From positions 9,871 through 73,870 of the forward strand of contig DATDXI010000012.1 of the NCBI GenBank assembly GCA_035289385.1: 64,000 nt of DNA, given 5' to 3'. Both the position numbers and the translations under genes were made by a program. How positions within the stretch are numbered: position 1 is the first letter of the stretch; each line of letters starts with the position of its first letter. This document shows, one piece after another, positions 1 through 64,000 of this stretch. The notes beneath the pieces are model-generated. The model was not told where the DNA came from, did not search any database, and was given only the letters and a program-made list of their open reading frames with translations. The DNA is from Candidatus Nanoarchaeia archaeon (lineage in GTDB: Archaea; Nanobdellota; Nanobdellia; Woesearchaeales; GW2011-AR9).

Positions 1-2
1 AA

Positions 3-233
3 GTGACTGACGAAGTCTGTGAGCTGATCAGGGCAGGGAAAATGTCACGAGAAGAGGGTGTAGAACTTGTCAGGAAATATGATGGAAAATGCCATCCGGA
101 ATATATCAAAAGATTCTGCAGATATCTGGAGATGCCTGAACAAGAATTTTGGAACGTAACAGAATCATACCGGAACAAAGATATCTGGGAACAGCAAGGG
201 GGAGAATGGAAATTGAAATATCCGCTTCAGTAA
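3..233 (+). CDS. N-acetyl sugar amidotransferase (WbpG/PseA family), C-terminal fragment; the 5' end lies outside the window
   Basis: The 76 aa are collinear with the C-terminus of the full-length paralog at 1863-3119 (REEGxxLxxKY ... YRNKDIW ... W-L). The ORF is open to the window edge. Confidence 0.6.
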   Translation: MTDEVCELIRAGKMSREEGVELVRKYDGKCHPEYIKRFCRYLEMPEQEFWNVTESYRNKDIWEQQGGEWKLKYPLQ

Positions 234-252
234 CTCACAGTAAATAAAAAAC

Positions 253-993
253 ATGGCTGCAACAATAGAATCAATCAAAAACAAGGATGTAGTACCACGA
301 GATGTCTTAGTGATAGATTATGGAGTTGGAAATCATCTGTCCATATTGAATGCTCTTGATTTTCTAGGTTACACATACTATGTATCCTCTAATAAAGAAG
401 ATATCCGGGCAGCAAAAGCATACATCCTTCCAGGTGTTGGAGCATTCAACGAAGCGATGAAAAATATTGAACAACTTGGCTTCCGCGATGTTTTAGCAGA
501 AGAAGTATTGCAGAAGAAAAAGCCCCTGCTGGGAATATGCTTAGGGATGCAGATCCTCGCAGAATCATCGGAAGAAAACGGCTATCATCAGGGCTTGGGA
601 TGGATAAAAGGAAACGTCGTTAAAATGAAAAGTAGCGATGTTAAAGTCCCCCACGTAGGATGGAATGATGTAACGATCAAGAAAAATGCCCCGCTCTTCA
701 GCAAAACAATAGGCAATCCTCACTTTTATTTTGACCATAGCTATCATATCAGCTGCGACAGTTCCATCATCTCTGCAACTTGCTTTTACGGCACAGAAAT
801 AACGGCAGCTATCCAGCAAGAGAATATTTTTGGCGTGCAATTCCATCCAGAGAAAAGCCAGAATAATGGCCTAAGAATATATCGCAGTTTTTTCAATTAT
901 GTGCGGTCAAGGGCTGATGGTAATCAACTAAATAAGAGAATAACAGATCATGCCCCTAAGAAAAAAGAAGGTGATCACCATGCTGAAGAATAG
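253..993 (+). CDS. HisH-like class I glutamine amidotransferase (imidazole glycerol phosphate synthase subunit H paralog, AglY/WbuY-like)
   Basis: Nucleophile elbow LGICLGMQIL and the GVQFHPEKS His/Glu motif are present. There is a ~40-aa C-terminal tail that overlaps the next gene. Confidence 0.8.
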   Translation: MAATIESIKNKDVVPRDVLVIDYGVGNHLSILNALDFLGYTYYVSSNKEDIRAAKAYILPGVGAFNEAMKNIEQLGFRDVLAEEVLQKKKPLLGICLGMQILAESSEENGYHQGLGWIKGNVVKMKSSDVKVPHVGWNDVTIKKNAPLFSKTIGNPHFYFDHSYHISCDSSIISATCFYGTEITAAIQQENIFGVQFHPEKSQNNGLRIYRSFFNYVRSRADGNQLNKRITDHAPKKKEGDHHAEE

Positions 994-1858
994 GCTTATC
1001 GCCTGTCTCGTCATAAAAAATGGGATTGTCGTACAGAGTATAGGATTTTCTCGCTACCTTCCTGTCGGAAAGCCAGAGATTGCCATAGAATTCCTGAACA
1101 GCTGGGGGATAGATGAGATCATTGTGGTAGATATCGATGCCAGTAAGGAAGGAAGAACGATCAGCCGGGATAATGTCAGGAGTATCGCAAAGAAATGCTT
1201 TGTTCCCCTCACTGTTGGTGGAGGTTTTAATAGTGTTGAAGAAGTTCGCCAAGCCATACGCTCTGGAGCAGATAAGGTATCGATCAACGCTGCAGCTATC
1301 AGAAGACCTGAACTGATAACCGAGATAGCAGCAGTCCTAGGCGCACAGAGCGTTATCGTTTCCATGGATGTGAAGGTTAACCAACAAGGGAAGTATGAAG
1401 TCTTTATTTCTAATGGCAAGGAAGAGACAGGCCTTGACCCCGTCAGCTGGGCAAAGAAAGTAGAAGAGCTCGGCGCTGGTGAAATTTTACTCAACTCTAT
1501 CGATAGAGACGGAACAAAGCAAGGATATGACCTTGAGCTTATCAAAAAGGTTTCAGCCGCTGTCAATATCCCTGTCATTGCCCTGGGCGGAGCGTGCCAT
1601 CCGGATCATTTCTGTGCAGGGATTGAAAAAGGGAAAGCAGCTGCCGTCGCTGCGGCAAACTATTTTCATTTTACAGAGCATAGTGTCATTACCACAAAAG
1701 CTGCGATGAAGAAACAAAAAAGCATTCACCTCCGGCTGGATACCTATGCCCATTACCTCCATCTGGAGCATCAAGAAACCGACGGCAGGATAAGAAAGCC
1801 GTCGGATGATTATCTTGAAGAGATACGGTTTGAATTCCACCCTAAGGAGGAGATCTGA
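980..1858 (+). CDS. HisF-like cyclase subunit paralog (AglZ/WbuZ-like)
   Basis: HisF-type (beta/alpha)8 strings are present: MLKNRLIACLVIKNGIVVQS, DEIIVVDIDAS, PLTVGGG, GADKVSIN, LNSIDRDGTKQGYD, PVIALGG. The start at 980 was chosen by the HisF-like N-terminus; the ORF opens at 950. Confidence 0.8.
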   Translation: MLKNRLIACLVIKNGIVVQSIGFSRYLPVGKPEIAIEFLNSWGIDEIIVVDIDASKEGRTISRDNVRSIAKKCFVPLTVGGGFNSVEEVRQAIRSGADKVSINAAAIRRPELITEIAAVLGAQSVIVSMDVKVNQQGKYEVFISNGKEETGLDPVSWAKKVEELGAGEILLNSIDRDGTKQGYDLELIKKVSAAVNIPVIALGGACHPDHFCAGIEKGKAAAVAAANYFHFTEHSVITTKAAMKKQKSIHLRLDTYAHYLHLEHQETDGRIRKPSDDYLEEIRFEFHPKEEI

Positions 1859-1862
1859 TCCT

Positions 1863-3119
1863 ATGAAATATTGTACGCGCTGTGTTTATCCAGAAAATCA
1901 CCCCTTGAATATCACCTTTGATGAGCAGGGAGTCTGCAGCGGCTGCCGAGTCCATGAAGAGAAAGACAGCCTTGATTGGAAGAAAAGAGAAGAAGAGCTC
2001 AAAACAATTCTGGAAGAATACAAGAGCAAGTCAAAAGGACATTATGACTGCATCATCCCCGTCAGCGGAGCCAAGGATTCCTATTTCATCGTCCATCTGA
2101 TAAAAAATATCTATGGCATGAAGCCATTGTTAGTAAGTTATAACAAGCATTATAATACGGAGATAGGCATTCGAAATCTGGCGTACCTCCGGACGATATT
2201 TGACTGCGATATCCTCACGCAGACCATCGACCCAAAGACAGTTAAGAAAATAACCAGGGCAACACTGAGAGATATGGGCAGCATCTATTGGCACTGCCTT
2301 GCCGGACAGACCGTCTTTCCTGTGCAGATCGCAGTGAGATTGAAGATACCCTTGATCATCTGGGGAGCGCATCAGGGGATAGACCAAGTAGGAATGTTCT
2401 CCCATCTAGATAATGTAGAGATGACCCGGAAATACAGAAAAGAGCATGATCTGATGGGCTGGGAAGCGGAAGATCTTGTCAGCGAAGCGATGTACCTTTC
2501 AGAGAAAGATCTCCAGGCATTTGCTTATCCTCATGATAAAGAGATAGAAAAAGTTGGAGTACGGGGGATTTACCTCAACAATTACATCCGCTGGGATTCA
2601 AAGAAACAGCATGAAGACATGATCCAGCTGTATGGATACGAAAGTTTCCCGCAGCAGCGGACATTTGACACCTATAACGATGTGGATTGCCACTATTATT
2701 CTGATCTCCATGATCATATCAAATTTCTAAAATATGGATATGGAAAAGTGACAGACCATGTCTGCCGAGAGATAAGATTAAAGCGCATGACCAGAGAAGA
2801 AGGCATTGATCTCATCAAAAAATATTCCAACATCCCCCCTAAAAATATCCATCTGTTTCTGGATTGGTTGGGGATTACTGAAGATGGTCTGCAGTATTTT
2901 ATCGATCAGTACCGCAACAAAGATATCTGGAAGAAAAATGATCAGGGAGTTTGGGAACTGAGAGATAATATCCTCCACCATCAGCACGATCCACACGTAG
3001 ATGAAGTAAGACTGGAGAAGAAAGAAGAATGTCATTTCCAGATAACCCCTCTTAAAAAAAATCCTTCACCACATACAAGACAGATCCTTATTGGACGCGG
3101 GTTCGTTGATAGGGAATAG
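1863..3119 (+). CDS. N-acetyl sugar amidotransferase (WbpG/PseA/AglX family)
   Basis: N-terminal Cys pairs (CTRC...CSGC), the PP-loop-like string IIPVSGAKDSYF, and a C-terminus shared with the fragment at 3-233. The ATG at 1863 lies 5 nt after the HisF-like stop. Confidence 0.75.
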   Translation: MKYCTRCVYPENHPLNITFDEQGVCSGCRVHEEKDSLDWKKREEELKTILEEYKSKSKGHYDCIIPVSGAKDSYFIVHLIKNIYGMKPLLVSYNKHYNTEIGIRNLAYLRTIFDCDILTQTIDPKTVKKITRATLRDMGSIYWHCLAGQTVFPVQIAVRLKIPLIIWGAHQGIDQVGMFSHLDNVEMTRKYRKEHDLMGWEAEDLVSEAMYLSEKDLQAFAYPHDKEIEKVGVRGIYLNNYIRWDSKKQHEDMIQLYGYESFPQQRTFDTYNDVDCHYYSDLHDHIKFLKYGYGKVTDHVCREIRLKRMTREEGIDLIKKYSNIPPKNIHLFLDWLGITEDGLQYFIDQYRNKDIWKKNDQGVWELRDNILHHQHDPHVDEVRLEKKEECHFQITPLKKNPSPHTRQILIGRGFVDRE

Positions 3120-3168
3120 ATTGAGTAAAAGAAAAACGGAAGATATACTTGATCTCTCTCACGAAAAT

Positions 3169-4140
3169 CTATCTCTTTTTTCTCTTCAAAAAAAATCTTC
3201 TCAGAAGAAGAACTCCAGCAAGAGAGAGGAGTACACTGATTCCTACAATGATAAGAAAACTTCTGTTAAGAGCACGCTCAGCCCAGGAAGTGCCTGAAGA
3301 AGTTGTGGAAGAAGAGATAGCTGAAGATGAAGAGGAGATAGCTACAGAGGGTCTAGGAGATGGATCTGATAAAATATTTGAAGGATCATTTCTTGACAAA
3401 CCATAAAGACCTTTGATCTCTTCAGAAGCGAGAGCTTCCAAAACGATCATGCATTCATCGGCTATCCCGCCCCAATTTCGATACGCAAGATGTTCTTTTG
3501 TGTTACTATTTCTGGTAAACCATCTGATCTCACCATCAATTAAGTCTGATGTTCCGCATCCAGACCCAGTGCCTTCCAGAACACCATCAACATAGATCAA
3601 GCTCTTATCCTGCTTTCCATCACGAACTCCAACATAAAAGTGCCATTTTCCATCGCTCACCGCAGTTTGAGATGGTGCCCGGCAGCCCCTGCCGTCAGCG
3701 GGATTGAATGCTGGATAGAAAGTCATATAATCTTGGTCGCTGTCACGGAACAATACCTGATAAGAGTAAAAGCCATCTGGAGAAAAGCCAAGCAAAGTTT
3801 GTTCATCATTCTGATAGGTCTTGGCCCAGCAAACGACACTAAAATCTTGATCATGATGAAGAGTGATGCCTTTAGCCGAAAGGAATTGCCCCTGTTCAAC
3901 ACTTCCTATCCATGCTTCTCCAGAGATTGCATCATCAGTAAATTGAGGAGAACTTGCAGTATAGGTAAAATTTCCCGTAAAATCTTCCTTATTCCCATCA
4001 AAATGAAGTCCTGTCAAAATAGTACTGTTGTCAAATGGAAAAGAGAAGCTGAAGGTTGGAAAGAATAAAAAGAAGAACAGGAAACAGAAAAAAGGCAACA
4101 TCTTCCAGCGCAATATCCCTTGCTTCATTATGGCTTCCAT
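3169..4140 (-). CDS. Secreted, membrane-anchored LamG/concanavalin-A-like lectin-domain protein
   Basis: There is a signal-like N-terminus (MEAIMKQGILRWKMLPFFCFLFFFLFF) and a LamG-like core (GKWHFYVGVRDG...SLIYVDGVLEG). A Ser/Thr-rich linker, one C-terminal TM helix and a KRKKR tail follow. The start was trimmed from 4347 to 4140 on the signal peptide and a TATA-like box near 4163. Confidence 0.55.
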   Translation of the reverse strand: MEAIMKQGILRWKMLPFFCFLFFFLFFPTFSFSFPFDNSTILTGLHFDGNKEDFTGNFTYTASSPQFTDDAISGEAWIGSVEQGQFLSAKGITLHHDQDFSVVCWAKTYQNDEQTLLGFSPDGFYSYQVLFRDSDQDYMTFYPAFNPADGRGCRAPSQTAVSDGKWHFYVGVRDGKQDKSLIYVDGVLEGTGSGCGTSDLIDGEIRWFTRNSNTKEHLAYRNWGGIADECMIVLEALASEEIKGLYGLSRNDPSNILSDPSPRPSVAISSSSSAISSSTTSSGTSWAERALNRSFLIIVGISVLLSLAGVLLLRRFFLKRKKR

Positions 4141-4237
4141 CTCCTTTTCAACCCTCTTTTTTATGCTTAAAGAAGACAAGGTATAAATAATTTCCGCAGA
4201 ATCATAACCTGGAATTCTGTTCCCATGATAAATAATG

Positions 4238-4245
4238 TTTATATA
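4238..4245 (+). promoter_or_regulatory. TATA box (TTTATATA) about 26 nt upstream of the neuA ATG; implies a leaderless transcript
   Basis: The box centre at 4241.5 plus 26.5 gives 4268, the ATG. The same spacing recurs at more than 10 genes in the window. Confidence 0.5.
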
Positions 4246-4267
4246 CCAACTACACCATTTTAGACAT

Positions 4268-4978
4268 ATGAGCAAGCCAAACTTGAACATCCTGGCGATC
4301 ATCCCTGCCCGAGGAGGATCAAAAGGGCTTCCGGGAAAGAATATCAAGCCCTTTCTAGGAAAACCACTTCTTGCCTATACTATTGAAGAAGCAAAAAGAT
4401 CAAAGTATATTACCAAAATAGTTCTGTCAACGGATGATACAGCTATTGCCCAGGTTGGGAAAAAATACGGGGCAGAAATCCCCTTCCTACGCCCTTCAGA
4501 ACTGGCTACGGATACATCTTTAGCGCCAGATGCTTATATCTATACCATAGAGCGCTTAAAGAACGAGCAAGGATATGCTCCAGAGATTGTAGTTATATTG
4601 CAGCCAACCTCACCGCTCCGTACGGTAGATGATATCGATGCAGCGATCAGCCTTTATCTTGAAAAAAACGCAGATTCAGTAATCAGTGTTGTGGAATTTG
4701 AGCATCCCCTCGAGCGTGCCAGGATCATCACCCCAGATGGACTGCTTGAAAATTATCATCCAGGAAAAATCATCCCAAAAAATCGCGCGGATTATCAAAA
4801 AGCATATTCTCCAAATGGAGCGATATATGTCCTAACACCGTCATTGCTGCTAAAAGAGAAAACATATTACTTCTCTAAGACCTACGCTTTTATCATGCCT
4901 AAAGAAAGATCTATAGATATTGATACTCAAATAGACTTTGAGATTGCCGAATTCTTGATGGCGAAACGCAAAGCTTAA
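4268..4978 (+). CDS. neuA: CMP-nonulosonic acid (acylneuraminate) cytidylyltransferase
   Basis: N-terminal ILAIIPARGGSKGLPGKNIKPFLGKPLLAYTI and the later LQPTSPLR motif are typical of the CMP-NeuAc/CMP-Leg synthetase family. Confidence 0.85.
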   Translation: MSKPNLNILAIIPARGGSKGLPGKNIKPFLGKPLLAYTIEEAKRSKYITKIVLSTDDTAIAQVGKKYGAEIPFLRPSELATDTSLAPDAYIYTIERLKNEQGYAPEIVVILQPTSPLRTVDDIDAAISLYLEKNADSVISVVEFEHPLERARIITPDGLLENYHPGKIIPKNRADYQKAYSPNGAIYVLTPSLLLKEKTYYFSKTYAFIMPKERSIDIDTQIDFEIAEFLMAKRKA

Positions 4979-5010
4979 CACAAAACATAAAAGATAAAAA
5001 AAACAAACTC

Positions 5011-6615
5011 TTACTCCATATCACTGAAGAGAATCACTTCCTCAGGCCCTTTACTTACTTTCAGTTTTCTGCCCAGAACATATGACAGCTTATCTGGAGA
5101 AATCCCATTACCCGGGCGCTTGAAGACAAGATCTTCTTCACGAAGTACATGACCTGCGGGAAGAACCATAGCAGACAAGATGCTTCTCCTTCCCCATACT
5201 GCCACTCTACGCTTCTTCTCATCTTCCTGCAGCACTTTTTTACTCGTACCTAAGGAAGCGGCTACTTGACGAACGTCGATGACCAACTGTTTCAGCTGAT
5301 CAGGCTTTAAGGAAACGGCAGCATCTCGGCAAGGCCCATCATCCAGTTTTATATGCTTCTCAATGATGCTTGCTCCTAAGGCAACGGCAGCTGCAGGTAT
5401 AGCCGTACTGGTAGAATGATCAGAAAACCCGACGGGAACGCCAAAAGCTGCTTTGAGCATAGGAATATTTTTTAAATTATTCATCTCTGGCTGAGGAGGA
5501 TAGACAGAAATACAATGGAGAAGGGCCACTTCTTTGTTGCCTTCAGCATAGATGGTTTCTAAAGCTTGCTCAACTTCCGTCATCGTTCCCATGCCTACGG
5601 ATAAAATCATGGGCTTCCCCTGCTTGGCCACATACTTCAGCAAGGGAAGATTTGGTAAGTCAGGAGAACCGATTTTAATAAATGGAACATCCAATTCTAC
5701 TAGCCAATCGACCTGTTCTTTTCCTAACGGATACGAGAAGAACAGGATTCCTTTCTCGTCAGCATATTTTTTTAATTCCACATGATTCTGCTTCGATAAG
5801 GCCAGCTTCTTTTGGATAGCTTCTAAGCCAACGGCATCAACTCCTCCTGCAACCATCTCCTTATTGGCATCAAGCAAGGACTGAGGAAATAAGCTATTGT
5901 AATGAAACGATTGAAATTTAACCGCATCACAGCCTGCTTCTTTGGCAACATCGATCAATCGCTTTGCTTTCTCCATATCACCATTATGGTTTGACCCGAT
6001 TTCACCGATGATAAACGGCCTTTCCGGATTTGTTAAAAGTTCATAATATGATTTTGTATTTCCCATAGTATCCTCCGTAGCATCACTAGCAGCATCTTCC
6101 AAATAGACAAAAGCATTATCACGCTTGACCATGGCTCTAATCTTTGAAACAGGAAAAGAGAATGTCAGGCTCTTTGTTTTCAGATAATTGGCAATCTCTG
6201 TTTTTTTATCATCAGCAACAGTTGACTCTGCCAAGCTGAAATGGAATTCATAGTTTTCGCTGGACTCTGCTTCACGGAAATCAGTGATTCCTGCCTTTTC
6301 TTTCAGTGTCGCATGAAGGTCACGTTGGAGTTTCTTAAGGTCAGGATTTTGCTCAACTGCCAGATGGAACAGCTTCCCATCTCCCTTCACTCCTCGGATG
6401 TTGATGGTCAGAGGCAATATCCCTCTGTTGAATTCACGGATAACCTGCTTCAGTTTCTCTTCATCAACAAAATCAAAGCCGTATTTGATAGGGATATGAG
6501 GGGGATACATCCATATTGAATGCACATTGAATCTCTTAATGACATCTTGAGTCAGGGCGATGGCCCCTTCCTGGATGATCTCCGGAAGCTGAAGCGCTAA
6601 GGCATATCGGTTCAT
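5011..6615 (-). CDS. neuB: Fusion protein: N-terminal 2H-phosphoesterase-like domain (~185 aa) joined to a NeuB-type nonulosonic acid synthase with a C-terminal SAF domain
   Basis: The NeuB core carries PFIIGEIGSNHNGDMEKAKRLIDVAKEAGCDAVKFQSF and a C-terminal SAF-like segment. The N-terminal domain has two H-x-(T/S/P)-x strings (PHIPIKY and FHFSLAE) in a LigT-like arrangement. A TATA box at 6638-6646 lies 26 nt from the ATG. Confidence 0.8.
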   Translation of the reverse strand: MNRYALALQLPEIIQEGAIALTQDVIKRFNVHSIWMYPPHIPIKYGFDFVDEEKLKQVIREFNRGILPLTINIRGVKGDGKLFHLAVEQNPDLKKLQRDLHATLKEKAGITDFREAESSENYEFHFSLAESTVADDKKTEIANYLKTKSLTFSFPVSKIRAMVKRDNAFVYLEDAASDATEDTMGNTKSYYELLTNPERPFIIGEIGSNHNGDMEKAKRLIDVAKEAGCDAVKFQSFHYNSLFPQSLLDANKEMVAGGVDAVGLEAIQKKLALSKQNHVELKKYADEKGILFFSYPLGKEQVDWLVELDVPFIKIGSPDLPNLPLLKYVAKQGKPMILSVGMGTMTEVEQALETIYAEGNKEVALLHCISVYPPQPEMNNLKNIPMLKAAFGVPVGFSDHSTSTAIPAAAVALGASIIEKHIKLDDGPCRDAAVSLKPDQLKQLVIDVRQVAASLGTSKKVLQEDEKKRRVAVWGRRSILSAMVLPAGHVLREEDLVFKRPGNGISPDKLSYVLGRKLKVSKGPEEVILFSDME

Positions 6616-6667
6616 AGCTTTGTGGGAAAGAATCCCATTTATATAATTAATGAAAGTAGAACCAAAT

Positions 6668-7582
6668 TTACTTCTTCTTCAAGTCTAAATCCAATCGATG
6701 AGGCAAATCTGCATGATCGTATCTCCCTTCCTCAACCAATCCATGCTCAAACCCTCTCCAGCGGAAAACTGCATCACGATGACCAGCATCAAACCGAACT
6801 GTTGTTCCGGATGCATATGCTCGACTAGGATCCAGATATTCTGCCACTAATGGAACTATTTCCTCCAGTGAACCGCTTCGACCCAGAGTTGTTGATTCAT
6901 CAAAAGCTCGTCTCCTCGCCAAAGTATAACCTGAATCATCTACTTCTCCTTGCAAGGGATTTGAGGGAGTAATAATATTTCCAGGCTCAATCAGAACTGA
7001 AACAATTCCAGCTCTACCCCAATCAACAGCAAGAGAGTGGGCTAGAGAAGCCACTGCTGCTTTTGAGGCAGCATATACAGGTTTGCCACGATCTCCATAC
7101 CCTGCTAAAATAGACCCGATAGTAACAATATTTCCACGAACACCAGTAACTCCCCCGAATGTATCAGGAACAACTGTAGTGGGATTATTCCGTAGCATGA
7201 GACTAATTGCAAGTTGTGAAGCATGTAAAGCAGCATAAAAGTTATGTTCAAAAACACGCATAACATCTGCCTTGCTGATGCCTAAGGTATTAGTAACATA
7301 GTGTGGAACATAAGCAGTATTAACCAAACCTCGAATATCTGAATTAGTTTCTCCAATTCGCTTGAAGACCACCTTTGTTAAAGCTTCATCTGCTAGATCC
7401 ACATCATGTTTTTGGATTGTATCATTATCTGCATCAATAGAAGCCAAAACTTCTGGATCATTGGAAAGAGCAATGACACGCCCATTATGCTCGGGTATAT
7501 ATCTTACTAAAGCTCGTCCAAGACCATCACCAACACCAGCTATAATAACTGTCTTTCCTTCAAAATCAATATGAATTGCCAT
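6668..7582 (-). CDS. Short-chain dehydrogenase/reductase (SDR) with an extended C-terminus
   Basis: Gly-rich VIIAGVGDGLGRAL and the catalytic YAASKAAV motif. The start at 7582 (ORF opens at 7600) was chosen because a TATA box at 7604-7613 lies 26 nt upstream. Confidence 0.7.
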   Translation of the reverse strand: MAIHIDFEGKTVIIAGVGDGLGRALVRYIPEHNGRVIALSNDPEVLASIDADNDTIQKHDVDLADEALTKVVFKRIGETNSDIRGLVNTAYVPHYVTNTLGISKADVMRVFEHNFYAALHASQLAISLMLRNNPTTVVPDTFGGVTGVRGNIVTIGSILAGYGDRGKPVYAASKAAVASLAHSLAVDWGRAGIVSVLIEPGNIITPSNPLQGEVDDSGYTLARRRAFDESTTLGRSGSLEEIVPLVAEYLDPSRAYASGTTVRFDAGHRDAVFRWRGFEHGLVEEGRYDHADLPHRLDLDLKKK

Positions 7583-7603
7583 TTCTTTTAGATAAAACAT
7601 CCA

Positions 7604-7613
7604 TTTATAAAAA
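7604..7613 (-). promoter_or_regulatory. TATA box for a leaderless SDR transcript
   Basis: The minus strand reads TTTTTATAAAT, centred about 26 nt upstream of the ATG at 7582. Confidence 0.4.
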
Positions 7614-7698
7614 TTAAGAAAGATTAGTCCTAAAAAGTAAAGACATTTAATAAGAAAAAGTAAGTTTATTATATCTAGAGTAAATCAAATAAAAATCA

Positions 7699-8598
7699 TC
7701 ACAAATACCCCTCATCCGCCCATGCCCACCAGTACCACTGCTTATCGACGCTATTGATCTTCTCTTCGTACATCTTTAGGGTTGGAGGATTCGACAAACG
7801 TCCCTTCAGCCGCAAGATAGACTCCAGCTGTTCTTCAACAAGATCCTTATTCTTTCCGGACAAATACGTCACGGCATTGGAATACAACGCCAGCTTGACC
7901 TCTATTGCCCGAAAAATATCTTCAGAAGAGAAATGCTGCTTCATCCCTACAAGATTATGCCCATGCTGGCGATAAAAATACCTTGTCCCCTCAACCTTAT
8001 GAGCAGTATGTCCTTGAGCAAGCAGACTGAAAAAGAACCACCAGTCGCCAACGATAAGATCATCAGCATACGGCCAGACCTTCTTCAACAATTCCCAACG
8101 GACAGCTGAATGGCCAAAGCCAATAAGATGCTTCTCTATCTCATCCTCAAATTTCACTTGGCTAACACCAGCAGGAATAAAATTCTTGTTCAACAGCTTC
8201 CCCTCGTTATCAACCGCTTCCATATCCGTAAAAACAATATCATTATTTTTCAAGCCATGAATTAAAACCTCGACCCTCTTCTCATCAAAGAAATCATCCG
8301 TATCGGTAAAGATGATGTTTTCCACATCTTTTTCTTTTTTTAAAACGTCAAGCATCAATCGTCGGATATCAATGGTCCCGGCAGGATTTTTATCTACAGG
8401 AATGATTCTGACAGGAACAGTACATGTTCCAATTTCACAACCAGAATGATTATCAAACAAAAAGAGCTCAAACTGTTTTTTGGTCTGCTTATTGATGGAT
8501 TGGATATAATCTGGAAAGAAAGCTGCAACAGAGGGATGCAAGATGCCGACGACGATCGTCCTCACGTGCGTTTCACCTCTCCAGATATGTTCCCACAA
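7699..8598 (-). CDS. GT-A fold (family 2-like) glycosyltransferase
   Basis: TIVVGILHPSVAAFFPDYIQSINKQT...LFLFDNHSG and a DxD-like FTDTDDFF. An alternative GTG start at 8565 forms a GTGA overlap with the upstream stop. Confidence 0.5.
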   Translation of the reverse strand: MWEHIWRGETHVRTIVVGILHPSVAAFFPDYIQSINKQTKKQFELFLFDNHSGCEIGTCTVPVRIIPVDKNPAGTIDIRRLMLDVLKKEKDVENIIFTDTDDFFDEKRVEVLIHGLKNNDIVFTDMEAVDNEGKLLNKNFIPAGVSQVKFEDEIEKHLIGFGHSAVRWELLKKVWPYADDLIVGDWWFFFSLLAQGHTAHKVEGTRYFYRQHGHNLVGMKQHFSSEDIFRAIEVKLALYSNAVTYLSGKNKDLVEEQLESILRLKGRLSNPPTLKMYEEKINSVDKQWYWWAWADEGYL

Positions 8599-9290
8599 GA
8601 AGAACAGGAAGAGCTGTAAGAAGCTTGTGCTGCAGAAGGCTCTTTATATTTCAACAATTTAGCCGGATTCCCTACCATCACTGCATTGTCTTCAACATCC
8701 TTTAACACGACAGCCCCTGCACCGATGGTGGCATTATTTCCTATCTTTACTCCTTGGATGACAACAGACCCTACTCCCAGCCAATTCTTGCTGCCCATTC
8801 TCAGCCCGCCGCAAGGATGCACTCCGGCATGGACAAAGTTATAATCACCGATGATTGTATCATGGCTGATGCTGCAGCACCTATTGAAATAGTTAAAATT
8901 TCCAATCGTGATGTCCGCAGTAACGACACAATAGGCATTGAAGATGTTGCCTTCTCCCAGACGGACGCTTGTAGCATCGATCTGCACCGAAGGGTGGACG
9001 ATGTTGGGAAAAAAGATTCCTTTCTCCATAGATTTTAATTGTCGGACCATCTTCTCCACCACATCAGAATTTCCTATAGAAAAAGCAACGGCAACATTAT
9101 CTGCAATATTATCTAATGAAGAAAATACTTCTGCAAAGCTTCCCATGACAGGATAACCTTTGACGATGGATCCTTTCTTCAGATGATCATCATCTACAAA
9201 GCCAATGATATCATAACTCCCTACCTGCTCCAGCAGTAAGGCAATATTCTTCCCCTGGCCGCTGGCTCCGATGATGACTATCTTCTGCAT
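8562..9290 (-). CDS. NeuD/PglD-family hexapeptide-repeat sugar N-acetyltransferase
   Basis: N-terminal Rossmann-like KIVIIGASGQGKNIALLLEQ...YDIIGFVDDD followed by a left-handed beta-helix repeat region (IGNNATIGAGAVV). Confidence 0.8.
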   Translation of the reverse strand: MQKIVIIGASGQGKNIALLLEQVGSYDIIGFVDDDHLKKGSIVKGYPVMGSFAEVFSSLDNIADNVAVAFSIGNSDVVEKMVRQLKSMEKGIFFPNIVHPSVQIDATSVRLGEGNIFNAYCVVTADITIGNFNYFNRCCSISHDTIIGDYNFVHAGVHPCGGLRMGSKNWLGVGSVVIQGVKIGNNATIGAGAVVLKDVEDNAVMVGNPAKLLKYKEPSAAQASYSSSCSSCGNISGEVKRT

Positions 9291-9448
9291 ACCTCCACAA
9301 TCAAAGTACGATTAATAAAGGTTATGAATTCTATGTTTTTCACCAACATTAACGATAAAATGGTTTTACTCTCTCCCGGATGCAGCACGCGAGATGCACC
9401 ACTCAGAGAAAAAAATGAGGATGGAGATTGTCTCCAAAGTCCATAATA

Positions 9449-9455
9449 TTTATAA
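9449..9455 (+). promoter_or_regulatory. TATA box for a leaderless BKACE transcript
   Basis: TTTATAA is centred 26 nt upstream of the ATG at 9478. Confidence 0.45.
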
Positions 9456-9477
9456 GAGCAAATAGAAACAGCAACCT

Positions 9478-10326
9478 ATGGAAAAACTCATCATCAATTT
9501 CACGCCGACAGGGATGATACCCACCAAAGATATGACACCCTACGTTCCTATCAGCCCCGAAGAGATCGCCAACGAAATCTTAGAAGCAGCAAAATTAGGG
9601 GTTTCCATGGTCCATATCCACGGGCGTGAAGAAGACGGAGAACCTACATCAAATAAGGAAGTTTATGGGGAGATCATCCGCAGAGTTCGGGAAAAGAACA
9701 AGGAAATAATCTTAGGAGTAACTACCAGCGGCAGAAAAGAGACGTCATTTGAAGGCCGTTCCCAAGTTCTTGATCTGGAAGGTCCATTGCGCCCCGATAC
9801 GGCCAGCTTAACGTTAAGCTCCTTAAATTTCAACAAAGAAGCCAGCATGAATTCTCCTGATCTTATCCAGAAATTAGCCAAGAAGATGCTTGACAACGGA
9901 ATTAAGCCAGAGCTCGAAGTGTTTGACATTGGGATGATCAACTATGCCCATTACCTTATCAAGAAAGACCTCGTCAAGCCGCCATATTACTTCAATCTTC
10001 TCCTAGGCAACATTGCTTGCGCGCAAGCTGATCTCATCATGGCCGGCTTGATGCTCAGAGAATTGCCTCCAGGAAGCACCTGGAGCTTTGCGGGGATAGG
10101 TGATGCCCAGCTGAAGATGAATGCGTTAGCTGTCGTCTGGGGAGGAGGAGTACGAATAGGATTGGAAGACAATATCTTTTTTGATAACCCTGTCCGAAAA
10201 GTGCTAGCAAGCAATTTACAGCTTATCCAACGGATAGTGACATTGGCGAAGACCTATGGGCGAGAGATAGCTACTCCGCGAGAAGTTCGGCAGATGCTCG
10301 GCTTAAGGATGCCGGAAGAGATTTAA
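9478..10326 (+). CDS. Beta-keto acid cleavage enzyme family protein (BKACE/DUF849, 3-keto-5-aminohexanoate cleavage enzyme-like)
   Basis: Collinear with Kce-type proteins: INFTPTGMIPTK...PISPEEIANE...VHIHGREEDGEPT...PELEVFD...VRIGLEDNIFF...LASNLQLI...IATPREVRQMLGL. Confidence 0.85.
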   Translation: MEKLIINFTPTGMIPTKDMTPYVPISPEEIANEILEAAKLGVSMVHIHGREEDGEPTSNKEVYGEIIRRVREKNKEIILGVTTSGRKETSFEGRSQVLDLEGPLRPDTASLTLSSLNFNKEASMNSPDLIQKLAKKMLDNGIKPELEVFDIGMINYAHYLIKKDLVKPPYYFNLLLGNIACAQADLIMAGLMLRELPPGSTWSFAGIGDAQLKMNALAVVWGGGVRIGLEDNIFFDNPVRKVLASNLQLIQRIVTLAKTYGREIATPREVRQMLGLRMPEEI

Positions 10327-10376
10327 GCGCTGTTTTTGTATTTGTTTAGCTAATTTACGTTTCTCTTCATCTTCTT

Positions 10377-10562
10377 CGCCGTGAGTTCGAGAAAAGCAAA
10401 CACTGATTTCATCAGTGCAACAGCAGGCGATTTTTAACTGGTCAAGCGGGGTATATTCATCTGTTAAGTTGATAAAAATCGCTCCGTTTTCTTTTCTGAC
10501 GAAGCTCTTAGCTGAACTCACCTTTGGCGTCGCCGTGCAAGCGAACAAGTGAGCTTGTTTGC
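10377..10562. other. Nested inverted-repeat region between convergent genes; candidate structured RNA or bidirectional terminator
   Basis: An outer helix pairs CGCCGTGAGTTC (10377-10388) with GAACTCAC..GGCG (10514-10529). Inside it, AGAAAAG (10390-10396) pairs with CTTTTCT (10491-10497). Further in are the hairpin CACTGAT-TTC-ATCAGTG (10401-10417) and a 10-bp helix GCGATTTTTA/TAAAAATCGC (10427-10436/10473-10482). A 3' hairpin lies at 10538-10562. Confidence 0.3.
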
Positions 10563-10596
10563 AGGTCACTGAAGATGAAGCATCTACTTACTTTCT

Positions 10597-11661
10597 TCAC
10601 AACGTAATATGCAAAGTATCAAGAAGGTCGGCAATCTGCTCTTTCGTTAAAAAAACACCATCATTGATATCCACGTTCCCACTGCCTTCAGGAATCTTTT
10701 TCTCCACACGTTGATATTTTGGCAACAGCTTGGCCTGCCGTATCACATAAAGATCGCCTGCATCTAGAAGGTGGTTCCTCTCTTCCTCAGTAACAAGAAT
10801 TTCATGTAACTTCTCCCCAGGTCGTACACCAATTATTTTTAAGTCGATCTTTTCCGGATCATGACCATACTTTGGCCCAAATGTGCTGATCATCGCTTCT
10901 GCTAAATCTATCACTTTCAGCCGCTTCATCTTGAGGATAAATACTTCTCCTCCCCGAGATAATACTGCTGATTTCAAGACTAACTTCACCGCTGCTTCCA
11001 TCGTCATAAAAAAACGAGTCATTTCTAAAGAAGTGATAGTGACAGGGCCACCACGCTGGATCTGCTCTTTAAAGATGGGGATGACCGATCCCACTGAATT
11101 TAAGACGTTGCCAAAACGAACACAGGAGAATTTAGTTACACAATGCTCCCCTATATCCGCCGTCATGATCAGTTTCTCTGCCAGTAATTTAGTTGCTCCC
11201 ATCGTGTTGATAGGATTTGCGGCTTTATCCGTGCTGATGGCCACCATTTTCTTCACTTGCTCATCCCTTGCAACTTCAATCAAATTCTGCGTTCCAATAA
11301 CATTGGTATGCACTGCCTCAAAAGGATTATATTCACACAACGGAACATGTTTTAGTGCTGCAGCATGAAAGATGATGTCGCAGCCTCGCGCAGCAAGCCT
11401 TAGCCGTTCCTTGTCACGGATATCACCTACCAAGACCCGCAATAGAGGAGAACAGAGCTTCTCCTGCAGGTGAAATAATCCTGATTCATTATTGTCAAAG
11501 ACGCGGATTCTTTTTGGGGAGTAAGCGATAAGCTGCTTCACGATCTCGCTGCCGATAGAGCCACAGCCTCCGGTAATGAGGATATCTTTGTTGAAGAAAA
11601 AATCAGCCAGCTCTTTGGCATGGTTACTTCTTTTCTGAAACACCATCGTCTTCAAACTCAT
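10597..11661 (-). CDS. UDP-N-acetylglucosamine 4,6-dehydratase (PseB/LegB/CapD, Polysacc_synt_2 family)
   Basis: KDILITGGCGSIGSEIVKQL, STDKAANPINTMGATKLLAEKL. The start at 11661 forms an ATGA overlap with the stop of the upstream aminotransferase; the long ORF extension to 11937 is out of context. Confidence 0.85.
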   Translation of the reverse strand: MSLKTMVFQKRSNHAKELADFFFNKDILITGGCGSIGSEIVKQLIAYSPKRIRVFDNNESGLFHLQEKLCSPLLRVLVGDIRDKERLRLAARGCDIIFHAAALKHVPLCEYNPFEAVHTNVIGTQNLIEVARDEQVKKMVAISTDKAANPINTMGATKLLAEKLIMTADIGEHCVTKFSCVRFGNVLNSVGSVIPIFKEQIQRGGPVTITSLEMTRFFMTMEAAVKLVLKSAVLSRGGEVFILKMKRLKVIDLAEAMISTFGPKYGHDPEKIDLKIIGVRPGEKLHEILVTEEERNHLLDAGDLYVIRQAKLLPKYQRVEKKIPEGSGNVDINDGVFLTKEQIADLLDTLHITL

Positions 11662-12770
11662 CCTTGCAGCTCCATTATCGATTCTGCCAGTGCCTGTTTC
11701 ACAACAAGAATATCTTTCTCCTCTAAGGCAGTATAGAACGGCAACACCATCGTTTCTTTGCTTAACTTCTCCGCAACCGGAAACATCCCTTCCCGATAGC
11801 CAAACAGCTGGATATACGCCGGCTGCAAATGGATGCAAGGATAAAAATACGCCTTGCTCTGGATTCCCTTTTCCTGAAGTTTTCGGATAACATGATCTCT
11901 GATAGCAGCTCTTGTCCGTACGGCAAAGACAAACCATCCTGATGGGCTTCCAGGATATACTTTTGGCAGAACAAGGCCAGGAATAGACGAAAGCTCACGG
12001 ATATATCGTTCTGCAATCGTCTTGCGTTTCCCACTGATAGTATCAATCCTGCTCAACTGCGCTAGCCCTAAAGCACAGCTCATCTCATCCAAGCGATAAT
12101 TATAACCGATAATATCATGAGTAAGCCATTGCAGGTTGCTGCTTCTTCCTTGATTGGCAGCGCTTCGGCAATAATCGGCAATCTGTTTGTTGTCCGTGAC
12201 AATCATCCCCCCTTCCCCTGTGGTGATCTGCTTATTGGGATAGAACGCAAACACGGCAACATCGCCAAATGTTCCAACATTTCTTCCTCGGTACGACCCG
12301 AAAAGAGCTTCACAGGCATCTTCGATAACTTTAAGATTATGCTTCCTTGCTATTTCCATGATCTTATCCATGTCACAGCTTTGTCCAAAGACATGGACGA
12401 TAAGGATAGCTTTTGTCCTCGGAGTTATTGCCTTTTCAATCAAGTCAGGATTGATGTTAAACGTATCTTCCTCAACATCAACAAATACCGGTGTTGCTCG
12501 TTCATAAAGGATGCAGTTGGCAGATGCTACAAAGGAGAAAGGAGTGGTTATCACTTCATCCCCATCCTTGATTCCAAGAGCCTTGATGCATAAGTGCAGC
12601 CCAGAAGTTCCAGAATTCACACCTACGGCAAAAGACGTACCGATAATGGCAGAAAATTGCTGTTCAAATTCTTTTAATTTCGGGCCAAGGCTTAATATCC
12701 CTGATTCAAGGACGTCTACAACACCCTTTATTTCTTTAGCACCGATATCCGGCTTAGCGAGAGGAATCAT
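11658..12770 (-). CDS. DegT/DnrJ/EryC1/StrS-family PLP sugar aminotransferase (PseC/LegC/PglE-like)
   Basis: MIPLAKPDIGAKEIKGVVDVLESGILSLGPKLKEFEQQF and a family-typical core. Translationally coupled to the dehydratase. Confidence 0.85.
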   Translation of the reverse strand: MIPLAKPDIGAKEIKGVVDVLESGILSLGPKLKEFEQQFSAIIGTSFAVGVNSGTSGLHLCIKALGIKDGDEVITTPFSFVASANCILYERATPVFVDVEEDTFNINPDLIEKAITPRTKAILIVHVFGQSCDMDKIMEIARKHNLKVIEDACEALFGSYRGRNVGTFGDVAVFAFYPNKQITTGEGGMIVTDNKQIADYCRSAANQGRSSNLQWLTHDIIGYNYRLDEMSCALGLAQLSRIDTISGKRKTIAERYIRELSSIPGLVLPKVYPGSPSGWFVFAVRTRAAIRDHVIRKLQEKGIQSKAYFYPCIHLQPAYIQLFGYREGMFPVAEKLSKETMVLPFYTALEEKDILVVKQALAESIMELQG

Positions 12771-12849
12771 AAGATAAAAATCAAGATTGCAAGGTTATAA
12801 AGATTATGAATTTAAAGATTGTTGACGACCATAGGAAGAATTCCATATC

Positions 12850-12892
12850 ATCCTAGCCACATCCTAGCCACATCCTAGCCACATCCTACCCG
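12850..12892. repeat. 11-bp tandem repeat ATCCTAGCCAC, 3.9 copies
   Basis: Read directly. Units lie at 12850-12860, 12861-12871 and 12872-12882, with a degenerate fourth unit that overlaps the TAG stop of the GT-C gene. The tract sits about 80-120 nt upstream of the aminotransferase start. Confidence 0.9.
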
Positions 12893-14676
12893 CAATCATA
12901 CCTCTCCCCAATGAGTTTTCCTTGAGAGAAGAAAGATTTCTCTTTTGAACAAAGCAGAGCAACCTTCCTGGCAGGGCTGTCTTCATGCAGCGGCGGCCAA
13001 TGTAATAGCAGCAGCGTTCCTCCTTCTGCAGCAATCTTCTGCTCGACGAAAGAAGTATCTTCCCCTAGCTCATTATCTGGAATCCCAAGGACACGAGAAT
13101 GAGTTAAATCATATTTCTCTCTCCAGTATTCATGATTGAGATACCACATCATACCTGAATCGCTGACATAAATAGGATACGGCAGATTTTTCTCTTTCAC
13201 TTCGGAAAGCATCGTATGAACAACATCACTTACATCAGGAGTCGTTGGATGAAAGAGATATTCCGTAACAAGAAAAATATTGAAAGCCATACCCATCGAT
13301 AAAAACAAGACAAGAGCCATCCTTGATCCTCGATGAAGAGACAGGCAAGACAAATAGTTTAAACCGCCTTTTCTCTTGTTCTTTGCTAGCCTGCTCCATA
13401 ACAGCCATACCAAAGCATAACCACCTACCAAGAAGGAAAAAAGGATCGTCGCAAAAGAAACACCGAACATCGGTCCAGAAGAGGAAGTGAAGGAAAATAA
13501 AAACTGAGCATTACCCTGAAGAAGTTCCTGCGCATAAAGCTCGGGAAAGCGTGGAATATATTTTACTGCTAAAGAATTGATGAAGAACAATAATCCCAAC
13601 AGCATCATACCTATGACTCCTCCAAAGAGAATTTCTCTTTTCCTAAACTGAAGTCGTTGCAGACAGATCCCACCGATAATTGCTAAGGCGGGAATAGTAT
13701 TCATGAAATACCTGTCCATCGCACCATACGTGAGGAACAAGCTATAAAATATCATTGCAGCTCCTACCCACAAAATAAACGGCCGAGCTGATTTTCTTTC
13801 CGTGAATAGAGCCAGAGCAAACAATCCAGCAAATAAAGGTGTTGCCCACAACAAGAACATTCCCACTCCCAAGACAGAAACTCCTTCCGGGCGATATTTT
13901 TCCGCAAATCCAGTATACCAGGAAAAAAAATGGATAGCACCAGAACCCTGGTCAGGAAGGATCAACATTCCTAATACCAGATAAGCAAAGAAAACCAGAG
14001 CACCTATAAAACATATCAGGAAAAGGTCCTTCATTACTTTTTTAATCAGCCCATGATGATCAATAAAAGCCATCAATATCAACGGTGCAACAATATAAAT
14101 AGAATTGTATTTCACCGTAACAGCAAAGCCTAAGCTTAACCCAGCAATGATCTGCCAGAATAAAGGTTTCTTCATCAATGATAGATGCGCTGATGGAGAA
14201 GATATTTCCTTTATAGATGCTTCTCTCATAGATACTGCTGACCGCCGATACTCCAGGTAAGAAAAGAACAGCAGAAGGATAAAGAAAGTAACCATACTCC
14301 CTTCAACATCAAATTGTAATGACGCTAATGTAGGGTAAAAGCTTATCAGCATAAGTACCGTCGACCAGCGAGCAGCAGCAACGCCAAAATTCCTTTTTGC
14401 CAAAAAATAGATTAAGATAGTATTGAAAATACCAAATATCCAGGGAACAATTCTAAAGACCCACGTTTCAAGGCCGAAGAAGAATACCAATGGCTTATAC
14501 AGCAGGTGAAAAAACTGAGGGGAAGGAAAATCAGAATTGAAGCCATACTCATCCATCACCGTCAGAGAATAGGCAAAATTTGCTTCATCATCATAGATCG
14601 CCTCACCGATATTTGCCAGGCGCAAGCTGAAGATGAAGATAGCTAAACAAAGAATGAAGATTGTTTTCTTATCCAT
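12886..14676 (-). CDS. GT-C fold polyprenol-phosphate-sugar-dependent glycosyltransferase (ArnT/PMT, GT39/83-like)
   Basis: The protein is 596 aa with more than 10 predicted TM helices, an acidic first-loop motif (IYDDEANFAYS), and a soluble C-terminal domain. Confidence 0.65.
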   Translation of the reverse strand: MDKKTIFILCLAIFIFSLRLANIGEAIYDDEANFAYSLTVMDEYGFNSDFPSPQFFHLLYKPLVFFFGLETWVFRIVPWIFGIFNTILIYFLAKRNFGVAAARWSTVLMLISFYPTLASLQFDVEGSMVTFFILLLFFSYLEYRRSAVSMREASIKEISSPSAHLSLMKKPLFWQIIAGLSLGFAVTVKYNSIYIVAPLILMAFIDHHGLIKKVMKDLFLICFIGALVFFAYLVLGMLILPDQGSGAIHFFSWYTGFAEKYRPEGVSVLGVGMFLLWATPLFAGLFALALFTERKSARPFILWVGAAMIFYSLFLTYGAMDRYFMNTIPALAIIGGICLQRLQFRKREILFGGVIGMMLLGLLFFINSLAVKYIPRFPELYAQELLQGNAQFLFSFTSSSGPMFGVSFATILFSFLVGGYALVWLLWSRLAKNKRKGGLNYLSCLSLHRGSRMALVLFLSMGMAFNIFLVTEYLFHPTTPDVSDVVHTMLSEVKEKNLPYPIYVSDSGMMWYLNHEYWREKYDLTHSRVLGIPDNELGEDTSFVEQKIAAEGGTLLLLHWPPLHEDSPARKVALLCSKEKSFFSQGKLIGERYDCG

Positions 14677-14689
14677 TTTTCTTATCCAT
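14664..14689. repeat. Perfect 13-bp tandem duplication (TTTTCTTATCCAT x2) covering the GT-C start codon; it creates a 6-codon uORF
   Basis: The minus strand reads ATGGATAAGAAAA ATGGATAAGAAAA. The upstream ATG (14689) reads MDKKNG-stop and overlaps the genuine ATG (14676). Confidence 0.85.
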
Positions 14690-14720
14690 GATCACTCCAA
14701 TGATCCCTTACACTCTCCTG

Positions 14721-14837
14721 TTCCATACTTTCTTATGTTCCATACTTTCTTATGTTCCATACTTCTTCAGATTCCATACTTTCTCGGATCCCATGCTCCT
14801 CAGATTCTATACTCTCTCGGATTTCCCATAACCTCTA
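14721..14837. repeat. Decaying 16-17-bp tandem repeat array, about 7 units (TTCCATACTTTCTTATG)
   Basis: Two perfect units lie at 14721-14737 and 14738-14754, followed by progressively diverged units with a 33-bp higher-order period. The array spans the intergenic promoter region of the GT-C gene and runs into the 3' end of the oxidoreductase gene. Confidence 0.85.
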
Positions 14838-15783
14838 AGGCAATTCTAAGCGCTTGCAATCCCATTTCTCCTGTAACCTGAGGAATAACCCCTTGTTGAA
14901 CGGAGGTGATGAACGAGCGAAGCTCAAGATATAACGGCTCAGCCTGCTCAACCCCAATCTGAGTCCGGTCAGGAATACCAAACTTGATGACATAATCCCC
15001 ATATTCATCAACGATTTCCTTGGTGTAATTGCTCTCATAGACAATCAGCTCCTGAGTGAGATAATTCAGCTCAGCATAGCCTTTGCTTCCGGTGATCGTC
15101 AAGTTCCTTATCTTTACTGGAGTGATCCAATTCACCTGGATAAATCCTGACTTCCGCCCGTACTGCATAAAAATTTCAGCATAATCCTCTCTTTTTTCGA
15201 TCATCGCTTTTCCAACATTTCCGCTCACTTTCTCCGGATAAGAATCATAGAGGTAGTTGATGATATCAATATCATGCACCGCAAGGTCTATCACTACATT
15301 AGCATCCCTCACTTGGATGGGAACAGCGCCGACTCTCCGCGCAATAATGGATGTTACCTCTCCCAGTTTCCCTTGGAGAATAACTTCTTTCAATTTCTGG
15401 ACGGCAGGATTGAAGCGCTCAACATGGCCAACTTGTAGGATAACACCTTTCTCTTGAGCAGAGCTGATGATTTTTTCAGCATCAGAAATAGTACCAGCAA
15501 TGGGCTTCTCTACGAGGATATGGATGCCTTTCCCGATGCACGCTAAAGCTACTTCTTTGTGGTAATTCGTCGGCACGACGATGCTTACTGCTTGGATAGA
15601 TTCCTTTTCCAACATCTCCATATAATTATTATAATGCCGGCAAGAAAACTTTTTTGCCGTATTGATAGCCAGCTCTTCATTCAGGTCACAGACTGCAACA
15701 AGCGAAACACCAGCCATCTCCGCATAATTCCTCGCATGATGCTTGCCCATGTTCCCTAAGCCGATGACTGCAACATTGATCAT
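14800..15783 (-). CDS. Gfo/Idh/MocA-family NAD-dependent sugar oxidoreductase (WbpB-like UDP-sugar 3-dehydrogenase)
   Basis: MINVAVIGLGNMGKHHARNY Rossmann N-terminus. The ATG at 15783 forms an ATGA overlap with the upstream aminotransferase stop. Confidence 0.75.
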   Translation of the reverse strand: MINVAVIGLGNMGKHHARNYAEMAGVSLVAVCDLNEELAINTAKKFSCRHYNNYMEMLEKESIQAVSIVVPTNYHKEVALACIGKGIHILVEKPIAGTISDAEKIISSAQEKGVILQVGHVERFNPAVQKLKEVILQGKLGEVTSIIARRVGAVPIQVRDANVVIDLAVHDIDIINYLYDSYPEKVSGNVGKAMIEKREDYAEIFMQYGRKSGFIQVNWITPVKIRNLTITGSKGYAELNYLTQELIVYESNYTKEIVDEYGDYVIKFGIPDRTQIGVEQAEPLYLELRSFITSVQQGVIPQVTGEMGLQALRIALEVMGNPREYRI

Positions 15784-16982
15784 GAACAACATCCTCCAGA
15801 ATAACCCTTATGTTGCTGCCGTCCTTCATCCATCTCTTTATCCATCATCACTTTATTTCTCATCACTTTCTCTCTCATCTCTTTAAATGCAGCGATGATC
15901 TTCTGGATATCAACCCCAGCAAGAGCTGGATGGACAGGAATAGATAAGACTTCTTTAGCCAAACGCTCTGCAACCGGAAAAGACTGCCCGTTGTGCTCGC
16001 AAAAAGCTTCTTGCTTATGGAGAGGCAAAGGATAGAAGATAGAATTTCCAATCCCTAAGGCAGTTAATTCCTCCGCTACTTTATCTCTAGACAGACCAAA
16101 TGAAGGAGTCACCCTTATCGTATATTGATGAAAAACGTGGCCTTCATAGGATCCTGGCAAGATCAAACCTGGAATGCTGGCAAGGCCTTCCGTCAATATT
16201 TTTGCATTTTGTTTTCTAGCATTGTTGAACAAAGGCAATTTTTTAAGCTGAGCTAAACCTATGGCCGCAGAGATATTGGTCATCCTAAAATTATACCCCA
16301 GAGCAGCATGAAGATATTTGTTGTAGGGGCTGGAATGATGGCTGATCAACCTCTTTACTTTTTCAGCAATACCAGCATCATCGGTCGTGATCATCCCACC
16401 TTCACTGGTCGTCATATTCTTTGTGGGATAAAATGAAAAACACCCTGTACCGAAAGAGCCTACTTTTTTCCGTTCTCCACGCGGCAAAAGAAGCTCCGCG
16501 CCATGCGCCTGGCAGGCATCTTCGATGACGTTCAGATGATATTTCTGCGCAATTTCCATAATTGTATCCATCGCTGCTGGCATGCCGAAGAGGTGTACAG
16601 GAAGGATCGCTTTCGTTCTAGGAGTGATTGCCTTTTCGACCAAGGAAGGATTGATATTAAAAGTATTTTCTTCAACATCCACAAAGACAGGAGTAGCCCC
16701 AACCATCTTGATAGCATTGGCAGTTGCGATGAACGTAAATGGTGTTGTTATCACTTCATCCCCAGCGCGAATACCATGAGCAAGCAGAGCTGCATGTAAG
16801 GCCGTTGTCCCATTAGAAGTTGCTATGGCAAAAGAAGTTCCGATGTAGCTGGCAAAAGCCTTTTCAAAATCTTCAACTTCCTTGCCTTGAGCTAACATCC
16901 CTGAATCTAGAACCTTCAAAACAGCCTCCTTTTCCTCAGCTCCAAGAAGAGGTTTGGCCATCGGTATCGATGCGGAAACCAT
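15780..16982 (-). CDS. DegT-family aminotransferase (WbpE-like)
   Basis: PMAKPLLGAEEKEAVLKVLDSGMLAQGKEVEDFEKAF and a family-typical core. The ATG at 16982 lies 26 nt downstream of the TATA box at 17005-17013. The C-terminal tail is repetitive (REKVMRNKVMMDKEMDEG). Confidence 0.8.
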   Translation of the reverse strand: MVSASIPMAKPLLGAEEKEAVLKVLDSGMLAQGKEVEDFEKAFASYIGTSFAIATSNGTTALHAALLAHGIRAGDEVITTPFTFIATANAIKMVGATPVFVDVEENTFNINPSLVEKAITPRTKAILPVHLFGMPAAMDTIMEIAQKYHLNVIEDACQAHGAELLLPRGERKKVGSFGTGCFSFYPTKNMTTSEGGMITTDDAGIAEKVKRLISHHSSPYNKYLHAALGYNFRMTNISAAIGLAQLKKLPLFNNARKQNAKILTEGLASIPGLILPGSYEGHVFHQYTIRVTPSFGLSRDKVAEELTALGIGNSIFYPLPLHKQEAFCEHNGQSFPVAERLAKEVLSIPVHPALAGVDIQKIIAAFKEMREKVMRNKVMMDKEMDEGRQQHKGYSGGCCS

Positions 16983-17004
16983 CTCCAAAAAGGGATAATT
17001 TTGC

Positions 17005-17013
17005 TTTATAAAA
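17005..17013 (-). promoter_or_regulatory. TATA box for the leaderless WbpE/WbpB-like operon
   Basis: The minus strand reads CTTTTATAAAG, centred about 26 nt upstream of the ATG at 16982. Confidence 0.45.
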
Positions 17014-17044
17014 GTTAGGCAACTAAAATATGTACTAAGCAGGG

Positions 17045-17106
17045 ATCATAGAGATATCATAGAGAAAAGATAGAGAGAAAAAACAGGACTCCACAGAACA
17101 GGACTC
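17045..17106. repeat. Two pairs of short direct repeats (ATCATAGAGA x2, period 11; ACAGGACTC x2, period 15)
   Basis: Read directly. They lie upstream of the TATA box at 17005-17013, and the last copy overlaps the stop of the acetyltransferase gene. Confidence 0.8.
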
Positions 17107-17668
17107 AACATGTCTTGCTTAAACAAACACCACAATCATTTCCCGCACTATTCCCTTCGTCCAACTTTCTTCCACACGTACATACCCATCCCGCTAGCCG
17201 TGCAGGATTTCCATACACCAATGCAAAATCAGGAACATTCTTTGTAACTACAGACCCTGCTCCGACCATGGCAAATCTTCCAATAATGATGCCAGGAACA
17301 ACGACAGTCCTAGCGCCTAACGACGCACCTTCTTTTATCAGCGTTTTACTTTCTTCCCAATCTGAATCTGTTTTCAAGCTTCCATCGCTATTGATCGCTC
17401 TTGGCCAACGGTCATTGGTAAAGACACAATGCGGCCCGACAAACACACCATCTTCAAGAGTGACGCCATGATAGACAGAAGAATTATTTTGGATCTTACA
17501 ATTTTTTCCTATTACAACGCCTTTGTCAACATAAACATTCTTGCCGATGATGCAATTATCCCCGATGAAAGCTTCTTCCCGAACCTGAGCCTGATGCCAT
17601 ATTTTTACATTCGTTCCAATGGTCGCTGAAGAAGAGACATCTGCAGAAGGATGAAAAAACGTTGTCAT
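17105..17668 (-). CDS. Hexapeptide-repeat N-acetyltransferase (WbpD/WlbB-like)
   Basis: [79 protein letters not shown] overlap with the upstream epimerase stop. Confidence 0.75.
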
Positions 17669-18762
17669 AATGACCTCAACAAGCTAATGATATTATCAGC
17701 AACACCTTTCTCATAAGGATAGGGGATGTTTTTAATCTTTTGCAGTTCTTTATCATCCAGTAAGCGTCTGGCAGCCGACAAGATGGTCTCCGTCGTCGTT
17801 CCCGCAAGAATGTTCTTTCCCGCATCAACTAGGCTGATCCATTCTGTCTCCTGCCGAGGGATCAGGCAAGGGACATTAAAAAAAATCGCCTCTTCTTGAA
17901 TCCCACCGCTATCAGTAACACAAAAGCGGCATTCTTTCAGCAAAGCCAAAAATTGAAGGTATCCCTGAGGCTCAATAAGATGAATCGTTGGCGGCAAGGA
18001 GATACTGAATGTTTCTAGTGCCTTTTTGGTTCGAGGATGGATAGGAAAAAGTACAGGAAGATTCCTAGAAATAGTCTCTAGAGCAGCCAGTATCTCCTGC
18101 AGTTTGTTTTTATCATCTGTTGTTTCAGCCCGATGCAAGGTGACAAGAACATACTGCCCTGAAGAGATATTCTGTGTTTTAAGCATATTCTCGGAAGGGA
18201 TAAGTTTTTCATTCCTCTCCAAGGCATCAAAAACAATGCTGCCAAAAAGGTTGACGCCTTCCGTTATCCCTTCCTGAGATAGATTCTGCAAACTAGCCTT
18301 ATCAGGGGCAATAAGAAAAGAAGAGAGATGATCTACTATCACCCTATTAATCTCCTCAGGCATCTTCCTGTTAAACGAACGGCAGCCTGCTTCCACATGG
18401 AGCACCGAGATATGGAGCTTAGCCGCTGCCAGTGCTCCTGCTAAAGTGCTGTTAGTATCTCCCTGAACAATCACTAATTGAGGCTTTTCCTTCAGAAGCA
18501 CTTCTTCAATATTCTCCAGCATCATCGCTGTCTGCTTGCCAGCAGGATGAGAGCCGATAGTGAGGTTGTAAGACGGTGGTTCCAGCTGCAGCTCATCAAA
18601 GAAGACCTTATCCATCCGATAGTCATAATGCTGCCCCGTATGGATCAGGATATGCTGGAATTCTTTGTCTAGCAGAGGAAGCAATGGTGAGAGTTTGATG
18701 ATTTCTGGACGGGTTCCTAACACTGTAGCGATCTTCAATGGATTTTTTGCTGGATATCCCAT
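17665..18762 (-). CDS. UDP-N-acetylglucosamine 2-epimerase family (WecB/WbpI/NeuC-like)
   Basis: [37 protein letters not shown]. Confidence 0.85.
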
Positions 18763-18784
18763 CTTCTCCTTGCCAGAAAAATAC

Positions 18785-18792
18785 TTTATAAA
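18785..18792 (-). promoter_or_regulatory. TATA box for the leaderless epimerase operon
   Basis: The minus strand reads GTTTATAAAG, centred 26.5 nt upstream of the ATG at 18762. It lies just outside the left direct repeat of the 424-bp element. Confidence 0.5.
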
Positions 18793-18808
18793 CGTGGTGG
18801 AACTAAAG

Positions 18809-19232
18809 ACTCTGTCCTAAATGTGATTAGCATGTTTTATACGAGCATTTCTTTGCTTAAACATTTTCTTGTGGAAGGGGATGCTCCCTACGGGAAAGAG
18901 CCACAGTTTACTGAAAAAATCATAAAAATGCGTGAAACCGTCTCACCTCGCACTAAAGTGCGAGGTTTGAACAGAGACGGTTCAAGAAATAGGACGACGA
19001 TCCTATTTCTGAACAAAAATGAAATCGCAGTTTCATTTTTTGTTTCTAAACTACGCATTTTTAGGATGCAAAGAAATCCGAAAGGATTTCTTGCACAAGA
19101 AATGAACACATTTCTTTGTGCTAAAAAACCAGACCATTCATCCATTGACTAAAGTCAATGGTTTTCTGGTTTTTTTTCATAAGCAAAGCGAGTACATGCT
19201 AATCCGAGTAGAACGAGATTTAGGACAGAGCC
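18809..19232. mobile_element. MITE-like 424-bp hairpin-rich non-coding element with split terminal inverted repeats and 10-bp flanking direct repeats; the alternative reading is a large structured ncRNA
   Basis: Terminal inverted repeats: CTCTGTCCTAAAT (18810-18822) pairs with ATTTAGGACAGAG (19218-19230), GATTAGCATGT (18825-18835) with ACATGCTAATC (19194-19204), and TTTGCTT (18851-18857) with AAGCAAA (19181-19187). The flanking direct repeat GGAACTAAAG occurs at 18799-18808 and 19233-19242. The interior is a chain of at least 8 local hairpins. Confidence 0.4.
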
Positions 19233-19262
19233 GGAACTAAAGTAAATGGACAGAGGACCAAA

Positions 19263-20030
19263 TTACTTTTTTCCAGAAAAATCTCCTTTCAGACGATGCT
19301 TCGCTACTCTCAAGGCAAAGGCAGTATGGCTCTTGATAACTCTCAACAGTTTCATCTTCGACGTGCCAAAGACCCTGACGTTAAGGACAGTGGGATATTC
19401 TTTAACCTGATATCCTTTCATCATCGCAAAAATAAGAAATTCTGCCGTGCTCAAAAAATCATTAGATCTAAACGGAATATTTTTCACAACATCTTTGCGC
19501 TGAGCGCGGAAGAGGGCAGTAAACGTATATATTTTCGATCCCGTCAGCAGACGATCGATAGCGGTAACCGCTTTGCTTAATGCCAAGCGATATTTTGGAA
19601 CATTGTTCACCCCACCCAAAGGATGGTAAGGAGAAGCGGTGACGATGGCCGTTTCTTCATCCATCAGCTTCAGCAGATCAAAGATCCCTTTTGGCTCATA
19701 GGTGCAATCGCTATCCATGGTGACGATGATATCTCCTTGGGCAGCAGCAAATCCTGTACGTAACGCTGCCCCTAAGTTCATGTTCTTCTCATGACGGATG
19801 ATCTGAGCAGGATGCGGAGGAAGATGCTGAGCAGGATGCGGAGCAGAAAACTTTGTTACAAAAATCTCCTGAAGCAGCTGATAGGTATTATCCTTGCTGC
19901 CATCATCAACGAAGATCAACTCCCAATCATAATCTTTACTAAGTTGGTCCAGCACCGGAAACAAGTTGTCGGCAAGATGCCGGAGCCCTTCTTCCTCATT
20001 ATAGCAGGGGATGACGATAGATATCTTCAT
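19263..20030 (-). CDS. GT2 polyprenol/dolichol-phosphate glycosyltransferase (DPM1/ArnC-like)
   Basis: KISIVIPCYNEEEGL, IFVDDGSKDNT, TMDSDCTYEP. The ATG at 20030 lies 26 nt from the TATA box at 20053-20062. The gene contains an in-frame 24-bp tandem duplication (19803-19843, APHPAQHL/PPHPAQII). Confidence 0.8.
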   Translation of the reverse strand: MKISIVIPCYNEEEGLRHLADNLFPVLDQLSKDYDWELIFVDDGSKDNTYQLLQEIFVTKFSAPHPAQHLPPHPAQIIRHEKNMNLGAALRTGFAAAQGDIIVTMDSDCTYEPKGIFDLLKLMDEETAIVTASPYHPLGGVNNVPKYRLALSKAVTAIDRLLTGSKIYTFTALFRAQRKDVVKNIPFRSNDFLSTAEFLIFAMMKGYQVKEYPTVLNVRVFGTSKMKLLRVIKSHTAFALRVAKHRLKGDFSGKK

Positions 20031-20052
20031 CCTCAGCAATCACCGCTGCGGA

Positions 20053-20062
20053 TTTATAAATA
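20053..20062 (-). promoter_or_regulatory. TATA box for the leaderless GT2 transcript
   Basis: TTTATAAATA, with the centre 26.5 nt upstream of the ATG at 20030. Confidence 0.45.
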
Positions 20063-20096
20063 TTTGGGGATAGAGATACATTTACCTTCATAACAC

Positions 20097-20104
20097 TTAT
20101 AAAT
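20097..20104 (+). promoter_or_regulatory. TATA box for the leaderless hypothetical gene at 20126
   Basis: TTATAAAT, with the centre 26 nt upstream of the ATG at 20126. Confidence 0.45.
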
Positions 20105-20125
20105 CACTTTAGCCAACACAGAGGG

Positions 20126-20731
20126 ATGATAGAAGAACTCCTTTCTGGCGTAGAAGTTATTCAAAAAGTGAACTTAGGATTACAAGCTAACGGTCAACTG
20201 ATAAAAGCCTTTGATATTGCCCCTCCAGTTAAATTTTTGGTTGCTCCTGATCCATTACCTGGAAGAAGTGATCACTCTCTGAAGTATGCACAGACAGGTC
20301 TATTCCACTTTGGAAATACAACCTATTTTCTGGCAGTGGGCAATGCGCCAAACGCTGGTCAACATGAGCAGAGTGATTTTCTTTCTCTACAAATGGAATG
20401 GTATCATAGAACCCCTGATTCAATGACTGAACGAGAAGTTGTAGAGATATTCCGAGAGTATGCAGAGATATCAAAAAGAAATCTCACAGGGAGATCCTCA
20501 CTGATAGGTGCAACAAGCACGGGCCATCTTACTTTTTCTTCAGAAACTGCTAGACAGGCATTTCTTAGAGTATTTCCGAACGACACATTTATTTCTTTTT
20601 CAGCACCACAGCAAGAAAGAGGAGAAGACACTATCATGCGCTATCATCATTCTATTGTAGACCACATAGTACAAAAACTCCCTATCTTCTTAGAAGGAGT
20701 ACCCTCGAGATTCTACGCAAGAAAATCATAA
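20126..20731 (+). CDS. Hypothetical protein (201 aa, soluble, no family recognised)
   Basis: A clean ORF with a canonical TATA-to-ATG spacing. It is the only plus-strand gene inside the minus-strand block. Confidence 0.5.
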   Translation: MIEELLSGVEVIQKVNLGLQANGQLIKAFDIAPPVKFLVAPDPLPGRSDHSLKYAQTGLFHFGNTTYFLAVGNAPNAGQHEQSDFLSLQMEWYHRTPDSMTEREVVEIFREYAEISKRNLTGRSSLIGATSTGHLTFSSETARQAFLRVFPNDTFISFSAPQQERGEDTIMRYHHSIVDHIVQKLPIFLEGVPSRFYARKS

Positions 20732-20748
20732 AAAGAAGGCAAGCCTAC

Positions 20749-21075
20749 TCACAAATGCATAACCACAATTCCCAGCAAGATCAGGCTTATCCCGATGATC
20801 TTATACTTATTAATCTGTTCTTTCAGGACGGTCTTCGCTAAAATAATCGCCCAAATATAGCTTATGGAAGCTGTGAGATAGATGAACGTCAATGAGGCCT
20901 GCTGTAAGGCATAGATGTAGAAGACAAAAGAAACCCCAGCAAGGATAAACGCCCCCATCAGCTTATAGTTCTGAAGATTGATCTTCAACCCAGCACCAAG
21001 CTTAAACAGAAGTGTGCTGAATGCGCCAAAAATAGAGGAGATCAGGATGAACATCAAGGCCAAGGCAACATTCAT
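20749..21075 (-). CDS. 4-TM EamA/SMR-like half transporter (ArnE/ArnF-like lipid-linked sugar flippase subunit)
   Basis: The protein is 108 aa with four hydrophobic helices. It overlaps its paralog by 4 nt. Confidence 0.55.
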   Translation of the reverse strand: MNVALALMFILISSIFGAFSTLLFKLGAGLKINLQNYKLMGAFILAGVSFVFYIYALQQASLTFIYLTASISYIWAIILAKTVLKEQINKYKIIGISLILLGIVVMHL

Positions 21076-21425
21076 TGTTTACCACCCCGACCAATAAAGA
21101 TGACCCCACCGATGATGAGCAAGATACCTACCCATTTTTGAAGAAGAATTTCCTCTTGAAGAAAATATACGGAAAGAAGAGTAACGATGACATAGCTGGA
21201 AGCCATCACAGGATAGACGACAGACATCTCTCCTAAACGGAAAGCAAAGATAAACACGATAGAGCCGAGGGCATATAGCCCTAACCCCAGCAGGAGAGGG
21301 TAGTTATAAATTTGGTTCCAGTGCAAGGCAAAATTATCGCTGCCAAACTTCAGCAAGATCTGTGCCACCGAAACAATGATAGTACAGACCAAAGCTAGAA
21401 TGATGGCTTTTGTATTATTTTCCAT
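21072..21425 (-). CDS. 4-TM EamA/SMR-like half transporter (ArnE/ArnF-like flippase subunit)
   Basis: The protein is 117 aa with four helices and is paired with the gene at 20749-21075. Confidence 0.55.
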   Translation of the reverse strand: MENNTKAIILALVCTIIVSVAQILLKFGSDNFALHWNQIYNYPLLLGLGLYALGSIVFIFAFRLGEMSVVYPVMASSYVIVTLLSVYFLQEEILLQKWVGILLIIGGVIFIGRGGKQ

Positions 21426-21440
21426 GATTGATCATTGAGT

Positions 21441-22466
21441 TTATTTCTCAGCGTTCTTTTCAGAGATTGCTTGTTGATAAGAGTTAATAAATGTATGTAA
21501 TTTTCTCTTGGAAAAAGAGGGATTATTAGGGATAAAGATAATCTTCTCTGAAAGTCTCGATCCCAGCCACGGCGGTAAGAACAGAAAATTCTTAGCAAGG
21601 GCGCGATCCCGCTGGTCTTTACTTTCAAACCAGAGAGACAGATAATTATGGCTAGATAAAGCCCCCTTCGCCAGCCGTTGTGTCGGCACGTGATCTTTTA
21701 ATAAAAGATAATTCCTTCTCCTTTTCAAGATGGCTTTATGAATATGTTGCACCTGTCGTAAGGCCAGATATGCTTCCAACGGACTACAACGAAAATTTTT
21801 ATCAAGACTGTTCACCATCTTCAGATCAGTATTTCTTCTGGCGATGTCAATCAGGATCTTGGAAAAGAAAAAAGCTTTAGTTTCATATAATGAAGCCATC
21901 AGCCTTTTCATATAGCCCATAAATGGAGCTGGTTGATCAAGAGCATCCCGCAACTCACAGATCTTCAGCACGTCATGATTTGTTATCAGCGCCCCTCCAC
22001 CAACATTAACAAGCTGCTTGGTGAAACTATAGATAGTATAATCCCCAAAACTGCCAGCTAATTGACCCTCTTCCGATGCACCTAAAGCATGAGCAATATC
22101 TTCAATTAAGATAATGTTATTCTTCTTACAAAGGTTGGTGATTTCTCTGATTCCACTAGGATTCCCATACGTATGGACAAACACCAGAGCCTTTGTCTTC
22201 TTCGTTATATTTTTCTTGACTTCTGTAATATCAACATTAAATGTCCTATCGTCAACCTCCACTAGAATAGGTTTTCCTCCAGCTTTCTCGATAGCTTGTG
22301 GCAAACTATCACAGATAAACGATTGAATGATCACCTCATCATCCTTCTGCAGCGAAAGACTTAGCAGTAAAGTATACAACGCATTCCGGCAGGAGCTGAA
22401 TAGAACAGTATTCTTCAAGCCCAGGAATGATGATAATTCCCTCTCCAGTTGTTGTCGTATGTTCAT
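21441..22466 (-). CDS. DegT-family PLP aminotransferase (ArnB-like, short form)
   Basis: FSSCRNALYTLLLSL...DDEVIIQSFICDSLPQAIEKAGGKPILVEVDDRTFNVD and FSFTKQL (PLP Lys region). Confidence 0.7.
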   Translation of the reverse strand: MNIRQQLERELSSFLGLKNTVLFSSCRNALYTLLLSLSLQKDDEVIIQSFICDSLPQAIEKAGGKPILVEVDDRTFNVDITEVKKNITKKTKALVFVHTYGNPSGIREITNLCKKNNIILIEDIAHALGASEEGQLAGSFGDYTIYSFTKQLVNVGGGALITNHDVLKICELRDALDQPAPFMGYMKRLMASLYETKAFFFSKILIDIARRNTDLKMVNSLDKNFRCSPLEAYLALRQVQHIHKAILKRRRNYLLLKDHVPTQRLAKGALSSHNYLSLWFESKDQRDRALAKNFLFLPPWLGSRLSEKIIFIPNNPSFSKRKLHTFINSYQQAISEKNAEK

Positions 22467-22643
22467 AGTTCTTTCACTTTCAGATGTAATAACTTTTCAA
22501 CCTTATCTTTTTCATTATATAGTTATCGTCATGATTTATTTATTTATTGTCATTATTTATTTTGTCATTACTTATATCCATTATTCATTTATTCTCTTCA
22601 TTATTGAATCCCCACTATTATTGAGGAACAGTCAGATGAATAG

Positions 22644-23693
22644 TCAGACAAATTGCCGCATGACAAAGGGGCTTATCTTTTTAATCAGCCATATCGGCAA
22701 CATCCGCCAGACCATTCCGTAAAGGCGATACAAGCCGAATGATCTTTTGAGTTCAGGGATATTTTTCTTTTCCCTGGCATAAAAATAATAAGGGATCTCT
22801 CTCTTCTCCTTGCACCAGCGCTCCTTAAAAGCATAGAGATAACCATCATTTAGCTCTTTCGTCGTTCCTCCAAAATCAAGAGTACTGTAGCCATTCTTTA
22901 TTCCATATCGAATCACTTCCCATAACAGAAGGTAATACGGGCAGAGCGACGTGTATCTATAATCCGCTCCCGCAAAGCCATATTCTATCTCTAGACGATG
23001 GGTAAAGAAAAATGCAGCAGCTATCGGCTTCTGCTCAAGATAGGTGACGCCGACGAAAGCTGCGCATGTCTCCAGAGCATCGACAAATAATTGATACGGC
23101 CAAGCAGGAACACCGCGTTTCTTTTTAGTATACAGATATACTTTATAAAAATCAGCAACCATCTCTTTGCTTTTTCCTAGTTTGACAGAAAGACCGTTTT
23201 TTCTGGCCTTGTTGATATCATATCTCACCCGTTTATCCAAAGAGTGGAATGTTTCTTCTTCCGTCTTCTTAAAATGAAAAATGAAATCGGTGATGGGAGA
23301 TTGCTTTACAAAATCATCAGCGATTCCTGCAGGCAATTCCTCTCGCTGGCGGATCTCCAAGAATCTGCCTCCAGCTGACAGTTCTTGCGCTTTAGTTAGT
23401 AATTGCCGCTGGCACTCACTATTTTCGCCTATTACACCGCCAAAAGGAAAAAAAGGGATAGAAACAAAACGGCGTCCCTCGATGATACTATTAGCTTCAA
23501 AAAGAGGAAGAGCGCCAACGATCTTTTCTCCTTTTTTAGCTAAAATATAGAATGGCTTAAATTTGAAATGAGAGGCAATAAGGTCCTTCACTTCTAAGCT
23601 ATGCTCGTAAAGCGCAGCAGGATGCTCGGTGATGAATCTCTTGTACTCAGCAATATCCTGCTCTGTTAACAATGAAATGGTATAATTTGTCAT
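22644..23693 (-). CDS. FemABX-family (aminoacyl-tRNA-dependent peptidyltransferase-like, GNAT-fold) protein 1
   Basis: FKPFYILAKKGEKIVGALPLFE...RRFVSIPFFPFGGV; the C-terminal half has YGFAGADYRYTSLCPYYLLLWEVIRYGIKNGYSTLDFGGT, as in FemX/FemA. Confidence 0.6.
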   Translation of the reverse strand: MTNYTISLLTEQDIAEYKRFITEHPAALYEHSLEVKDLIASHFKFKPFYILAKKGEKIVGALPLFEANSIIEGRRFVSIPFFPFGGVIGENSECQRQLLTKAQELSAGGRFLEIRQREELPAGIADDFVKQSPITDFIFHFKKTEEETFHSLDKRVRYDINKARKNGLSVKLGKSKEMVADFYKVYLYTKKKRGVPAWPYQLFVDALETCAAFVGVTYLEQKPIAAAFFFTHRLEIEYGFAGADYRYTSLCPYYLLLWEVIRYGIKNGYSTLDFGGTTKELNDGYLYAFKERWCKEKREIPYYFYAREKKNIPELKRSFGLYRLYGMVWRMLPIWLIKKISPFVMRQFV

Positions 23694-23744
23694 GATCAGT
23701 TCTCTTCAACTATCTCCACCTATTTATCTCAGCAGCTAATGCCA

Positions 23745-24899
23745 TCAGACAAACTGCCTGATCACTATCGGACTTAATAATTTTATCAAACTGACTGGCA
23801 ATTTTGCCCAAACAGAACTAGCTATCTTTAGCAATAAGCTCTGGTCGTGCACAGGAATCTTCTGGCCTTTATTCAGGGAGTAATAATACGGCACTTCTTC
23901 AACGGTATCTGCCCACTTCTTCTTAAATTCGTAAAGACCACCATCATTAGTCTGAAGGGTAGCCCCGCCAAAATTGAAAAGGGTATAGCCTTTCTCACAC
24001 GCATCAGTGATTGCCTGCCAAAGAGCCAGATGATACGGCTGAAGCGCCATGATCTCTGGCTGATGCGCTGCTCCGGCAAAAGCGTACCGCACTTCTTTGT
24101 GGTGATATATCAGAAAGATGGATGCGACAGCTTTACCTTGAAAAAAGGAGGTATATATCCTTACATCATCACCAAAGGAATGAAGGATGTCCTTAAAATA
24201 ATCATAAGGATAGGCAGGAACTCCCCTTATTTTTCTCGTCTGAAGAAAAAGATGATAAAAGGTATCAAGATCGCTGGGGGTATTCCCGCTATGAACTACC
24301 ATTCCTGACTTTCTCGCCTTTGTAATGCCCCAGCGAACACTGCCTTTCGGCAATTTCTTCCAGACCTCTTGATGGTCTGCAGACAAATGCAAAGAAAAAT
24401 TGAAGACATGATTCACCGAAGGGATATCAGGAGAATAAACACTTGGTCCGTAACTATCTGGTTTTTCCCGGATCTCCATAAAATCAACCTGATGTTCCTG
24501 AGCAAGCCGCTTTGCAAACGTGAGAAGCTCCTTCGCCGTCTCTTCATCATTTGCAAGAATTCCGGTGAAAATAGCATAAGGGGTAGAGACAAATCTCTTC
24601 CCAAAGATGCTGACAGCTTTAAACAAGGGCAGGACACCGATAATCTTTCCATCGTCATCCTTGCCGAGAAGGTAATAGGGAGTAAAGTGAAAATTCTTCT
24701 GGATGATCTCTTTCCATTCTAAAGTATATTCAAACGTTACTCTCCCGTCCAAAATCATTTCTCCAAGAAATTGTTGGTATGCATCTTTATCTTTCTCCTC
24801 AAACAAACAAATGATACCTTTTTTTTGTTCATTTTGTTCATCTTCTCCTTTCTCCAAAGGATATTTTTGAGCGACAGTAGTTTGAGTTACCGTAGTCAT
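23745..24899 (-). CDS. FemABX-family protein 2 (tandem paralog)
   Basis: Collinear with 22644-23693: FTPYYLLGKDDDGKIIGVLPLFK...KRFVSTPYAIFTG ... YAFAGAAHQPEIMALQPYHLALWQAITDACEKGYTLFNFGGAT. Confidence 0.6.
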   Translation of the reverse strand: MTTVTQTTVAQKYPLEKGEDEQNEQKKGIICLFEEKDKDAYQQFLGEMILDGRVTFEYTLEWKEIIQKNFHFTPYYLLGKDDDGKIIGVLPLFKAVSIFGKRFVSTPYAIFTGILANDEETAKELLTFAKRLAQEHQVDFMEIREKPDSYGPSVYSPDIPSVNHVFNFSLHLSADHQEVWKKLPKGSVRWGITKARKSGMVVHSGNTPSDLDTFYHLFLQTRKIRGVPAYPYDYFKDILHSFGDDVRIYTSFFQGKAVASIFLIYHHKEVRYAFAGAAHQPEIMALQPYHLALWQAITDACEKGYTLFNFGGATLQTNDGGLYEFKKKWADTVEEVPYYYSLNKGQKIPVHDQSLLLKIASSVWAKLPVSLIKLLSPIVIRQFV

Positions 24900-24911
24900 G
24901 AATGCTTTGCC

Positions 24912-26030
24912 TCAATATTTTTTTTCTCCAATATTTCCTGGAGAACATTTTCCAAGTCTGTCATCATTCGATAAAGCGAATTTTCTTCTCACCAGCTCTT
25001 CCGTGGTAATAACAGTATGACGGCTGGCAATATCTTTAATCACACGCTCAAAGAGTGCTTCACGTTTCTTTAAGGATATGCCTACATGAGGTGCAACAGT
25101 ATTTCCTATAATTGTATTGCCCATAACAGTATTGCCCGTACTAGTATTATCCATACCATCAGTATTATCTACACTATTATTTCTCCTGCCTCTCTGTGGG
25201 AAAGGATCATCCGCTAGGTCAACAGCATGAAATTCATAATTGAGGGGGATTTTTGCCATGGAGACCATCTGCCGGCCAATCCAAAAGTATGGAAAACCTA
25301 GCTTATTGATAAACGTGGCATGAAATGGCAGACGAAAAAAAGGGAGCGTTGTGCAAGGCACTTCCAGAACTCCTCTCTCGGCATTCCCCTGAATATCTCT
25401 ATCTCTGCTTCCATGCGCCTTCCTCCACTCCACATCCCTGCTCGGCCAATAAGGGGCATTGGGAGCAAAACACCAGCTCCATTTTGGCCCATGGCTGCGT
25501 TTCACACCTCCAGACATAAACCTATTCAGCCCCATCAGCAAAGGATAAGCAAACGTCGGAATGACAGAGGAATCATACAAATAACCGCGTGACGATAAGA
25601 GCTGCAATGTTTCTATATCAATATCATAGCCTGGCACTTTAAATCCTAGTGGCTTCTTTCCGATGACTTCCTCGATGAGCTCTTCACTTCGCTGGATTTC
25701 TAGGATCTTCTCCGACAAAATAAGCTTTCTGAATCCAAAAATATGAGAATAAGTATGATTGGCAACTTCATGCCCGGCTCGATTTATTTTTTTAACTAAG
25801 GCCCGCTTCTGTGGGATTTCTAAGTCCTTTCCGATAACAAAAAACGTTGCCTTTACGCCATACTTTTCAAAAAGGTCAAGATAACGAGGGATAGAAGTAA
25901 TAAAGATATCATCGGGATATTCAGGAACAGTATTCCCATAATAAGAAGAATTGACCCAATGGCCGTCTAAATCTACTTGGATTGTACTTAATTTTTTTTG
26001 TGGTAGCTGTTGCAGCATCTGTTCTGCCAT
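24912..26030 (-). CDS. Polysaccharide deacetylase (NodB homology / CE4, ArnD-like)
   Basis: VKATFFVIGKDLE, AGHEVANHTYSH. It carries an internal low-complexity insert (NTDGMDNTSTGNTVMGNTIIGNTV) encoded by short DNA repeats at about 25090-25170. Confidence 0.75.
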   Translation of the reverse strand: MAEQMLQQLPQKKLSTIQVDLDGHWVNSSYYGNTVPEYPDDIFITSIPRYLDLFEKYGVKATFFVIGKDLEIPQKRALVKKINRAGHEVANHTYSHIFGFRKLILSEKILEIQRSEELIEEVIGKKPLGFKVPGYDIDIETLQLLSSRGYLYDSSVIPTFAYPLLMGLNRFMSGGVKRSHGPKWSWCFAPNAPYWPSRDVEWRKAHGSRDRDIQGNAERGVLEVPCTTLPFFRLPFHATFINKLGFPYFWIGRQMVSMAKIPLNYEFHAVDLADDPFPQRGRRNNSVDNTDGMDNTSTGNTVMGNTIIGNTVAPHVGISLKKREALFERVIKDIASRHTVITTEELVRRKFALSNDDRLGKCSPGNIGEKKY

Positions 26031-26128
26031 GCTTCATATCAGAAATGACCCCTAATTAAAGGTTATGATATAGTGTAATACTTCAGCTTTGCGAAGGAGA
26101 ACACGTCTCAAAATAGCATCCTAAAGCC

Positions 26129-27943
26129 TTATCCTGCAACTCTATCCTTCTTAAACAAGAAGATGACCGGCATCTTCTGCATACCCTTCTCCGTTGGGAC
26201 TTCCCTTTCCACAACATGAACTATCTGAAATCCTTGGCTTAAAAAGTAATCGATACTCTGCTGGCTGACGGGCCAATACCATTTTGGCTGAGTGTATTCC
26301 CAAACATCGATCTCCAGGAAGATGTCATGATCCTTCACTAACATAGCCAGATCTTCTTCAAAATTCTGCTTTGCATCATCAGGGTGAAATTCCTCCAGAT
26401 AACGATCGCCGCGCAGCCACCATAATGGTCCACCGACGATCGGGCTGTCTTCATGCCCTTCGTTATAATATTCCCTGCCGACAAAAGCACGGATAGACCT
26501 CGGAGAACCGGCAAAAATGATGGCATCATCCGGCGCATTTTCCTTAAGCCATTGTCCAGCTTCCTGATAGCCAAGAAAAGTAAAGGACTTGCCATATGCT
26601 AAGCTGTCAGCTACGACAAACGACTGTTGGGCGATGAAAAATACTGCTCCAAGCACGAGCAGGAATTTAAGCGGAGATGCAAATTTCTTGGTAGTAAACC
26701 CTGCAGCAAAAGAGGCTAGCTCTGTTAAGGTAAAAACTGCTAAGATGATGGCTAAAGGCAAGAGAGGAAGCATATATCTATCTTGAGTGTTATCGACGTT
26801 TACTTCAAAGAACAGCCAGTAGCATACCCCTAACACTAATGGTCCATAAAAAATTCTTTGCCGATAGATGATGACCAGAGCGATCCCCATGAGTACAAAT
26901 GGGATCAGATACCAAGAAAAGATCCATTTGAGCATCCCTGCCGCTTCAAGACCAAAAGGCATTCCCCGCAGCTGAAGAAAGAGGCCAAAGACACGCCCAA
27001 GAAGTTTTGTATGCAGGAAAACAGCAGCGACTATCGAAGCGACAATAGCTGCTCCCCAGGGAATGACCCATGAAGCAATATATGGCTTTGAAAGAAACAT
27101 CTCTTTCCTTTTGAAGAGTAAATAATAGACAAGAATAGCTAAGATAAAGAGAACTGACTGGACCTTATGGAGCAAGGTGATCAGGAAAGATAAGCCTAAT
27201 ATGATCCCCCACTTCATATTCTGCTCCTTTTCCAGCTTCACTAATGAATACATCAGAAAAATGACGCTGACGAGCAATGGAGCATCCCCCAGCGGGCGGA
27301 TCGTGTAAAAATAATAGATATGGTTTACAGAAAGCAAGATAGCCGCCATCAATCCCGTAAACTTATCACGAAGCTCCTTGCCCAGCAGATAGATGAGGAT
27401 AACTCCTAACACGCAGTAAGTAAGGATCATCAGCTCTGAAGCGGTAGATATGTTGCCAGTGATGATAGAATAAAATGCAGTTATTGTTTGAGGGATAGCA
27501 TAATCTTCTAAATAATACGTCGGCCAGAGCAGGGTGGAAAGAGGATGCATGATTAATTTCTGCGCATACCACAGATGGACTGCTGCATCGTTCCAGATGC
27601 TTTCCATGGGCAGATACTTCAGCCTGATCAAGACGGTCCCTATAACAACAAAGAACAGCAGGATAGCATACAAACCTATCTTTCGTTCCTTGCCTTGGAA
27701 ATAAACTCTTGCTTTTTGAAAGAGATCGAAAGCATTTTTTTTCTGCTCGGAAAAAGGTTCATGATGAGGGGATACTTGTTCATGATGTTGGACTAGCGGT
27801 TCCTGATGGGAAGACGCATGATGATGAGACCTATGGCTAGGATGCCCCTCCTCTGTATTGATATGTTCATTGACCATCGTTTTATGAGACCGTTTTATGA
27901 GATAGTTTAACAAAAAATACGCTAGGCGGAGATAAAATCTCAA
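26129..27943 (-). CDS. GT-C fold glycosyltransferase (ArnT/PMT-like), second copy
   Basis: The protein is 604 aa with a His-rich N-terminal tail, more than 10 TM helices and a soluble C-terminal domain. An alternative start is at 27877 (MVNEH), which is preceded by the 12-bp tandem duplication CGTTTTATGAGA x2 at 27879-27902. Confidence 0.6.
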   Translation of the reverse strand: MRFYLRLAYFLLNYLIKRSHKTMVNEHINTEEGHPSHRSHHHASSHQEPLVQHHEQVSPHHEPFSEQKKNAFDLFQKARVYFQGKERKIGLYAILLFFVVIGTVLIRLKYLPMESIWNDAAVHLWYAQKLIMHPLSTLLWPTYYLEDYAIPQTITAFYSIITGNISTASELMILTYCVLGVILIYLLGKELRDKFTGLMAAILLSVNHIYYFYTIRPLGDAPLLVSVIFLMYSLVKLEKEQNMKWGIILGLSFLITLLHKVQSVLFILAILVYYLLFKRKEMFLSKPYIASWVIPWGAAIVASIVAAVFLHTKLLGRVFGLFLQLRGMPFGLEAAGMLKWIFSWYLIPFVLMGIALVIIYRQRIFYGPLVLGVCYWLFFEVNVDNTQDRYMLPLLPLAIILAVFTLTELASFAAGFTTKKFASPLKFLLVLGAVFFIAQQSFVVADSLAYGKSFTFLGYQEAGQWLKENAPDDAIIFAGSPRSIRAFVGREYYNEGHEDSPIVGGPLWWLRGDRYLEEFHPDDAKQNFEEDLAMLVKDHDIFLEIDVWEYTQPKWYWPVSQQSIDYFLSQGFQIVHVVEREVPTEKGMQKMPVIFLFKKDRVAG

Positions 27944-27946
27944 ACC

Positions 27947-28903
27947 TTAATGGATAACCCCCACCGGATCTGGTATCAACCGCATATCTTCCGGGCGGAT
28001 CACTTTAGAGAACTGATAATCCCCTACACCTAACGGGTTAAATCTACCAGTATACATAATTTCCAAAATTAACCGAGGCTTCTTCCTCGATCTCGAGCCA
28101 TAATGGAAACATCGTGAAGCATTGATCAGCACAGCATTTCCCGCTGTTCCAACCACCTTCAGCGCTTTTTCCGGAGATATCTGCTGATACATTTTCTCAT
28201 CAGTCACCCGCTCATTATAATATCCTATACGGTCAGCGATGACCTCTGATATGTCTCCTGGGAGGAAAGTAAAAGGCCCAGCATCCTCATCAACGTCATG
28301 GATAGCGACGAATATCTGAAAGCGCTTATGAAACCTCTTATCCAGATGATACATCTGCGGCCCGATCGTCTGGTCATTAACGGCAGTATGCATCAGAAAG
28401 ATATCCCCTATTACGGGCTTCTCTCCCATATAGTTGGCAACCATGCTGACAATCTCTGGCTTTGTGGCAAATGTTACAACAGGTAGTATCTCTTGAAGAG
28501 AATAATACTTCCCTTTTACACCGCCTTTGCCGATAAGGAAAGGCTTCGCCTTGAATTCTTGGGGGTTTTTCCGGTAATACTCCTCGACGTCAGCGCTCTT
28601 TTCCTTGAACAGCTTCTGGCAATGGGCAACAACCTCTTGTAATCCTGGAAGCGATTTTGCCGTGATAAACTTATAATGCACATCTTTAGGAAGAGTTAAA
28701 GGAGGCTGAACACGTTTCAGGAAAGGCTGTATCTCCTTTTCCCGATTCAGGTAACGAAAGGGATGGCGCGCTATCTTTAAGCTGCGAAGAATTGCCCAGC
28801 GATACTTGCAATGGACACCCAATTTAGTCAACCCATGGTTGATGATCCTGTCTGTCCCGGTGCTTCGGAATTTTTCAAAGGTATACACGCTCTTAACTCC
28901 CAT
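27947..28903 (-). CDS. Putative Fe(II)/2-oxoglutarate dioxygenase (PhyH-like)
   Basis: An H-x-D string (MYHLDKRF) and a distal His (RCFHYGS) sit in a PhyH-like arrangement. This is a weak call from motifs only. Confidence 0.35.
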   Translation of the reverse strand: MGVKSVYTFEKFRSTGTDRIINHGLTKLGVHCKYRWAILRSLKIARHPFRYLNREKEIQPFLKRVQPPLTLPKDVHYKFITAKSLPGLQEVVAHCQKLFKEKSADVEEYYRKNPQEFKAKPFLIGKGGVKGKYYSLQEILPVVTFATKPEIVSMVANYMGEKPVIGDIFLMHTAVNDQTIGPQMYHLDKRFHKRFQIFVAIHDVDEDAGPFTFLPGDISEVIADRIGYYNERVTDEKMYQQISPEKALKVVGTAGNAVLINASRCFHYGSRSRKKPRLILEIMYTGRFNPLGVGDYQFSKVIRPEDMRLIPDPVGVIH

Positions 28904-29036
28904 AGCTGCTTCAGTAAAAAAAGAGATTTATAATACTTTTGGTGATAGGATATATGAGTCCAGAAAAGCTACAGATCTGAGAAAAACAAGGGGAGAAAAA
29001 AGAGAAAACAAAGGGAAAAAGGATTACTTTGTGGAA

Positions 29037-30605
29037 CTAAATACGTGCCTTCTTCCGTGTCAAAAAAGCGAATACTTTCTTGAACAGCCGCAAGTCTAGC
29101 TTAAATTTCTTCTCTATCAGAAGCAGGATATCTTTATCCTCTTTGCCGATTCCCCCAAACAGAACGACCAAAAAAGCGTAAGTGATGAGGAACACAGCGC
29201 AAAGGGCAGAGAAACTAAAGAGCTGCAGTTGAACGTCCACCAAGCTTAAGAAAACCCATACTCCTCCTAAAGGCAACAAGGCCCCGGCAAGGTACTTCAG
29301 ATAATACGAAAGTGGCAAGGCAAAAGGGACGATCTGCCGTACTTTTATCCAGATGATAGCTTCTTTCAGGATTACAGAAAATGCTGTTGAAGATGCTGCA
29401 CCCAAAAGCCCATATGTAGGGATAAGGATGACATTAAAGATAATATTGATTGCAGCAGCGGAAATATTCACCCAGAAGATAAATTTTACCTTATCAAAAG
29501 ACTTCAGCACTTCTACCGTCGGCCCAGTTACCACACTGATGAACGAGCCAAGGATCAGCACGATGGCTGCCGGATAGGCGCTGATATACTCATTGCCAAA
29601 GAGAATTCCGATAATGGTCTTGGGAAAAGAGAGAAAGAGGATAAGAAAAGGGCAGCTCAGCAAAAAGATCCAGCGAGTGATGACGGTAAAGATCTTTCCA
29701 ACTTCTAGAGGATCCATCTTTGTCCGTAATTCCGTCAGGATCGGAAAAGCTATCCTCGAGAAAGAAGCTAAAAAGATGATGATGCTGGAGCTTATGGCAA
29801 GGGCAACATTATAGATCCCCACTGCTGCCGCATCCTTAAAATAGCCCAGCAGAAACGTATCCGCCCAGCCCATCACGTCTAGGAATATGGCGGAGAGGAA
29901 CAGAGGCAGAGAAAATTGCAGAAGCTTCTTGTATTCCATGATCGGCTTTTCTTTGCTGGTGAAGATAGGAACAACTTTCTTTTCCAGAAAGAAGAAGTTT
30001 ACGGCTAACCCTATGATCGCAGACAGCAAAAAAGCAAAGGCTATGTGCACTACAGAGCCAGAAATCAAAATGACGATTCCTATCAGCAGTATCAATAGGC
30101 CTTCCCTGCCGATAAGAGAAGAGGTCAGGGAATATTCCGGTTTCTTAAAAGCAATAAAAGATTTTCCGATAAGTTTTGTGATAGTAAAAAAAGGTATGCT
30201 CAGAGAAAAGATGATAAGGATTGGAACAAACTGTTCATTGTGAAAGAAAGTGATCGCTATAAATTTGGCGAAGACAATGAAAATGATGCTGGAAAAGCTG
30301 CTGAACAGAAAAGCAAGTTTGGTTGCAGCATAAACAGTTCCCTTTAAACGAGGCATATCGTTGGCAACATTATACTCTACAATATACTTGATGATCCCAT
30401 TATTCGTGCCCAGGGTTGCCAGAAGAGCAGTAATGTTGACGACCATGATGCCTAATGACAGCAACCCAAAATCAGACGGACCTAGATACCGTGATAACAG
30501 CAGCTTCTGGACAAAACCAAAAAGATATAATACCAAGCTTCCAAAGAATAAGATCCCTGCTCCTCTGGCAATATGAGTAAGCCCGTCGCTCTTAGTATCC
30601 ATCAT
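29037..30605 (-). CDS. MOP-superfamily oligosaccharide flippase (Wzx-like)
   Basis: The protein is 522 aa with about 14 TM helices and the typical Polysacc_synt / Polysacc_synt_C organisation. Confidence 0.7.
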   Translation of the reverse strand: MMDTKSDGLTHIARGAGILFFGSLVLYLFGFVQKLLLSRYLGPSDFGLLSLGIMVVNITALLATLGTNNGIIKYIVEYNVANDMPRLKGTVYAATKLAFLFSSFSSIIFIVFAKFIAITFFHNEQFVPILIIFSLSIPFFTITKLIGKSFIAFKKPEYSLTSSLIGREGLLILLIGIVILISGSVVHIAFAFLLSAIIGLAVNFFFLEKKVVPIFTSKEKPIMEYKKLLQFSLPLFLSAIFLDVMGWADTFLLGYFKDAAAVGIYNVALAISSSIIIFLASFSRIAFPILTELRTKMDPLEVGKIFTVITRWIFLLSCPFLILFLSFPKTIIGILFGNEYISAYPAAIVLILGSFISVVTGPTVEVLKSFDKVKFIFWVNISAAAINIIFNVILIPTYGLLGAASSTAFSVILKEAIIWIKVRQIVPFALPLSYYLKYLAGALLPLGGVWVFLSLVDVQLQLFSFSALCAVFLITYAFLVVLFGGIGKEDKDILLLIEKKFKLDLRLFKKVFAFLTRKKARI

Positions 30606-30669
30606 GTTTAGTATCTCACAGTTATGGCATTATCATTTTTAATGATATTATCATCGTTAGTATCCATCA
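30592..30669. repeat. 13-nt direct repeat TTAGTATCCATCA covering the flippase start codon and a copy 65 nt upstream; it defines a 19-codon uORF
   Basis: The copies lie at 30592-30604 and 30657-30669, with a partial third copy at 30607-30615. The upstream ATG (30667) reads MDTNDDNIIKNDNAITVRY-stop and ends 2 nt before the main ATG. The main ORF also begins MMDTK. Confidence 0.8.
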
Positions 30670-30723
30670 AGCGTTGTATCGCCGTAACAGATAGTTTTCG
30701 TTCATAACTCCTCAAAGAAGATG

Positions 30724-32304
30724 TCATAATGGAATTTGTTGAGCTTTCTTCCGAGAAGATCTTTTTCCTGACGATAGACCATCCTTCAACCCTCTCGACA
30801 TCATAATCTCCTCAGTATAGAGTTCTAGCCCAGTTACAATCTTATTGATATTCTCATCAGTCAAAGACCTATGTTGACAATCACCTGGCAAAGCTCCTAT
30901 TCCCAGATATGTCGCTTTAAGCACGGCAGCAACAAACTTTACCGTAGCGTCATAGCTTATCGTTCTTCCTAATGAGGAAGACACCAGCTCCGGAAGCTTT
31001 TCGATGCTTTCTACTCTCTTGACTTCATCAAACAGATTGTAAAATACTTCTCCGAATGTGAGAACGGGCTTCTGCAACAAGACCGCCTCCCACCCTACTG
31101 TACCGGTAATAGTAATGACTAATGAAGACTTTTTAATCATCTCTATCGTATTTGCAAACGGAGAGATCAACCGAACATTCTGGTGCTTCTTGATAGATCT
31201 GTGGAACCCTGCCGGCCTGATAGAAAAGTTTTTTGGATGCTCCTTGACATAAAGCTTATAGTCGCAGGGGATCGCTTTAACCAGATTGTCAATAAGGCTT
31301 ACTTGATCAACATACCATTTTCCCCGGATAGAAGTAGATGCTTCAGGGAACACTTGCAACGGGAAAAAAACATATTTTTCATGTTCCAGAGGCTGTTCAA
31401 AACGGCTGCTTCTTTTTAAGAGCTTATCTTTAAGGGGATGCCACAAGAAGGGAGCTAAGTGGGGAAGGCGTCGTCGATGAGCCAGCCTTTGCAGATCCAT
31501 CTTGACCCTTGATAATTTTACAGACAGGGGCTCTTTTACCAGGGTAGAATCATCTGGCTTAAAGGGAGCATCAGTAAAGCTCTGGATCAATTTCATCGCT
31601 TCTTCCTGATCAGCTTTAGTCATCCCCCTCTCTTTTATGGAAGCATAATGCTTGACGAGCAACGGCCATTCGCTATGAAAAGCATTATCAAACGTAAACC
31701 TTCCAGGGATTCGGGGATTGATCAGCTCTAAGACAGGAATATGATGAGCCAAAAAAATTTTATAGACGAGAACGTAGCTGTAGCCAGATATATCCATCAT
31801 AAAGACGCAATCTGGCTTTACTTCTTGGATTATTTTTTCCGTACCCTTAATGATAAACTCCATGTAACGGAAAATATCCTTTTCAGGAATCTTCTCCCGG
31901 CTCTTGTTTCGGAGAGCAGTCAGCTGCCAGATGTCAAAGACGCGGAAATCATAACGGTCTTCACTTTTTCTGACGTAGTCAACATCAGGATTTTCTATAG
32001 TCGTGCTGAGCGGAGCAAGCTGAAATACATTATCCTTATCGATGCCTTTTGAAGTCAAGAAACTGGCAACAGTTCCCGGAGCTAAAGAAAGGAAATACCC
32101 CTTGCTGTCATGCCTTCTAGCCAGCTCTTGGCTTACCTTGACCATCAATTCCTCACGGCCAGAAGACCCCGTGACAAAAACTATCTTTTTCTTATCAAAG
32201 GAACTCTTGGAGTCATTTAAGTGAGGAAAGTGATTAGAGTGGTTTGAACGGTGCGAATTGTTCTTCTCATCATTCTTGAGAGGGGTTTCCATCAGCCTCT
32301 CCAC
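30724..32304 (-). CDS. Capsule_synth (KpsS/KpsC-like) family glycosyltransferase; candidate CMP-ulosonic acid transferase
   Basis: YVKEHPKN...VRLISPFANTIEMIKKSSLVITITGTVGWEAVLLQKPVLTFGEVFY matches the KpsC/KpsS C-terminal signature. The ORF opens with GTG at 32304; the ATG at 32292 is the more likely start. Confidence 0.5.
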   Translation of the reverse strand: MERLMETPLKNDEKNNSHRSNHSNHFPHLNDSKSSFDKKKIVFVTGSSGREELMVKVSQELARRHDSKGYFLSLAPGTVASFLTSKGIDKDNVFQLAPLSTTIENPDVDYVRKSEDRYDFRVFDIWQLTALRNKSREKIPEKDIFRYMEFIIKGTEKIIQEVKPDCVFMMDISGYSYVLVYKIFLAHHIPVLELINPRIPGRFTFDNAFHSEWPLLVKHYASIKERGMTKADQEEAMKLIQSFTDAPFKPDDSTLVKEPLSVKLSRVKMDLQRLAHRRRLPHLAPFLWHPLKDKLLKRSSRFEQPLEHEKYVFFPLQVFPEASTSIRGKWYVDQVSLIDNLVKAIPCDYKLYVKEHPKNFSIRPAGFHRSIKKHQNVRLISPFANTIEMIKKSSLVITITGTVGWEAVLLQKPVLTFGEVFYNLFDEVKRVESIEKLPELVSSSLGRTISYDATVKFVAAVLKATYLGIGALPGDCQHRSLTDENINKIVTGLELYTEEIMMSRGLKDGLSSGKRSSRKKAQQIPL

Positions 32305-32356
32305 TTGACGTGTGTTTATTAATATTTTGAAAGATGGTTTTTAAGGATATGATCTG

Positions 32357-32374
32357 CGAGATTTAGGACAGAGC
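32357..32374. repeat. Solo copy of the 18-mer CGAGATTTAGGACAGAGC, identical to the right terminus of the 424-bp element
   Basis: There is an exact 18/18 match to 19214-19231. It lies in the divergent promoter region between 32304 (-) and 32547 (+). Confidence 0.85.
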
Positions 32375-32375
32375 T

Positions 32376-32436
32376 GAGATAATCAGAGAGATAATTAGGG
32401 AGATAATCAGAGAGATGAACAGAAGAAAGATGAACA
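32376..32436. repeat. Short direct repeats GAGATAATCAGAGAG x2 (period 24) and AGATGAACA x2 (period 15)
   Basis: Read directly at 32376-32390 and 32400-32414, and at 32413-32421 and 32428-32436. Confidence 0.85.
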
Positions 32437-32546
32437 TAAAGATGATAGAACGTACGACGAAAAAAGAAAGACCCTGTTTTGGAAGAGTCTTGTTTCAGAA
32501 AGTATTTAAAAGCGCACTTTGCTGAAAGTATAGTTTAATTGAAAGT

Positions 32547-33329
32547 ATGAGGATATTCAACGGAAGGAAAACGAAAAGATTACGGGCAAAAATGACAAAT
32601 CCAAAGATGATGAAATTTAAGAGATATAAAAATACTTCTTTCCGTTTTACTCCTCTTATCCCTTTTGTCCGAGGAAGAGTTCTGGATGTATGTTGTGTAG
32701 GTATGGGAGCAAATGACATTATGGGCGGGCATGATTTTATGCACGGAAAACTAAAGAGAATTAAGCCTGACATCGAGTTATATGGCATGGACATCGATAA
32801 GGAAGGGGTTGAAAAGCTCAATCAGCATGGTTTTAAGGTTATCCATCAGGATGTTCAAAAAAAATTTGACCTAAAGATGAAGTTTGATACCATCCTTTGT
32901 GAAGAAGGGATTGAACATCTCGATGATCTTAACAGCTTTTTGAAGAATATGCATGACCATCTTAAAGATGATGGCTTATTCTTATTGACCACCCCAAATA
33001 TCATCGGCCTTCATGTTTTCTTAGGAGTTCTTTTGCATGGACAACCACGAAAAAACCCCTATCACACCCATTATCATACCCGAGATTCTATCAAATATTT
33101 GCTGGAAAGCAATGGTTTTGAGATATTAAATATCGATTGGTTCTCTCCCACAAACCTTAAGGCAACAAACTTTAATGCCAGAATGAATTCGTGGCTTACT
33201 GCCATCCTTCCCCATCGCTGGGGCAAACATATTTGGGTCGTGGCTAGAAAGAAAGGAAACAGAAAAGGATATAGAGGAAGAAGTTACCAGGATATACCTT
33301 GGGCCAGTACAAAAACTCGTGTCGGATAA
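32547..33329 (+). CDS. Class I SAM-dependent methyltransferase
   Basis: RVLDVCCVGMG (motif I-like) and LCEEGIEHLDD...LKDDGLFLLTTPN. The exact start is uncertain. Confidence 0.6.
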   Translation: MRIFNGRKTKRLRAKMTNPKMMKFKRYKNTSFRFTPLIPFVRGRVLDVCCVGMGANDIMGGHDFMHGKLKRIKPDIELYGMDIDKEGVEKLNQHGFKVIHQDVQKKFDLKMKFDTILCEEGIEHLDDLNSFLKNMHDHLKDDGLFLLTTPNIIGLHVFLGVLLHGQPRKNPYHTHYHTRDSIKYLLESNGFEILNIDWFSPTNLKATNFNARMNSWLTAILPHRWGKHIWVVARKKGNRKGYRGRSYQDIPWASTKTRVG

Positions 33330-33382
33330 TCCTCCGCAAAATAGGTAAAAGCTTATTGATTAGGAAAGGAGGAGTAAAGAAC

Positions 33383-34483
33383 TTATTTTTTACAATTAAA
33401 ATATTTCCTTCTCACTAATGGGCTTGAATCTTTTGGGCCAATAGAAGAATATTTTCCAGTAAACACGACCAAATTTCCATAAAAGCGCAACTTTTGAGCC
33501 AACCCTTTCTGGAGGAGGTGATACGATGCCAAATTATGGAAAGAAACACCGAATTTTGTAGTTGGGCATTTCCCTGGCTGAGCATATTCCTCCAAGTGGT
33601 CGTAAAGTGTAGAAAAGATATCCATGGTTGGCGAGTTGGAAAAGAACCAGAGATCAGCCATCCCTATCCCCGTGTAAGGATATCCTATGGGAACATACAG
33701 GGGAATAAATCTGTGGAACTGGCTGTAAAACTTTGCCGCATAGAAATACTGTGGATCAAAATGGCTAAAGGTAAAATCTTCATCCCAGGCAATGTCAAAT
33801 CTGCTCAGAAAAACAAAATCATAAGTAATTTCCTGTTCCTTTTCATATGCTGCCTTAAGCTCTACCGCCTTTTTGATGCTATAGGTCATGCTGTAATGCA
33901 CAAATTTTCTTTGTTCCGTTCCCTCCATTAGTTCTGATAGTTTAAACTGCCTCTGCTTTTCAAAGATGGATTTCTTGGGCTTATAGAGCGTGAGAATAGG
34001 CTGTTCAAGTTCTGTGCTCCAAGTATGGACGAAGATGTCAATATTTTTGTTCTTCTTGAAGAAATGCTTATCGTAATGCTTAAATCCCAGTTCTAAAACT
34101 TCTTGGGAGCTAAGGCTGCTTTCTCTGGTTTTACCTTTGATGCCACCTACTAAACCAAAGAGGCAGATGGCAACTCTCGGCTCTTTTCCTAGTGGAGATG
34201 ACGCTTCCCGAGATGCCACTGCTGGAGATGCCGCTGGTGAAGATGCTACAGAGGGAGATGCTGCTGGTAGAGTTGCTGCAGATGAAGATGCTGCAGGTGG
34301 AGTTGCTGCAGATGAAGATGCTGCAGGTGGAGTTGCTGCTGGAGATACCGGTAGTGGAGATGCCCCTGGCAGAGGTGCCTCTTGTCGAGATGCTCCCTCT
34401 TGAAATGCTGCTTCCTTTGGAAAATAAGCAAGATCCTGCTTAAGCAGATGATAGAGATACGTCGGAATCTGGAGAGGCCGCAT
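33383..34483 (-). CDS. Hypothetical protein with an Ala/Ser/Pro-rich repetitive N-terminal region and an uncharacterised C-terminal domain
   Basis: The N-terminus contains (SSSAATPPAA)n. The C-terminal ~260 aa (VAICLFGLVGGIKGK...DIFVHTWS...) match no family I can name. Confidence 0.45.
   Translation of the reverse strand: MRPLQIPTYLYHLLKQDLAYFPKEAAFQEGASRQEAPLPGASPLPVSPAATPPAASSSAATPPAASSSAATLPAASPSVASSPAASPAVASREASSPLGKEPRVAICLFGLVGGIKGKTRESSLSSQEVLELGFKHYDKHFFKKNKNIDIFVHTWSTELEQPILTLYKPKKSIFEKQRQFKLSELMEGTEQRKFVHYSMTYSIKKAVELKAAYEKEQEITYDFVFLSRFDIAWDEDFTFSHFDPQYFYAAKFYSQFHRFIPLYVPIGYPYTGIGMADLWFFSNSPTMDIFSTLYDHLEEYAQPGKCPTTKFGVSFHNLASYHLLQKGLAQKLRFYGNLVVFTGKYSSIGPKDSSPLVRRKYFNCKK
34210..34345. 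repeat. In-frame 30-bp tandem repeat inside the CDS (two perfect units at 34271-34330 plus degenerate flanking units)
   Basis: AGTTGCTGCAGATGAAGATGCTGCAGGTGG x2, read directly. It encodes the AASSSAATPP repeats on the minus strand. Confidence 0.85.
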
Positions 34484-34521
34484 AGGTATTCTGGATCCCC
34501 CCTCTTTTTAAAAGTTATTGA

Positions 34522-35430
34522 TTACTCTATCAGTTTTTCTTTCACAAAAAGAATATTTGTAATCCCCGAGCGCTCTATTTTTTTTGTTTTTTCTCTCAGA
34601 GGATGAAAACCATGCCCCTTCAAGAAGGAAAACACCTGAGGCGCTTCATTCTTACTGGTCTCACAATAGACATATGTAGCTTCCACAAGAGCCTTTTCCA
34701 TACCTTGCAATACCGCCAATTCATGACCTTCAACATCTATCTTGATGAAATCAACTTTCCCAAGATGAAGATCGTCAAATCTTCTCAGCGGAACATCCAT
34801 CGTGGAATCAATCTTTGTCTTGATGCGATCCATAAACCCCTTGCTCAGCGAATGCCCGCCATCATTCTCTTTACTGAGGTATATCGTCTCCGCCCCTTCT
34901 TTGTTGGACAGGGCATAAGGAAATAATGTTATATTTTTCTTGGTAGGGTTCTGCTGAAGATTCAATTGAAAATTATCGACAGTTACCGGCTCAAATGCCA
35001 AAACTCTTTTAGCATAACAAGCAGCGATCAGCGATGTCTGACCGATATTTGCGCCAACATCAACATATACACTCTCTCTTCCCAGACGTTCTTTTAAGAT
35101 TGCTGCCAACGTGTCAGGATTATTCAGATAAAAACGCCTTCTGCTGACATAGCTTCTCAAGTTCAGCCGGAGGATATACTCATTCTTCTCATCCAGCCTA
35201 AATTCCTGATCAACAAATATATCCTCAGGATGGTTGCTGAGGAGACCATCAAAAAAAGCAAAAAACATAGCACGAAGAAAGATAGGGTTTATCTGCCGAT
35301 AGTTCTTCAGGGAAATGATAGGGATAACATGATGAGGGATGACGTGATAAATGGCAGATCCTAATTTTCGGAAAAGAAAGATCCCGACGTTCTTCACTTT
35401 TCGAAGGAAAAAGCTATTCATGATATCCAT
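34522..35430 (-). CDS. FkbM-family methyltransferase
   Basis: VYVDVGANIGQTSLIAA, AFEP, FIKIDVEGHELAVLQG. Confidence 0.75.
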   Translation of the reverse strand: MDIMNSFFLRKVKNVGIFLFRKLGSAIYHVIPHHVIPIISLKNYRQINPIFLRAMFFAFFDGLLSNHPEDIFVDQEFRLDEKNEYILRLNLRSYVSRRRFYLNNPDTLAAILKERLGRESVYVDVGANIGQTSLIAACYAKRVLAFEPVTVDNFQLNLQQNPTKKNITLFPYALSNKEGAETIYLSKENDGGHSLSKGFMDRIKTKIDSTMDVPLRRFDDLHLGKVDFIKIDVEGHELAVLQGMEKALVEATYVYCETSKNEAPQVFSFLKGHGFHPLREKTKKIERSGITNILFVKEKLIE

Positions 35431-35433
35431 ATT

Positions 35434-35463
35434 CTTACCTACTTACCTACTTACCTACTTGCC
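35434..35463. repeat. 8-bp tandem repeat CTTACCTA, 3.6 copies, immediately upstream of the FkbM start codon
   Basis: Read directly. The minus strand reads GGCAAGTAGGTAAGTAGGTAAGTAGGTAAGAAT-ATG. Confidence 0.9.
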
Positions 35464-35572
35464 ATAATCCAAATGAGATACATTTTATCTAAAAGAGATT
35501 CATGGTATCTCAAAGAGATCTGTGCTATCCCACAGAGACCCATCAGTTTATAAGGATTGAGGAAGCATGCTC

Positions 35573-36601
35573 TTAGGGTTTATGCTCATGAGGAAGGCTG
35601 TGTTCCTTCTCGATCCTCCCATCTCCTCTGCTGGCATCATCTTCATGCCGTACAACATCATCAACCTCTGGCGTCGAGCATTCGATGATAATCGAATCTT
35701 CTAAAGCGATGGTTCGATGCCTTTTCGGAGGGATGATCTCCCATAGGCCACCTTCTTCGACAACCTTCTTCTCAATTTCACCATAAGCATTTTCATACCA
35801 TGCTTCCACTCTCCCCTTGACTAAAAAATTGATCTCTCGTTTCTTCTCATGATGTTGGAAGCTCATCTTCGTCCCTTTCTTCACATATAATTTCTTGAAC
35901 ACGTAGGGCTTTTCCTCAGCGCCAACTTCTTCTCCAAAGCGATAATTCAGCCAAACTTCACCGACGCTTTCAATTCCGTTGAATGTCGCATTGCCCCAGG
36001 GTTTTGTGACAAATTTCGCGCCATCTTTCTCGTAATAGAGCCAGTTTCTGCCATTATTCACCACTCTGCCCTTATCTTCTAATCTGAACCGGACGAGAGG
36101 AATCAGCTCACGGACACTCAAACCGGAAGGATATCTTAGTGCAGCCCATTTTTCTTTTAGCGAAGCATCTCTGCCTTTTTTATCATAAATCCTCTTAATA
36201 TCTTCTTCATCATAGAACCCATGGCTGATCTCGATAAAGGTAGACCCACCCTCCAATGAAATATTCACTGGAGCATGAACCATCCCCATAGGAATTACAA
36301 CCTTATCCCCAGGTTGCATAACCACCGCATGGAGATTTGCTATTGTTTTTTCAGGGTCATTTGGATAGTAAGTCCCACGATAAACCACCATACTTCCAGA
36401 GACTAAAACATACTCTTCTGTCCGATGACTATGGACCTGTACAGAAGGTTCATCAATGATATGATGGATCCTAGTATTAGAATCAAGAATGGCGGATGCT
36501 CCCCATGCCCGTTCTACTTCATGGTAAGGAGCCCCTTCAACCAGCGCTTGCTTTGTGGTTATACGATGAAAAAAATAATTTTCTTTACGGTCGTTATTCA
36601 T
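35573..36601 (-). CDS. Bicupin protein; the second cupin resembles the type II phosphomannose isomerase C-terminal domain
   Basis: Cupin 1: VQVHSHRTEEYVLVSG...PMGMVHAP. Cupin 2: SFQHHEKKREINFLVKG...PPKRHRTIAL...IIECSTPEVDDVVRHED. Confidence 0.6.
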   Translation of the reverse strand: MNNDRKENYFFHRITTKQALVEGAPYHEVERAWGASAILDSNTRIHHIIDEPSVQVHSHRTEEYVLVSGSMVVYRGTYYPNDPEKTIANLHAVVMQPGDKVVIPMGMVHAPVNISLEGGSTFIEISHGFYDEEDIKRIYDKKGRDASLKEKWAALRYPSGLSVRELIPLVRFRLEDKGRVVNNGRNWLYYEKDGAKFVTKPWGNATFNGIESVGEVWLNYRFGEEVGAEEKPYVFKKLYVKKGTKMSFQHHEKKREINFLVKGRVEAWYENAYGEIEKKVVEEGGLWEIIPPKRHRTIALEDSIIIECSTPEVDDVVRHEDDASRGDGRIEKEHSLPHEHKP

Positions 36602-36709
36602 ATTATTCCTCCACTAAACCAATTTCACTCCATAAAACCATTTGCATCATGCCAATATCACTACTTACCATCATAACTCACAAGCATAACTCACAATAAC
36701 TATTCACCA

Positions 36710-37489
36710 TCACAACCCGCCACTCACTTTAATCGTTTCTCCCGTCATATAATTGCACTTGTCGCTGGCCAAAAATAAGATAACTTCAGCGATCTCTTCA
36801 GGACGAGCCATCCTCTTTAATGGGATCTGGTCAATCTGCTTTCGTATCCTATCCGTAAGCGTCTTCTCCGTCATCGTCGTATCGGTAAATCCTGGCGCAA
36901 CCGCATTCACCAAAATGTGAGGAGCAAATTCTTTTGCCATATTTGACGTCAAGCTCATGATAGCTGCCTTAGAAGCAGCATAAGCTGTACTGCCAGGAAT
37001 ATGAAGATACCCTTTTATAGAAGCGATATTGATGATCTTACCCTGCCTATTCCTTATCATTTGAGGAAGGACTGCTTTAGAAAAATTCACCGTGCCAAGG
37101 ACATTCACGTCAAATGTTTCTTTCCAGCTCTCCGTTGTCTGCTCCAAGAATGGCTTTGATAGATTGACTCCTGCAGAATTGACGAGAACATCAATTTCAC
37201 CGAGAGCTTCAACTGCTTTCTTCACTTGAAGCTCATCTGAAACATCACAGGAGATATATTCAGCCCCTATTTCAGAAGCAAGATTGACCAATTCTGCTGA
37301 CTGAGTTTTACCATGGAGAATTACTTTAGCGCCATAAGCAGCAGCAAGCTTTGCTATGGAAGCTCCTATCCCTCGAGAAGAGCCGGTGATAAGGATTGTT
37401 TTACCGCCCAATGGGCTTTTACCACTTAATGGACTCTTACCACCTAATAGACTTTTACCGCTGAGGAGATCAGTAGCTGTAATGGTCAA
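36710..37489 (-). CDS. SDR-family oxidoreductase (FabG-like)
   Basis: KTILITGSSRGIGASIAKLAA, YAASKAAIMSLT. The N-terminal LSGKSLLGGKSPLSGKSPLGGK is encoded by an 18-bp tandem repeat (37399-37465). The gene overlaps the upstream gene by 20 nt. Confidence 0.8.
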   Translation of the reverse strand: MTITATDLLSGKSLLGGKSPLSGKSPLGGKTILITGSSRGIGASIAKLAAAYGAKVILHGKTQSAELVNLASEIGAEYISCDVSDELQVKKAVEALGEIDVLVNSAGVNLSKPFLEQTTESWKETFDVNVLGTVNFSKAVLPQMIRNRQGKIINIASIKGYLHIPGSTAYAASKAAIMSLTSNMAKEFAPHILVNAVAPGFTDTTMTEKTLTDRIRKQIDQIPLKRMARPEEIAEVILFLASDKCNYMTGETIKVSGGL

Positions 37490-38483
37490 TCACCTCCATG
37501 ATCTGATTGATGATGACCTCTCGGATATCTTCCCTCTTCTCCAATTCAGACATCATTGTTTTAAAGCGAGGCGATGAAAAGAGATAATGTCCGGCAATGC
37601 AAGCGCAAAGGAATTTGTTTTCTGCAGTATTATCCTGCAGCCATTTCTTCCATTTGCCGCTCTGATACACTTCATCGATAAAATCACCGAAGGGAATGCC
37701 ATACATCAGGCATTTATTCAGCACCAGCATGGTTTGGACAACACCTAGCTGAGGAGCGATATTCATCGCATCGACGATGCCTTGCCGCGCCAGTATCTCG
37801 TCTTTAGAAAGATAATCTGCATTATGCTCCTTTAACTTAAGGCCCTTTCTCTGTAATAATTCATGAACTTTAGCAATGAATCCGGGATTGAAATTTCCCG
37901 CCTGATTGATCTCTTTCACTAAGCTTCCTGTCTGCACGACATAAAATAGAGGGTTGCAGAATTCTTTAAAGAAATCGATCTCTTCCTCTAGCTCATGCAG
38001 GTTCGCTAGGCTAAAGTTTGTCCCTTCATTCTCATCCGTCCCTATCTCCAGCTCCAGGTTAGGATTTAATTCCAGACAAAGCTCGATCGCTTTTTTAGAC
38101 GCAGCAAAGCGCTCCCCTTTGCTTCCTTGAAAATGGCAGAAATCTATGTGGATGAGGTCAAAGCCATGCTTAACATCTGAACGGATGGACTCATACGTAT
38201 CATCCAGGTTAAAATTACCATTAAATCCCGGGCCACAATGGTCGCGGCAGATCTTCACGCTGCTGTGAGGATAGGTGCTCCTCATCTTTCTGATAAAGTC
38301 CATGAACTGCTTTGTCGTCCAGTTGTTGACATAACCACCCTTATGGTCCACTTGATTCTTAGAAGGGATGAGCATGAGGGGCCTTCTCTGATAATGCGAT
38401 ACGCGGAATACTGCCTCAACGATCTCCTCACTCATCGGGCCTATCCCTAACTCCAGGTCATATTTTCTAAGCGTAGTCTCCAT
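37470..38483 (-). CDS. GatZ/KbaZ-like TIM-barrel protein (tagatose-bisphosphate aldolase accessory / ketose-6-phosphate 4-epimerase family), short form
   Basis: Collinear with E. coli GatZ strings: SKNQVDHKGGYVNNWTTKQFMDFI (vs [23 protein letters not shown]), CRDHCGPGF (vs GGDHLGPN), GFDLIHIDFC (vs GFSKIHLDAS), LEIGTDE (vs VIGTEV). Confidence 0.5.
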   Translation of the reverse strand: METTLRKYDLELGIGPMSEEIVEAVFRVSHYQRRPLMLIPSKNQVDHKGGYVNNWTTKQFMDFIRKMRSTYPHSSVKICRDHCGPGFNGNFNLDDTYESIRSDVKHGFDLIHIDFCHFQGSKGERFAASKKAIELCLELNPNLELEIGTDENEGTNFSLANLHELEEEIDFFKEFCNPLFYVVQTGSLVKEINQAGNFNPGFIAKVHELLQRKGLKLKEHNADYLSKDEILARQGIVDAMNIAPQLGVVQTMLVLNKCLMYGIPFGDFIDEVYQSGKWKKWLQDNTAENKFLCACIAGHYLFSSPRFKTMMSELEKREDIREVIINQIMEVIDHYSY

Positions 38484-40065
38484 TTTCCATCAGTGCCTTG
38501 TATAACATGAGTTTTCCCATGTAGTAGATCAGAAGGTCAAAAGGATCATGGTGCAGCGGCGACATATTAAGGTAAATTAAAGCACGGAGAATCTTTATCT
38601 TGCGAAGATCAAACTTGTTCCTGGACAAGAACGACTCATATTCCTCTTTTGCATCTAAGAGGTCATTCTTGATGGCAAAATTATAATAAACGCTGGTACC
38701 GCTCATGTCAAAGGTAAATTTTCCTTCTTTGATAAGCTTGTAGGATATCGTCAATCCTCCATAAAGCTTGGCAAGGTCATAATACAGGTCTCCGAACTTG
38801 GTCATGCCACCAAAATCCTGCCTCCAGTCCAGGAGGATAAACTTTTGGAGATTGCTGCTGGGATCTCTGGTGACTAGAATATTGTCAAACTGCAGGTCGC
38901 CGTGGAAATTTGAGGGAATACCATTGTTGATCTCCTCCCAATTGATCTTCGCAAGCAGCTCTTTCAGCGCCGGTACTCTGACCCCGTTGATGATGTTGGG
39001 AGTATCTTCAAGACCTTTCTTGTCATAGAACATCTCTACCCGCTGGATGGTTTTCTCTTGGTAGAATCTTTTACATGCTTGTGAAAACTCTTTCTTCTCT
39101 TCATCAGAGAGATCTATTTTTTTCCAAAGCTCAAATTTTATCCACTGAAGAAAATCATGGACTATTTGAGTGTTCAGGACATCATAAAGCACCTGGCCAT
39201 CTATCCTTTTATAAGAATAAAAATTGTCTTTGCGCTTTTCTATCTCTGGACAGAGGCCTTTCAGATGAAGAGCCCTTTCACAGCGCTTTGAAGCGATGTC
39301 TTGGTCGGCAAAAAATTTTACTACCCTCCCATTGACAAAATAGATGAACTCATCGCCTTTGCTGAAATCGAACGCAGCAGTACTGCCGGAAAAATTCTTA
39401 TTGGTCTCTATGTAATTATCCAGTGTTCCTGTATCAAACCAAGTGAATCCTACCGGAATGAGCTTATTCTCAATCAATCCCCTAAAGCCATTTGATACCT
39501 GCACTTCACCGCTCTTGATCTCTTTATTCTTCTCCAGTGAGGCAAAGAATGTCTCATGATCATAGATTCCAGCAAGGCCCAAAAATGCAAACTTATTGTC
39601 CGTCTTGATCTTGTCATCGAGCTGAAAAACTAAATTATTTTTGATCTTGACTGTACAGTAATCTTCCGTTTTCTTCACAGGCGCGATGCCAAACCAGTTC
39701 TTGTCAGGGACAGGGATATCTTCCAGGATGAGCGTGTCAGCTACACACAGGACAAAGGGACACTGAAGATGCTCCTTGCACTGAAGGAGAGAATGCCCCG
39801 GCCCTGCTCCTGGGCCCATATACTCATCGATAGCAACGAAGGTAAATTTTCTTTCGGGATGAGCTAGGGAGAGATAATTTATCACCGTTTCTTTCTTATG
39901 TCCTACGGCTATGACCATTTCCACTTCCTTAGGAAATTTTTCAACATGATAAGATATCGCTGCCTTAAAGTTGACGGGGAGGATAGAAGTGTTGATATGT
40001 TTGGAAAGGGCACCCATCCGGTTTCCTACACCTGCCGCTAGAATACATACTTTATAATTGTCCAT
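38467..40065 (-). CDS. Bifunctional nucleotidyltransferase (LicC/MurU-like) fused to an APH-fold kinase (AmgK/choline-kinase-like)
   Basis: N-terminus: YKVCILAAGVGNRMG...ILPV. C-terminus: Brenner motif HGDLQFDNILV and LLDWRQDFGG. The start at 40065 was chosen by alignment with the paralog at 41762-42466; the ORF opens at 40095. The gene overlaps the downstream gene by 17 nt. Confidence 0.7.
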   Translation of the reverse strand: MDNYKVCILAAGVGNRMGALSKHINTSILPVNFKAAISYHVEKFPKEVEMVIAVGHKKETVINYLSLAHPERKFTFVAIDEYMGPGAGPGHSLLQCKEHLQCPFVLCVADTLILEDIPVPDKNWFGIAPVKKTEDYCTVKIKNNLVFQLDDKIKTDNKFAFLGLAGIYDHETFFASLEKNKEIKSGEVQVSNGFRGLIENKLIPVGFTWFDTGTLDNYIETNKNFSGSTAAFDFSKGDEFIYFVNGRVVKFFADQDIASKRCERALHLKGLCPEIEKRKDNFYSYKRIDGQVLYDVLNTQIVHDFLQWIKFELWKKIDLSDEEKKEFSQACKRFYQEKTIQRVEMFYDKKGLEDTPNIINGVRVPALKELLAKINWEEINNGIPSNFHGDLQFDNILVTRDPSSNLQKFILLDWRQDFGGMTKFGDLYYDLAKLYGGLTISYKLIKEGKFTFDMSGTSVYYNFAIKNDLLDAKEEYESFLSRNKFDLRKIKILRALIYLNMSPLHHDPFDLLIYYMGKLMLYKALMENGDYA

Positions 40066-40411
40066 CCTCTTCACACGTCCATGCCTTTTAGCCATTCATG
40101 CTGGTAGCATCATGCTTATAGCGCCATATTAATAGCACTTATAGCATCATGTTGATAGCACCTTTTCGGCTTCACACGAACAGGAATGAACTTTAAATTT
40201 CTCTTTATAAATATTATGAACGAGGAGATTAGGAGAGACAGAACTCCAGAAATATCCCCTATTTTCCACTTCTTAGATTATTTCACAAAATATGAGGTTG
40301 TACCACAATATTTAATAATGCCCACCAATATTATCGCACTAGTGATTCCATTTAAATTATTGATAATCAAGACATTGATGATCAAGATATTGATGATGAA
40401 AATAGAAAGAG

Positions 40412-40882
40412 GTGTTGGAAACGGAAACTAAGATCTCAGCGGAGGCATATGTTCTTGCTCCAGACCAGGATACCAGGGTGGAGCTGAGTTGGGAAAAAGT
40501 AAGGGACGAAATTGTTGCATTGGCAGCAAAGATAGATTATTCTCCAGACATCATCATAGGTATAGCCAGAGGAGGGATGGTCCCTTCTATCTTGCTTTCC
40601 CAGCAATTGAACATAGAGAATATCCATGCCCTTAAAGTGGTCAAGCACGGCACGAGAAGAGAGGTCATCGCAGAGGTCTTCACTGACGTTTCAGGGAAGA
40701 ACGTTCTTGTCGTTGACGACATGCTTGAGACAGGCAATGGCATGAAAGAAGTTAAAAAGTTTCTTGAAGCAAAAGGCGCAGATGTCAGGACAGCCTGCCT
40801 GTATGTCATGCCTCACACAGAGTTCAATCCAGATTATTCCCTGCAGGGCATGACAAAAGTCATCAAGTTCCCCTGGGACTGA
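40412..40882 (+). CDS. Type I phosphoribosyltransferase (purine PRTase-like)
   Basis: DIIIGIARGGMVPS and the PRPP motif VLVVDDMLETGNGM. GTG/TTG start; the exact start is uncertain. Confidence 0.65.
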   Translation: MLETETKISAEAYVLAPDQDTRVELSWEKVRDEIVALAAKIDYSPDIIIGIARGGMVPSILLSQQLNIENIHALKVVKHGTRREVIAEVFTDVSGKNVLVVDDMLETGNGMKEVKKFLEAKGADVRTACLYVMPHTEFNPDYSLQGMTKVIKFPWD

Positions 40883-40904
40883 TGTTTATCATGGTATTAG
40901 GGAA

Positions 40905-41576
40905 TTATTTTGTTACCATTCTAGATGATTGACCTGCACTAATAGGTATCATCATTTCTCTGGCATATTCCACCAAATCAAGAGGTACATCTGGCTGCTC
41001 AACACACCAGCCTTTCTCTGACCAGTCAGCTATCTTTACCAACTCCGTCATAGCTTCCATTTGATCTCTTGGTCTCGTCGGATCAAAGATATAATTTGTT
41101 CCTGTTCTCCTGTACTCTGCTGTAAACTGTTTTTCTGCCGCTTTAAGAAGATGGACCGCATGAACTCTTCTCATCTGGGTTGGATGAATAATTATCGTCA
41201 AATGGCTATGAGATAGCTCGTGGTGAACGATAGTATCTATCCCCAATGCTGAATTCTCTGCTCCATTCCTCGCTTCTGCTTCGACATAAATATGATTCTG
41301 AGGGACTCCATGAACAATATTCAGGAGTAATGCCTGCCATTTTGCTTCCGGAACCTTTAGATCACCCAAATAACCTGAATCTTTGCCTAATCCCCCAGTA
41401 AACAGAACATATCCCACTAGTTGGGAATGGTACAGCTCTGCTGCTCGTTCCGCAACGAGAGGATCATCTCGGCAGAAGACGAAAGCTCCATCTGACCTTT
41501 CAAGAGGATGCGTCGGATTATAGAGATAATCAAATATGTCTCTTATTTTCTGCGGCTCAACAGGCATTTTATTCAT
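40905..41576 (-). CDS. DUF218 (YdcF/ElyC/SanA-like) domain protein
   Basis: VLFTGGLGKDSG and GVPQNHIYVEAEARNGAENS resemble DUF218 core motifs. Confidence 0.45.
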   Translation of the reverse strand: MNKMPVEPQKIRDIFDYLYNPTHPLERSDGAFVFCRDDPLVAERAAELYHSQLVGYVLFTGGLGKDSGYLGDLKVPEAKWQALLLNIVHGVPQNHIYVEAEARNGAENSALGIDTIVHHELSHSHLTIIIHPTQMRRVHAVHLLKAAEKQFTAEYRRTGTNYIFDPTRPRDQMEAMTELVKIADWSEKGWCVEQPDVPLDLVEYAREMMIPISAGQSSRMVTK

Positions 41577-41605
41577 CAGTTCTACTCCATATTTTTACGA
41601 GTAAA

Positions 41606-41724
41606 GAAATTCCTAAAAATTGCTACCCCGCAGCAAGCTACGGGGCATTACGCAATTTTTCGAGACGGAATTTCTAACTCCACGTTGGGTTACGCAGCAA
41701 GCTGTGGGGTATGAACCCCAACGT
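41606..41724. other. Two adjacent extended hairpins, each carrying a copy of the 17-nt box CGCAGCAAGCT(A/G)(C/T)GGGG; candidate small RNA or regulatory/terminator element
   Basis: Hairpin I (41606-41674) is built from GAAATTCC/GGAATTTC, AAAAATTGC/GCAATTTTT and CCCCG/CGGGG. Hairpin II (41682-41724) pairs ACGTTGGG with CCCAACGT. The box copies lie at 41629-41645 and 41693-41709 (period 64), and each contains the dyad GCAGC-AA-GCTG. Confidence 0.35.
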
Positions 41725-41761
41725 TGGAATCAGTTTTAGTCACTATTTTTACTCTTCAGAT

Positions 41762-42466
41762 CTATCCCCCTTGATACGAAATCCCATCAGGATAATTTTG
41801 AACAGCATGCTGATACGAGCTCTTCGTTCCCGTATCGAACCAGCTGAACTTCTGGATCTCCATGCCCTTCTTGATCAGCGCTTGAAATCCATTCGACACT
41901 TGGATTTCTCCACCTATCACCGTCTTGTTCTGTTCCAGATTGCTCCAGAAAGTTGAATGATCATAAACACCGGCAAGACCGATAAAAGCAAATCTGTTGT
42001 CGCACTTCACTTTATCATCTATGCGGATAACTTTGCCATTTTTTTCTTTCACCGAACAGAATCTGGAGGTATCAGGAACTTCCGCCACGCCAAACCAATT
42101 GGCAGTTGGAGCAGGAACAACTTCCTTTACAAGAGTATCAGCTGAAAAAAAGATGAATGGGCATTGCAGCTTATCCTTGCAGCAGAGCAGGGAATATCCT
42201 GGGCCAGTTCCTTCCCCCTCAAACTTATCTACATGGACAAATTCCAAGGACCTGGTAGGATAATTGACGGTAAGATAATCTATCACCGTCTCTTTCTTGT
42301 AGCCTACGGCTATCACTATCAGAACATTTTCAGGAAATTTCTCGATGATGTGGCAGATAGCAGGCTTACCATGGACAGGGATGAGCGCTTTATTGAACGT
42401 CTTGGTGAAATAGCTCATCCTAACCCCTAATCCTGCAGTCAAGATGCATACTTTATATTTTTCCAT
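41762..42466 (-). CDS. Stand-alone nucleotidyltransferase, paralog of the N-terminal domain of the gene at 38467-40065
   Basis: MEKYKVCILTAGLGVRMS...ALIPVHGKPAI...IAVGYKKETVIDYL...GTGPGYSLLCCKDKLQCPFIFFSADTLV is nearly collinear with the fused paralog. Confidence 0.75.
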   Translation of the reverse strand: MEKYKVCILTAGLGVRMSYFTKTFNKALIPVHGKPAICHIIEKFPENVLIVIAVGYKKETVIDYLTVNYPTRSLEFVHVDKFEGEGTGPGYSLLCCKDKLQCPFIFFSADTLVKEVVPAPTANWFGVAEVPDTSRFCSVKEKNGKVIRIDDKVKCDNRFAFIGLAGVYDHSTFWSNLEQNKTVIGGEIQVSNGFQALIKKGMEIQKFSWFDTGTKSSYQHAVQNYPDGISYQGG

Positions 42467-42575
42467 GATAATATCCTCCTCTATCAGTATTATCTTTCTA
42501 TCTCTATCAGTATAATCTTCCTATCTCTCTCAAATAATCATTTCTTGAAGTTTATTTCTTGAAGTTTACTAGTTA

Positions 42576-42938
42576 TCATTGTTTAAATGCTTTTATGCTT
42601 TTGATCTTCCCTTGTAGAGAAAATTCCAATATGTCTATTACTCTTATTTTTTCTTTGCCATTGATCGTTATCAATAAATCACCGATAATCACATTTCCAT
42701 CCTGATATATATTTAATGGCTCAACAAATATCCTCTCTACCGACTCAAATATTGCCTTGACTGCTTCTATGATGTTATCCTTCTCTTGAATATTATTCTC
42801 CCAATCAATAAGTAAGGCTTTAGAATCAAGCATATCGCTGATTTTATCACTATTTTTATCTGAAAATAGTTGAAAATACTCCCTGGCAGCTCCTTTAAAA
42901 TCCTTTTTTACTTTCTTTAAATCTCTTCCTGCTTCCAT
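42576..42938 (-). CDS. Small NTF2/SnoaL-like fold protein (tentative)
   Basis: About 120 aa with a pattern compatible with an NTF2-like cone. No catalytic motif was recognised. The ATG at 42938 is preferred over the GTG at 42944. Confidence 0.3.
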   Translation of the reverse strand: MEAGRDLKKVKKDFKGAAREYFQLFSDKNSDKISDMLDSKALLIDWENNIQEKDNIIEAVKAIFESVERIFVEPLNIYQDGNVIIGDLLITINGKEKIRVIDILEFSLQGKIKSIKAFKQ

Positions 42939-43146
42939 GTTCACGTTACAGCATCAACAGCAAAAAAGACTTATAATGCTTATGGAATATAGTGCTTAGG
43001 GAGTATAAGGCTTATGGGGGATAGTGCTTATGGAAGAGGAGAGGTGGTATCATTAGAGTGAATACATCAGTGGAAAGCTCTGCTTCTGATGGTAAACCCC
43101 GCAATCTCATCTAAAAGAGCTAATAGAACAACAACTGAAATAAAAA

Positions 43147-44706
43147 TTAACATTCCGGCAGCATTATTTTCTCATTCCGCAACTTGGCAAAATCAAATTT
43201 CTCCCAGCGCAGAGCCATCAATCGCTCAAATAATTCCTGATTAGCCTCATAATCCACTTCACATCTCTTGATCTGCGGATAATATTCCTCTGGCAACGCT
43301 ACATACAGCATGAATACTCTCCAGAGATTCTTGATCTCTTCCGCGCTAAGATATGGTGGAGGCATCTCTAACAAGGATTCCTGAGTAAAGGTGACCATCG
43401 GCTTGTCTGGAGAAAGAAATCCCTTCTCAATGCATAACTTTGTCAATTCCTGCCCCGGCTGCGGCTGGAAGATAGATACGGAACAGACAGAAGGCTTGAT
43501 CCTCCGGCATAAGTCGACCGTCATGAAATAATCTTCCCGCGTCTCGTACGGCAAACCCATCATACAGAATGCGTTGCAGCGGATATCATATTTATGCAGC
43601 AGGTCAAACGCAGTGATCACCTGTTCAGCCTTACACTCTCTGTTGCATACCTGAAGGATCTTCTCTGAACCGGACTCCACACCTATGCTTACTTGGAAAG
43701 GGATATTATATTGTACGATCTCCCGCAGCTTTTCATCACTCACTGTTTCAGCTCTTGTCTGGAAGATGAAGGGCTTCCCGATCTCTGCGGCATAGCGTTT
43801 CATGAAATCTCTTAGCCAAGAAAAAGGATGAGATAGAAAACATTCATCAGTAAATTGGAAAATATCTATCTTATGGTCATCGACCATCATCTTCATATGC
43901 TCCATGCAAGAATCCAACGGTCTCTTGATCAGGAACTTGGTCAATGGCTCTGGCTCTTCACCACCTTGAGTATAAATCTTCTTCAGGGCAGTATTTCCGC
44001 AGTAGGAGCAGCTGAACGGGCATCCCCTCGCCACTTCCATATCATATCTCCTTATCATCTTCCCATCGAATGGGCGCACAAAATAAGCATCATCAAAGAA
44101 CGAGAAATCCTGTTTGACGTCCCAAAGCTCTTCCGCAGAAGCCAGGCGCCGCCGTGGATTCGTCTTTACCGTCTTGCTCTGCCGGTCATAAAAATATGTC
44201 CCTCTGATCTCCGTAAGTTTTTCACCATTCTCGATCTTATCTAAGAGTTCTTTGAATGTCAACTCCCCTTGGCCTATAGCGACGAGATCAAACAGCCCAG
44301 ATTCAGCAACCTCCATAGGAGATAACGTCGAATGAATACCTCCGATGATGACTGTCGTATCTTTAGGAATCTTCACCTTGTGGAAGAACGTTAACAGAAA
44401 TTGGTATTCATAAGACATCGCATTGATGACGATAAGATCAGGATGGAAGCTGTCAATTCTTTCTTGAAGATCCGGAACTATCCTTTCTTTAGGTATTTTC
44501 CCGTCAGCGAAGAACATAAACCCTTTCTTGAATCCACCTGCCTTCTCTTTCTCTGTCGATGAATCCATGCCGGTCTCATGCTTATAAGTATCAAAGTACT
44601 CTGCCTTCCAACCCTTATGGCGGGCAATTCCTGCTAATGATGGAATGACCGTGCTGATGGCCGCCCAATTTGCAGAGTTTGGAAAAAAAAACAACACCTT
44701 TTTCAT
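43147..44706 (-). CDS. B12-binding-domain radical SAM enzyme (class B)
   Basis: The N-terminus is flavodoxin-like and B12-binding-like (KKVLFFFPN...). The radical SAM cluster motif is ARGCPFSCSYCGN (CxxxCxxC). The start is leaderless, 26 nt from the TATA box at 44730-44738. Confidence 0.8.
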   Translation of the reverse strand: MKKVLFFFPNSANWAAISTVIPSLAGIARHKGWKAEYFDTYKHETGMDSSTEKEKAGGFKKGFMFFADGKIPKERIVPDLQERIDSFHPDLIVINAMSYEYQFLLTFFHKVKIPKDTTVIIGGIHSTLSPMEVAESGLFDLVAIGQGELTFKELLDKIENGEKLTEIRGTYFYDRQSKTVKTNPRRRLASAEELWDVKQDFSFFDDAYFVRPFDGKMIRRYDMEVARGCPFSCSYCGNTALKKIYTQGGEEPEPLTKFLIKRPLDSCMEHMKMMVDDHKIDIFQFTDECFLSHPFSWLRDFMKRYAAEIGKPFIFQTRAETVSDEKLREIVQYNIPFQVSIGVESGSEKILQVCNRECKAEQVITAFDLLHKYDIRCNAFCMMGLPYETREDYFMTVDLCRRIKPSVCSVSIFQPQPGQELTKLCIEKGFLSPDKPMVTFTQESLLEMPPPYLSAEEIKNLWRVFMLYVALPEEYYPQIKRCEVDYEANQELFERLMALRWEKFDFAKLRNEKIMLPEC

Positions 44707-44729
44707 AGGGTAATGGGGGAGAGATATAC

Positions 44730-44738
44730 TTTATAAAA
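44730..44738 (-). promoter_or_regulatory. TATA box for the leaderless radical SAM gene
   Basis: TTTATAAAA, with the centre about 27 nt upstream of the ATG at 44706. Confidence 0.45.
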
Positions 44739-44761
44739 TTATCGCTGCTCTAACGAAAGGC

Positions 44762-44769
44762 TTTTATAT
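44762..44769 (+). promoter_or_regulatory. TATA box for the leaderless gene at 44791
   Basis: TTTTATAT, with the centre 26 nt upstream of the ATG at 44791. Confidence 0.45.
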
Positions 44770-44790
44770 CATAACCCTGCTCTGGATAGG

Positions 44791-45135
44791 ATGGCAACAA
44801 TCAAAGGGAAATGGTGGAATATCGACATGCCCGATGAAGTCAATCTTATTGTTTCCAAAAAACATGCCTGGAAACAGGATCCAACAGGGTATTTCCTGAT
44901 CCGCATCAACAAAGAAAAGCAGGAGATCGAAGCAGCCTTCTGCGGCAACAACCATAAGATCCAGAAAATAATCGTCGGCAAACACCCGGAAGAGATCTAT
45001 TACACCATGATCCGCGAGGGGCTCATTTCACTTTTGGAACATGCCGCTAATATGGGTAGTGAACTTCAGAAAGCATACTTGGCCATGAAAAATGATCTGA
45101 ACTATGTCCAGGATGATGATCTTATTCTCAAATAA
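44791..45135 (+). CDS. Small conserved-looking protein, possibly DUF4346-like
   Basis: QDPTGYFLIRI ... LLEHAANMGSELQKAYLAM recalls DUF4346-type proteins. This is a recollection only. Confidence 0.3.
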   Translation: MATIKGKWWNIDMPDEVNLIVSKKHAWKQDPTGYFLIRINKEKQEIEAAFCGNNHKIQKIIVGKHPEEIYYTMIREGLISLLEHAANMGSELQKAYLAMKNDLNYVQDDDLILK

Positions 45136-45196
45136 AGTATGATTCTTCCTCAAAGAAAGGCGATACGCATTAATAGTTTTATTATCATAAAGAATG

Positions 45197-46003
45197 TCAC
45201 ATCCCCTGATACCCTAAATAATATTTCTTTGTAAGCTCCAAGAGCTGTCGGTGGTTTTCTTGATTGTTTGAAGCGATGACAACTACAGAATCTGAAGTTA
45301 CCGCATTTCCCAGATAGTCAGTAACAACCCCTCCTGCTTCTTTGACCAGAACAGCGCCTGCCATAAAGTCATAGGAATGAACGGCATCAGAGATAGAGCA
45401 GACAAACTGTCCGGAAGCCACACCAGACAGCTGCAGAACGTTGCTGCCAATAGCACGGATTGTTGCACCACAGCTCAGCAATTCTTCCTGCGTCTTTATT
45501 TTTCGCAATGCCCGGTCGTCCCGAAACGATCCATCTAAAACAACGATACCCTTTGCCAGCGACAGGCTGTTCACCTTTATTTTTGTTCCATTGCAGAAAG
45601 CCCCATTTCCCTTTTCAGCCCAAAATAATTGATTAGTGAAAGGGTTATAAATGACACCAAGCACTGCTTCTCCACCCATCTCCACGCCAATCGATATGCC
45701 GCATATTGGAATTTTATTTTTGAAATTCGTTGTCCCATCTAAAGGATCAACATGCCATCGTATTTTCCCGATACCTGTAGTTCCCGTCTCTTCACCGACG
45801 AAAACGTGGCTTGGAAAGCGCTTCATCACAAGCTCCTTGATCGCCTGTTCTGCCTCTTTATCGGCGATACTGACAACAGTTTTATCTGCCTTTAGCGCAA
45901 AAGAAACATCTCCGCCAAAATACTTCAGAATAATTTCACCAGCTTTTTTTGCTGCTTCTTGAGCAGTAGATAGCATAGTGGTAGGTAGCGTAGTATCCAT
46001 CAT
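45197..46003 (-). CDS. Inositol monophosphatase / fructose-1,6-bisphosphatase family protein
   Basis: FVGEETG and WHVDPLDGTTNF are canonical IMPase metal-binding motifs. Confidence 0.8.
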   Translation of the reverse strand: MMDTTLPTTMLSTAQEAAKKAGEIILKYFGGDVSFALKADKTVVSIADKEAEQAIKELVMKRFPSHVFVGEETGTTGIGKIRWHVDPLDGTTNFKNKIPICGISIGVEMGGEAVLGVIYNPFTNQLFWAEKGNGAFCNGTKIKVNSLSLAKGIVVLDGSFRDDRALRKIKTQEELLSCGATIRAIGSNVLQLSGVASGQFVCSISDAVHSYDFMAGAVLVKEAGGVVTDYLGNAVTSDSVVVIASNNQENHRQLLELTKKYYLGYQGM

Positions 46004-46100
46004 CCTGCCTCATCTGCTTTTACTTTCACTTTTGCTTCAGCTGTTGCTTCAGTTGTTGTTTTAGCTTTTACTTTAGCTGTTGACGGTGAAAAAAGTATTT

Positions 46101-47072
46101 TCATTGTCGAAATTCCACTGCCTTGCTTAAGATCTCTTCGAGACGTTCAAGGTTATCCCCATTATTAGCAGCAATGACCATATCAGCAGCTTCAATGTCA
46201 TGGCAATCGACAACTTCAGTGTCATGATTGAACATCTGCCCGGAATCTAACTTCCTGTTCCCAGTGGTGGGATTAGTTTCAATGTTGTAGCATCTTGCCA
46301 CTCCCCCAGCTTCAACGACATGCAATAAGCCAATGACATCAAACGGTCCACCGATTGCCGTAGTGATATTTCCCACAAGAGTAGGTCGTCCTGTTGCAGA
46401 CAATGCAAAATGGCCGCCGTTAGTATAAAATGTTGATTCTTTTGCTCCTGCAGCTTCAATGCCGCTGCTTAATGCTCTTCTTCCGTCAGCATAAAGAACT
46501 GACCGCTTCCCCTTTTCCCGAGCAAAAGCATGATTGACATCGACTAAAACAGCTCCTTTCTGTAAGCCTTGTTGATTGACATGAAGGAGTAGACCATCTT
46601 CCGATAGCCATTGACCTGACTCATAATCAAACCTATTTAGCCAGGCACCATCTCTTTTGGCAGAGAACCAAAATCTTCCCGTTGTTGGTTCCATCGTAGC
46701 AGCTGCGAGAACTTGTTTTGCTCCGGAGTCATATGCCCCCAGAATAACCGTCGGTGTTGGACCACCGATCAAGAATCCTCCTGTGCCATCAAGTGGATCA
46801 AAGTAGACTTTAATGCTTGATCTCAAACTACCACTATCAGCAGAAGCTTCTTCAGAATTAATCCGATATCTTCCTAACCCTTTCTGAATAATTGGAAGAG
46901 CTCTCTCCTGACTTCCTGTATCCACGACGGTGACTGCTGTCTTGTCTCCTTTAAGGTGATACTCTGTTAAATCAACTTCTCCTAAAATCGCCTCTCTGAT
47001 ATAAGCTGATGAAGCGACTAACGCTTCCTTTGCCGTCTCTCGAAATGCATACGCATCAAATAGTTGTGCCAT
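46101..47072 (-). CDS. Divergent IMPase/FBPase-superfamily phosphatase
   Basis: YFDPLDGTGGF plus upstream acidic motifs (INSEE). The protein is longer and more divergent than the neighbouring paralog. Confidence 0.5.
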   Translation of the reverse strand: MAQLFDAYAFRETAKEALVASSAYIREAILGEVDLTEYHLKGDKTAVTVVDTGSQERALPIIQKGLGRYRINSEEASADSGSLRSSIKVYFDPLDGTGGFLIGGPTPTVILGAYDSGAKQVLAAATMEPTTGRFWFSAKRDGAWLNRFDYESGQWLSEDGLLLHVNQQGLQKGAVLVDVNHAFAREKGKRSVLYADGRRALSSGIEAAGAKESTFYTNGGHFALSATGRPTLVGNITTAIGGPFDVIGLLHVVEAGGVARCYNIETNPTTGNRKLDSGQMFNHDTEVVDCHDIEAADMVIAANNGDNLERLEEILSKAVEFRQ

Positions 47073-47156
47073 AATATTCCCTCCATAAAGTATTTATTTT
47101 ATGTATGTTTTTAGTTTTTTAATCTTCAATTACATCTATACTTCTAATTACACTTA

Positions 47157-47828
47157 CTATTTCCTTCCCACTATTGCAACAATCTCTTGGAGATTATGGA
47201 CGGTGTAATCCACTTCTCCTGCCTTTGGAACAACATTCTTGCCTCTCCCCCAAGGCACCCAGATCGTTGTCATCCCCAGCGCCTTTGCCGGCAATAAGTC
47301 CGTCTTATACCTATCACCGACAACAAAACAATCTTGAGGCAAAAATTTCAAGCCTTCCATGATCTCTTGATAAGGTTTCGTCTTATCATAATCTTCAACT
47401 ACCAATATCTTTTGAAAGAGCTTCTTATCGATGCCCGCCCGTTTCAGCTTCTCCATCTGGCCATCAGCATTTCCTTTGGTGACAAGACCAAAGGCAACCC
47501 CCAGAGCCCTAGCTTTCTGCAGCAATTCCATCACTCCAGGAAGAGGCTTGATGGAATACTCAAAATTAAAGTTATAAAATCCTTTTTTTCCTGCTTCCAG
47601 ATATGAAGCATCAGCATTGATCTCTTTTAAGAAAGTGGTGATAGCATCCGTGCCATCTTTTGCACCTTCATTGATTTCTGCCAATCTCTTTGCCGCTTTC
47701 TCAAATGATAGTACTTTCAACCCCGCCTTGACCATCTCCTCTACTGCCTGATTGGTCAATTGAGGAAACATCGAGCCCCACGTATCTACTAAGCAATCAT
47801 CAAGATCAAAAATAATCAGCTTTCCCAT
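47157..47828 (-). CDS. HAD-superfamily phosphatase
   Basis: Motif I: KLIIFDLDDCLVDTW. Motif IV: VVGDRYKTD. The start at 47828 excludes the repeat-encoded VNYKVNYKVNY extension. Confidence 0.7.
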   Translation of the reverse strand: MGKLIIFDLDDCLVDTWGSMFPQLTNQAVEEMVKAGLKVLSFEKAAKRLAEINEGAKDGTDAITTFLKEINADASYLEAGKKGFYNFNFEYSIKPLPGVMELLQKARALGVAFGLVTKGNADGQMEKLKRAGIDKKLFQKILVVEDYDKTKPYQEIMEGLKFLPQDCFVVGDRYKTDLLPAKALGMTTIWVPWGRGKNVVPKAGEVDYTVHNLQEIVAIVGRK

Positions 47829-47864
47829 ATAATTTACCTTATAATTTACCTTATAATTTACCCT
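47829..47864. repeat. 12-bp tandem repeat ATAATTTACCTT x3 immediately upstream of the HAD start codon
   Basis: Read directly: units at 47829-47840, 47841-47852 and 47853-47864 (the last with one mismatch). Confidence 0.9.
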
Positions 47865-47875
47865 GTCATACCCTA

Positions 47876-48991
47876 TCATATCTCGCAAAAAAGATGCTTA
47901 TAAAGTTTCTGTAACTGAGATTTTAACTCAAAGTTCTTTTCAACTCTTTCCCGTCCAGCCTTTCCCATAGACCCTACCCACTCTGGATTTTCCAAAAAGC
48001 GCTTGATTGCATAAACTATGGCAGCAACATCTTTTTCAGGAACAAGAAACCCCGTTTTTCCATCATCAACCATCTCCGGAATCCCCCATACACTGCTAGC
48101 AATGACGGGTTTGCCGCAAGCCATCGCTTCCAGAAGAGCATTAGGAAATGATTCTGCGCTGTTTCTAAGAGAAGGAAGAACGATGATGTCATGCTGATGA
48201 ATGATCTTTGGCAGTTCTTCCTGAGGGATTCGGCCAATAAAATGAATATAATTATTTTTTGTAAAGTATTTGTTCTTATAATACGATACCAACGGACCAT
48301 CCCCAACGACGGTTAACGATACCAAACCATCAAACAAAGAATCAGAGAATGAATGAACTGCTTCAAAGAGATAATCCAGACCTTTTTCCTTCCAAATTCT
48401 CCCTACAAACAATAGTTGAAGTGGTCGCCCTACTTCTTTCTTTTGAAGAGAGAACTTTTGAGGAGAGAAGAATTGAGTGTCAACACCATTATAGACAACT
48501 TCCCAAGGATGAGAGTATTGTTTCTGGACTATCGCCTGAGAATTATACACTACTTTATCACAGCTTCGAATGACTACAGGCTTTGAAAAAGTGACTACAA
48601 ACGATTTAAGAAGAGCAGAGAGAGAGTGAAGGTCATACTTCCAGGGGCTTCCACAGCGAAAAACAAGCCGTGATTTCCCTTTGATAAACGTGCCAAATAA
48701 TCCACCAACAAAAAAATCATTGATGTAGATGATCTTTGCTTCACCTATTCTTCGACGAAACTTCCACCAATCCAGAATATTTCCACTGTAATAAGTGATA
48801 TTCCCCTCTTTCTTCTGAAAAGGCTTGCCCCAGCAGAAGACGGTGATAGAACGGAATTTTTCAGACAAGAGCTGCAGGATGGGCTTGTGAATGGAATTAT
48901 GAAGAGTTTCCAAGCTAGAAAGGCTGATGAAGAGAAGATCAACAGGGATCTTTCCTTCATTTTCTTCATTCTCTTTAGTTATTTGGTTCAT
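47876..48991 (-). CDS. GT4 (GT-B, group 1) glycosyltransferase
   Basis: ESFPNALLEAMACGKPVIASSVWGIPEMVDDGKTGFLV (E-x7-E region). An SD-like AGGAG lies 8 nt upstream of the ATG, so this gene is leadered. Confidence 0.8.
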   Translation of the reverse strand: MNQITKENEENEGKIPVDLLFISLSSLETLHNSIHKPILQLLSEKFRSITVFCWGKPFQKKEGNITYYSGNILDWWKFRRRIGEAKIIYINDFFVGGLFGTFIKGKSRLVFRCGSPWKYDLHSLSALLKSFVVTFSKPVVIRSCDKVVYNSQAIVQKQYSHPWEVVYNGVDTQFFSPQKFSLQKKEVGRPLQLLFVGRIWKEKGLDYLFEAVHSFSDSLFDGLVSLTVVGDGPLVSYYKNKYFTKNNYIHFIGRIPQEELPKIIHQHDIIVLPSLRNSAESFPNALLEAMACGKPVIASSVWGIPEMVDDGKTGFLVPEKDVAAIVYAIKRFLENPEWVGSMGKAGRERVEKNFELKSQLQKLYKHLFCEI

Positions 48992-49139
48992 ACTATATCT
49001 CCTCTAGACACCATGAACGGTTCTTCTCAAAATCATCCTTAAATATGCTATGCAAAAGAGATCGATACATTGTTCATTTTTCCTATTGCCTACTACCATC
49101 TCTTCCTTCACTCAACACTCAGCCCAAGCTTTCCTAACA

Positions 49140-49147
49140 TTTATAAA
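49140..49147 (+). promoter_or_regulatory. TATA box for the leaderless Alg14/Alg13-flippase operon
   Basis: TTTATAAA, with the centre 26.5 nt upstream of the ATG at 49171. Confidence 0.5.
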
Positions 49148-49170
49148 TATCTTCAGCAGGAATACAACCT

Positions 49171-49653
49171 ATGAAACATATCCTCGTCCACCTCGGAATG
49201 GGCGGCCACACCTCACAGGTACTGCAGCTCATCAGCAGCATGGGTGATAAATATGCTTACAGCTATCTTCTGGGAGATGACGATAAAACATCGGAGAAAA
49301 AGATCATCTTCCCTGGAAAAATTCATCGTGTCAAAAATCCCCGGCTGATGAGCGACAGATCCTTGTTGATCGTCCTCCTCAAAATGATCCCGGCAAGTTT
49401 CCAGCTGTTCCATGTTCTTCGGAGAGTAAAACCGTACGCGGTCATCAGTTCCGGCCCATCATTAGCCATCCCCTTATTCTGGCTTGCTAAACTCTTAGGA
49501 ATAAAAACGATCTTCATCGAGTCTTGGGTGAGGGTGCATCATGGATCTCAGGCAGGAAGATTCTGCTCTTCCGCTGCGGACCTTTTCTTCGTGCAATGGC
49601 CCAGCCTAAAAAACGTCTATCCTAAAGCAGTTTACGTGGGGAGATTATCATGA
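49171..49653 (+). CDS. Alg14-like membrane-association subunit of a split GT28-type glycosyltransferase
   Basis: LGMGGHTSQVLQL, VISSGPSLAIPLFWLAKLLGIKTIFIESWVRV, FFVQWPSL. Confidence 0.75.
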   Translation: MKHILVHLGMGGHTSQVLQLISSMGDKYAYSYLLGDDDKTSEKKIIFPGKIHRVKNPRLMSDRSLLIVLLKMIPASFQLFHVLRRVKPYAVISSGPSLAIPLFWLAKLLGIKTIFIESWVRVHHGSQAGRFCSSAADLFFVQWPSLKNVYPKAVYVGRLS

Positions 49654-50210
49654 TCATAGAAACAGTAATGAAAAAAGCCGTGAAAACTATTTTGGAAAAA
49701 ACAAAGAGAACGATGTTTGTAACCGTGGGCAATGGAACATTTGACCCATTAGTCAAGGAGATCGACAGGCTTAAACAAGAAGGGAAGATCAGAGAAAATG
49801 TTATCATTCAAATAGGCAATGGAACATATCAGCCAAAGAACTGCAAATGGTTTACCTTCGCTCCAGAATTGCAGAAATACTATCAGCAGGCTGACCTCAT
49901 CATCAGCCATGGCGGTCCGGGAACGGTTTTTGAAATCCTGAGAATGGGAAAGAAACTTATTGCAGTGCCCAATCGAGACCGTACTGACCCCCAGCACCAA
50001 GTAGAATATTTGCAAGCCATGGCCAAGGAGACATCTGCTTTGCTCTATTGCGATGATGTCAGCCAGCTTTCATCAACTCTTGAAAAAGCAAAAACCCATC
50101 GCTTTGAGAGATATACTCAACCATCATGCACGATGGCAGAAGAAGTTATCACCTTTCTAGAAAAAGATAGGATAGAGAAAAAAATAGAAAGAGAAGAGAT
50201 AAAGAGATAA
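49650..50210 (+). CDS. Alg13-like catalytic subunit (Glyco_tran_28_C)
   Basis: MFVTVGNGTFDPLV, ADLIISHGGPGTVFEILRMGKKLIAVPN. ATGA overlap with the Alg14-like stop. Confidence 0.7.
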   Translation: MIIETVMKKAVKTILEKTKRTMFVTVGNGTFDPLVKEIDRLKQEGKIRENVIIQIGNGTYQPKNCKWFTFAPELQKYYQQADLIISHGGPGTVFEILRMGKKLIAVPNRDRTDPQHQVEYLQAMAKETSALLYCDDVSQLSSTLEKAKTHRFERYTQPSCTMAEEVITFLEKDRIEKKIEREEIKR

Positions 50211-50227
50211 AGAAAAAAAGAAGAAAG

Positions 50228-51565
50228 ATGATCCAAAAGATTAAATCTATCATCAACCAGGGCGAAACGAGATCACATCTTGTCAAGACGTTCTTCATCT
50301 ACGGATTCATATCATTAAGCATTATCATCCTCCGTGTCCTTATCGCCCGCTTTTATGGCCAAGAGGAGTTAGGGATATTCACGTACTTCTTCAGCTTAGT
50401 CAGCCTGATCTATCTCTTCAGCTCACTCAGCTTGCCGGATGCCCTCACTCAAGTCATCATCAAACAGCCTCATCTGCTGAAACAGGCGTTACTGCGCGTT
50501 GTATGGCAGATCATTCCGCCAACGATCATCTTCACGCTTCTTGCTCTCTTTATCACGGACATCATTAACATCAATCCCGAAATGGAAAACTTTACGGCAG
50601 CGGTTGCATTATATATCATCACTTATACCATCCATTATCTCACCTACTCTATCTTACGAGGTTTCAAGAAATTCGCTGCTGCATCCTGGTTTTCCTTATT
50701 GAACCGCACACTGGCTATCGTCTTTCTCATCGTCATGTTCTGGTTTTCATTCAGTTTTTCCGCTGTGTTATTGAGCATGTCTGCTGCATTGTTGATTGCT
50801 GGTGTGCTAGCCATCCCCAGCATTATCAAGGCGATGAAAGAGAAGAAGCAAGATAGTATTGGCCAGATGACACCTCCGGAACAAGAACATACTCAAAAAA
50901 AAGAAAGCTTCATGGAAACTCTCCACTCCAAAGATTTTTTTCATATCACTCTTGCCTTATTCCTAATGCAGGTAAGCATCTATACGTTGCGCTTTGTGGA
51001 TGCGTTAGTCATCAATTACCTTGCTGATTTTAACAGTTTAGGGTTATACTCTGCCCATTCTTCCATCATCAACGTCATCCGCCTCATAGGCTATGTCTTG
51101 CCGATGGTCGTCGTACCAATGGCAGCAGTCAATAGATACAAGCTCCGAACGTCATTCAAAAAAATCATGATCCTGCTCGTGCCATTTTCCTCTGTCGTTT
51201 TAATTGGAAATTATCTACTCATCCCCTGGCTCTATGGTCCGGAGTACCAAACGACATATCTGCCGGTAGCCCTTGTCATATCTTCCATGATGCTGAACAT
51301 CTATTCGTACTTCAACTCTATTTTTGTCGGAGAAAACAAACATTCCTCATTCTTTATCCGCATCCTCTGGATAGATTTCGCCATTTCCATGATTCTTAAT
51401 ACGGCATTAAACTTCCTCTTTGTCTACTATTGGGGCATTATCGGAGCGCCTATTGCCGTATCTCTAGTATTGATCATCAAGATAGCCTTAAACCTTTATG
51501 GGATAAAGATGTTGAGAGGGAGAAATGCACCAATTGCGGAAACACCAGTGCTTGAAACAATTTAG
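50228..51565 (+). CDS. MOP-superfamily flippase (Wzx-like), second copy
   Basis: The protein is 445 aa with about 12 TM helices. Confidence 0.65.
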   Translation: MIQKIKSIINQGETRSHLVKTFFIYGFISLSIIILRVLIARFYGQEELGIFTYFFSLVSLIYLFSSLSLPDALTQVIIKQPHLLKQALLRVVWQIIPPTIIFTLLALFITDIININPEMENFTAAVALYIITYTIHYLTYSILRGFKKFAAASWFSLLNRTLAIVFLIVMFWFSFSFSAVLLSMSAALLIAGVLAIPSIIKAMKEKKQDSIGQMTPPEQEHTQKKESFMETLHSKDFFHITLALFLMQVSIYTLRFVDALVINYLADFNSLGLYSAHSSIINVIRLIGYVLPMVVVPMAAVNRYKLRTSFKKIMILLVPFSSVVLIGNYLLIPWLYGPEYQTTYLPVALVISSMMLNIYSYFNSIFVGENKHSSFFIRILWIDFAISMILNTALNFLFVYYWGIIGAPIAVSLVLIIKIALNLYGIKMLRGRNAPIAETPVLETI

Positions 51566-51600
51566 CTTAGATAAATATAAAGAAAGCATAGACAAAACAT

Positions 51601-51870
51601 TCACTCTTCCGGCCAGACCTTCTTATTCGTCTCCAGCTCATAGATCTCGATGATCATCACCGGACAGACTTGGGCAGATTCCATAAATTGGTCAAACTGC
51701 AGCTCATCGATGATCAATTCTTCCCTCTCTGCTGTCTTTTTTGCCTGAGGAGATTTTAAGGTGGCTATAGACGTCTCTCTATCAAAGAACCATCCTTCCG
51801 GGAAAGCCGCTTCACAAGCCCCTGCCCCGATGCATTCGCTCTTCCGATAGACTATCTTATACTGCTTCAT
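51601..51870 (-). CDS. Small single-cluster ferredoxin-like protein
   Basis: ECIGAGACEAAFP ... QVCPV Cys pattern. The ATG at 51870 lies 26 nt from a TATA-like TTTTTAAG box (~51897). The upstream part of the ORF (to 52014) is hydrophobic junk. Confidence 0.5.
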   Translation of the reverse strand: MKQYKIVYRKSECIGAGACEAAFPEGWFFDRETSIATLKSPQAKKTAEREELIIDELQFDQFMESAQVCPVMIIEIYELETNKKVWPEE

Positions 51871-52020
51871 CCTTTGATGAAAAAGCCGCTCTCTTAAAAA
51901 GATTGTGATAGAGCAGAGGTTAGAGAAGATACCATCAAAGACAAACAACAGCAAAAAACTGAACAAACCTTTATATATTCTCCAGAAGAATAAACAATAA
52001 AAGGGTCTGAACACTGATTG

Positions 52021-52028
52021 ATATAAAA
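52021..52028 (+). promoter_or_regulatory. TATA box for the leaderless second radical SAM gene
   Basis: ATATAAAA, with the centre 26.5 nt upstream of the ATG at 52052. Confidence 0.45.
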
Positions 52029-52051
52029 AAGAACTGAGGCAATATATTCTT

Positions 52052-53677
52052 ATGAATCCCCCACCACAGGCAATAGCAGGACACCGTGATGATACACTTA
52101 CAGGAATTCCTAAAGCAGCCGCTTCATCACAAGAAGAGAACGAGCCTAACCGCTCCTATCCAAGGCGTTTCAAAAAGATCTTATTTGTTGTAACCAACGT
52201 TTCTGCTGCCTACGGCAAAGCATTGAATCCACACTTAGGCATTGCCATGCTCATGGCGTATCTTGACCGGGAAGGCTTTGAAACATCGGTCATAGACCAG
52301 CAGTTAGGGTATACCGTTGATGATATTGTCAAAAAGGCTAAAGAAGTACAGGCCGACCTTATTGGAGTAACGATGTTCAGTTTTGATTTCATCAGGACGT
52401 ATGAAGTGATCAAAGAGATTAAAAGAAGAACGAAACTGCCCATCATTCTTGGCGGAGCGCATATCTCAACAGTAAAATCAGAAGCTTTAGAAAAGACAGG
52501 ATCTGATTTTGGAGTTACGAGAGACGGGGAAATCCCCTTATTACAATTATGCTTAGGCTATCCTCTAGAAGAAATCAAAAGCCTGCTTTGGAGAAATGAA
52601 AAAGGTCAGATCATTGAAAATCAGATCAGAAAATTAAACTGGCAGTTGGATGAATTACCATTTCCAGCTTACGAAAAATTTGAATTGCCTAAATATATCC
52701 ATTACGTAGACAAACGCTTGCCTATCGAAACGTCAAGAGGCTGCCCTTACAGCTGCACCTTCTGCGATGTAAAGATAAGCATGGGACAAGCCTTCCGGCC
52801 GAGAGGGCCAGACCACATCTTAGCAGAGATAAAGCACTGGTACGACCAAGGATTCCGCTTCTTTGAATTTGTTGATGACGTCTTCACTATGGACATCGAG
52901 CGGGCAAAAGAAGTCTGCCGAAGAATTATCGCCAGCGGCATGAAATTTGACTGGAACTGCGCTAATGGCATCCGGGCAGACAGGGTTGATGAAGAATTAT
53001 TGACGTTGATGAAACAAGCCGGCTGTGTCTTTGTTTCTTATGGTTTAGAGACCGGAAATCCCTACATCCTAAAGGTCATCAAGAAAGCGACAACATTAGA
53101 GAAGATCGAAGAAATTTCTGCTTTAACGAAAAAAGTGGGATTGAAGCATGCCGTAAATTTTATCATCGGCCATCCGGAAGAGACGTATGAATATGCTATG
53201 GATTCTGTAAAATTTGCTAAAAAAATTCTCAAGACCTGTGATTATACCATGGTCAGCAACATGATCCCCTATCCCGGGACAGGTGTTTATCAATGGATCA
53301 GAGAACAAGAAAAGACTGGCCGAGCAAGATTTTTACGCCAGCCGGAAGAATATTTGAGAGATACCACGACTAAAATAGGAGAGCCAGTATTTGAGACGAG
53401 AGAATTCAGGTTTAACGAGCGGATAAAAGCATTGAAAAAAGCCAGAGCTGTTTTTAACAGGTCATTCTTACAATATAGGTTTGGCAAAAAGTTAGGATTA
53501 TTTATTTATCTCATCTGCCAAGATAATGATAAGTATATCGCCTTACGGCGCTTTGCCATGGGGAATAGAGTAGGAAAACACATTTATAATTTCTTGCGGA
53601 AAAATTATTCTATCCATCAGCAGGATAAAGGTGTTCTTCCCGGCACATCGATCAGTGTCTTGGGAAAAGAAGAGTAG
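52052..53677 (+). CDS. B12-binding-domain radical SAM enzyme (class B), second copy
   Basis: KKILFVVTN... B12-like N-domain; SRGCPYSCTFCDV (CxxxCxxC). Confidence 0.8.
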   Translation: MNPPPQAIAGHRDDTLTGIPKAAASSQEENEPNRSYPRRFKKILFVVTNVSAAYGKALNPHLGIAMLMAYLDREGFETSVIDQQLGYTVDDIVKKAKEVQADLIGVTMFSFDFIRTYEVIKEIKRRTKLPIILGGAHISTVKSEALEKTGSDFGVTRDGEIPLLQLCLGYPLEEIKSLLWRNEKGQIIENQIRKLNWQLDELPFPAYEKFELPKYIHYVDKRLPIETSRGCPYSCTFCDVKISMGQAFRPRGPDHILAEIKHWYDQGFRFFEFVDDVFTMDIERAKEVCRRIIASGMKFDWNCANGIRADRVDEELLTLMKQAGCVFVSYGLETGNPYILKVIKKATTLEKIEEISALTKKVGLKHAVNFIIGHPEETYEYAMDSVKFAKKILKTCDYTMVSNMIPYPGTGVYQWIREQEKTGRARFLRQPEEYLRDTTTKIGEPVFETREFRFNERIKALKKARAVFNRSFLQYRFGKKLGLFIYLICQDNDKYIALRRFAMGNRVGKHIYNFLRKNYSIHQQDKGVLPGTSISVLGKEE

Positions 53678-53745
53678 ATAAAAACGTCCGGAACATAATC
53701 CACTATTCAACAATCTTTAAATAAAACCCTTCTTCTGATCCTAAA

Positions 53746-54444
53746 ATGAATTACTCAAAGCTTTATTCCGGAGAACATCTCAAGCAGATTAAGCCGGATT
53801 GGACCTATGACACGTGGTCGTATAAGCATACCTTTGAAGCAAAGATGAAGCACATCATCTCGTTGCTGGAGCAAGTGCCCAAGGAAGCGAAAATATTGGA
53901 TGCCGGCTGCGGACAAGGCCTTCTCGTCCAGGAATTCAAGAAGCGCGGCTATGACATCCAAGGGATTGATGCCTTTTACGATTCCGAGCATGTGGTCAAA
54001 GACAATATCCTCAACAACAAATTTCCCGACAATACGTTTGACGTTGTCCTCTGCTTAGATGTCATCGAGCATTTCCAGAAGGATGAGCAGGAAACACTAG
54101 TTAAAGAATTAGTACGGATCACAAAGCCTGAAGGAAAAATCATCTGGAGCATCCCCAATAAAGGGAATCTTACGGCAAGAATCTTCTTCTTCATTCCAAA
54201 GTTATCGAGAACAGCAAAGCCAGAATACCACCCGGGAGATAGAACTATCAGAGATTATCTGAAATTCATGAGAAAATATATGGCTATAGTATCCTTGCAA
54301 GGCTTATCTCCTACGATCCCTGTGCTTTATCAACTAACGCAATTGTTTCCGAAACACACACAATGGCTCTATAATCTGATCAAGCCTTTTTCAAGATTTT
54401 ATTCTTGGTGTTTTAATGTGATTGTGGTAGGAAGGAAAAGTTAA
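53746..54444 (+). CDS. Class I SAM-dependent methyltransferase
   Basis: KILDAGCGQGLLVQEFKKRGYDIQGIDA, VVLCLDVIEH, GKIIWSIPN. Confidence 0.75.
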   Translation: MNYSKLYSGEHLKQIKPDWTYDTWSYKHTFEAKMKHIISLLEQVPKEAKILDAGCGQGLLVQEFKKRGYDIQGIDAFYDSEHVVKDNILNNKFPDNTFDVVLCLDVIEHFQKDEQETLVKELVRITKPEGKIIWSIPNKGNLTARIFFFIPKLSRTAKPEYHPGDRTIRDYLKFMRKYMAIVSLQGLSPTIPVLYQLTQLFPKHTQWLYNLIKPFSRFYSWCFNVIVVGRKS

Positions 54445-54803
54445 CAACACTTATCCTTTTTACATTTATCCCAACAGGTATTAGAAGAACCACCGTTCTC
54501 AGAACACTCCACAGTACACGTATTACATCCAATCTTGCATACGCTTGGATCTCTCTCCCCTACTTTAATCTGTCCCCTGTATCTAAACGCTTCACCCACA
54601 ATATTTCCATCGTCATCTACTATTTCACCTTCAAAAGAATAGTCATCGGATGTACTACTATCTTTAACACTCTGAACTGCTGAATTATTGCTTCCAAAAT
54701 TCATAACAAGAAATACAACAGCAACGACCGCCACAATCGCTACGATCGCCAAATATGGCCAATGACCAACTTCCTTATGAGACTTATGCTCTGCTTTCAT
54801 CAT
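54441..54803 (-). CDS. Small membrane-anchored Cys-rich protein
   Basis: One N-terminal TM helix (LAIVAIVAVVAVVFLVM) and a C-terminal CKIGCNTCTVECSENGGSSNTCWDKCKKDKCC. Confidence 0.45.
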   Translation of the reverse strand: MMKAEHKSHKEVGHWPYLAIVAIVAVVAVVFLVMNFGSNNSAVQSVKDSSTSDDYSFEGEIVDDDGNIVGEAFRYRGQIKVGERDPSVCKIGCNTCTVECSENGGSSNTCWDKCKKDKCC

Positions 54804-54925
54804 CAACACCTCTTTGAATTAATTTTAATGAAATAGATCCTAATAATATAAAAAGAAGCGTGACCCCTCTACAGTGAGAGAAAAAAAATTTTCGAACATC
54901 AGCAATTTTCAAACTACAGAGAACT

Positions 54926-57709
54926 CTATCTCACCACAAAGAAATAATCTGGCAGTAATTCATTCCCGCCTAAATATGCCGCTTTCGTCTCTTCATCGAC
55001 AGTAAACCCTTCTGGATAATTGATCTCCCAGATCTTGATCGGACCCATCAGTCGCCCTTGCACTAAGGCTAAAAATGGCAGATACCCCTCGCTGTTATAT
55101 ACTAACTTAAAGGCGCTCGTATCAAATGCAGGATTTTTCTGCTCAAAGACATAGAGATTGACCCATAATGCTTTCATCCCTTCTCCAGAAACGAGCAAGC
55201 CTCCGCCTATGGGATTCTGTACCTGGCCATTGCCATCAAGAGCGGGCAGGAACCTGAAACAACCAGGATACCCTTCTCCCAGAAAAAGAATCATCTGCCC
55301 TTCGAAATATAAGCATTTCAAAGGAACATCGACACGCTGATTGTCCATGACTAAAGCGATGGCTGGCTGATTGAATTCCATCTGGGGAATTGTCTCATTA
55401 CCTTTTACGACTCCAACTTGCTGCACGGGTACTAATACTGCGCCTATTCCTGCTGCATTCCGAGGATATACTTTTCCTTTCCAGACAAAATCATCATCAA
55501 GAGCATAGCCGCCTTGATAGAATAAAATAGAACCATTCCTTGTTTCTTTAGATTCTTTCGTATTCAAGCCGAAGGTCGTGATCCAGCTGTACCTATCATA
55601 ATCTGCATCAGATCCTATCGAAGAATACGCCGTATACTTCCCTATCTCTTCTGCTACAATCAGATAATGAGTTGCCTTATGAGGCTGCAAAAATTCTAAA
55701 GCCTCTTCCTGTGTCTGACCCGCCAAGACATGCCGTCCCATCAGATAGTTCCAATATTTTACTTTGTTTGCCCCATCTAAGACGCTAGCCCTATCCCAGC
55801 CATTCTGCACCCAATAGCCATAATCCCACCAGTGGCCAAAGACAGCATCTTTTGCAATATTCTCTCTCACCCATGCTCCGGCAAGCTGCCACTGCGCATT
55901 ATAAGGAGCTCCACTATATTTCGCCTGCTGCAAACTTTGAGCATACGACGAAGTAACGATGCCAGAAAAGGGAGCGGCAAAAGGGCTGAAGACGATCAGT
56001 AATAAAACGATGGCCCCGATACCTACGTACCACTTATTCTTTAGCTTTGACAAGGAAAGAGCTAATTGAGCTAAGGCATAACCAGCAAGCGCCGCAATGA
56101 CAGGAGCAAAAACGACCGTCAGACGGATAGCGCCTCGCATGGCAATCAGCATGAAGAAAACCCAGATCAGAGCAAATAACAGCTTGCTATCCCAATGAGA
56201 CAAGCGATCAAATTCTTCTTTTTTATGAGAATAAAGCTTGAAATAAAAGTACAGCCCAGCTACGGCAACAACGGCAAGACTGCCAAAGTACACGACGACA
56301 GAACTTCTGCTTGCTCCATTCAGCCAACTGTCTGGGCGATATCTGCTAAAAGCGATCCCGCCTAACATCAGTAAAAATCCCATGATCAGCCAGAATTTTC
56401 CATGGGCATGTTTCCACAGCTGATACGTGCAGAGCAATATGCCTATGATAAACAAAGCGAATAATAAAGGTATGCCCAACAAAAAAGGGCCGAACTGGCT
56501 GACCCAGTCATTAAAATACGGCTGATGCTGCTCTGCTACGGTCAATTCCCAACGGTCTTTCCCCATCGGATGAAGCAGCAAATTCTTGGCTTCGTTAATT
56601 TGCTTTCCCAATTCAGCAGGGCCCAGAAGGATGGAAACAAGAACGATCCCCAGCACTAAAGCGATACCAAAACTTCCTATCGCTCTGGGCACCTTCTTCA
56701 AGGAGATGGAATGAGGAAGACGTGCAGACAGAGACAGAAGATAAGGATAAAGATATCTGTCGATAGCCAGGACAAGAAGCATAAAGAGAGTCAGAGCTGT
56801 TGTGGGAGAAGTAAACAGGAATTTTAATGGGAACAATGGCACCCAGGATATCATCACCACAACGGATGAGAGAATCCATAACGCATACAGATAGAGATGC
56901 CGTTCCTCAACTTTATGCAGCAAGAATTGGAGAAGGACAAACACTCCAGCGATGACGTATAAGAATCTCCAGGAGCCCCAGCTTAATCCCGTCAAGCCTG
57001 TGGCTATCCCTGCCAGAGCGCCCCAGATCATAGCTTGAGATGTTGACTTTTTCTCCCAGGCAGCGATAAAAGTATAGAGCGCTAAGAACATGAACATCAT
57101 TCCCAGAACATCGTGGTCAGAGCTTCCTCCCATCGTCCTCTGTAAGAACGCCGGCATGACGGCCAATAGTCCTGTGCCTATAAGAGCAGTCTTGACATCA
57201 AACACTTTCTGAAGCAAGAGAAAGAAAAAGACCATCCCTAAAGCGAAAGCCACGACAGGGTAGATGATATCCGCATAATAGATCGTTACAGTAGGGTCAA
57301 AGAAATGCATAATTTTATAGAGGTAATAGATGCAATAGGCAGGAAAAGCATAATTTGCCGTCGGCGCACCCAAAGGGACGAACCTGTCTTCATCTACCTC
57401 TGCCAAACTACCCGTACTAAGAATTTCTCGCGCATATTTCAGATAGATGTGGGAATCTAGGTCTGTAGAAACATAATCGCCAGTCACGACATCTTTCAGA
57501 ATACCGAAGTTCTGCACGCGGATGTTGCTGCCGATAAGGATAATGATAAGAAGAGCCACCCAGGGCAGCCAACGCTTATTGGTTTTGAAGAAATGAACCA
57601 GCTGGTCCTTTCTTTGAGCTGCTTCAGAATCTTCTCCCGCTTCAGATGTAAAGAATCCTTTCACGCTGCTCAACAGCTCGTCCCGCCTGCCTTTCAGATC
57701 ATCATCCAT
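54926..57709 (-). CDS. aglB: Archaeal oligosaccharyltransferase AglB (STT3 family)
   Basis: The protein is 927 aa with a ~13-TM N-terminal domain and the signature HWWDYGYW in the C-terminal soluble domain. Confidence 0.9.
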   Translation of the reverse strand: MDDDLKGRRDELLSSVKGFFTSEAGEDSEAAQRKDQLVHFFKTNKRWLPWVALLIIILIGSNIRVQNFGILKDVVTGDYVSTDLDSHIYLKYAREILSTGSLAEVDEDRFVPLGAPTANYAFPAYCIYYLYKIMHFFDPTVTIYYADIIYPVVAFALGMVFFFLLLQKVFDVKTALIGTGLLAVMPAFLQRTMGGSSDHDVLGMMFMFLALYTFIAAWEKKSTSQAMIWGALAGIATGLTGLSWGSWRFLYVIAGVFVLLQFLLHKVEERHLYLYALWILSSVVVMISWVPLFPLKFLFTSPTTALTLFMLLVLAIDRYLYPYLLSLSARLPHSISLKKVPRAIGSFGIALVLGIVLVSILLGPAELGKQINEAKNLLLHPMGKDRWELTVAEQHQPYFNDWVSQFGPFLLGIPLLFALFIIGILLCTYQLWKHAHGKFWLIMGFLLMLGGIAFSRYRPDSWLNGASRSSVVVYFGSLAVVAVAGLYFYFKLYSHKKEEFDRLSHWDSKLLFALIWVFFMLIAMRGAIRLTVVFAPVIAALAGYALAQLALSLSKLKNKWYVGIGAIVLLLIVFSPFAAPFSGIVTSSYAQSLQQAKYSGAPYNAQWQLAGAWVRENIAKDAVFGHWWDYGYWVQNGWDRASVLDGANKVKYWNYLMGRHVLAGQTQEEALEFLQPHKATHYLIVAEEIGKYTAYSSIGSDADYDRYSWITTFGLNTKESKETRNGSILFYQGGYALDDDFVWKGKVYPRNAAGIGAVLVPVQQVGVVKGNETIPQMEFNQPAIALVMDNQRVDVPLKCLYFEGQMILFLGEGYPGCFRFLPALDGNGQVQNPIGGGLLVSGEGMKALWVNLYVFEQKNPAFDTSAFKLVYNSEGYLPFLALVQGRLMGPIKIWEINYPEGFTVDEETKAAYLGGNELLPDYFFVVR

Positions 57710-58303
57710 TTACGTCATGACTCCTAACAGGCCATAGATGAAACGTTCCGCAAACTTTTGCCGTTCAGAAGCATCATCAGCCTGAAAAATTAAGCAATTA
57801 TTGTCATTAGTTATAACGTTTTCTGTGCTGGACAGGAAGATAACTCCAGCATTATCGCAGTTGATTAAAGGAATATCCGGACAGCCTTCTTCCTGAGTGC
57901 AGGCTTCCTGAGGGATAATCCCATTGGCGTAGAGAACAGCGCCGATGAACTGTGTCTGTTGAGAAAATGAAGCATTATAATCAGTGTCTAAAGGGTCATA
58001 ACCCAGATAGACCTTCTCCTTGCTCAGCCAAGGCAGGACATCTAGCGGCAAGGTGATATTTTCCAGCATCCATGGAGGATATTGGAAGGAATATGTTCTT
58101 CCGCCAATTTGAACTTGTGACTGTAATCCTGAAGCATATATCTTATAGCCGTTATAGTCTTGAGAAGGAGGCTGCTGCTGGTCTTGCGCATAGAAGCCGC
58201 TGCTGATGATCCCTCCTACGCTTAACACCATGATGATGATGATGATCCACCCCATCAGCTTCTTATAATCCCTTTTTCCACCCATGATTTCTCCCTTTGG
58301 CAT
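57710..58303 (-). CDS. N-terminally anchored extracytoplasmic protein of unknown function, directly abutting aglB
   Basis: The stop codon is immediately adjacent to the aglB ATG (57710/57709). It has one TM helix (WIIIIIMVLSVGGIISSGF) and two N-x-S/T sequons (NIT, NAS). Confidence 0.5.
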   Translation of the reverse strand: MPKGEIMGGKRDYKKLMGWIIIIIMVLSVGGIISSGFYAQDQQQPPSQDYNGYKIYASGLQSQVQIGGRTYSFQYPPWMLENITLPLDVLPWLSKEKVYLGYDPLDTDYNASFSQQTQFIGAVLYANGIIPQEACTQEEGCPDIPLINCDNAGVIFLSSTENVITNDNNCLIFQADDASERQKFAERFIYGLLGVMT

Positions 58304-58365
58304 GAAGAGAACTGCTGCTATTTTTAAAGTTTGTTAAAAAGTTAGGGAATGCAGGAAAAGAAGAT

Positions 58366-58788
58366 CTATTTTTGGCTTTTGAGAAAGGAGATTATTTCTT
58401 TCTTGAATTCCTTAAAATCCCCTTGTTTTTCTTGAGCATGGTGATAGACTAATGCATCATCAATGTTTGTATAATGATGAATCAGCACATTTCGAAACTT
58501 TTTCATATCCTTTAAAGTGATCATCATTTCTTCAGAGATTACTTGTTTTTCGTACATTTTGTCAAATAAGCTTTCTTCTTCATCAGGAAGACCTAATTTT
58601 AATTCTTTTACGATGAATTGGCAGGTATCAATGCACACTTCAATAAGAAGCTGCAGGGTCCTTTCACATGACCGCTTTTTTTCTTTGTTTTTCTTATATT
58701 CCTTCAGGGAGCTAGGTAAGTAATCTTCTAACTCCTGAAGATATCCCTCAAGCCTGTCTATGAAAGGAAGAATCCTTTTTTTATCCAT
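58366..58788 (-). CDS. hepT: HepT-type HEPN toxin (DUF86)
   Basis: R-x4-H-x-Y motif FRNVLIHHY. 8-nt overlap with the upstream MNT gene. Confidence 0.75.
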   Translation of the reverse strand: MDKKRILPFIDRLEGYLQELEDYLPSSLKEYKKNKEKKRSCERTLQLLIEVCIDTCQFIVKELKLGLPDEEESLFDKMYEKQVISEEMMITLKDMKKFRNVLIHHYTNIDDALVYHHAQEKQGDFKEFKKEIISFLKSQK

Positions 58789-59161
58789 GGGCGACCTCTT
58801 TCAGATAATCTTCATAAATTGGCTCAAAAAGGGCATATTGCTGGATGGTGGAATAGTAGAGGTCATAGAGGTCATCCTCATTTCTTTGGTAAAGTATCTT
58901 CGCCTCTTTTAATATCCGCTTTCTGATATATAATGGAAGTTGCTGGAAAATCTGAACATCATATTTTTCTTGATGGGGAGTATATTCAAGCTTCTTCTTG
59001 GAGATGATCAATTCATCATATTTTTTCGGAACAAGAAAAATGCAGATATCGATGTCGTTGTACAACTTCTTTTTAAGATAACTCCCAAACAGAGCAACAG
59101 CTAGAATGTCTGGATCATTCTTTGCTTTTTTAATAATCTGTTGTAGTACCTTATCCATCAC
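58781..59161 (-). CDS. mntA: MntA-type minimal nucleotidyltransferase antitoxin
   Basis: G-S-x(n)-D-x-D: LFGSYLKKKLYNDIDICIF. Confidence 0.75.
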   Translation of the reverse strand: MMDKVLQQIIKKAKNDPDILAVALFGSYLKKKLYNDIDICIFLVPKKYDELIISKKKLEYTPHQEKYDVQIFQQLPLYIRKRILKEAKILYQRNEDDLYDLYYSTIQQYALFEPIYEDYLKEVAHG

Positions 59162-59262
59162 TTTACAAAGAAGGAAAGATAATATAAATCATTCGGTTTG
59201 AGACAAGTACTTCATTCTGTTGAAAGAAGTTTAAAGAAAGAAAAAAAGAAAAAGAAAAAAAA

Positions 59263-61221
59263 TTAACTGCATACACCATTGTTGCAGGTTTTGCCAGAAT
59301 CACAGGGAACATCTGCCTCAACATAGGTCTTCAAATCACCACTACAAGAGACTTGATAAACATAGGCAGTGCTATAACTTGCACAATGGTCGTTAACAAC
59401 CTTATTCTCACCATTAACTTGAAGAGTTACACTGTTGAGAACCGCCTTGTCATTCACTAACCCATCATCGGTACAGGAAGTAGGTGTTACACAAGTCCCC
59501 TCAAGACAATTCTGGGCAGTGGTACAACTAAAACCTGCAGTACCAAATTGCGAAGTGCTGGCACAATAATATTCCTTACCACTTCTCGGAGCATAACAGT
59601 TATCACTCAAGATGTTGCTTCGGCCATCACTTAGTGTCATGGTCAGCGAACCGGCAGTTCCAGGAACATTCCCGCCATCTGTTTCCCCCGTACAACTTGT
59701 TGTTAAGTCACAGCCATCTCCGGTAACTATCTCCAGTAGCTCATCGGGAACTCCCCCAGTGGTGCGACAACTTTGAGCAAAGTATTCATACCCATAAGGT
59801 GACCGGCATTTACTAAATCCACATTGAGCACAAACTGGTGCAGGAGTAAGACCACTATAAGAAACAACAGTAGCACATGTCGATACCCCCTGAGTATTTA
59901 CTAGAGGAACTTCAGTACAATCAGTCTTTACGCTTCTTTTTTCACTAACGCCCCCACATTGAGCAGTAGTAGTGGTATTTACTACAAACCGCCCATCACA
60001 AGAATTAGTGAATACCGTTCCTGACGGTATCTGACAACATTCACTTGCTGCTGCGTAATCATTGCATACGTTTGAAGCAAGTTTGGTATCACCTTCGCAA
60101 ATGTCGCTCATTGCGAAAGGCCATGTTTGAGTGTATTTAGCACAAAACTCTGTTTCTACAGGACAAGCTCCCACATCAGCAGCACACGTTTCACACGTCT
60201 CACCAGCATCTACAACGCCATTGCCACAAAGGGTGCAAAGTGGTTGGATTTTATAATGGTCAAAACCACCTCTTTGGGTACTATTTGTAAACATGTAGAT
60301 AACCCCATTTACTACCAACCGAAACCAACTTTGATATCCTCTTGAAGCAACATCCCCTGGTAAAACAATCTGACGTCCCTCTTCAATAGTTTCCCCAGTG
60401 TCAACATTTAACCATTCTATTAAACCTGGATCCCATAAGGATTCTACGAATTCGTAAGTAATTCCATTAACTACAAACCTTGTCCCTTCTGACATCCCAT
60501 TTTCGTGTAGGGGGCTATCTTCCTCAAAACAAACGAATTCTGTTAAAGCTACAGGACAAGCACCCGCATCAGCAGGGCATGTTTCACACGTCTCACCAGC
60601 ATCTACAACGCCATTGCCGCAAAGGTTTACACAACTTCCAGCAGCATTACAAGCTTGACCACTTGGACAGCCTAAAGCAGCAACAGGAAAATTTCCTGGA
60701 CAGCTGACTCCAGCCGTACAAGCCGTTGCATCTACTGCTGTACAACTCTCCACTTCTACATCTCCTGTACAAACAATATCTTGACCAGAACAAGTAGAAG
60801 CACATTTTTTCCAGCACCAAAAGAAGTCATCCCCAATACACCCATAATCCCTAGATCTCACTTCAGAGCCTGAACTGGTTTGATAGGTATAACATTGATC
60901 AGTATATGTCCCTGTTTGGAGCTTTCCATTCCACAAATAATCTCGTTTAATCTTTCCGGTTGCACTATCCAATCGGCAATTTTGATCAGGATAAACTTGG
61001 CACCCATAGCCATTATCCTTATAGAATCCCCCAGAATGAAACATATATTGAAGATCCCCATAATCCCCGCTATAAACTGCCTGTCCCGCCAAACCGGTAT
61101 TCGATTGCGATTCAAGAATCTGCTCATCTTCACTTAAGCCTTCTGTAGGATTCTCCTGACTGCATCCCACAATAACCATCAAACTTACCAAGAACAAACT
61201 GAATATCATTATCTTTTTCAT
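59263..61221 (-). CDS. Large secreted Cys-rich lipoprotein with duplicated CGNGVVDAGETCETC modules
   Basis: Signal peptide with a lipobox-like VIVGC. There are more than 60 Cys residues. Two copies of LCGNGVVDAGETCETC(P/A)AD(A/V)GACPV each neighbour an R(F/L)VVNG(I/V)(T/I)Y(E/M)F beta-rich module. Confidence 0.6.
   Translation of the reverse strand: MKKIMIFSLFLVSLMVIVGCSQENPTEGLSEDEQILESQSNTGLAGQAVYSGDYGDLQYMFHSGGFYKDNGYGCQVYPDQNCRLDSATGKIKRDYLWNGKLQTGTYTDQCYTYQTSSGSEVRSRDYGCIGDDFFWCWKKCASTCSGQDIVCTGDVEVESCTAVDATACTAGVSCPGNFPVAALGCPSGQACNAAGSCVNLCGNGVVDAGETCETCPADAGACPVALTEFVCFEEDSPLHENGMSEGTRFVVNGITYEFVESLWDPGLIEWLNVDTGETIEEGRQIVLPGDVASRGYQSWFRLVVNGVIYMFTNSTQRGGFDHYKIQPLCTLCGNGVVDAGETCETCAADVGACPVETEFCAKYTQTWPFAMSDICEGDTKLASNVCNDYAAASECCQIPSGTVFTNSCDGRFVVNTTTTAQCGGVSEKRSVKTDCTEVPLVNTQGVSTCATVVSYSGLTPAPVCAQCGFSKCRSPYGYEYFAQSCRTTGGVPDELLEIVTGDGCDLTTSCTGETDGGNVPGTAGSLTMTLSDGRSNILSDNCYAPRSGKEYYCASTSQFGTAGFSCTTAQNCLEGTCVTPTSCTDDGLVNDKAVLNSVTLQVNGENKVVNDHCASYSTAYVYQVSCSGDLKTYVEADVPCDSGKTCNNGVCS
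60158..60624. repeat. Intragenic 74-bp direct repeat pair (60158-60231 and 60551-60624), about 90 percent identical
   Basis: Read directly. The two copies share a 39-nt identical core GTTTCACACGTCTCACCAGCATCTACAACGCCATTGCC. Confidence 0.85.
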
Positions 61222-61323
61222 TCAAACACCTCTACTTATCGGAGAAAGAAGATATTTCTTTTTATAAAGATGCGTTACCCCTCCCTTGGGAGTACTTACC
61301 TCAAACTCTTACTCTATTAAGAC

Positions 61324-62256
61324 TCATCTCTCAAACACCATATGCCCATAATCAGAAAAATACTGTTTCGTCTCTAACCCCTGTTCGCGGATAAGGATAG
61401 CCGGATGCGACAACAGCCCATACTTCACATACACAGAACTCTTATACTTCTTGATCTCTGAAAGCAGCGGTAGAAATTCAGATGAAATATTCCGTCCAAG
61501 CTTCAAAGAAATCAACACATCCTGCTTCTTATCCCAAAAGGCAAGATCACTAAAATCCTTAATAACAAACAGCTGCTCCGGAGCTTGTTTGGGAAGAAAA
61601 GTAACATCATCCGCACTTTCTTTGAATTCCATCCCTAAAAAATGTAGATCCCTATCTATAATAAATTCAAGCATCCTTCCTTTCTTGAAAAGCTGTTCTA
61701 GTTTCGGCAACAATCCTTTAAACAGATCGATAAACTGCTGGACCTGAATGATCGTAAATGGCGCAACTTTCCTTGGAACAAACCCAGCAGCACTACCATA
61801 CAACGCTTCCCTTTCAACCATATAGCGATAATAATCGATCTTTTCCCCTATCTCCATGATGTCACAGCTGTCCCAGGCGCTGCTGGCCCATGTTCCCGGC
61901 ACAAGGTTAACGGTTATTTTTTCATCTCCAAAGTGCAGCGTCCCCATATATTTTGGATCAGTATGTTCCTGAATGATCGCTGCTCCCTGATAGAGATGAT
62001 CTCGGAAAAAACGATACCCTTCCTGCCAACTAGTGATATTATGCTTGCTCTTGATCCCTAACAGAGGACTTTTTGGAGAAAAACGGATGCCAAAAGCAAT
62101 ATCCTTAAACCCATTTTTCTCCATCAAAGAAAAGAATTCATCTTCTGAAATAAGCTTTGGAAGTACAAACATCTTTTTCTGAAATAAGCCTAACTCTTGA
62201 AGATACAATAAAGATGCTGCTTTAATGCCATACTGCTGCACCAATAACTGGTCCAT
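61324..62256 (-). CDS. Hypothetical protein (310 aa); the N-terminus is faintly PEP-utilising/ATP-grasp-like
   Basis: A clean ORF. YGIKAASLLYLQELG recalls the GGKxxNL string of PPDK_N domains, but this is weak. Confidence 0.4.
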   Translation of the reverse strand: MDQLLVQQYGIKAASLLYLQELGLFQKKMFVLPKLISEDEFFSLMEKNGFKDIAFGIRFSPKSPLLGIKSKHNITSWQEGYRFFRDHLYQGAAIIQEHTDPKYMGTLHFGDEKITVNLVPGTWASSAWDSCDIMEIGEKIDYYRYMVEREALYGSAAGFVPRKVAPFTIIQVQQFIDLFKGLLPKLEQLFKKGRMLEFIIDRDLHFLGMEFKESADDVTFLPKQAPEQLFVIKDFSDLAFWDKKQDVLISLKLGRNISSEFLPLLSEIKKYKSSVYVKYGLLSHPAILIREQGLETKQYFSDYGHMVFER

Positions 62257-62382
62257 GAAAGCTAGAGAAGAAGATGTTTCTTAATAATTTCGATGATAGC
62301 CTCTCCAAATCCCAAATAGATGTCCAGAAAACAGATATTACAGACATAAATATCATAGAATCTTCTAAACTAAAGTAAAACA

Positions 62383-63498
62383 TCACAAAATAAACTTATC
62401 CAGCAACTTCTCCGCATTCTTCCTTCGCTTCTGATGTTCCGCTAAAAAAGCTGTAAGCTTCTCGATCAAGATTGCTTTAAGCTCCCCACTCAGTAATTTT
62501 CCGGACTTATAATCATTATATATCTTCGCCAACTTCTTATCATCTTCTTCAAAGAAGACTAACCATTGATAAGCTACATCAATCTCTGGATTCCCCCCTT
62601 TCTGGCGATGCTCTTCCACCGTATCTCTGCCCCCGGAGAAAGCATACTTATTGACTTTCTTCTTGATCGTTGCAGCATCATCTTTGGCAAAGATAGAAGT
62701 ATTTTCTAGTGAAGAGGACATTTTCCCATTATCTTGGATCCCTGTTAATCCTGGAAGAAACCTGCATTGGATGGAAGCCGGCTTGTCATACCCTAGCTTT
62801 GGAATGATATCACGAGATACCCGAAAATGAGGGTCTTGATCGATAGCATGCGGTATTAAGCAGGGAACTTTTTTCTTATGAATGACACTACCTATAAAAG
62901 CAGGAACCGCTTGCATCGCCGTATAAAAGATGGAGCCGATATTATTATCATTGTCGAGGCCAAAAGCAGCTTTGACGGTAGAGAAGGTAATTTTCTTTGC
63001 CACTTTAATCGCTTCCGGATACATCAGATTAGCATGTTTTGTATCAATTAAGAAATGTGTTTTCTTGGGGTTAAAGCCGACGGCAATGACATCCAGCATA
63101 TTTTCATGCAATGCTTTCTGGGCTTCTTCCCACGTCAACTCTGGCTTAAAGAGAAACTTCTCTTCATCAGGGAACTGAAAATAAAGCTCCATATCAAACT
63201 TATCTTGCAGCCATTTGGTGAACATCCAGGGAACAAGATGACCAATGTGCACGTCTCCCGAAGGCGCCCTGCCGGTATAGAGATAGAACTTATTCCCTTT
63301 TTCATATTCATCAAGGATAAACGACAAGTCACGGTGCGCAAAGAAGATGCCTCTCCGTAAGAAATGATGCAGCTCTCCTGTATGCTTCTTGATCCTCCTC
63401 AGAAGAGCATCATCAATCTTCGATACCCCAAACTCCTTGATCAGCCGATCATAATCTACATTGCCTTTGACTTCCCAAGGGGTCACTTTATGCTCCAT
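62383..63498 (-). CDS. trpS: Tryptophanyl-tRNA synthetase, archaeal/eukaryotic type
   Basis: N-terminal VTPWEVKGNVDYDRLIKEFG, a HIGH motif (GDVHIGHL) and KMSSS. Leaderless, with a TATA box at 63521-63528. Confidence 0.85.
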   Translation of the reverse strand: MEHKVTPWEVKGNVDYDRLIKEFGVSKIDDALLRRIKKHTGELHHFLRRGIFFAHRDLSFILDEYEKGNKFYLYTGRAPSGDVHIGHLVPWMFTKWLQDKFDMELYFQFPDEEKFLFKPELTWEEAQKALHENMLDVIAVGFNPKKTHFLIDTKHANLMYPEAIKVAKKITFSTVKAAFGLDNDNNIGSIFYTAMQAVPAFIGSVIHKKKVPCLIPHAIDQDPHFRVSRDIIPKLGYDKPASIQCRFLPGLTGIQDNGKMSSSLENTSIFAKDDAATIKKKVNKYAFSGGRDTVEEHRQKGGNPEIDVAYQWLVFFEEDDKKLAKIYNDYKSGKLLSGELKAILIEKLTAFLAEHQKRRKNAEKLLDKFIL

Positions 63499-63520
63499 TC
63501 CTACTATAGGGAGAAGATGG

Positions 63521-63528
63521 TTTATATA
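63521..63528 (-). promoter_or_regulatory. TATA box for the leaderless trpS transcript
   Basis: TTTATATA, with the centre 26.5 nt upstream of the ATG at 63498. Confidence 0.45.
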
Positions 63529-63608
63529 TTTTGCTTTAAGGATTTATTTGCAAAAACAACAATCTTTAAAAACCTAAATCTCTTTATTAACAAAAAAGAG
63601 GTGATATC

Positions 63609-64000
63609 ATGGCTGAAAGATTTTCGAAAGCGATGCCAGGCAGTGTAAACCAGATTACGAATAAGGCGATTGCCTATACATTTACGGTAGGGGTAGTCGT
63701 GGCATTAGTTGTGGGCTTGGCTTCTTCGTTCATTCCTGCAAATGTCTTACCATACCTCACCAGTTTGTTGGTCTTGGCAGGGATAGTGGTCGGATTCTTT
63801 AACATCCACCGCGACGAAGCGAAAGATTATGTCGTATTGGTAACAGCATTAGTCATCGTGACGAGCTTGAGCGAAAACATTCTGAGCGGAGTGCAGGTAA
63901 TTGGTCCGACCTTAGAAAGCGTTCTATCCAGCATCTTAGCCTTCGTCTTGCCGTCGGTTGTTATCGTGGCAGTACGGGCAATCTTGAATCTGGAAAGAAG
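63609..64000 (+). CDS. Membrane protein of unknown function, 3' end outside the window
   Basis: The ATG at 63609 is preceded by the SD-like GAGGTGAT. My own translation (MAERFSKAMPGSVNQITNKAIAYTFTVGVVVALVVGLASSF...) shows at least 3 TM helices and stays open to the window end. It is absent from the ORF track because no stop codon is reached. Confidence 0.55.
   Translation, partial: MAERFSKAMPGSVNQITNKAIAYTFTVGVVVALVVGLASSFIPANVLPYLTSLLVLAGIVVGFFNIHRDEAKDYVVLVTALVIVTSLSENILSGVQVIGPTLESVLSSILAFVLPSVVIVAVRAILNLER

Follow-up and report, generated by a model that had tools for sequence, protein, structure and literature searches.

In the stretch of DNA analysed here (64,000 nucleotides; the window), a gap of 500 bp (18763-19262) separates a UDP-GlcNAc 2-epimerase gene from a GT2 gene. 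The epimerase gene is read from the minus strand, with its ATG at 18762 and a TATA box 22 nt from this codon. Within the gap lies a composite element that spans 18808-19232 (425 bp), and subtraction of this element and of one 9-bp flanking repeat gives the 66-bp spacer calculated in the initial annotation. The host is a 1.2-Mb metagenome-assembled genome (MAG) of a Woesearchaeota-type (DPANN) archaeon. The 425-bp feature very probably consists of three kinds of small non-coding mobile element, nested within one another. The features are as follows (a strand is given where one is assigned):

18785-18792, minus strand: TATA box TTTATAAA of the UDP-GlcNAc 2-epimerase gene, seen in the sequence; the gene product matches Pfam Epimerase_2
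18793-18798: 6-nt spacer (BRE position) from TATA box to target duplication, a spacing common to most family copies
18799-18807: left 9-bp target-site duplication GGAACTAAA; other copies carry other 9-mers
18808-18918: left arm of the outer MITE (family A, subfamily A1), with inverted repeat GACTCTGTCCTAAAT, helix 2 (GATTAGCATGT) and the conserved core hairpin
18919-18922: left junction of the inner element, tetranucleotide ATCA, as in the MITE consensus at this position; its ATC is complementary to the internal GAT at 19065-19067
18923-18982, plus strand: family B domain 1, comprising the P1 helix 5' strand (AAAAATGCGTG) and the nested hairpin H1 (18934-18982), whose loop is C-TAAA-G
18983-19044, plus strand: hairpin-pair module 1 (62 bp), inserted in family B; an alignment gap against the canonical B1b copy
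19045-19070, plus strand: family B middle part, with the 3' strand of P1 (ACGCATTTTT), the central "guide" triplet GAT (19065-19067) and the start of helix P2
19071-19121, plus strand: hairpin-pair module 2 (51 bp); its insertion point in family B follows ..GGATGC(A)
19122-19182, plus strand: family B domain 2, with hairpin H2 (AAAAAACCAGA...TCTGGTTTTTT, conserved CCATTCATCC, apical C-TAAA-G loop) and the terminal tetranucleotide ATAA (19179-19182)
19183-19232: right arm of the outer MITE, with terminal inverted repeat ATTTAGGACAGAGCC; 87-88% identical to C42:3138-3192 and C3:4506-4563
19233-19241: right 9-bp target-site duplication GGAACTAAA, delimited by comparison with other copies
32357-32374: probable remnant elsewhere in the window, an intergenic 18-nt stretch that holds the MITE right terminus alone (GAGATTTAGGACAGAGC)

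Composition and folding of the 425-bp feature

The terminal pairing described in the initial annotation is present over 13 bp (18810-18822/19218-19230) and 11 bp (18825-18835/19194-19204), and the interior hairpins match their earlier description. The third helix is likewise present, at a length of 9 bp (18851-18859/19180-19188) instead of 7. A flanking 10-bp repeat (GGAACTAAAG, 18799-18808 and 19233-19242) can be read from the sequence, but comparison with other copies showed that the true target duplication is 9 bp, the tenth base on the left (G) being the first base of the inverted repeat. The locus had been proposed to be either a MITE or a ∼420-nt structured RNA. The former proposal holds for the outer shell, which occurs in multiple copies with differing flanks and differing 9-bp duplications and for which the syntenic site in genome G002 is empty; it does not hold for the 424 bp as a single MITE, because the interior (18919-19182) is a separate family that lacks terminal inverted repeats and carries two further small modules. 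The latter is not supported: Rfam gave no match near the gathering score, and the long closing helix is the transposon inverted repeat. Compensatory changes do occur, but in the two repeat families and not in a syntenic single-copy gene. If the nested reading is correct, an apparent "mystery RNA" becomes an interpretable record of three successive insertions.

Folding of a 444-nt stretch across the locus gave -167.7 kcal/mol for the plus strand and -162.7 kcal/mol for the minus strand, compared with an average of about -95 for shuffled sequences. The corresponding z scores for the two strands, -11.4 and -11.5, are far beyond chance, and near-equal folding of both strands is the expectation for DNA palindromes. 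An Rfam scan of the locus (E up to 10) returned only noise, with a best score of 24 bits against a threshold of 60 bits, and a scan of six clean copies (E up to 1) returned nothing relevant. The chance open reading frames of the composite (109 and 85 amino acids) matched no Pfam family. The long closing helix, the direct repeat at the flanks and the very low folding energy would all fit a single member of one MITE family or one ∼420-nt non-coding RNA gene occupying the whole 425 bp. Such a reading is scarcely credible given that no second copy of the full arrangement was found in the same genome or in 60 relatives, that termini and interior match different repeat families, each with its own borders, and that clean shells of 163-165 bp are the norm.

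The folds of the MITE core and of family B might instead be conserved because transcripts of the elements function as regulatory RNAs near promoters, as terminators or as insulators, the locus then being in effect a structured-RNA locus built from repeats. Compensatory changes in both families, invariant unpaired motifs (CCATTCATCC in family B; ACGAGCG and CAGCAAAGCGAG in the MITE) and oligo-T following hairpins on both strands (19168-19175 on the plus strand, T6 on the minus strand) are consistent with this idea, and the oligo-T tracts could keep GT2 transcripts from running on into the epimerase promoter. We nevertheless regard an RNA function as quite improbable: Rfam offers no match, both strands fold equally strongly, the internal runs of T5-T8 would terminate archaeal transcription inside the element, and both single-strand transposition and transposase binding need structure anyway.

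The outer MITE and its position at core promoters

The outer shell is very likely a MITE of ∼165 bp belonging to an IS5/IS903-like family. In the 1.2-Mb MAG, curation of the nhmmer matches left 14 copies, no two with the same flanks; clean copies measure 163-165 bp and are non-coding. A clean 165-bp copy at C42:3138-3302 is flanked by the duplication TATTTGGTG and the copy on C3 by GGAGAAAAA, with TTGCCCATC, GCTAAAACC, AGACCAGCG and TGACTTTAA among the further 9-bp duplications, so that at least seven different sequences are represented; in older copies the duplication has decayed. The terminal inverted repeats match at 14 of 15 nt in the copy studied here and at 15 of 15 in that on C42. The left arm of the copy studied here, also recovered by nhmmer, is 85-88% identical to C42:3199-3300, C65:6944-7056 and C3:4652-4733. 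Copies of the MITE were found in other genomes too. The pairing of helix 2 is kept across at least eight different sequences, and the conserved, structured core is common to subfamilies with unrelated termini. In G002, a sister species, a gap of 25 bp lies between the epimerase and GT2 genes and contains no element; this gap is syntenic at only ∼70% identity and hence is not a base-precise empty site, for which a search of metagenomes with the flank pattern gave 0 matches. Nesting recurs in C3, C65a, C58, L327, L329 and L330.

IS903 makes 9-bp target duplications and has termini that begin GGC... (ISfinder descriptions). The outer MITE resembles IS903, the IS5 family and their derived MITEs in its 9-bp duplication, in termini that start GGCT.... 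and in the occurrence of non-coding ∼165-bp derivatives in many copies. A candidate partner was found in another Nanoarchaeia MAG, where L344:598-1498 is a 901-bp IS5-family element with an IS5-family open reading frame (DDE_Tnp_1). Its inverted repeats (GGCTCTGTAGAAAGTC) match the C33 copy of the present genome exactly at the right end and with one mismatch at the left, and so correspond to those of one MITE subfamily. The open reading frame runs out of the element with no stop codon inside it, which departs from the IS903/IS5 pattern, as do the lack of a partner in this MAG (no DDE_Tnp_1 gene was found there), the structured core shared by subfamilies with unrelated termini, and a fixed insertion distance of 6 nt upstream of archaeal TATA boxes. 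A scan of 185,579 species genomes for an autonomous element with the exact A1 terminus found none, the eight loci detected being MITEs, remnants or chance matches. We infer a DDE transposase as the enzyme behind the MITE: in a first step, an IS5/IS903-like transposase would have inserted the element, with its GGCTCTGT... inverted repeats, by means of a 9-bp staggered cut.

Proximity to the epimerase promoter had been remarked upon in the initial annotation, aptly so, since a TATA box 6 nt from the duplication is the rule of this MITE family. At the present locus the end of the MITE is 15 nt (9-bp duplication plus 6 nt) from the epimerase TATA box, and the epimerase open reading frame starts 45 nt outward from the element end. 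An octamer composed solely of A and T and resembling a TATA box was observed 14-16 nt from one MITE end in 11 of the 14 copies in this genome, compared with 4.9% of random genome positions, and in 13 of the 14 when one non-A/T base was allowed. The arrangement of 9 bp, 6 nt and TATA box was present in all seven copies from other genomes, which gives 20 of 21 copies overall with one non-A/T base allowed. An open reading frame starts 38-75 nt outward in 12 of the 14 copies, and one further copy faces a tRNA gene.

Such spacing suggests targeting rather than the survival of neutral insertions, and could in part reflect selection on where insertions survive. Under targeting, the 9-bp cut would be placed so that the duplication ends 6 nt upstream of the TATA box, leaving the epimerase core promoter (BRE and TATA) intact with the MITE just upstream. 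A literature search found no paper reporting a fixed insertion 6 nt upstream of archaeal TATA boxes. On a targeting reading, a DPANN family of DDE transposons would direct its 9-bp cut to the position where the BRE/TATA core promoter begins on its upstream side, guided by the promoter sequence or by DNA bent by TBP/TFB. The copies add independent data on a rule of promoter-edge insertion in DPANN archaea, and as marks of active promoters such repeats aid the annotation of transcription units in uncultured archaea.

Structure and borders of family B and its modules

There is little doubt that family B, the inner element, is an independent mobile insertion. It is a widespread and undescribed hairpin family, canonically ∼160 bp long and 260 bp here, made up of two long hairpins with palindromes near both ends and without terminal inverted repeats. 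Comparison of two nested cases with uninterrupted MITEs revealed that its insertion adds no duplication. Domain 1 contains the exact 18-mer signature ATAAAAATGCGTGAAACC, aligns with the canonical copy and displays covariation; domain 2 is 85-89% identical to C1:10893-10946 and C30:15115-15168. The exact signature was recovered from more than 117 stretches, almost all from Woesearchaeota/Nanoarchaeia MAGs. With up to two mismatches allowed it marks 21 copies in G002, 10 in G021 and 7 in G011, and G061 holds more than 40 copies. Viral contigs carried neither the family B nor the MITE signature.

The borders of family B are matched by bases within it. In 67 of 76 distinct copies, the triplet preceding A-TAAAAATGCG is complementary to the triplet that follows CGCATTTTTAG, the border/central states being ATG/CAT (42 copies), ATC/GAT (24) and ATA/TAT (1), with GTC/GAC in B2-type copies. 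Nearly all copies have ATGA, ATCA or GTCA at the left border and ATAA or GTAA at the right. RNAalifold analysis identified compensatory changes at 24 of 42 pairs. Most covariation states separate only two or three clades, and shared descent can mimic coupling. When the opposite strand is read, family B presents TTAT-18 nt-AAAA-hairpin, TTAC-18 nt-AAAG-hairpin and ATAC-17 nt-ATAG-hairpin, and the end at 19122-19182 parses like an IS608 left end (TTAT, 18 nt, AAAA, hairpin); subfamily B1a does not fit the TTAT/AAAA rule.

In a second step, family B would have landed inside the MITE at ..ATCA/ATAA.., without duplication. The ATCA at 18919-18922 is either the MITE target or the cleavage-site end of family B itself, a boundary ambiguity of 4 nt owing to which the target cannot be named with certainty: placing it at ATCA (left) or at ATAA (right) fits the two nested cases within one substitution. 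The idea that the MITE region struck by nested elements is generally unpaired found no support: the mean unpaired probability is 0.25 in that region and 0.30 over the full element, and of the target the CATC alone falls within a small internal loop.

The hairpin-pair modules are probably separate mobile units, two of which, each of 50-60 bp, would have been inserted into family B in a third step. About 10 copies of 50-62 nt were detected in the genome by nhmmer (for example, C31:33789-33849 and C35:21471-21531), four of them inside family B or the MITE, with borders resolved to 2-3 nt. The modules at 18983-19044 and 19071-19121 could alternatively have arisen in place, through palindrome amplification or through template switching as hairpin DNA is replicated. 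Microhomology at their borders amounts to only 2-3 nt, no consistent target could be defined and AGAAAT/ATTTCT is common to the stems of both, all of which would suit an origin in place. This origin is improbable in view of the shared layout of the ∼10 copies at unrelated loci, stand-alone intergenic ones included, of a module in a different MITE copy (C65a) and of a related module in another genome, L198, at the very family B site that module 2 occupies. As separate mobile units, the modules recall SMR-A of Haloquadratum walsbyi, which is also short and non-coding, makes no target duplication, has inverted ends unrelated to any known transposon and lies preferentially inside PATEs and other mobile elements. 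Unlike SMR-A (∼110 bp), to which they have no sequence similarity, the modules measure 50-62 bp, consist of two adjacent hairpins and also enter the MITE itself. A conserved 60 nt upstream of three copies of "module D" was considered as a gene end and rejected; the upstream genes differ, and the 60 nt are therefore part of a longer repeat.

Candidate routes of family B mobilization

Family B may, with somewhat better than even prospects and on the logic of its sequence, have been moved by an IS200/IS605-type Y1 transposase. Such a Y1 (HUH) enzyme would act in trans by single-strand "peel-and-paste" transposition, with the border tetranucleotides pairing with bases inside the element; we infer, in addition, which strand of family B is active. 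Transposition of this kind would make family B a PATE. In IS608 the left-end rule pairs TTAC with AAAG, the cleavage site being 19 nt from the hairpin foot (PMC3201880). Family B has TTAC/AAAG at 18 nt from the hairpin foot and shares with IS608 and with PATEs (PMC3119063) the absence of inverted ends and of duplication, the subterminal hairpins, and a conserved tetranucleotide at each border that can pair with candidate guide bases inside the element. Like PATEs, it is too short to encode a protein and is abundant even where tnpA is missing or broken. In Haloquadratum, PATEs (HqIRS families) move although the tnpA copies there are pseudogenes, and small mobile repeats that insert into PATEs have been documented, as has the pattern "MGEs target other MGEs" (PMC3119063). 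Family B, whose membership of this group is suggested by sequence logic only, differs from IS608 and PATEs in that its ends are fused into a compact two-hairpin unit, in that one central triplet can pair with both borders, in the position of its left-border partner 3' of its hairpin (the covarying central triplet lies 3' of hairpin P1, not at the IS608 position for a left-end guide), in having no TnpB/omega-RNA association and in its DPANN host.

A single IS200/IS605 TnpA gene (NF033573, E = 1e-30) was found in this MAG, at C58:13770-14201, inside another copy of the MITE. The end hairpins of this element have C-TAAA-G loops, as in family B, and one resembles H1 of subfamily B2 (GCCTATCCCC..CTAAAG..GGGGC..CGGC). 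Metagenomic relatives of the C58 element have different flanks, insert 3' of TTTTTAY and end in TTAC or TTAT. The association of hairpin repeats with a single-copy Y1 transposase is reminiscent of bacterial REP/BIME repeats and RAYT (TnpA-REP), and the C58 protein matches the model for REP-associated tyrosine transposases weakly, with a score below threshold. Unlike RAYT, the C58 gene scores as a true IS200/IS605 transposase and resides in a mobile IS with its own ends, not flanked by family B repeats. An origin of family B from TnpB/omega-RNA was rejected, no Cas12f1-like_TNB match above cut-off having been obtained in 11 genomes. The chief weak point of the nested reading is that enzymes able to mobilise the elements are either missing from this MAG or unlinked to them.

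Family B (18919-19182) could also be mobile by way of an enzyme other than Y1, whether an unrecognised hairpin-specific recombinase or nuclease or an enzyme of host, plasmid or viral origin, the IS608-like features then being convergent. We consider this unlikely, though a serious contender. G011, G021 and G061, three of the genomes with the most family B copies, lack Y1_Tnp, and the only one in G002 is divergent, so that co-occurrence lends no support to a Y1 link; TnpB is missing from all. Moreover, the best-covarying partner of the left tetranucleotide merely extends helix P1, unlike the situation in IS608, and the resident IS200-like element shares the hairpin style of family B but not its P1/P2 ends. 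Against these points, TTAC/AAAG, TTAT/AAAA and ATAC/ATAG at 17-18 nt from the hairpin foot reproduce the IS608 left end, family B has neither duplication nor inverted repeat, and C-TAAA-G loops also occur on tnpA-bearing elements in at least five genomes. MAGs, in addition, routinely lose IS copies, PATEs move in Haloquadratum in spite of the pseudogene state of tnpA, and the signature is on no viral contig.

If Y1 mobilization is correct, family B is a compact two-hairpin, single-strand element whose target code lies in a small number of internal guide bases that nature has re-programmed from one subfamily to another (ATG/CAT, ATC/GAT and GTC/GAC; TTAT/AAAA, TTAC/AAAG and ATAC/ATAG). The pairing of its borders with internal bases would offer a simple, testable IS608-type target code in very small archaeal genomes. 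Multiplication where no recognisable transposase is present would imply either that a partner cell or an episome provides mobilisation in trans or that a new enzyme is at work, and hairpin MITEs parked at promoters would be preferred landing pads for single-strand elements. That two unreported targeting systems, promoter-edge insertion by a DDE enzyme and a re-programmable single-strand guide code, meet at this locus is a speculative joint reading and, taken as a whole, rather unlikely.

A REP-like flood of hairpins was considered and rejected. Perfect hairpins number 572 in the genome compared with 422 in a shuffled version, and TAAA, the commonest hairpin loop, has only about 24 instances; the genome is thus not REP-saturated. 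Repeats of the kind described here mimic structured RNAs in covariation screens and break MAG assemblies: near-identical copies of B2 were located at at least seven contig ends of this MAG.

Composite structure of the intergenic element

The source MAG comprises 1.2 Mb in 84 contigs and is 82% complete; the window corresponds to C12:9871-73870. The 425-bp element at 18808-19232 lies in a 500-bp gap (18763-19262) between the following genes:

17665-18762, minus strand, UDP-GlcNAc 2-epimerase gene
19263-20039, minus strand, family-2 glycosyltransferase gene

The three terminal helices, flanking repeat and chain of internal hairpins described in the initial annotation were all found in this element. 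Folding showed the 444-nt stretch to be ∼70 kcal/mol more stable than dinucleotide shuffles on both strands (z = -11.4 and -11.5). Equal fold stability on both strands is the behavior of a DNA palindrome; an RNA containing G-U pairs folds better on one strand. Given the equally strong folds, and given that an Rfam scan of the locus returned no family near its gathering score, the proposal of a single structured RNA of ∼420 nt is unsupported.

When the feature was compared by BLAST with the rest of its own genome, as had been suggested, the gap broke into separately recurring pieces, present at other loci with different flanks and duplications. At C42:3138-3302, the outer pieces (18808-18922 and 19178-19232) adjoin each other as a clean element of 165 bp, which has TATTTGGTG on each flank. 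On contig C3, the same pieces form a 222-bp element with flanks GGAGAAAAA and an unrelated 57-bp hairpin pair at its center, and the window copy is flanked by GGAACTAAA. Comparison of these flanks gives a duplication of 9 bp; thus, the duplication originally reported is genuine, but its length of 10 bp is not, the tenth shared G being the base with which the left inverted repeat begins. Likewise, the suggestion of a MITE holds for the outer shell (family A, MITE-A) but not for the interior, in which a second kind of non-autonomous element and, probably, a third lie nested. Public look-alikes of the repeats of this MAG come from Woesearchaeota/Nanoarchaeia MAGs. Each of the three kinds has known relatives; what is unusual is the fixed promoter-edge position of the MITE-A shell and the border-guide code of the interior element, family B.

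The outer MITE and its promoter-edge position

Fourteen MITE-A copies were curated from nhmmer matches in the own genome. They form three subfamilies with a common ∼100-nt core and termini unlike one another (GGCTCTGTCCTAAAT; GGCTTAGTAGAAAGT / GGCTCTGTAGAAAGT; GTACGTATTTAGTT). Pairing in the second helix is kept across at least 8 different sequences, and three positions are altered on both arms between the window and C42 copies. At 32357-32420, a solo 18-nt MITE terminus runs straight into a short tandem array of GAGATAATCAGA-like units, upstream of a KpsS-like gene.

No DDE_Tnp_1 gene was detected in this MAG (82% complete), and a species-genome scan with the exact terminus of subfamily A1 returned MITEs, remnants and one chance match only, with no autonomous partner. 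A 901-bp element in Nanoarchaeia MAG DATDUF01 (L344:598-1498) has perfect inverted repeats, GGCTCTGTAGAAAGTC, that equal the right end of the own-genome C33 copy exactly and its left end with one mismatch. Both DDE_Tnp_1 and the IS5-family model of NCBIfam match its ORF, whose frame stays open through the terminal repeat and meets no stop codon within the element. These repeats, the IS5-family ORF and the 9-bp duplication support an IS5/IS903-like origin of MITE-A. The 901-bp element adjoins a tRNA 3′ end and has no visible duplication.

Outward from the end of the window MITE are the 9-bp duplication, 6 nt and TTTATAAA, with the epimerase ATG 22 nt further. Of the 14 own-genome copies, 11 have an A/T-only TATA-like octamer that starts 14-16 nt from one end, compared with 4.9% of random genome positions; allowing one non-A/T base adds two more copies. 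Relative to the conserved core, 11 of 13 own-genome copies have the TATA box on one and the same side. An ORF starts 38-75 nt outward in 12 of 14, and one copy faces a tRNA gene. At C13:4390-4540, a tRNA gene (GGCCTCGTAGCTTAGCCGGT...) has a copy 15 nt upstream of its TATA box, and the promoter-edge rule thus extends to tRNA promoters. The 9 + 6 + TATA layout is present in all seven copies fetched from other genomes, and the duplications are perfect in several of them. No account of such targeting was found in a literature search.

A spacer of 25 bp separates the epimerase and glycosyltransferase orthologues in the sister species (G002). The element has thus been inserted in the lineage of the window; at ∼70% nucleotide identity, the comparison is too remote to place the site to the base. 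No TATA box is present between these genes in G002 (C17:15000-17500), and the separate epimerase promoter of the window is thus not shared. Since the insertion leaves the core promoter of the epimerase operon untouched, basal expression should persist, and the former upstream DNA would be displaced by 434 bp. Between the two genes, each strand has hairpins followed by oligo-T, which could halt read-through.

Family B and the hairpin-pair modules

When the copies retrieved with the interior pieces were aligned, 18919-19182 proved to be one member of family B. Members start with (A/G)T(C/G)A, followed by TAAAAATGCGTG, a nested hairpin H1 with a C-TAAA-G loop, and CACGCATTTTT, which pairs with TAAAAATGCGTG around H1 as helix P1. 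AG, a central triplet and helix P2 follow, the latter around hairpin H2 with its invariant CCATTCATCC and second C-TAAA-G loop, and the element ends in (A/G)TAA. RNAalifold analysis of 12 diverse copies gave 42 pairs, 24 with compensatory changes.

In the species-genome collection, the exact 18-mer ATAAAAATGCGTGAAACC was found in >117 stretches; almost all belong to Woesearchaeota/Nanoarchaeia MAGs, and a single MAG accounted for >40. With up to 2 mismatches, the signature count was 21 in G002, 10 and 7 in relatives G021 and G011, and zero in most relatives; such a patchy, bursty distribution is typical of mobile elements. Near-identical copies of subfamily B2 end at least 7 contigs of this MAG:

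C1:18470-18581, C5:1-200, C14:1-120, C30:30634-30745, C33:1-120, C44:1-100 and C83:1-113, B2 copies at contig ends

This repeat is a main cause of the assembly breaks, and the count probably understates how many copies there are. In Nanoarchaeia MAG DATDXK01 (L200), a (TG)n microsatellite is expanded in the 3′ end of a family B copy (...TTTTTTTTGTGTGTGTGTGCATAA). A longer repeat of at least 120 bp (C22:6093-6131, C31:49420-49459 and C31:53003-53043) ends in a family-B-like two-hairpin unit; the genes before its three copies are unrelated (methyltransferase, leucyl-tRNA synthetase and one other).

Compared with a canonical copy, the window member has two extra blocks (18983-19044 and 19071-19121), each a hairpin pair with AGAAAT/ATTTCT stems. 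An HMM search revealed ∼10 such modules in the genome, some stand-alone and one within the C65 MITE copy, and in another genome the same position in family B is taken by a related module. In being short, with their own inverted ends and no duplication, and in their habit of insertion into palindrome-associated transposable elements (PATEs), they resemble SMR-A of Haloquadratum, and may be regarded as candidate mobile repeats of a third non-autonomous kind. Guest elements were present inside 5 of 14 own-genome and 3 of 7 other-genome MITE-A copies. For the own genome (∼28 guest insertions, with MITE-A ∼2% of non-coding DNA), this is by rough estimate an eight-fold excess.

Insertion of family B and its candidate enzyme

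MITEs without an insert read ..ACATCA|GCAAAGCGAG..., and the window copy reads ..AAATCA-TAAAAATGCG ... TTTTTTCATAA-GCAAAGCGAG.., with neither a duplication nor inverted ends. Because the border tetranucleotides ATCA and ATAA are alike, either may be the MITE's own, and both parses fit both nested cases. In 67 of 76 distinct full-length copies, the 3 nt before A-TAAAAATGCG are complementary to the 3 nt after CGCATTTTTAG (ATG/CAT in 42, ATC/GAT in 24 and ATA/TAT in 1); the B2-type triplets are GTC/GAC. The right border is ATAA with a central triplet ending in AT and GTAA with one ending in AC. Read on the opposite strand, the window member presents TTAT, 18 nt, AAAA and a hairpin; the B2 type TTAC, 18 nt, AAAG and a hairpin; and a copy from another genome (L329) ATAC, 17 nt, ATAG and a hairpin. 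IS608 inserts 3′ of TTAC with DNA neither gained nor lost. It is cleaved 19 nt 5′ of the foot of a hairpin, at a site read by its guide AAAG, which occupies the four bases 5′ of that foot (PMC3201880). In these three states, family B appears to follow this left-end layout, with paired compensatory changes in L329; subfamily B1a does not fit it. The opposite border of family B is complementary to an internal triplet beside a hairpin foot, as would be expected of a right end.

The only Y1 transposase gene of the MAG, of IS200/IS605 type (C58:13770-14201; Y1_Tnp E = 3e-29; NF033573 above cut-off), sits in a ∼690-bp element inside a MITE-A copy, 3′ of TTTTTAC. Its end hairpins have the C-TAAA-G loop of family B, and one resembles B2 H1 (GCCTATCCCC..CTAAAG..GGGGC..CGGC). 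Relatives from other genomes and metagenomes have CTTTAG-loop hairpins at both ends and differing flanks, and are preceded by TTTTTAY, ending TTAC or TTAT. It appears somewhat more probable than not that family B was moved by an IS200/IS605-type mechanism. Mobility by some other enzyme would accord with the lack of Y1_Tnp in three MAGs rich in family B and of TnpB in all genomes examined. This alternative is rather unlikely. MAGs tend to lose IS copies, and Haloquadratum provides a precedent, strain-specific PATE insertions occurring there although the tnpA copies are pseudogenes (PMC3119063).

The MITE copy enclosing the IS200/IS605 element (C58:13500-14400) belongs to subfamily A2. On its right flank, 22 nt of the left side recur, made up of a putative 9-bp duplication and the initial 13 nt of the inverted repeat.

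What the first reader, a model, noticed from the sequence alone, without database searches (positions are those of the whole stretch)
19263..28903. Arn-like lipid-linked amino-sugar module with two tandem FemABX-type transferases: candidate tRNA-dependent peptide decoration of an archaeal surface glycan
Seen in the sequence: a minus-strand run of nine genes.
- PhyH-like dioxygenase (27947-28903), 4 nt from the next gene.
- GT-C glycosyltransferase (26129-27943).
- CE4 deacetylase (24912-26030).
- Two paralogous FemABX-like proteins (23745-24899 and 22644-23693), separated by gaps of 12 and 51 nt.
- DegT aminotransferase (21441-22466).
- Two 4-TM half transporters overlapping by 4 nt (21072-21425 and 20749-21075).
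- A DPM1/ArnC-like GT2 (19263-20030).

Established knowledge: the bacterial Arn pathway works through ArnB aminotransferase, ArnC GT2, ArnD CE4 deformylase, the ArnE/F flippase and the ArnT GT-C enzyme. Fem enzymes use aminoacyl-tRNA to acylate a free amine on lipid II.

Inference: a free amine on a dolichol-linked sugar, produced by the aminotransferase and/or the CE4 enzyme, is aminoacylated once or twice. The product is then flipped by the ArnE/F-like pair and transferred outside the cell by the GT-C enzyme. I know of no characterised archaeal pathway of this kind, but I cannot verify novelty without a literature or database search.
Basis: partly seen in the sequence, partly recalled or inferred. 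Interest (0 to 1): 0.72.

Follow-up and report, generated by a model that had tools for sequence, protein, structure and literature searches.

The report
Archaeal sugar-editing module with Fem enzymes
A tiny (DPANN) archaeon carries a conserved gene set that looks built to load an amino sugar on a membrane lipid, remove its acetyl group, attach amino acids with two enzymes related to the tRNA-using Fem enzymes of bacterial cell walls, and move the product outside the cell; this chemistry has not been described for archaeal surface sugars and is still untested.

Summary
All nine minus-strand ORFs exist at the stated coordinates and carry the stated families.

The core order is GT-C, CE4, Fem1, Fem2, short DegT, EamA half-transporter pair, polyprenyl-phosphate-type GT2. 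It recurs in at least a dozen DPANN contigs at 42-70% protein identity, so it is not chance.

- Fem1 and Fem2 match only FemX/FemA in the PDB by sequence.
- A confident AF2 model of Fem1 is closest to aminoacyl-tRNA-dependent transferases: FemX, the amino-sugar-acylating Sba18/Sbb17, FemA and MprF. Acyl-CoA tandem GNATs rank lower.
- The catalytic Phe-Lys of FemX is kept in 55 of 57 copies, and the Lys in all 57.
- The CoA-binding motif is absent.

Corrections:
- The PhyH-like gene and the plus-strand orf201 are not conserved parts.
- The module continues downstream to about 14800: WecB-type 2-epimerase, hexapeptide acetyltransferase, DegT, archaeal-type UDP-GlcNAc 3-dehydrogenase, often a second GT-C.
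- The parts work like Arn but are not Arn orthologues.
- The 2-epimerase + CE4 + FemAB triad is already annotated, though uncharacterised, in bacterial PEP-CTERM exopolysaccharide loci.

tRNA dependence, the acceptor and the amino acids remain inferred. Verdict: a new variant of known kinds, interest 0.6.

The parts
26129..27943 (-). GT-C fold membrane glycosyltransferase (PMT_2). It is the presumed outward-facing transferase that uses the flipped lipid-phosphate sugar. The likely real start gives 582 aa.
   Evidence: Pfam PMT_2 52.5 bits. About 11-13 hydrophobic segments. AF2 pLDDT 83.6; Foldseek hits STT3/PglB/AglB, ALG12 and ArnT 5f15. Orthologues lie upstream of CE4 in most loci.
24912..26030 (-). 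Cytoplasmic CE4 (NodB-type) deacetylase, the presumed generator of a free sugar amine.
   Evidence: Polysacc_deac_1 72 bits; best NCBIfam hit is TIGR03006 pepcterm_polyde, 69.7 bits, below its cut-off. Best PDB matches are HpPgdA 3qbu and 3rxz, with the D-x-D and H-x4-H residues aligned. No TM segment or signal peptide. Next to a Fem1-type gene in every locus where both genes lie on the contig; same strand and upstream except in L046/L047, where it is downstream on the opposite strand.
23745..24899 (-). Fem1: a FemX-like double-GNAT transferase and candidate aminoacyl-tRNA-dependent N-aminoacyltransferase. Residues 1-28 are a disordered extension.
   Evidence: FemAB 67.2 bits, Acetyltransf_6 55.3 bits, TIGR03019 186.7 bits against a cut-off of 260. 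The only PDB sequence hits are FemX. AF2 pLDDT 91, and Foldseek's top hits are FemX, Sba18/Sbb17 and FemA. F325-K326 equal FemX F304-K305 and are invariant.
22644..23693 (-). Fem2: a paralogue of Fem1 (37% identity) that forms its own orthologue group and is a candidate second aminoacyltransferase.
   Evidence: Fem2-type copies are 46-67% identical across loci (92% in the near relative L022), against 30-37% to Fem1. The F/Y-K motif is kept in 24 of 24 Fem2-type copies.
21441..22466 (-). Short DegT-family PLP enzyme (341 aa) that lacks the usual N-terminal 30-60 residues; presumed sugar aminotransferase.
   Evidence: DegT_DnrJ_EryC1 148 bits over profile positions 27-253 of 360. PDB matches are sugar aminotransferases, and the PLP lysine is aligned (SF..TK). 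Conserved after Fem2 in the full modules; absent in the L034-L037 and single-Fem variants.
21072..21425 (-). 4-TM EamA/SMR-like half transporter 1 (ArnE/F-like), part of the presumed flippase heterodimer.
   Evidence: EamA 33.9 bits; best NCBIfam hits are ArnE 36.6 and ArnF 33.7 bits, below their cut-offs. Four hydrophobic segments. Overlaps the next gene by 4 nt.
20749..21075 (-). 4-TM EamA/SMR-like half transporter 2 (ArnE/F-like).
   Evidence: EamA 38.7 bits; best NCBIfam hit ArnE 30.4 bits. Four hydrophobic segments. Forms its own orthologue group, 56-71% identical across loci.
19263..20030 (-). Soluble GT2 of the polyprenyl-phosphate glycosyltransferase class (DPM1/ArnC/GtrB-like), the presumed loader of the sugar onto dolichyl phosphate.
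   Evidence: Glycos_transf_2 109 bits. Best PDB matches are P. furiosus Dol-P-Man synthase 5mlz (E 1.5e-21), ArnC (E 1e-14) and GtrB. No TM segment.
17665..18762 (-). Non-hydrolysing UDP-GlcNAc 2-epimerase (WecB type).
   Evidence: TIGR00236 wecB 345 bits, above its cut-off of 210. Follows the GT2 in nearly all loci, including the single-Fem and YfhO variants.
17105..17668 (-). Hexapeptide-repeat sugar N-acetyltransferase (WbpD/NeuD-like).
   Evidence: Hexapep 102 bits. NeuD/PglB/VioB subfamily 98.6 bits. Conserved at 55-72% identity.
15780..16988 (-). Full-length DegT sugar aminotransferase (WbpE-like partner of the 3-dehydrogenase).
   Evidence: DegT 412 bits. Conserved next to the GFO gene.
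14800..15792 (-). GFO/IDH/MocA oxidoreductase; its best match is the archaeal UDP-GlcNAc 3-dehydrogenase.
   Evidence: NF040723 342 bits against a cut-off of 450, nearly full length. 65-76% identical in most loci (41-43% in the single-Fem variants L013 and L041; 91% in L022).
12886..14676 (-). Second GT-C (PMT/PMT_2), a frequent but not universal companion.
   Evidence: Pfam PMT 31 bits and PMT_2 28 bits. Homologues occur in L010, L022, L027, L034-L037, L042 and L043.
27947..28903 (-). PhyH-like protein (weak match). It is adjacent but is not a conserved part of the module.
   Evidence: PhyH 24.6 bits against a cut-off of 22. A homologue is found only in the 90%-identical relative L022.
20126..20731 (+). 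orf201 on the opposite strand, between the half-transporter pair and the GT2. It has no family and is not conserved; the site is an insertion hot spot.
   Evidence: No Pfam or NCBIfam hit. No homologue in other loci. Other loci carry unrelated ORFs here, including a transposase-like one in L016.

Best explanation
This is a three-component, Arn-like pathway for decorating the cell surface with a lipid-linked amino sugar. A 'deacetylate, then aminoacylate' editing step has been inserted on the cytoplasmic side. The proposed sequence is below; all steps are inferred unless marked otherwise.

1. The downstream genes make a UDP-2-acetamido or 2,3-diacetamido hexose of the manno configuration from UDP-GlcNAc. 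These genes are a UDP-GlcNAc 3-dehydrogenase-like GFO enzyme, a DegT aminotransferase, a hexapeptide acetyltransferase and a WecB 2-epimerase.
2. The soluble DPM1/ArnC-class GT2 transfers that sugar to dolichyl phosphate.
3. The cytoplasmic CE4 enzyme removes an N-acetyl group, as ArnD does on Und-P-Ara4FN. The short DegT may provide a second amine.
4. Fem1 and Fem2 each transfer an amino acid from aminoacyl-tRNA to a free amine. The result is either a dipeptide or two separately acylated amines.
5. The heterodimer of two 4-TM EamA proteins flips the lipid-linked product.
6. The GT-C enzyme transfers it to an acceptor outside the cell. Candidates are an N-glycan, an S-layer protein or a lipid; an AglB gene lies in the same window.

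What is shown computationally: the gene content, the family and fold assignments, the cytoplasmic versus membrane location, the retained catalytic residues, and the conserved synteny. What is not shown: the substrates, the donor, the order of steps and the acceptor.
For: Synteny:
- The order GT-C, CE4, Fem1, Fem2, DegT(short), EamA1, EamA2, GT2, 2-epimerase, acetyltransferase, DegT, GFO is kept at 42-70% identity in a dozen or more DPANN contigs.
- In relatives at 35-38% identity the same theme persists with a different GT-C family: Epimerase_2, GT2, B12-rSAM, Fem, CE4, YfhO, Hexapep, DegT, GFO.

Fem identity:
- Pfam FemAB above its cut-off.
- The only PDB sequence hits are FemX and FemA.
- AF2 pLDDT 91, and the first 19 Foldseek hits are all aminoacyl-tRNA-dependent enzymes. 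They include Sba18/Sbb17 bound to an amino sugar.
- FemX F304-K305 are conserved in 55 of 57 copies, and the Lys in all 57.
- No CoA-binding motif. A conserved basic cluster is present: K181, K185, R189, K194, R222, K223, K326-328.

Other parts:
- The GT2's best solved relatives are Dol-P-Man synthase, ArnC and GtrB.
- The best NCBIfam hits of the half transporters are ArnE/ArnF.
- GT-C fold.
- CE4, Fem1, Fem2, DegT and GT2 have no TM segment or signal peptide, so they sit where aminoacyl-tRNA is available.

Precedents:
- A Gly-tRNA-dependent Fem-like enzyme, Orf11, acylates an amino sugar (PMC12945691).
- CE4 and FemAB-related genes are adjacent, with a 2-epimerase, in bacterial PEP-CTERM EPS clusters (PMC3684757; TIGR03006 and TIGR03019 as best NCBIfam hits).
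Against: - No biochemical datum exists for this Fem subfamily or for its bacterial TIGR03019 relatives, so tRNA dependence rests on homology alone.
- FemX Arg211, which binds the UDP-diphosphate of its acceptor, is a Tyr here (alignment). The acceptor therefore differs and cannot be read from the sequence.
- All Arn-type assignments are below the NCBIfam cut-offs, and no ArnA-like enzyme is present.
- The GT2 lacks the TM domain of ArnC and archaeal DPMS.
- Some variants (L034-L037) have GT-C, CE4, Fem1 and Fem2 but no GT2, EamA pair or short DegT within 10 kb. The lipid-monophosphate route is therefore not obligatory.
- No dedicated tRNA gene lies in the window.
- No Rosetta-stone CE4-Fem fusion was found.
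Confidence: 0.5

Rival explanations
1. The pathway architecture is the same, but the two Fem-like proteins are N-acyltransferases that use a donor other than aminoacyl-tRNA, such as an acyl-CoA, an acyl carrier protein or another activated acid. They would re-acylate the amine freed by CE4, swapping the N-acetyl group for a different acyl group.
For: - Pfam Acetyltransf_6 also hits both proteins (55-56 bits).
- One homologue is named CelD/BcsL acetyltransferase by a source (P0049).
- Tandem-GNAT acyl-CoA enzymes (VipF, 2wpw) appear among the Foldseek hits (E 1e-10 to 1e-9).
- No member of the TIGR03019-like clade has been assayed; the literature searches found nothing.
Against: - The Q/RxxGxG/A CoA pyrophosphate-binding motif is absent from both proteins.
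- The closest sequence and structure matches all depend on aminoacyl-tRNA, with better E-values and TM-scores than the CoA enzymes.
- The FemX Phe-Lys pair, which contacts the tRNA 3' end and the transition state, is invariant.
Confidence: 0.2
2. The chemistry is tRNA-dependent aminoacylation, but of a different acceptor or in a different order. The Fem enzymes would act on the UDP-sugar before lipid loading, as FemX of W. viridescens acts on UDP-MurNAc-pentapeptide. Alternatively they would act on a Dol-PP-linked oligosaccharide that is later used by AglB or a polymerase, rather than on a Dol-P-monosaccharide.
For: - Loci L034-L037 lack the GT2, the EamA pair and the short DegT nearby.
- The bacterial locus L018 carries three Fem-like genes in a Wzx-type cluster with GFO and Hexapep and no CE4 or GT-C.
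- PEP-CTERM EPS loci are Wzx/Wzy-type.
- The window holds Wzx-like flippases (29037-30605, 50228-51565) and AglB (54926-57709).
Against: - The GT2, the half-transporter pair and a GT-C co-occur tightly with CE4-Fem in most loci. They co-occur even when the GT-C family is swapped for YfhO, which is known for Pren-P-sugar donors.
- From my own knowledge, CE4 enzymes acting on a lipid-linked sugar have a precedent in ArnD, whereas UDP-sugar deacetylases usually belong to other families.
Confidence: 0.2
3. The Fem genes are remnants or parts of a peptidoglycan- or pseudomurein-like wall pathway acquired from bacteria, as the automatic names 'peptidoglycan bridge formation glycyltransferase FemA/FemB' suggest.
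For: Source names given to homologues. Pfam FemAB hit.
Against: - The FemX equivalog model scores 58.7 and 36.2 bits against a cut-off of 500.
- The acceptor-binding Arg211 is not conserved.
- No Mur ligase, MraY or MurG family appeared in any ORF of 150 aa or more that was scanned across the 64-kb window.
- The conserved partners are sugar-nucleotide and lipid-linked glycan enzymes.
Confidence: 0.02

Closest known systems
Arn pathway of Gram-negative bacteria (ArnB/ArnC/ArnD/ArnE-ArnF/ArnT). The related Lgm (Bordetella) and Flm/NaxD (Francisella) lipid A hexosamine systems are recalled from my own knowledge.
   Same: The logic and the enzyme classes are the same:
- a DegT aminotransferase;
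- a polyprenyl-phosphate GT2 (ArnC is among the best PDB hits);
- a cytoplasmic CE4 that unmasks the amine on the lipid-linked sugar;
- a pair of 4-TM half transporters encoded by overlapping genes (ArnE/ArnF are the best NCBIfam hits);
- a GT-C transferase (ArnT 5f15 is among the Foldseek hits).
   Different: - None of the proteins reaches the NCBIfam cut-off for the Arn orthologues.
- There is no ArnA.
- The GT2 has no TM domain.
- The sugar is probably a (di)acetamido hexose rather than Ara4N.
- Two Fem-like enzymes sit between the deacetylase and the flippase genes.
- The host is an archaeon without lipid A.
Three-component extracytoplasmic glycosylation systems: GtrA/GtrB/GtrV, CsbB/GtcA/YfhO, and Haloferax AglD/AglR/AglS (the last from my own knowledge).
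   Same: A GT2 loads a sugar on polyprenyl or dolichyl phosphate, a small membrane protein flips it, and a GT-C transfers it outside. GtrB is a PDB hit of the GT2. YfhO replaces the PMT_2 GT-C in the distant variants L046 and L047.
   Different: Those systems transfer unmodified hexoses or HexNAc. Here a CE4 and one or two Fem-like enzymes are conserved parts of the unit.
FemX (W. viridescens), FemX/FemA/FemB (S. aureus) and MurM/MurN: aminoacyl-tRNA-dependent peptidoglycan branch transferases.
   Same: - Double-GNAT fold, with the best structural and the only PDB sequence matches.
- The catalytic Lys305 and Phe304 equivalents are conserved.
- The size matches FemX_Wv, without the coiled-coil arm of FemA.
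- Tandem paralogues suggest successive or parallel additions.
   Different: - Only 16-17% identity.
- The FemX equivalog model is far below its cut-off.
- Arg211, which binds UDP-MurNAc-pentapeptide, is replaced.
- There is no peptidoglycan machinery in the window.
- The genetic partners are glycan enzymes.
Orf11 (BD-12 pathway) and Sba18/Sbb17: aminoacyl-tRNA-dependent enzymes that acylate the amino sugar intermediate streptothrisamine in Streptomyces.
   Same: A Fem-type fold, and an acceptor that is a free amine on an amino sugar. These are the second-best group of structural matches (9wqy, 9wqx, 9wqw; TM-score normalised to the target 0.77-0.82). The function is described in PMC12945691.
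   Different: They act on a soluble secondary-metabolite acceptor in an antibiotic gene cluster. Identity is 14-16%, and there is no lipid carrier, flippase or GT-C.
TIGR03019 (FemAB family, XrtA/PEP-CTERM-associated) with TIGR03006 (XrtA-system polysaccharide deacetylase) in bacterial exopolysaccharide loci.
   Same: - These are the best NCBIfam hits for Fem1/Fem2 and for the CE4.
- 2-epimerase, CE4 and FemAB-related genes are adjacent in Rubrivivax, Thauera and Rhodoferax (PMC3684757).
- The A1 profile also retrieves true TIGR03019 members.
   Different: - Scores are below the cut-offs: 187 and 162 against 260, and 70 against 276.
- No exosortase or PEP-CTERM gene turned up in the scanned ORFs of the window.
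- The bacterial loci are Wzx/Wzy-type, without the GT2, half-transporter pair and GT-C trio.
- The function of the bacterial pair is itself uncharacterised.
MprF and aminoacyl-phosphatidylglycerol synthases.
   Same: They transfer an amino acid from aminoacyl-tRNA to a membrane-lipid-bound acceptor on the cytoplasmic face and then flip it. They are structural matches at E about 1e-10.
   Different: The ester goes to a glycerol hydroxyl of PG, the synthase is fused to its own flippase, and the relationship is more distant.

Membership tests
FemABX aminoacyl-tRNA transferases (Pfam PF02388) | Pfam FemAB model above its gathering score | tested here: met
   67.2 and 66.8 bits against a cut-off of 24, in two stretches each.
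FemABX aminoacyl-tRNA transferases (Pfam PF02388) | Two tandem GNAT domains with a FemX-like overall fold | tested here: met
   AF2 pLDDT 91, pTM 0.87. Foldseek's top hits are FemX_Wv, E 5e-18, TM-score normalised to the target 0.73.
FemABX aminoacyl-tRNA transferases (Pfam PF02388) | Catalytic Lys305 and the tRNA-A76-stacking Phe304 of FemX_Wv | tested here: met
   They align to F325-K326 in Fem1 and to FK in LYAFKERW in Fem2. Both are invariant in the 23-sequence alignment. Across the loci the pair is F/Y-K in 57 of 57 copies.
FemABX aminoacyl-tRNA transferases (Pfam PF02388) | Use of aminoacyl-tRNA as the donor | not testable with these tools
   Only indirect support: no CoA-binding motif, a conserved basic patch, and a cytoplasmic location.
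Peptidoglycan FemX (NCBIfam NF047883 equivalog) | Score above the equivalog cut-off, and acceptor-binding residues for UDP-MurNAc-pentapeptide | tested here: not met
   58.7 and 36.2 bits against a cut-off of 500. FemX Arg211 aligns with Tyr230.
TIGR03019 FemAB family, XrtA/PEP-CTERM-associated | Score above the curated cut-off (260.35 bits) | tested here: not met
   186.7 bits (Fem1) and 161.7 bits (Fem2), full-length alignments. True members retrieved by the same profile score 293-339 bits.
TIGR03019 FemAB family, XrtA/PEP-CTERM-associated | Adjacent CE4 deacetylase | tested here: met
   CE4 lies 12 nt upstream of Fem1. CE4 is next to a Fem1-type gene in every locus where both genes lie on the contig. 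The CE4 itself scores only 69.7 bits against a TIGR03006 cut-off of 276.
TIGR03019 FemAB family, XrtA/PEP-CTERM-associated | Association with an exosortase/PEP-CTERM system | tested here: not met
   No exosortase family appeared among the 50 window ORFs scanned. Six ORFs of 150 aa or more were not scanned: two look like real genes (49171-49653, 49650-50210), and four overlap longer genes on the opposite strand and are probably not real. Five scanned ORFs had no family at all.
Arn pathway (ArnB, ArnC, ArnD, ArnE/F, ArnT, ArnA) | Orthologues of each Arn protein (NCBIfam equivalog cut-offs) | tested here: not met
   Scores against cut-offs: ArnC 71.6 against 529; ArnD 17 against 382; ArnE 36.6 against 92; ArnF 33.7 against 99; ArnB 95 against 631. 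ArnT is not found by PDB sequence search. No formyltransferase/decarboxylase gene is present.
Arn pathway (ArnB, ArnC, ArnD, ArnE/F, ArnT, ArnA) | The same set of enzyme classes in one gene cluster: aminotransferase, Pren-P GT2, CE4, two half transporters, GT-C | tested here: met
   the set is conserved together.
Polyprenyl-phosphate glycosyltransferases (GT2; DPM1/ArnC/GtrB class) | Catalytic domain closest to known Pren-P GT2 enzymes | tested here: met
   5mlz at E 1.5e-21 over residues 1-230; ArnC at E 1e-14; GtrB at E 6e-10.
Polyprenyl-phosphate glycosyltransferases (GT2; DPM1/ArnC/GtrB class) | C-terminal membrane anchor, as in ArnC, GtrB and PfDPMS | tested here: not met
   No hydrophobic segment in the 255-258 aa protein. 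Soluble DPM1-type enzymes exist (own knowledge), so this does not exclude the function.
GT-C glycosyltransferases | Multi-TM GT-C fold with conserved acidic residues in the first external loop | tested here: met
   AF2 pLDDT 83.6. Foldseek hits STT3, PglB, AglB, ALG12 and ArnT at E 2e-9 to 1e-6. W95-N96-D97 and D125 are invariant in the 28-sequence alignment.

The most novel reading that the evidence does not exclude
DPANN archaea, and by extension the roughly 1,900 or more 50%-identity clusters of the TIGR03019-like clade in bacterial exopolysaccharide loci, use aminoacyl-tRNA outside translation. They would use it to build amino-acid or dipeptide side chains on a lipid-linked amino sugar that is then exported and attached to the cell surface. 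This would be the first tRNA-dependent glycan aminoacylation pathway outside peptidoglycan, and the first Fem-type activity in Archaea.
Probability: 0.45. Interest if true: 0.8.

Novelty: new variant of a known kind. Interest (0 to 1): 0.6.

Why it matters
Non-ribosomal uses of aminoacyl-tRNA are few: peptidoglycan bridges, lipid aminoacylation by MprF, N-end-rule transferases and some natural products. No case is known in Archaea or for surface glycans.

If Fem1 and Fem2 work as predicted, four things follow:
- A large uncharacterised clade gets a function. The profile search found 1,907 clusters at E <= 1e-30, and the clade includes the PEP-CTERM-associated FemAB proteins of bacterial biofilm loci.
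- It would explain how amino-acid-bearing amino sugars can be made without ATP-grasp ligases.
- DPANN archaea have reduced genomes and depend on host contact, so investing 8-13 genes in one surface decoration would point to a role in cell-cell interaction.
- The question becomes directly testable, because all the cytoplasmic enzymes are soluble and the predicted catalytic lysine is known.

Tried and rejected
- **Rosetta-stone fusion.** I looked for CE4-Fem fusion proteins among longer family members (P0138, P0172, P0201, P0209, P0228). Their N-terminal parts have no CE4 or any other clear Pfam domain. This gave no support, and nothing against.

- **One amine source per Fem.** I proposed that each Fem is paired with its own amine-generating enzyme, CE4 with Fem1 and the short DegT with Fem2. 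L011 and the single-Fem loci fit. L034-L037 have Fem2 without the short DegT nearby. I kept this only as an option.

- **PhyH-like gene as a module member.** Rejected, because the gene is absent from all loci except the 90%-identical relative L022.

- **orf201 as a module member.** Rejected: it has no homologues, and the site carries unrelated insertions in other loci.

- **Specific ArnT or ArnD orthology.** There is no PDB sequence hit for the GT-C, and the fold search ranks STT3 and ALG12 as high as ArnT. The ArnD model scores 17 bits.

- **Dedicated tRNA or structured RNA near the cluster.** None was found by ARAGORN or by Rfam at gathering thresholds. There were no meaningful repeats.

- **Literature.** No paper in the searchable library links FemAB or FemX with DPANN, Woesearchaeota, archaeal glycosylation, O-antigen clusters or exosortase. 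The exceptions are a gene table (PMC3684757) and a passing mention in sponge Thaumarchaeota (PMC7848895). The primary Orf11 paper (PMC4959175) is not held.

Full report
**1. The observation**

The nine minus-strand ORFs are present at the coordinates given. Their spacing follows from the coordinates:
- CE4 to Fem1: 12 nt.
- Fem1 to Fem2: 51 nt.
- The two small membrane-protein genes overlap by 4 nt.

Three details need correcting:
- The GT2 ORF can be extended to a TTG at 20039. The ATG at 20030 is the start used by public gene calls (255 aa).
- The 604-aa GT-C ORF begins at a TTG. Public calls give 582 aa, so the '4 nt' spacing to the PhyH-like gene is uncertain.
- A 201-aa ORF on the plus strand (20126-20731) sits between the half-transporter pair and the GT2.

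The PhyH hit is marginal, at 24.6 bits against a cut-off of 22.

**2. The organism and the window**

The exact Fem1 protein is on record as a 'Candidatus Nanoarchaeia archaeon' MAG protein. That class belongs to the Nanobdellota, the DPANN archaea.

The 64-kb window is almost entirely a glycan island:
- an AglB/STT3 oligosaccharyltransferase at 54926-57709;
- Wzx-like flippases;
- a nonulosonic-acid and bacillosamine-type gene set at about 250-12770;
- two B12-binding radical SAM enzymes;
- methyltransferases and nucleotidyltransferases.

No tRNA gene or Rfam family was found.

**3. Is the arrangement conserved?**

I scanned one genome per species of GTDB and the JGI metagenomes with an alignment of Fem1 relatives. 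I then mapped all window proteins onto the retrieved loci by tblastn.

*Full module.* The order is GT-C, CE4, Fem1, Fem2, short DegT, EamA1, EamA2, GT2, WecB-type 2-epimerase, hexapeptide acetyltransferase, then usually DegT, GFO and a second GT-C.
- It recurs in L007-L010, L012, L014-L017, L022, L023/L039, L027, L042 and L043.
- Identity is 42-70% (90% in L022).
- The contigs are labelled Woesearchaeota, Nanoarchaeota, 'archaeon' or 'uncultured Methanosarcinales'.
- At that divergence, retained adjacency implies selection.

*Two Fem groups.* Fem1-type and Fem2-type copies form separate orthologue groups. Within a group, identity to the window copy is about 42-67% (33% for the most divergent copy, L017; 90-92% in L022). 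Across groups it is 30-37%. Fem1 lies next to CE4 wherever both genes are on the contig. The duplication is therefore old and both copies are maintained.

*Variants.*
- L013, L040 and L041 have CE4-Fem1 with the GT2 and the 2-epimerase, but no Fem2 or EamA pair.
- L034-L037 have GT-C, CE4, Fem1, Fem2 and a second GT-C, with no GT2, EamA pair or short DegT within 10 kb.
- L011 has 8 kb inserted between Fem1 and Fem2.

*Not conserved.* The PhyH-like gene has a homologue only in the near-identical L022. orf201 has none. The site between EamA2 and the GT2 holds unrelated ORFs in other loci, including a transposase-like one.

*More distant relatives.* Two relatives at 35-38% identity (P0049, P0050) lie in loci with this order: Epimerase_2, GT2, B12-radical SAM, Fem, CE4 (opposite strand), YfhO (with Alg14/Alg13), Hexapep, DegT, GFO. 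The GT-C has been replaced by a different GT-C family while the theme is kept. I regard this as the strongest single argument that GT2, CE4, Fem and GT-C form one functional unit.

**4. What the two Fem-like proteins are**

- Sequence. The only PDB entries they match by sequence are FemX of Weissella viridescens (E 4e-11 and 2e-6), S. aureus FemA (E 8e-4) and, not significantly, S. aureus FemX 6snr (E 0.07).
- Active site. In those alignments, FemX Phe304-Lys305 align with F325-K326 of Fem1 and with the FK of LYAFKERW in Fem2. [quoted passage not shown]
- Conservation. Both positions are invariant in a 23-sequence alignment. Across 57 non-identical copies from the fetched loci the motif is FK in 55 and YK in 2.
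- Structure. An AF2 model of Fem1 is confident (pLDDT 91, pTM 0.87; residues 1-28 disordered).
- Fold search. The first 19 Foldseek PDB matches are all aminoacyl-tRNA-dependent enzymes: FemX_Wv (E 5e-18), Sba18/Sbb17 'aminoacyl-tRNA-dependent peptide synthase' bound to the amino sugar streptothrisamine (E 6e-15, TM-score normalised to the target up to 0.82), FemA, S. aureus FemX, and MprF/aaPG synthases. Acyl-CoA tandem GNATs (VipF, the clavulanate tandem GNAT) follow, with weaker scores.
- CoA motif. Neither protein has the Q/RxxGxG/A CoA-binding motif.
- Basic patch. A set of basic residues is conserved: K181, K185, R189, K194, R222, K223, K326-328.
- Acceptor. FemX Arg211, which I recall as a contact of the UDP-diphosphate of its acceptor, aligns with a conserved Tyr. 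The acceptor is therefore different.

That criterion is not met.

**5. Family placement of the Fem proteins**

By NCBIfam, the best model for both proteins is TIGR03019, the FemAB family associated with XrtA/PEP-CTERM exopolysaccharide loci. The scores are 187 and 162 bits over the full length, against a cut-off of 260. The peptidoglycan FemX model reaches only 59 and 36 bits against a cut-off of 500.

A profile search of 1.84 billion representatives found:
- 17,843 clusters at E <= 1e-3;
- 8,482 at E <= 1e-10;
- 1,907 at E <= 1e-30.

About 14 DPANN-type clusters score 327 bits or more. Below them is a broad plateau that includes true TIGR03019 members.

[quoted passage not shown] The 2-epimerase + CE4 + Fem triad is therefore an already annotated, though uncharacterised, bacterial sub-module. 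The DPANN version is a diverged relative of it.

A Cytophagia locus (L018) carries three Fem-like genes in a Wzx-type cluster, next to GFO and hexapeptide acetyltransferase genes.

**6. The other parts**

- GT2. Its best solved relatives are all polyprenyl-phosphate glycosyltransferases: P. furiosus Dol-P-Man synthase (E 1.5e-21), ArnC and GtrB. It has no membrane anchor.
- CE4. It has no signal peptide or TM segment. It is closest to the HpPgdA/3rxz type, with the D-x-D and H-x4-H residues aligned.
- Short DegT. It keeps the PLP lysine but lacks the usual N-terminal segment and has a diverged C-terminal half.
- Small proteins. Each has four hydrophobic segments, with ArnE/ArnF as best NCBIfam hits below the cut-offs.
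- Large membrane protein. It has a GT-C fold (AF2 pLDDT 83.6) and matches STT3, PglB, AglB, ALG12 and ArnT about equally. It cannot be called an ArnT orthologue.
- Downstream genes. The 2-epimerase passes the wecB cut-off (345 bits). The GFO enzyme's best model is the archaeal UDP-GlcNAc 3-dehydrogenase (342 bits against a cut-off of 450). Between them lie a DegT and a hexapeptide acetyltransferase. From my own knowledge of the WbpB/WbpE/WbpD/WbpI and methanococcal pathways, this set makes UDP-2,3-diacetamido-2,3-dideoxy sugars. No UDP-sugar 6-dehydrogenase was seen in the window.

**7. Most likely mechanism (inferred)**

1. A UDP-(di)acetamido hexose is made by the downstream genes.
2. The GT2 loads it on dolichyl phosphate.
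3. The CE4 N-deacetylates it on the cytoplasmic face.
4. Fem1 and Fem2 aminoacylate it from aminoacyl-tRNA.
5. The EamA heterodimer flips it.
6. The GT-C transfers it to an external acceptor.

The soluble, signal-less nature of CE4, Fem1, Fem2, DegT and GT2 fits a cytoplasmic editing stage where charged tRNA is available.

I cannot decide whether the two Fem enzymes build a dipeptide or acylate two different amines. I also cannot say which amino acids are used or what the acceptor is. I put the overall scheme at about 0.5.

Main rivals:
- a non-tRNA acyl donor (0.2);
- the same chemistry on a UDP-sugar or a Dol-PP-oligosaccharide (0.2), which loci L034-L037 and L018 make plausible;
- a peptidoglycan-like role (0.02).

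**8. Comparison with what is known, and novelty**

The system works like the Arn/Lgm/Flm-type lipid-linked amino-sugar modification systems. It also works like the three-component Gtr, CsbB-YfhO and AglD-AglR-AglS systems. It is not a member of the Arn family: the equivalog cut-offs are all missed and there is no ArnA.

The Fem proteins are members of the Pfam FemAB superfamily. They are not peptidoglycan FemX and not TIGR03019 by the curated thresholds.

Aminoacyl-tRNA-dependent acylation of an amino sugar has a precedent in Orf11 and Sba18/Sbb17 (PMC12945691).

Ten full-text searches found no description of this module or of Fem-type enzymes in archaeal glycosylation. The only mention was in passing, of FemAB domains in sponge Thaumarchaeota.

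I therefore rate it a new variant of known kinds. The combination and the host are new, the individual parts are not, and the function is untested.

Noticed in passing
window 253-12770: A gene set typical of nonulosonic-acid or bacillosamine-type sugar synthesis. It comprises a HisH/HisF-like amidotransferase pair (253-993, 950-1858), a cytidylyltransferase (4235-4978), a PglD-like acetyltransferase (8562-9290), a BKACE beta-keto acid cleavage enzyme (9478-10326), and PglE/PglF-like DegT and Polysacc_synt_2 genes (10597-12770, whose ORFs overlap by 280 nt). It also includes NeuB (5011-6615), which carries an unusual N-terminal 2'-5' RNA ligase-superfamily domain.
   Followed up: partly
window 54926-57709: A 927-aa STT3/AglB-type oligosaccharyltransferase lies in the same island. 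N-glycans are therefore a plausible acceptor for the decorated sugar.
   Followed up: no
window 43147-44706 and 52052-53677; L013 7649-9070; L046 7541-8992; L047 4004-5449: B12-binding radical SAM enzymes recur. Two lie in the window. In the single-Fem variants, one lies directly next to the CE4 or Fem genes. It may methylate the sugar or the attached amino acid.
   Followed up: partly
window 20126-20731 (+); L009 about 13978-15027; L016 13954-14688: The gap between the second half-transporter gene and the GT2 is an insertion hot spot. The window has an orphan 201-aa ORF there, L016 a transposase-like ORF, and other loci unrelated ORFs or an inverted GT2.
   Followed up: partly
L018 (Cytophagia bacterium MAG) 742-13062: A bacterial Wzx-type polysaccharide cluster with three Fem-like paralogues. 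They are interleaved with GFO, hexapeptide acetyltransferase, asparagine synthase, an AMP-binding enzyme, an NAD-synthase-like protein and a methyltransferase. There is no CE4.
   Followed up: partly
L046 10979-13933: A 984-aa protein in which YfhO (GT-C) is fused to Alg14, followed by an Alg13-like gene. In L047 the same parts are separate genes.
   Followed up: no
L008, L009, L012, L013, L017 (record titles): Several contigs whose module is syntenic with, and 33-55% identical to (by Fem1), Woesearchaeota and Nanoarchaeota loci are titled 'uncultured Methanosarcinales archaeon'. Either the label is unreliable or the module is wider spread than DPANN.
   Followed up: no
window 35573-42466 and 45197-47888: A second sugar-pathway block on the minus strand. 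It holds a cupin/mannose-6-P isomerase-like protein, an SDR, a GatZ/KbaZ-like aldolase, two nucleotidyltransferase-like proteins, a DUF218 protein, two inositol-monophosphatase-family proteins and a HAD hydrolase. The product is unknown.
   Followed up: no
window 62383-63498: A class I Trp/Tyr-type aminoacyl-tRNA synthetase gene lies about 34 kb from the Fem genes. It is probably housekeeping, and no link to the module is shown.
   Followed up: no
window 1806-3119, 33383-34483, 59263-61221, 61324-62256, 7699-8598: Five ORFs of 299-652 aa inside the glycan island have no Pfam family at the thresholds used.
   Followed up: no
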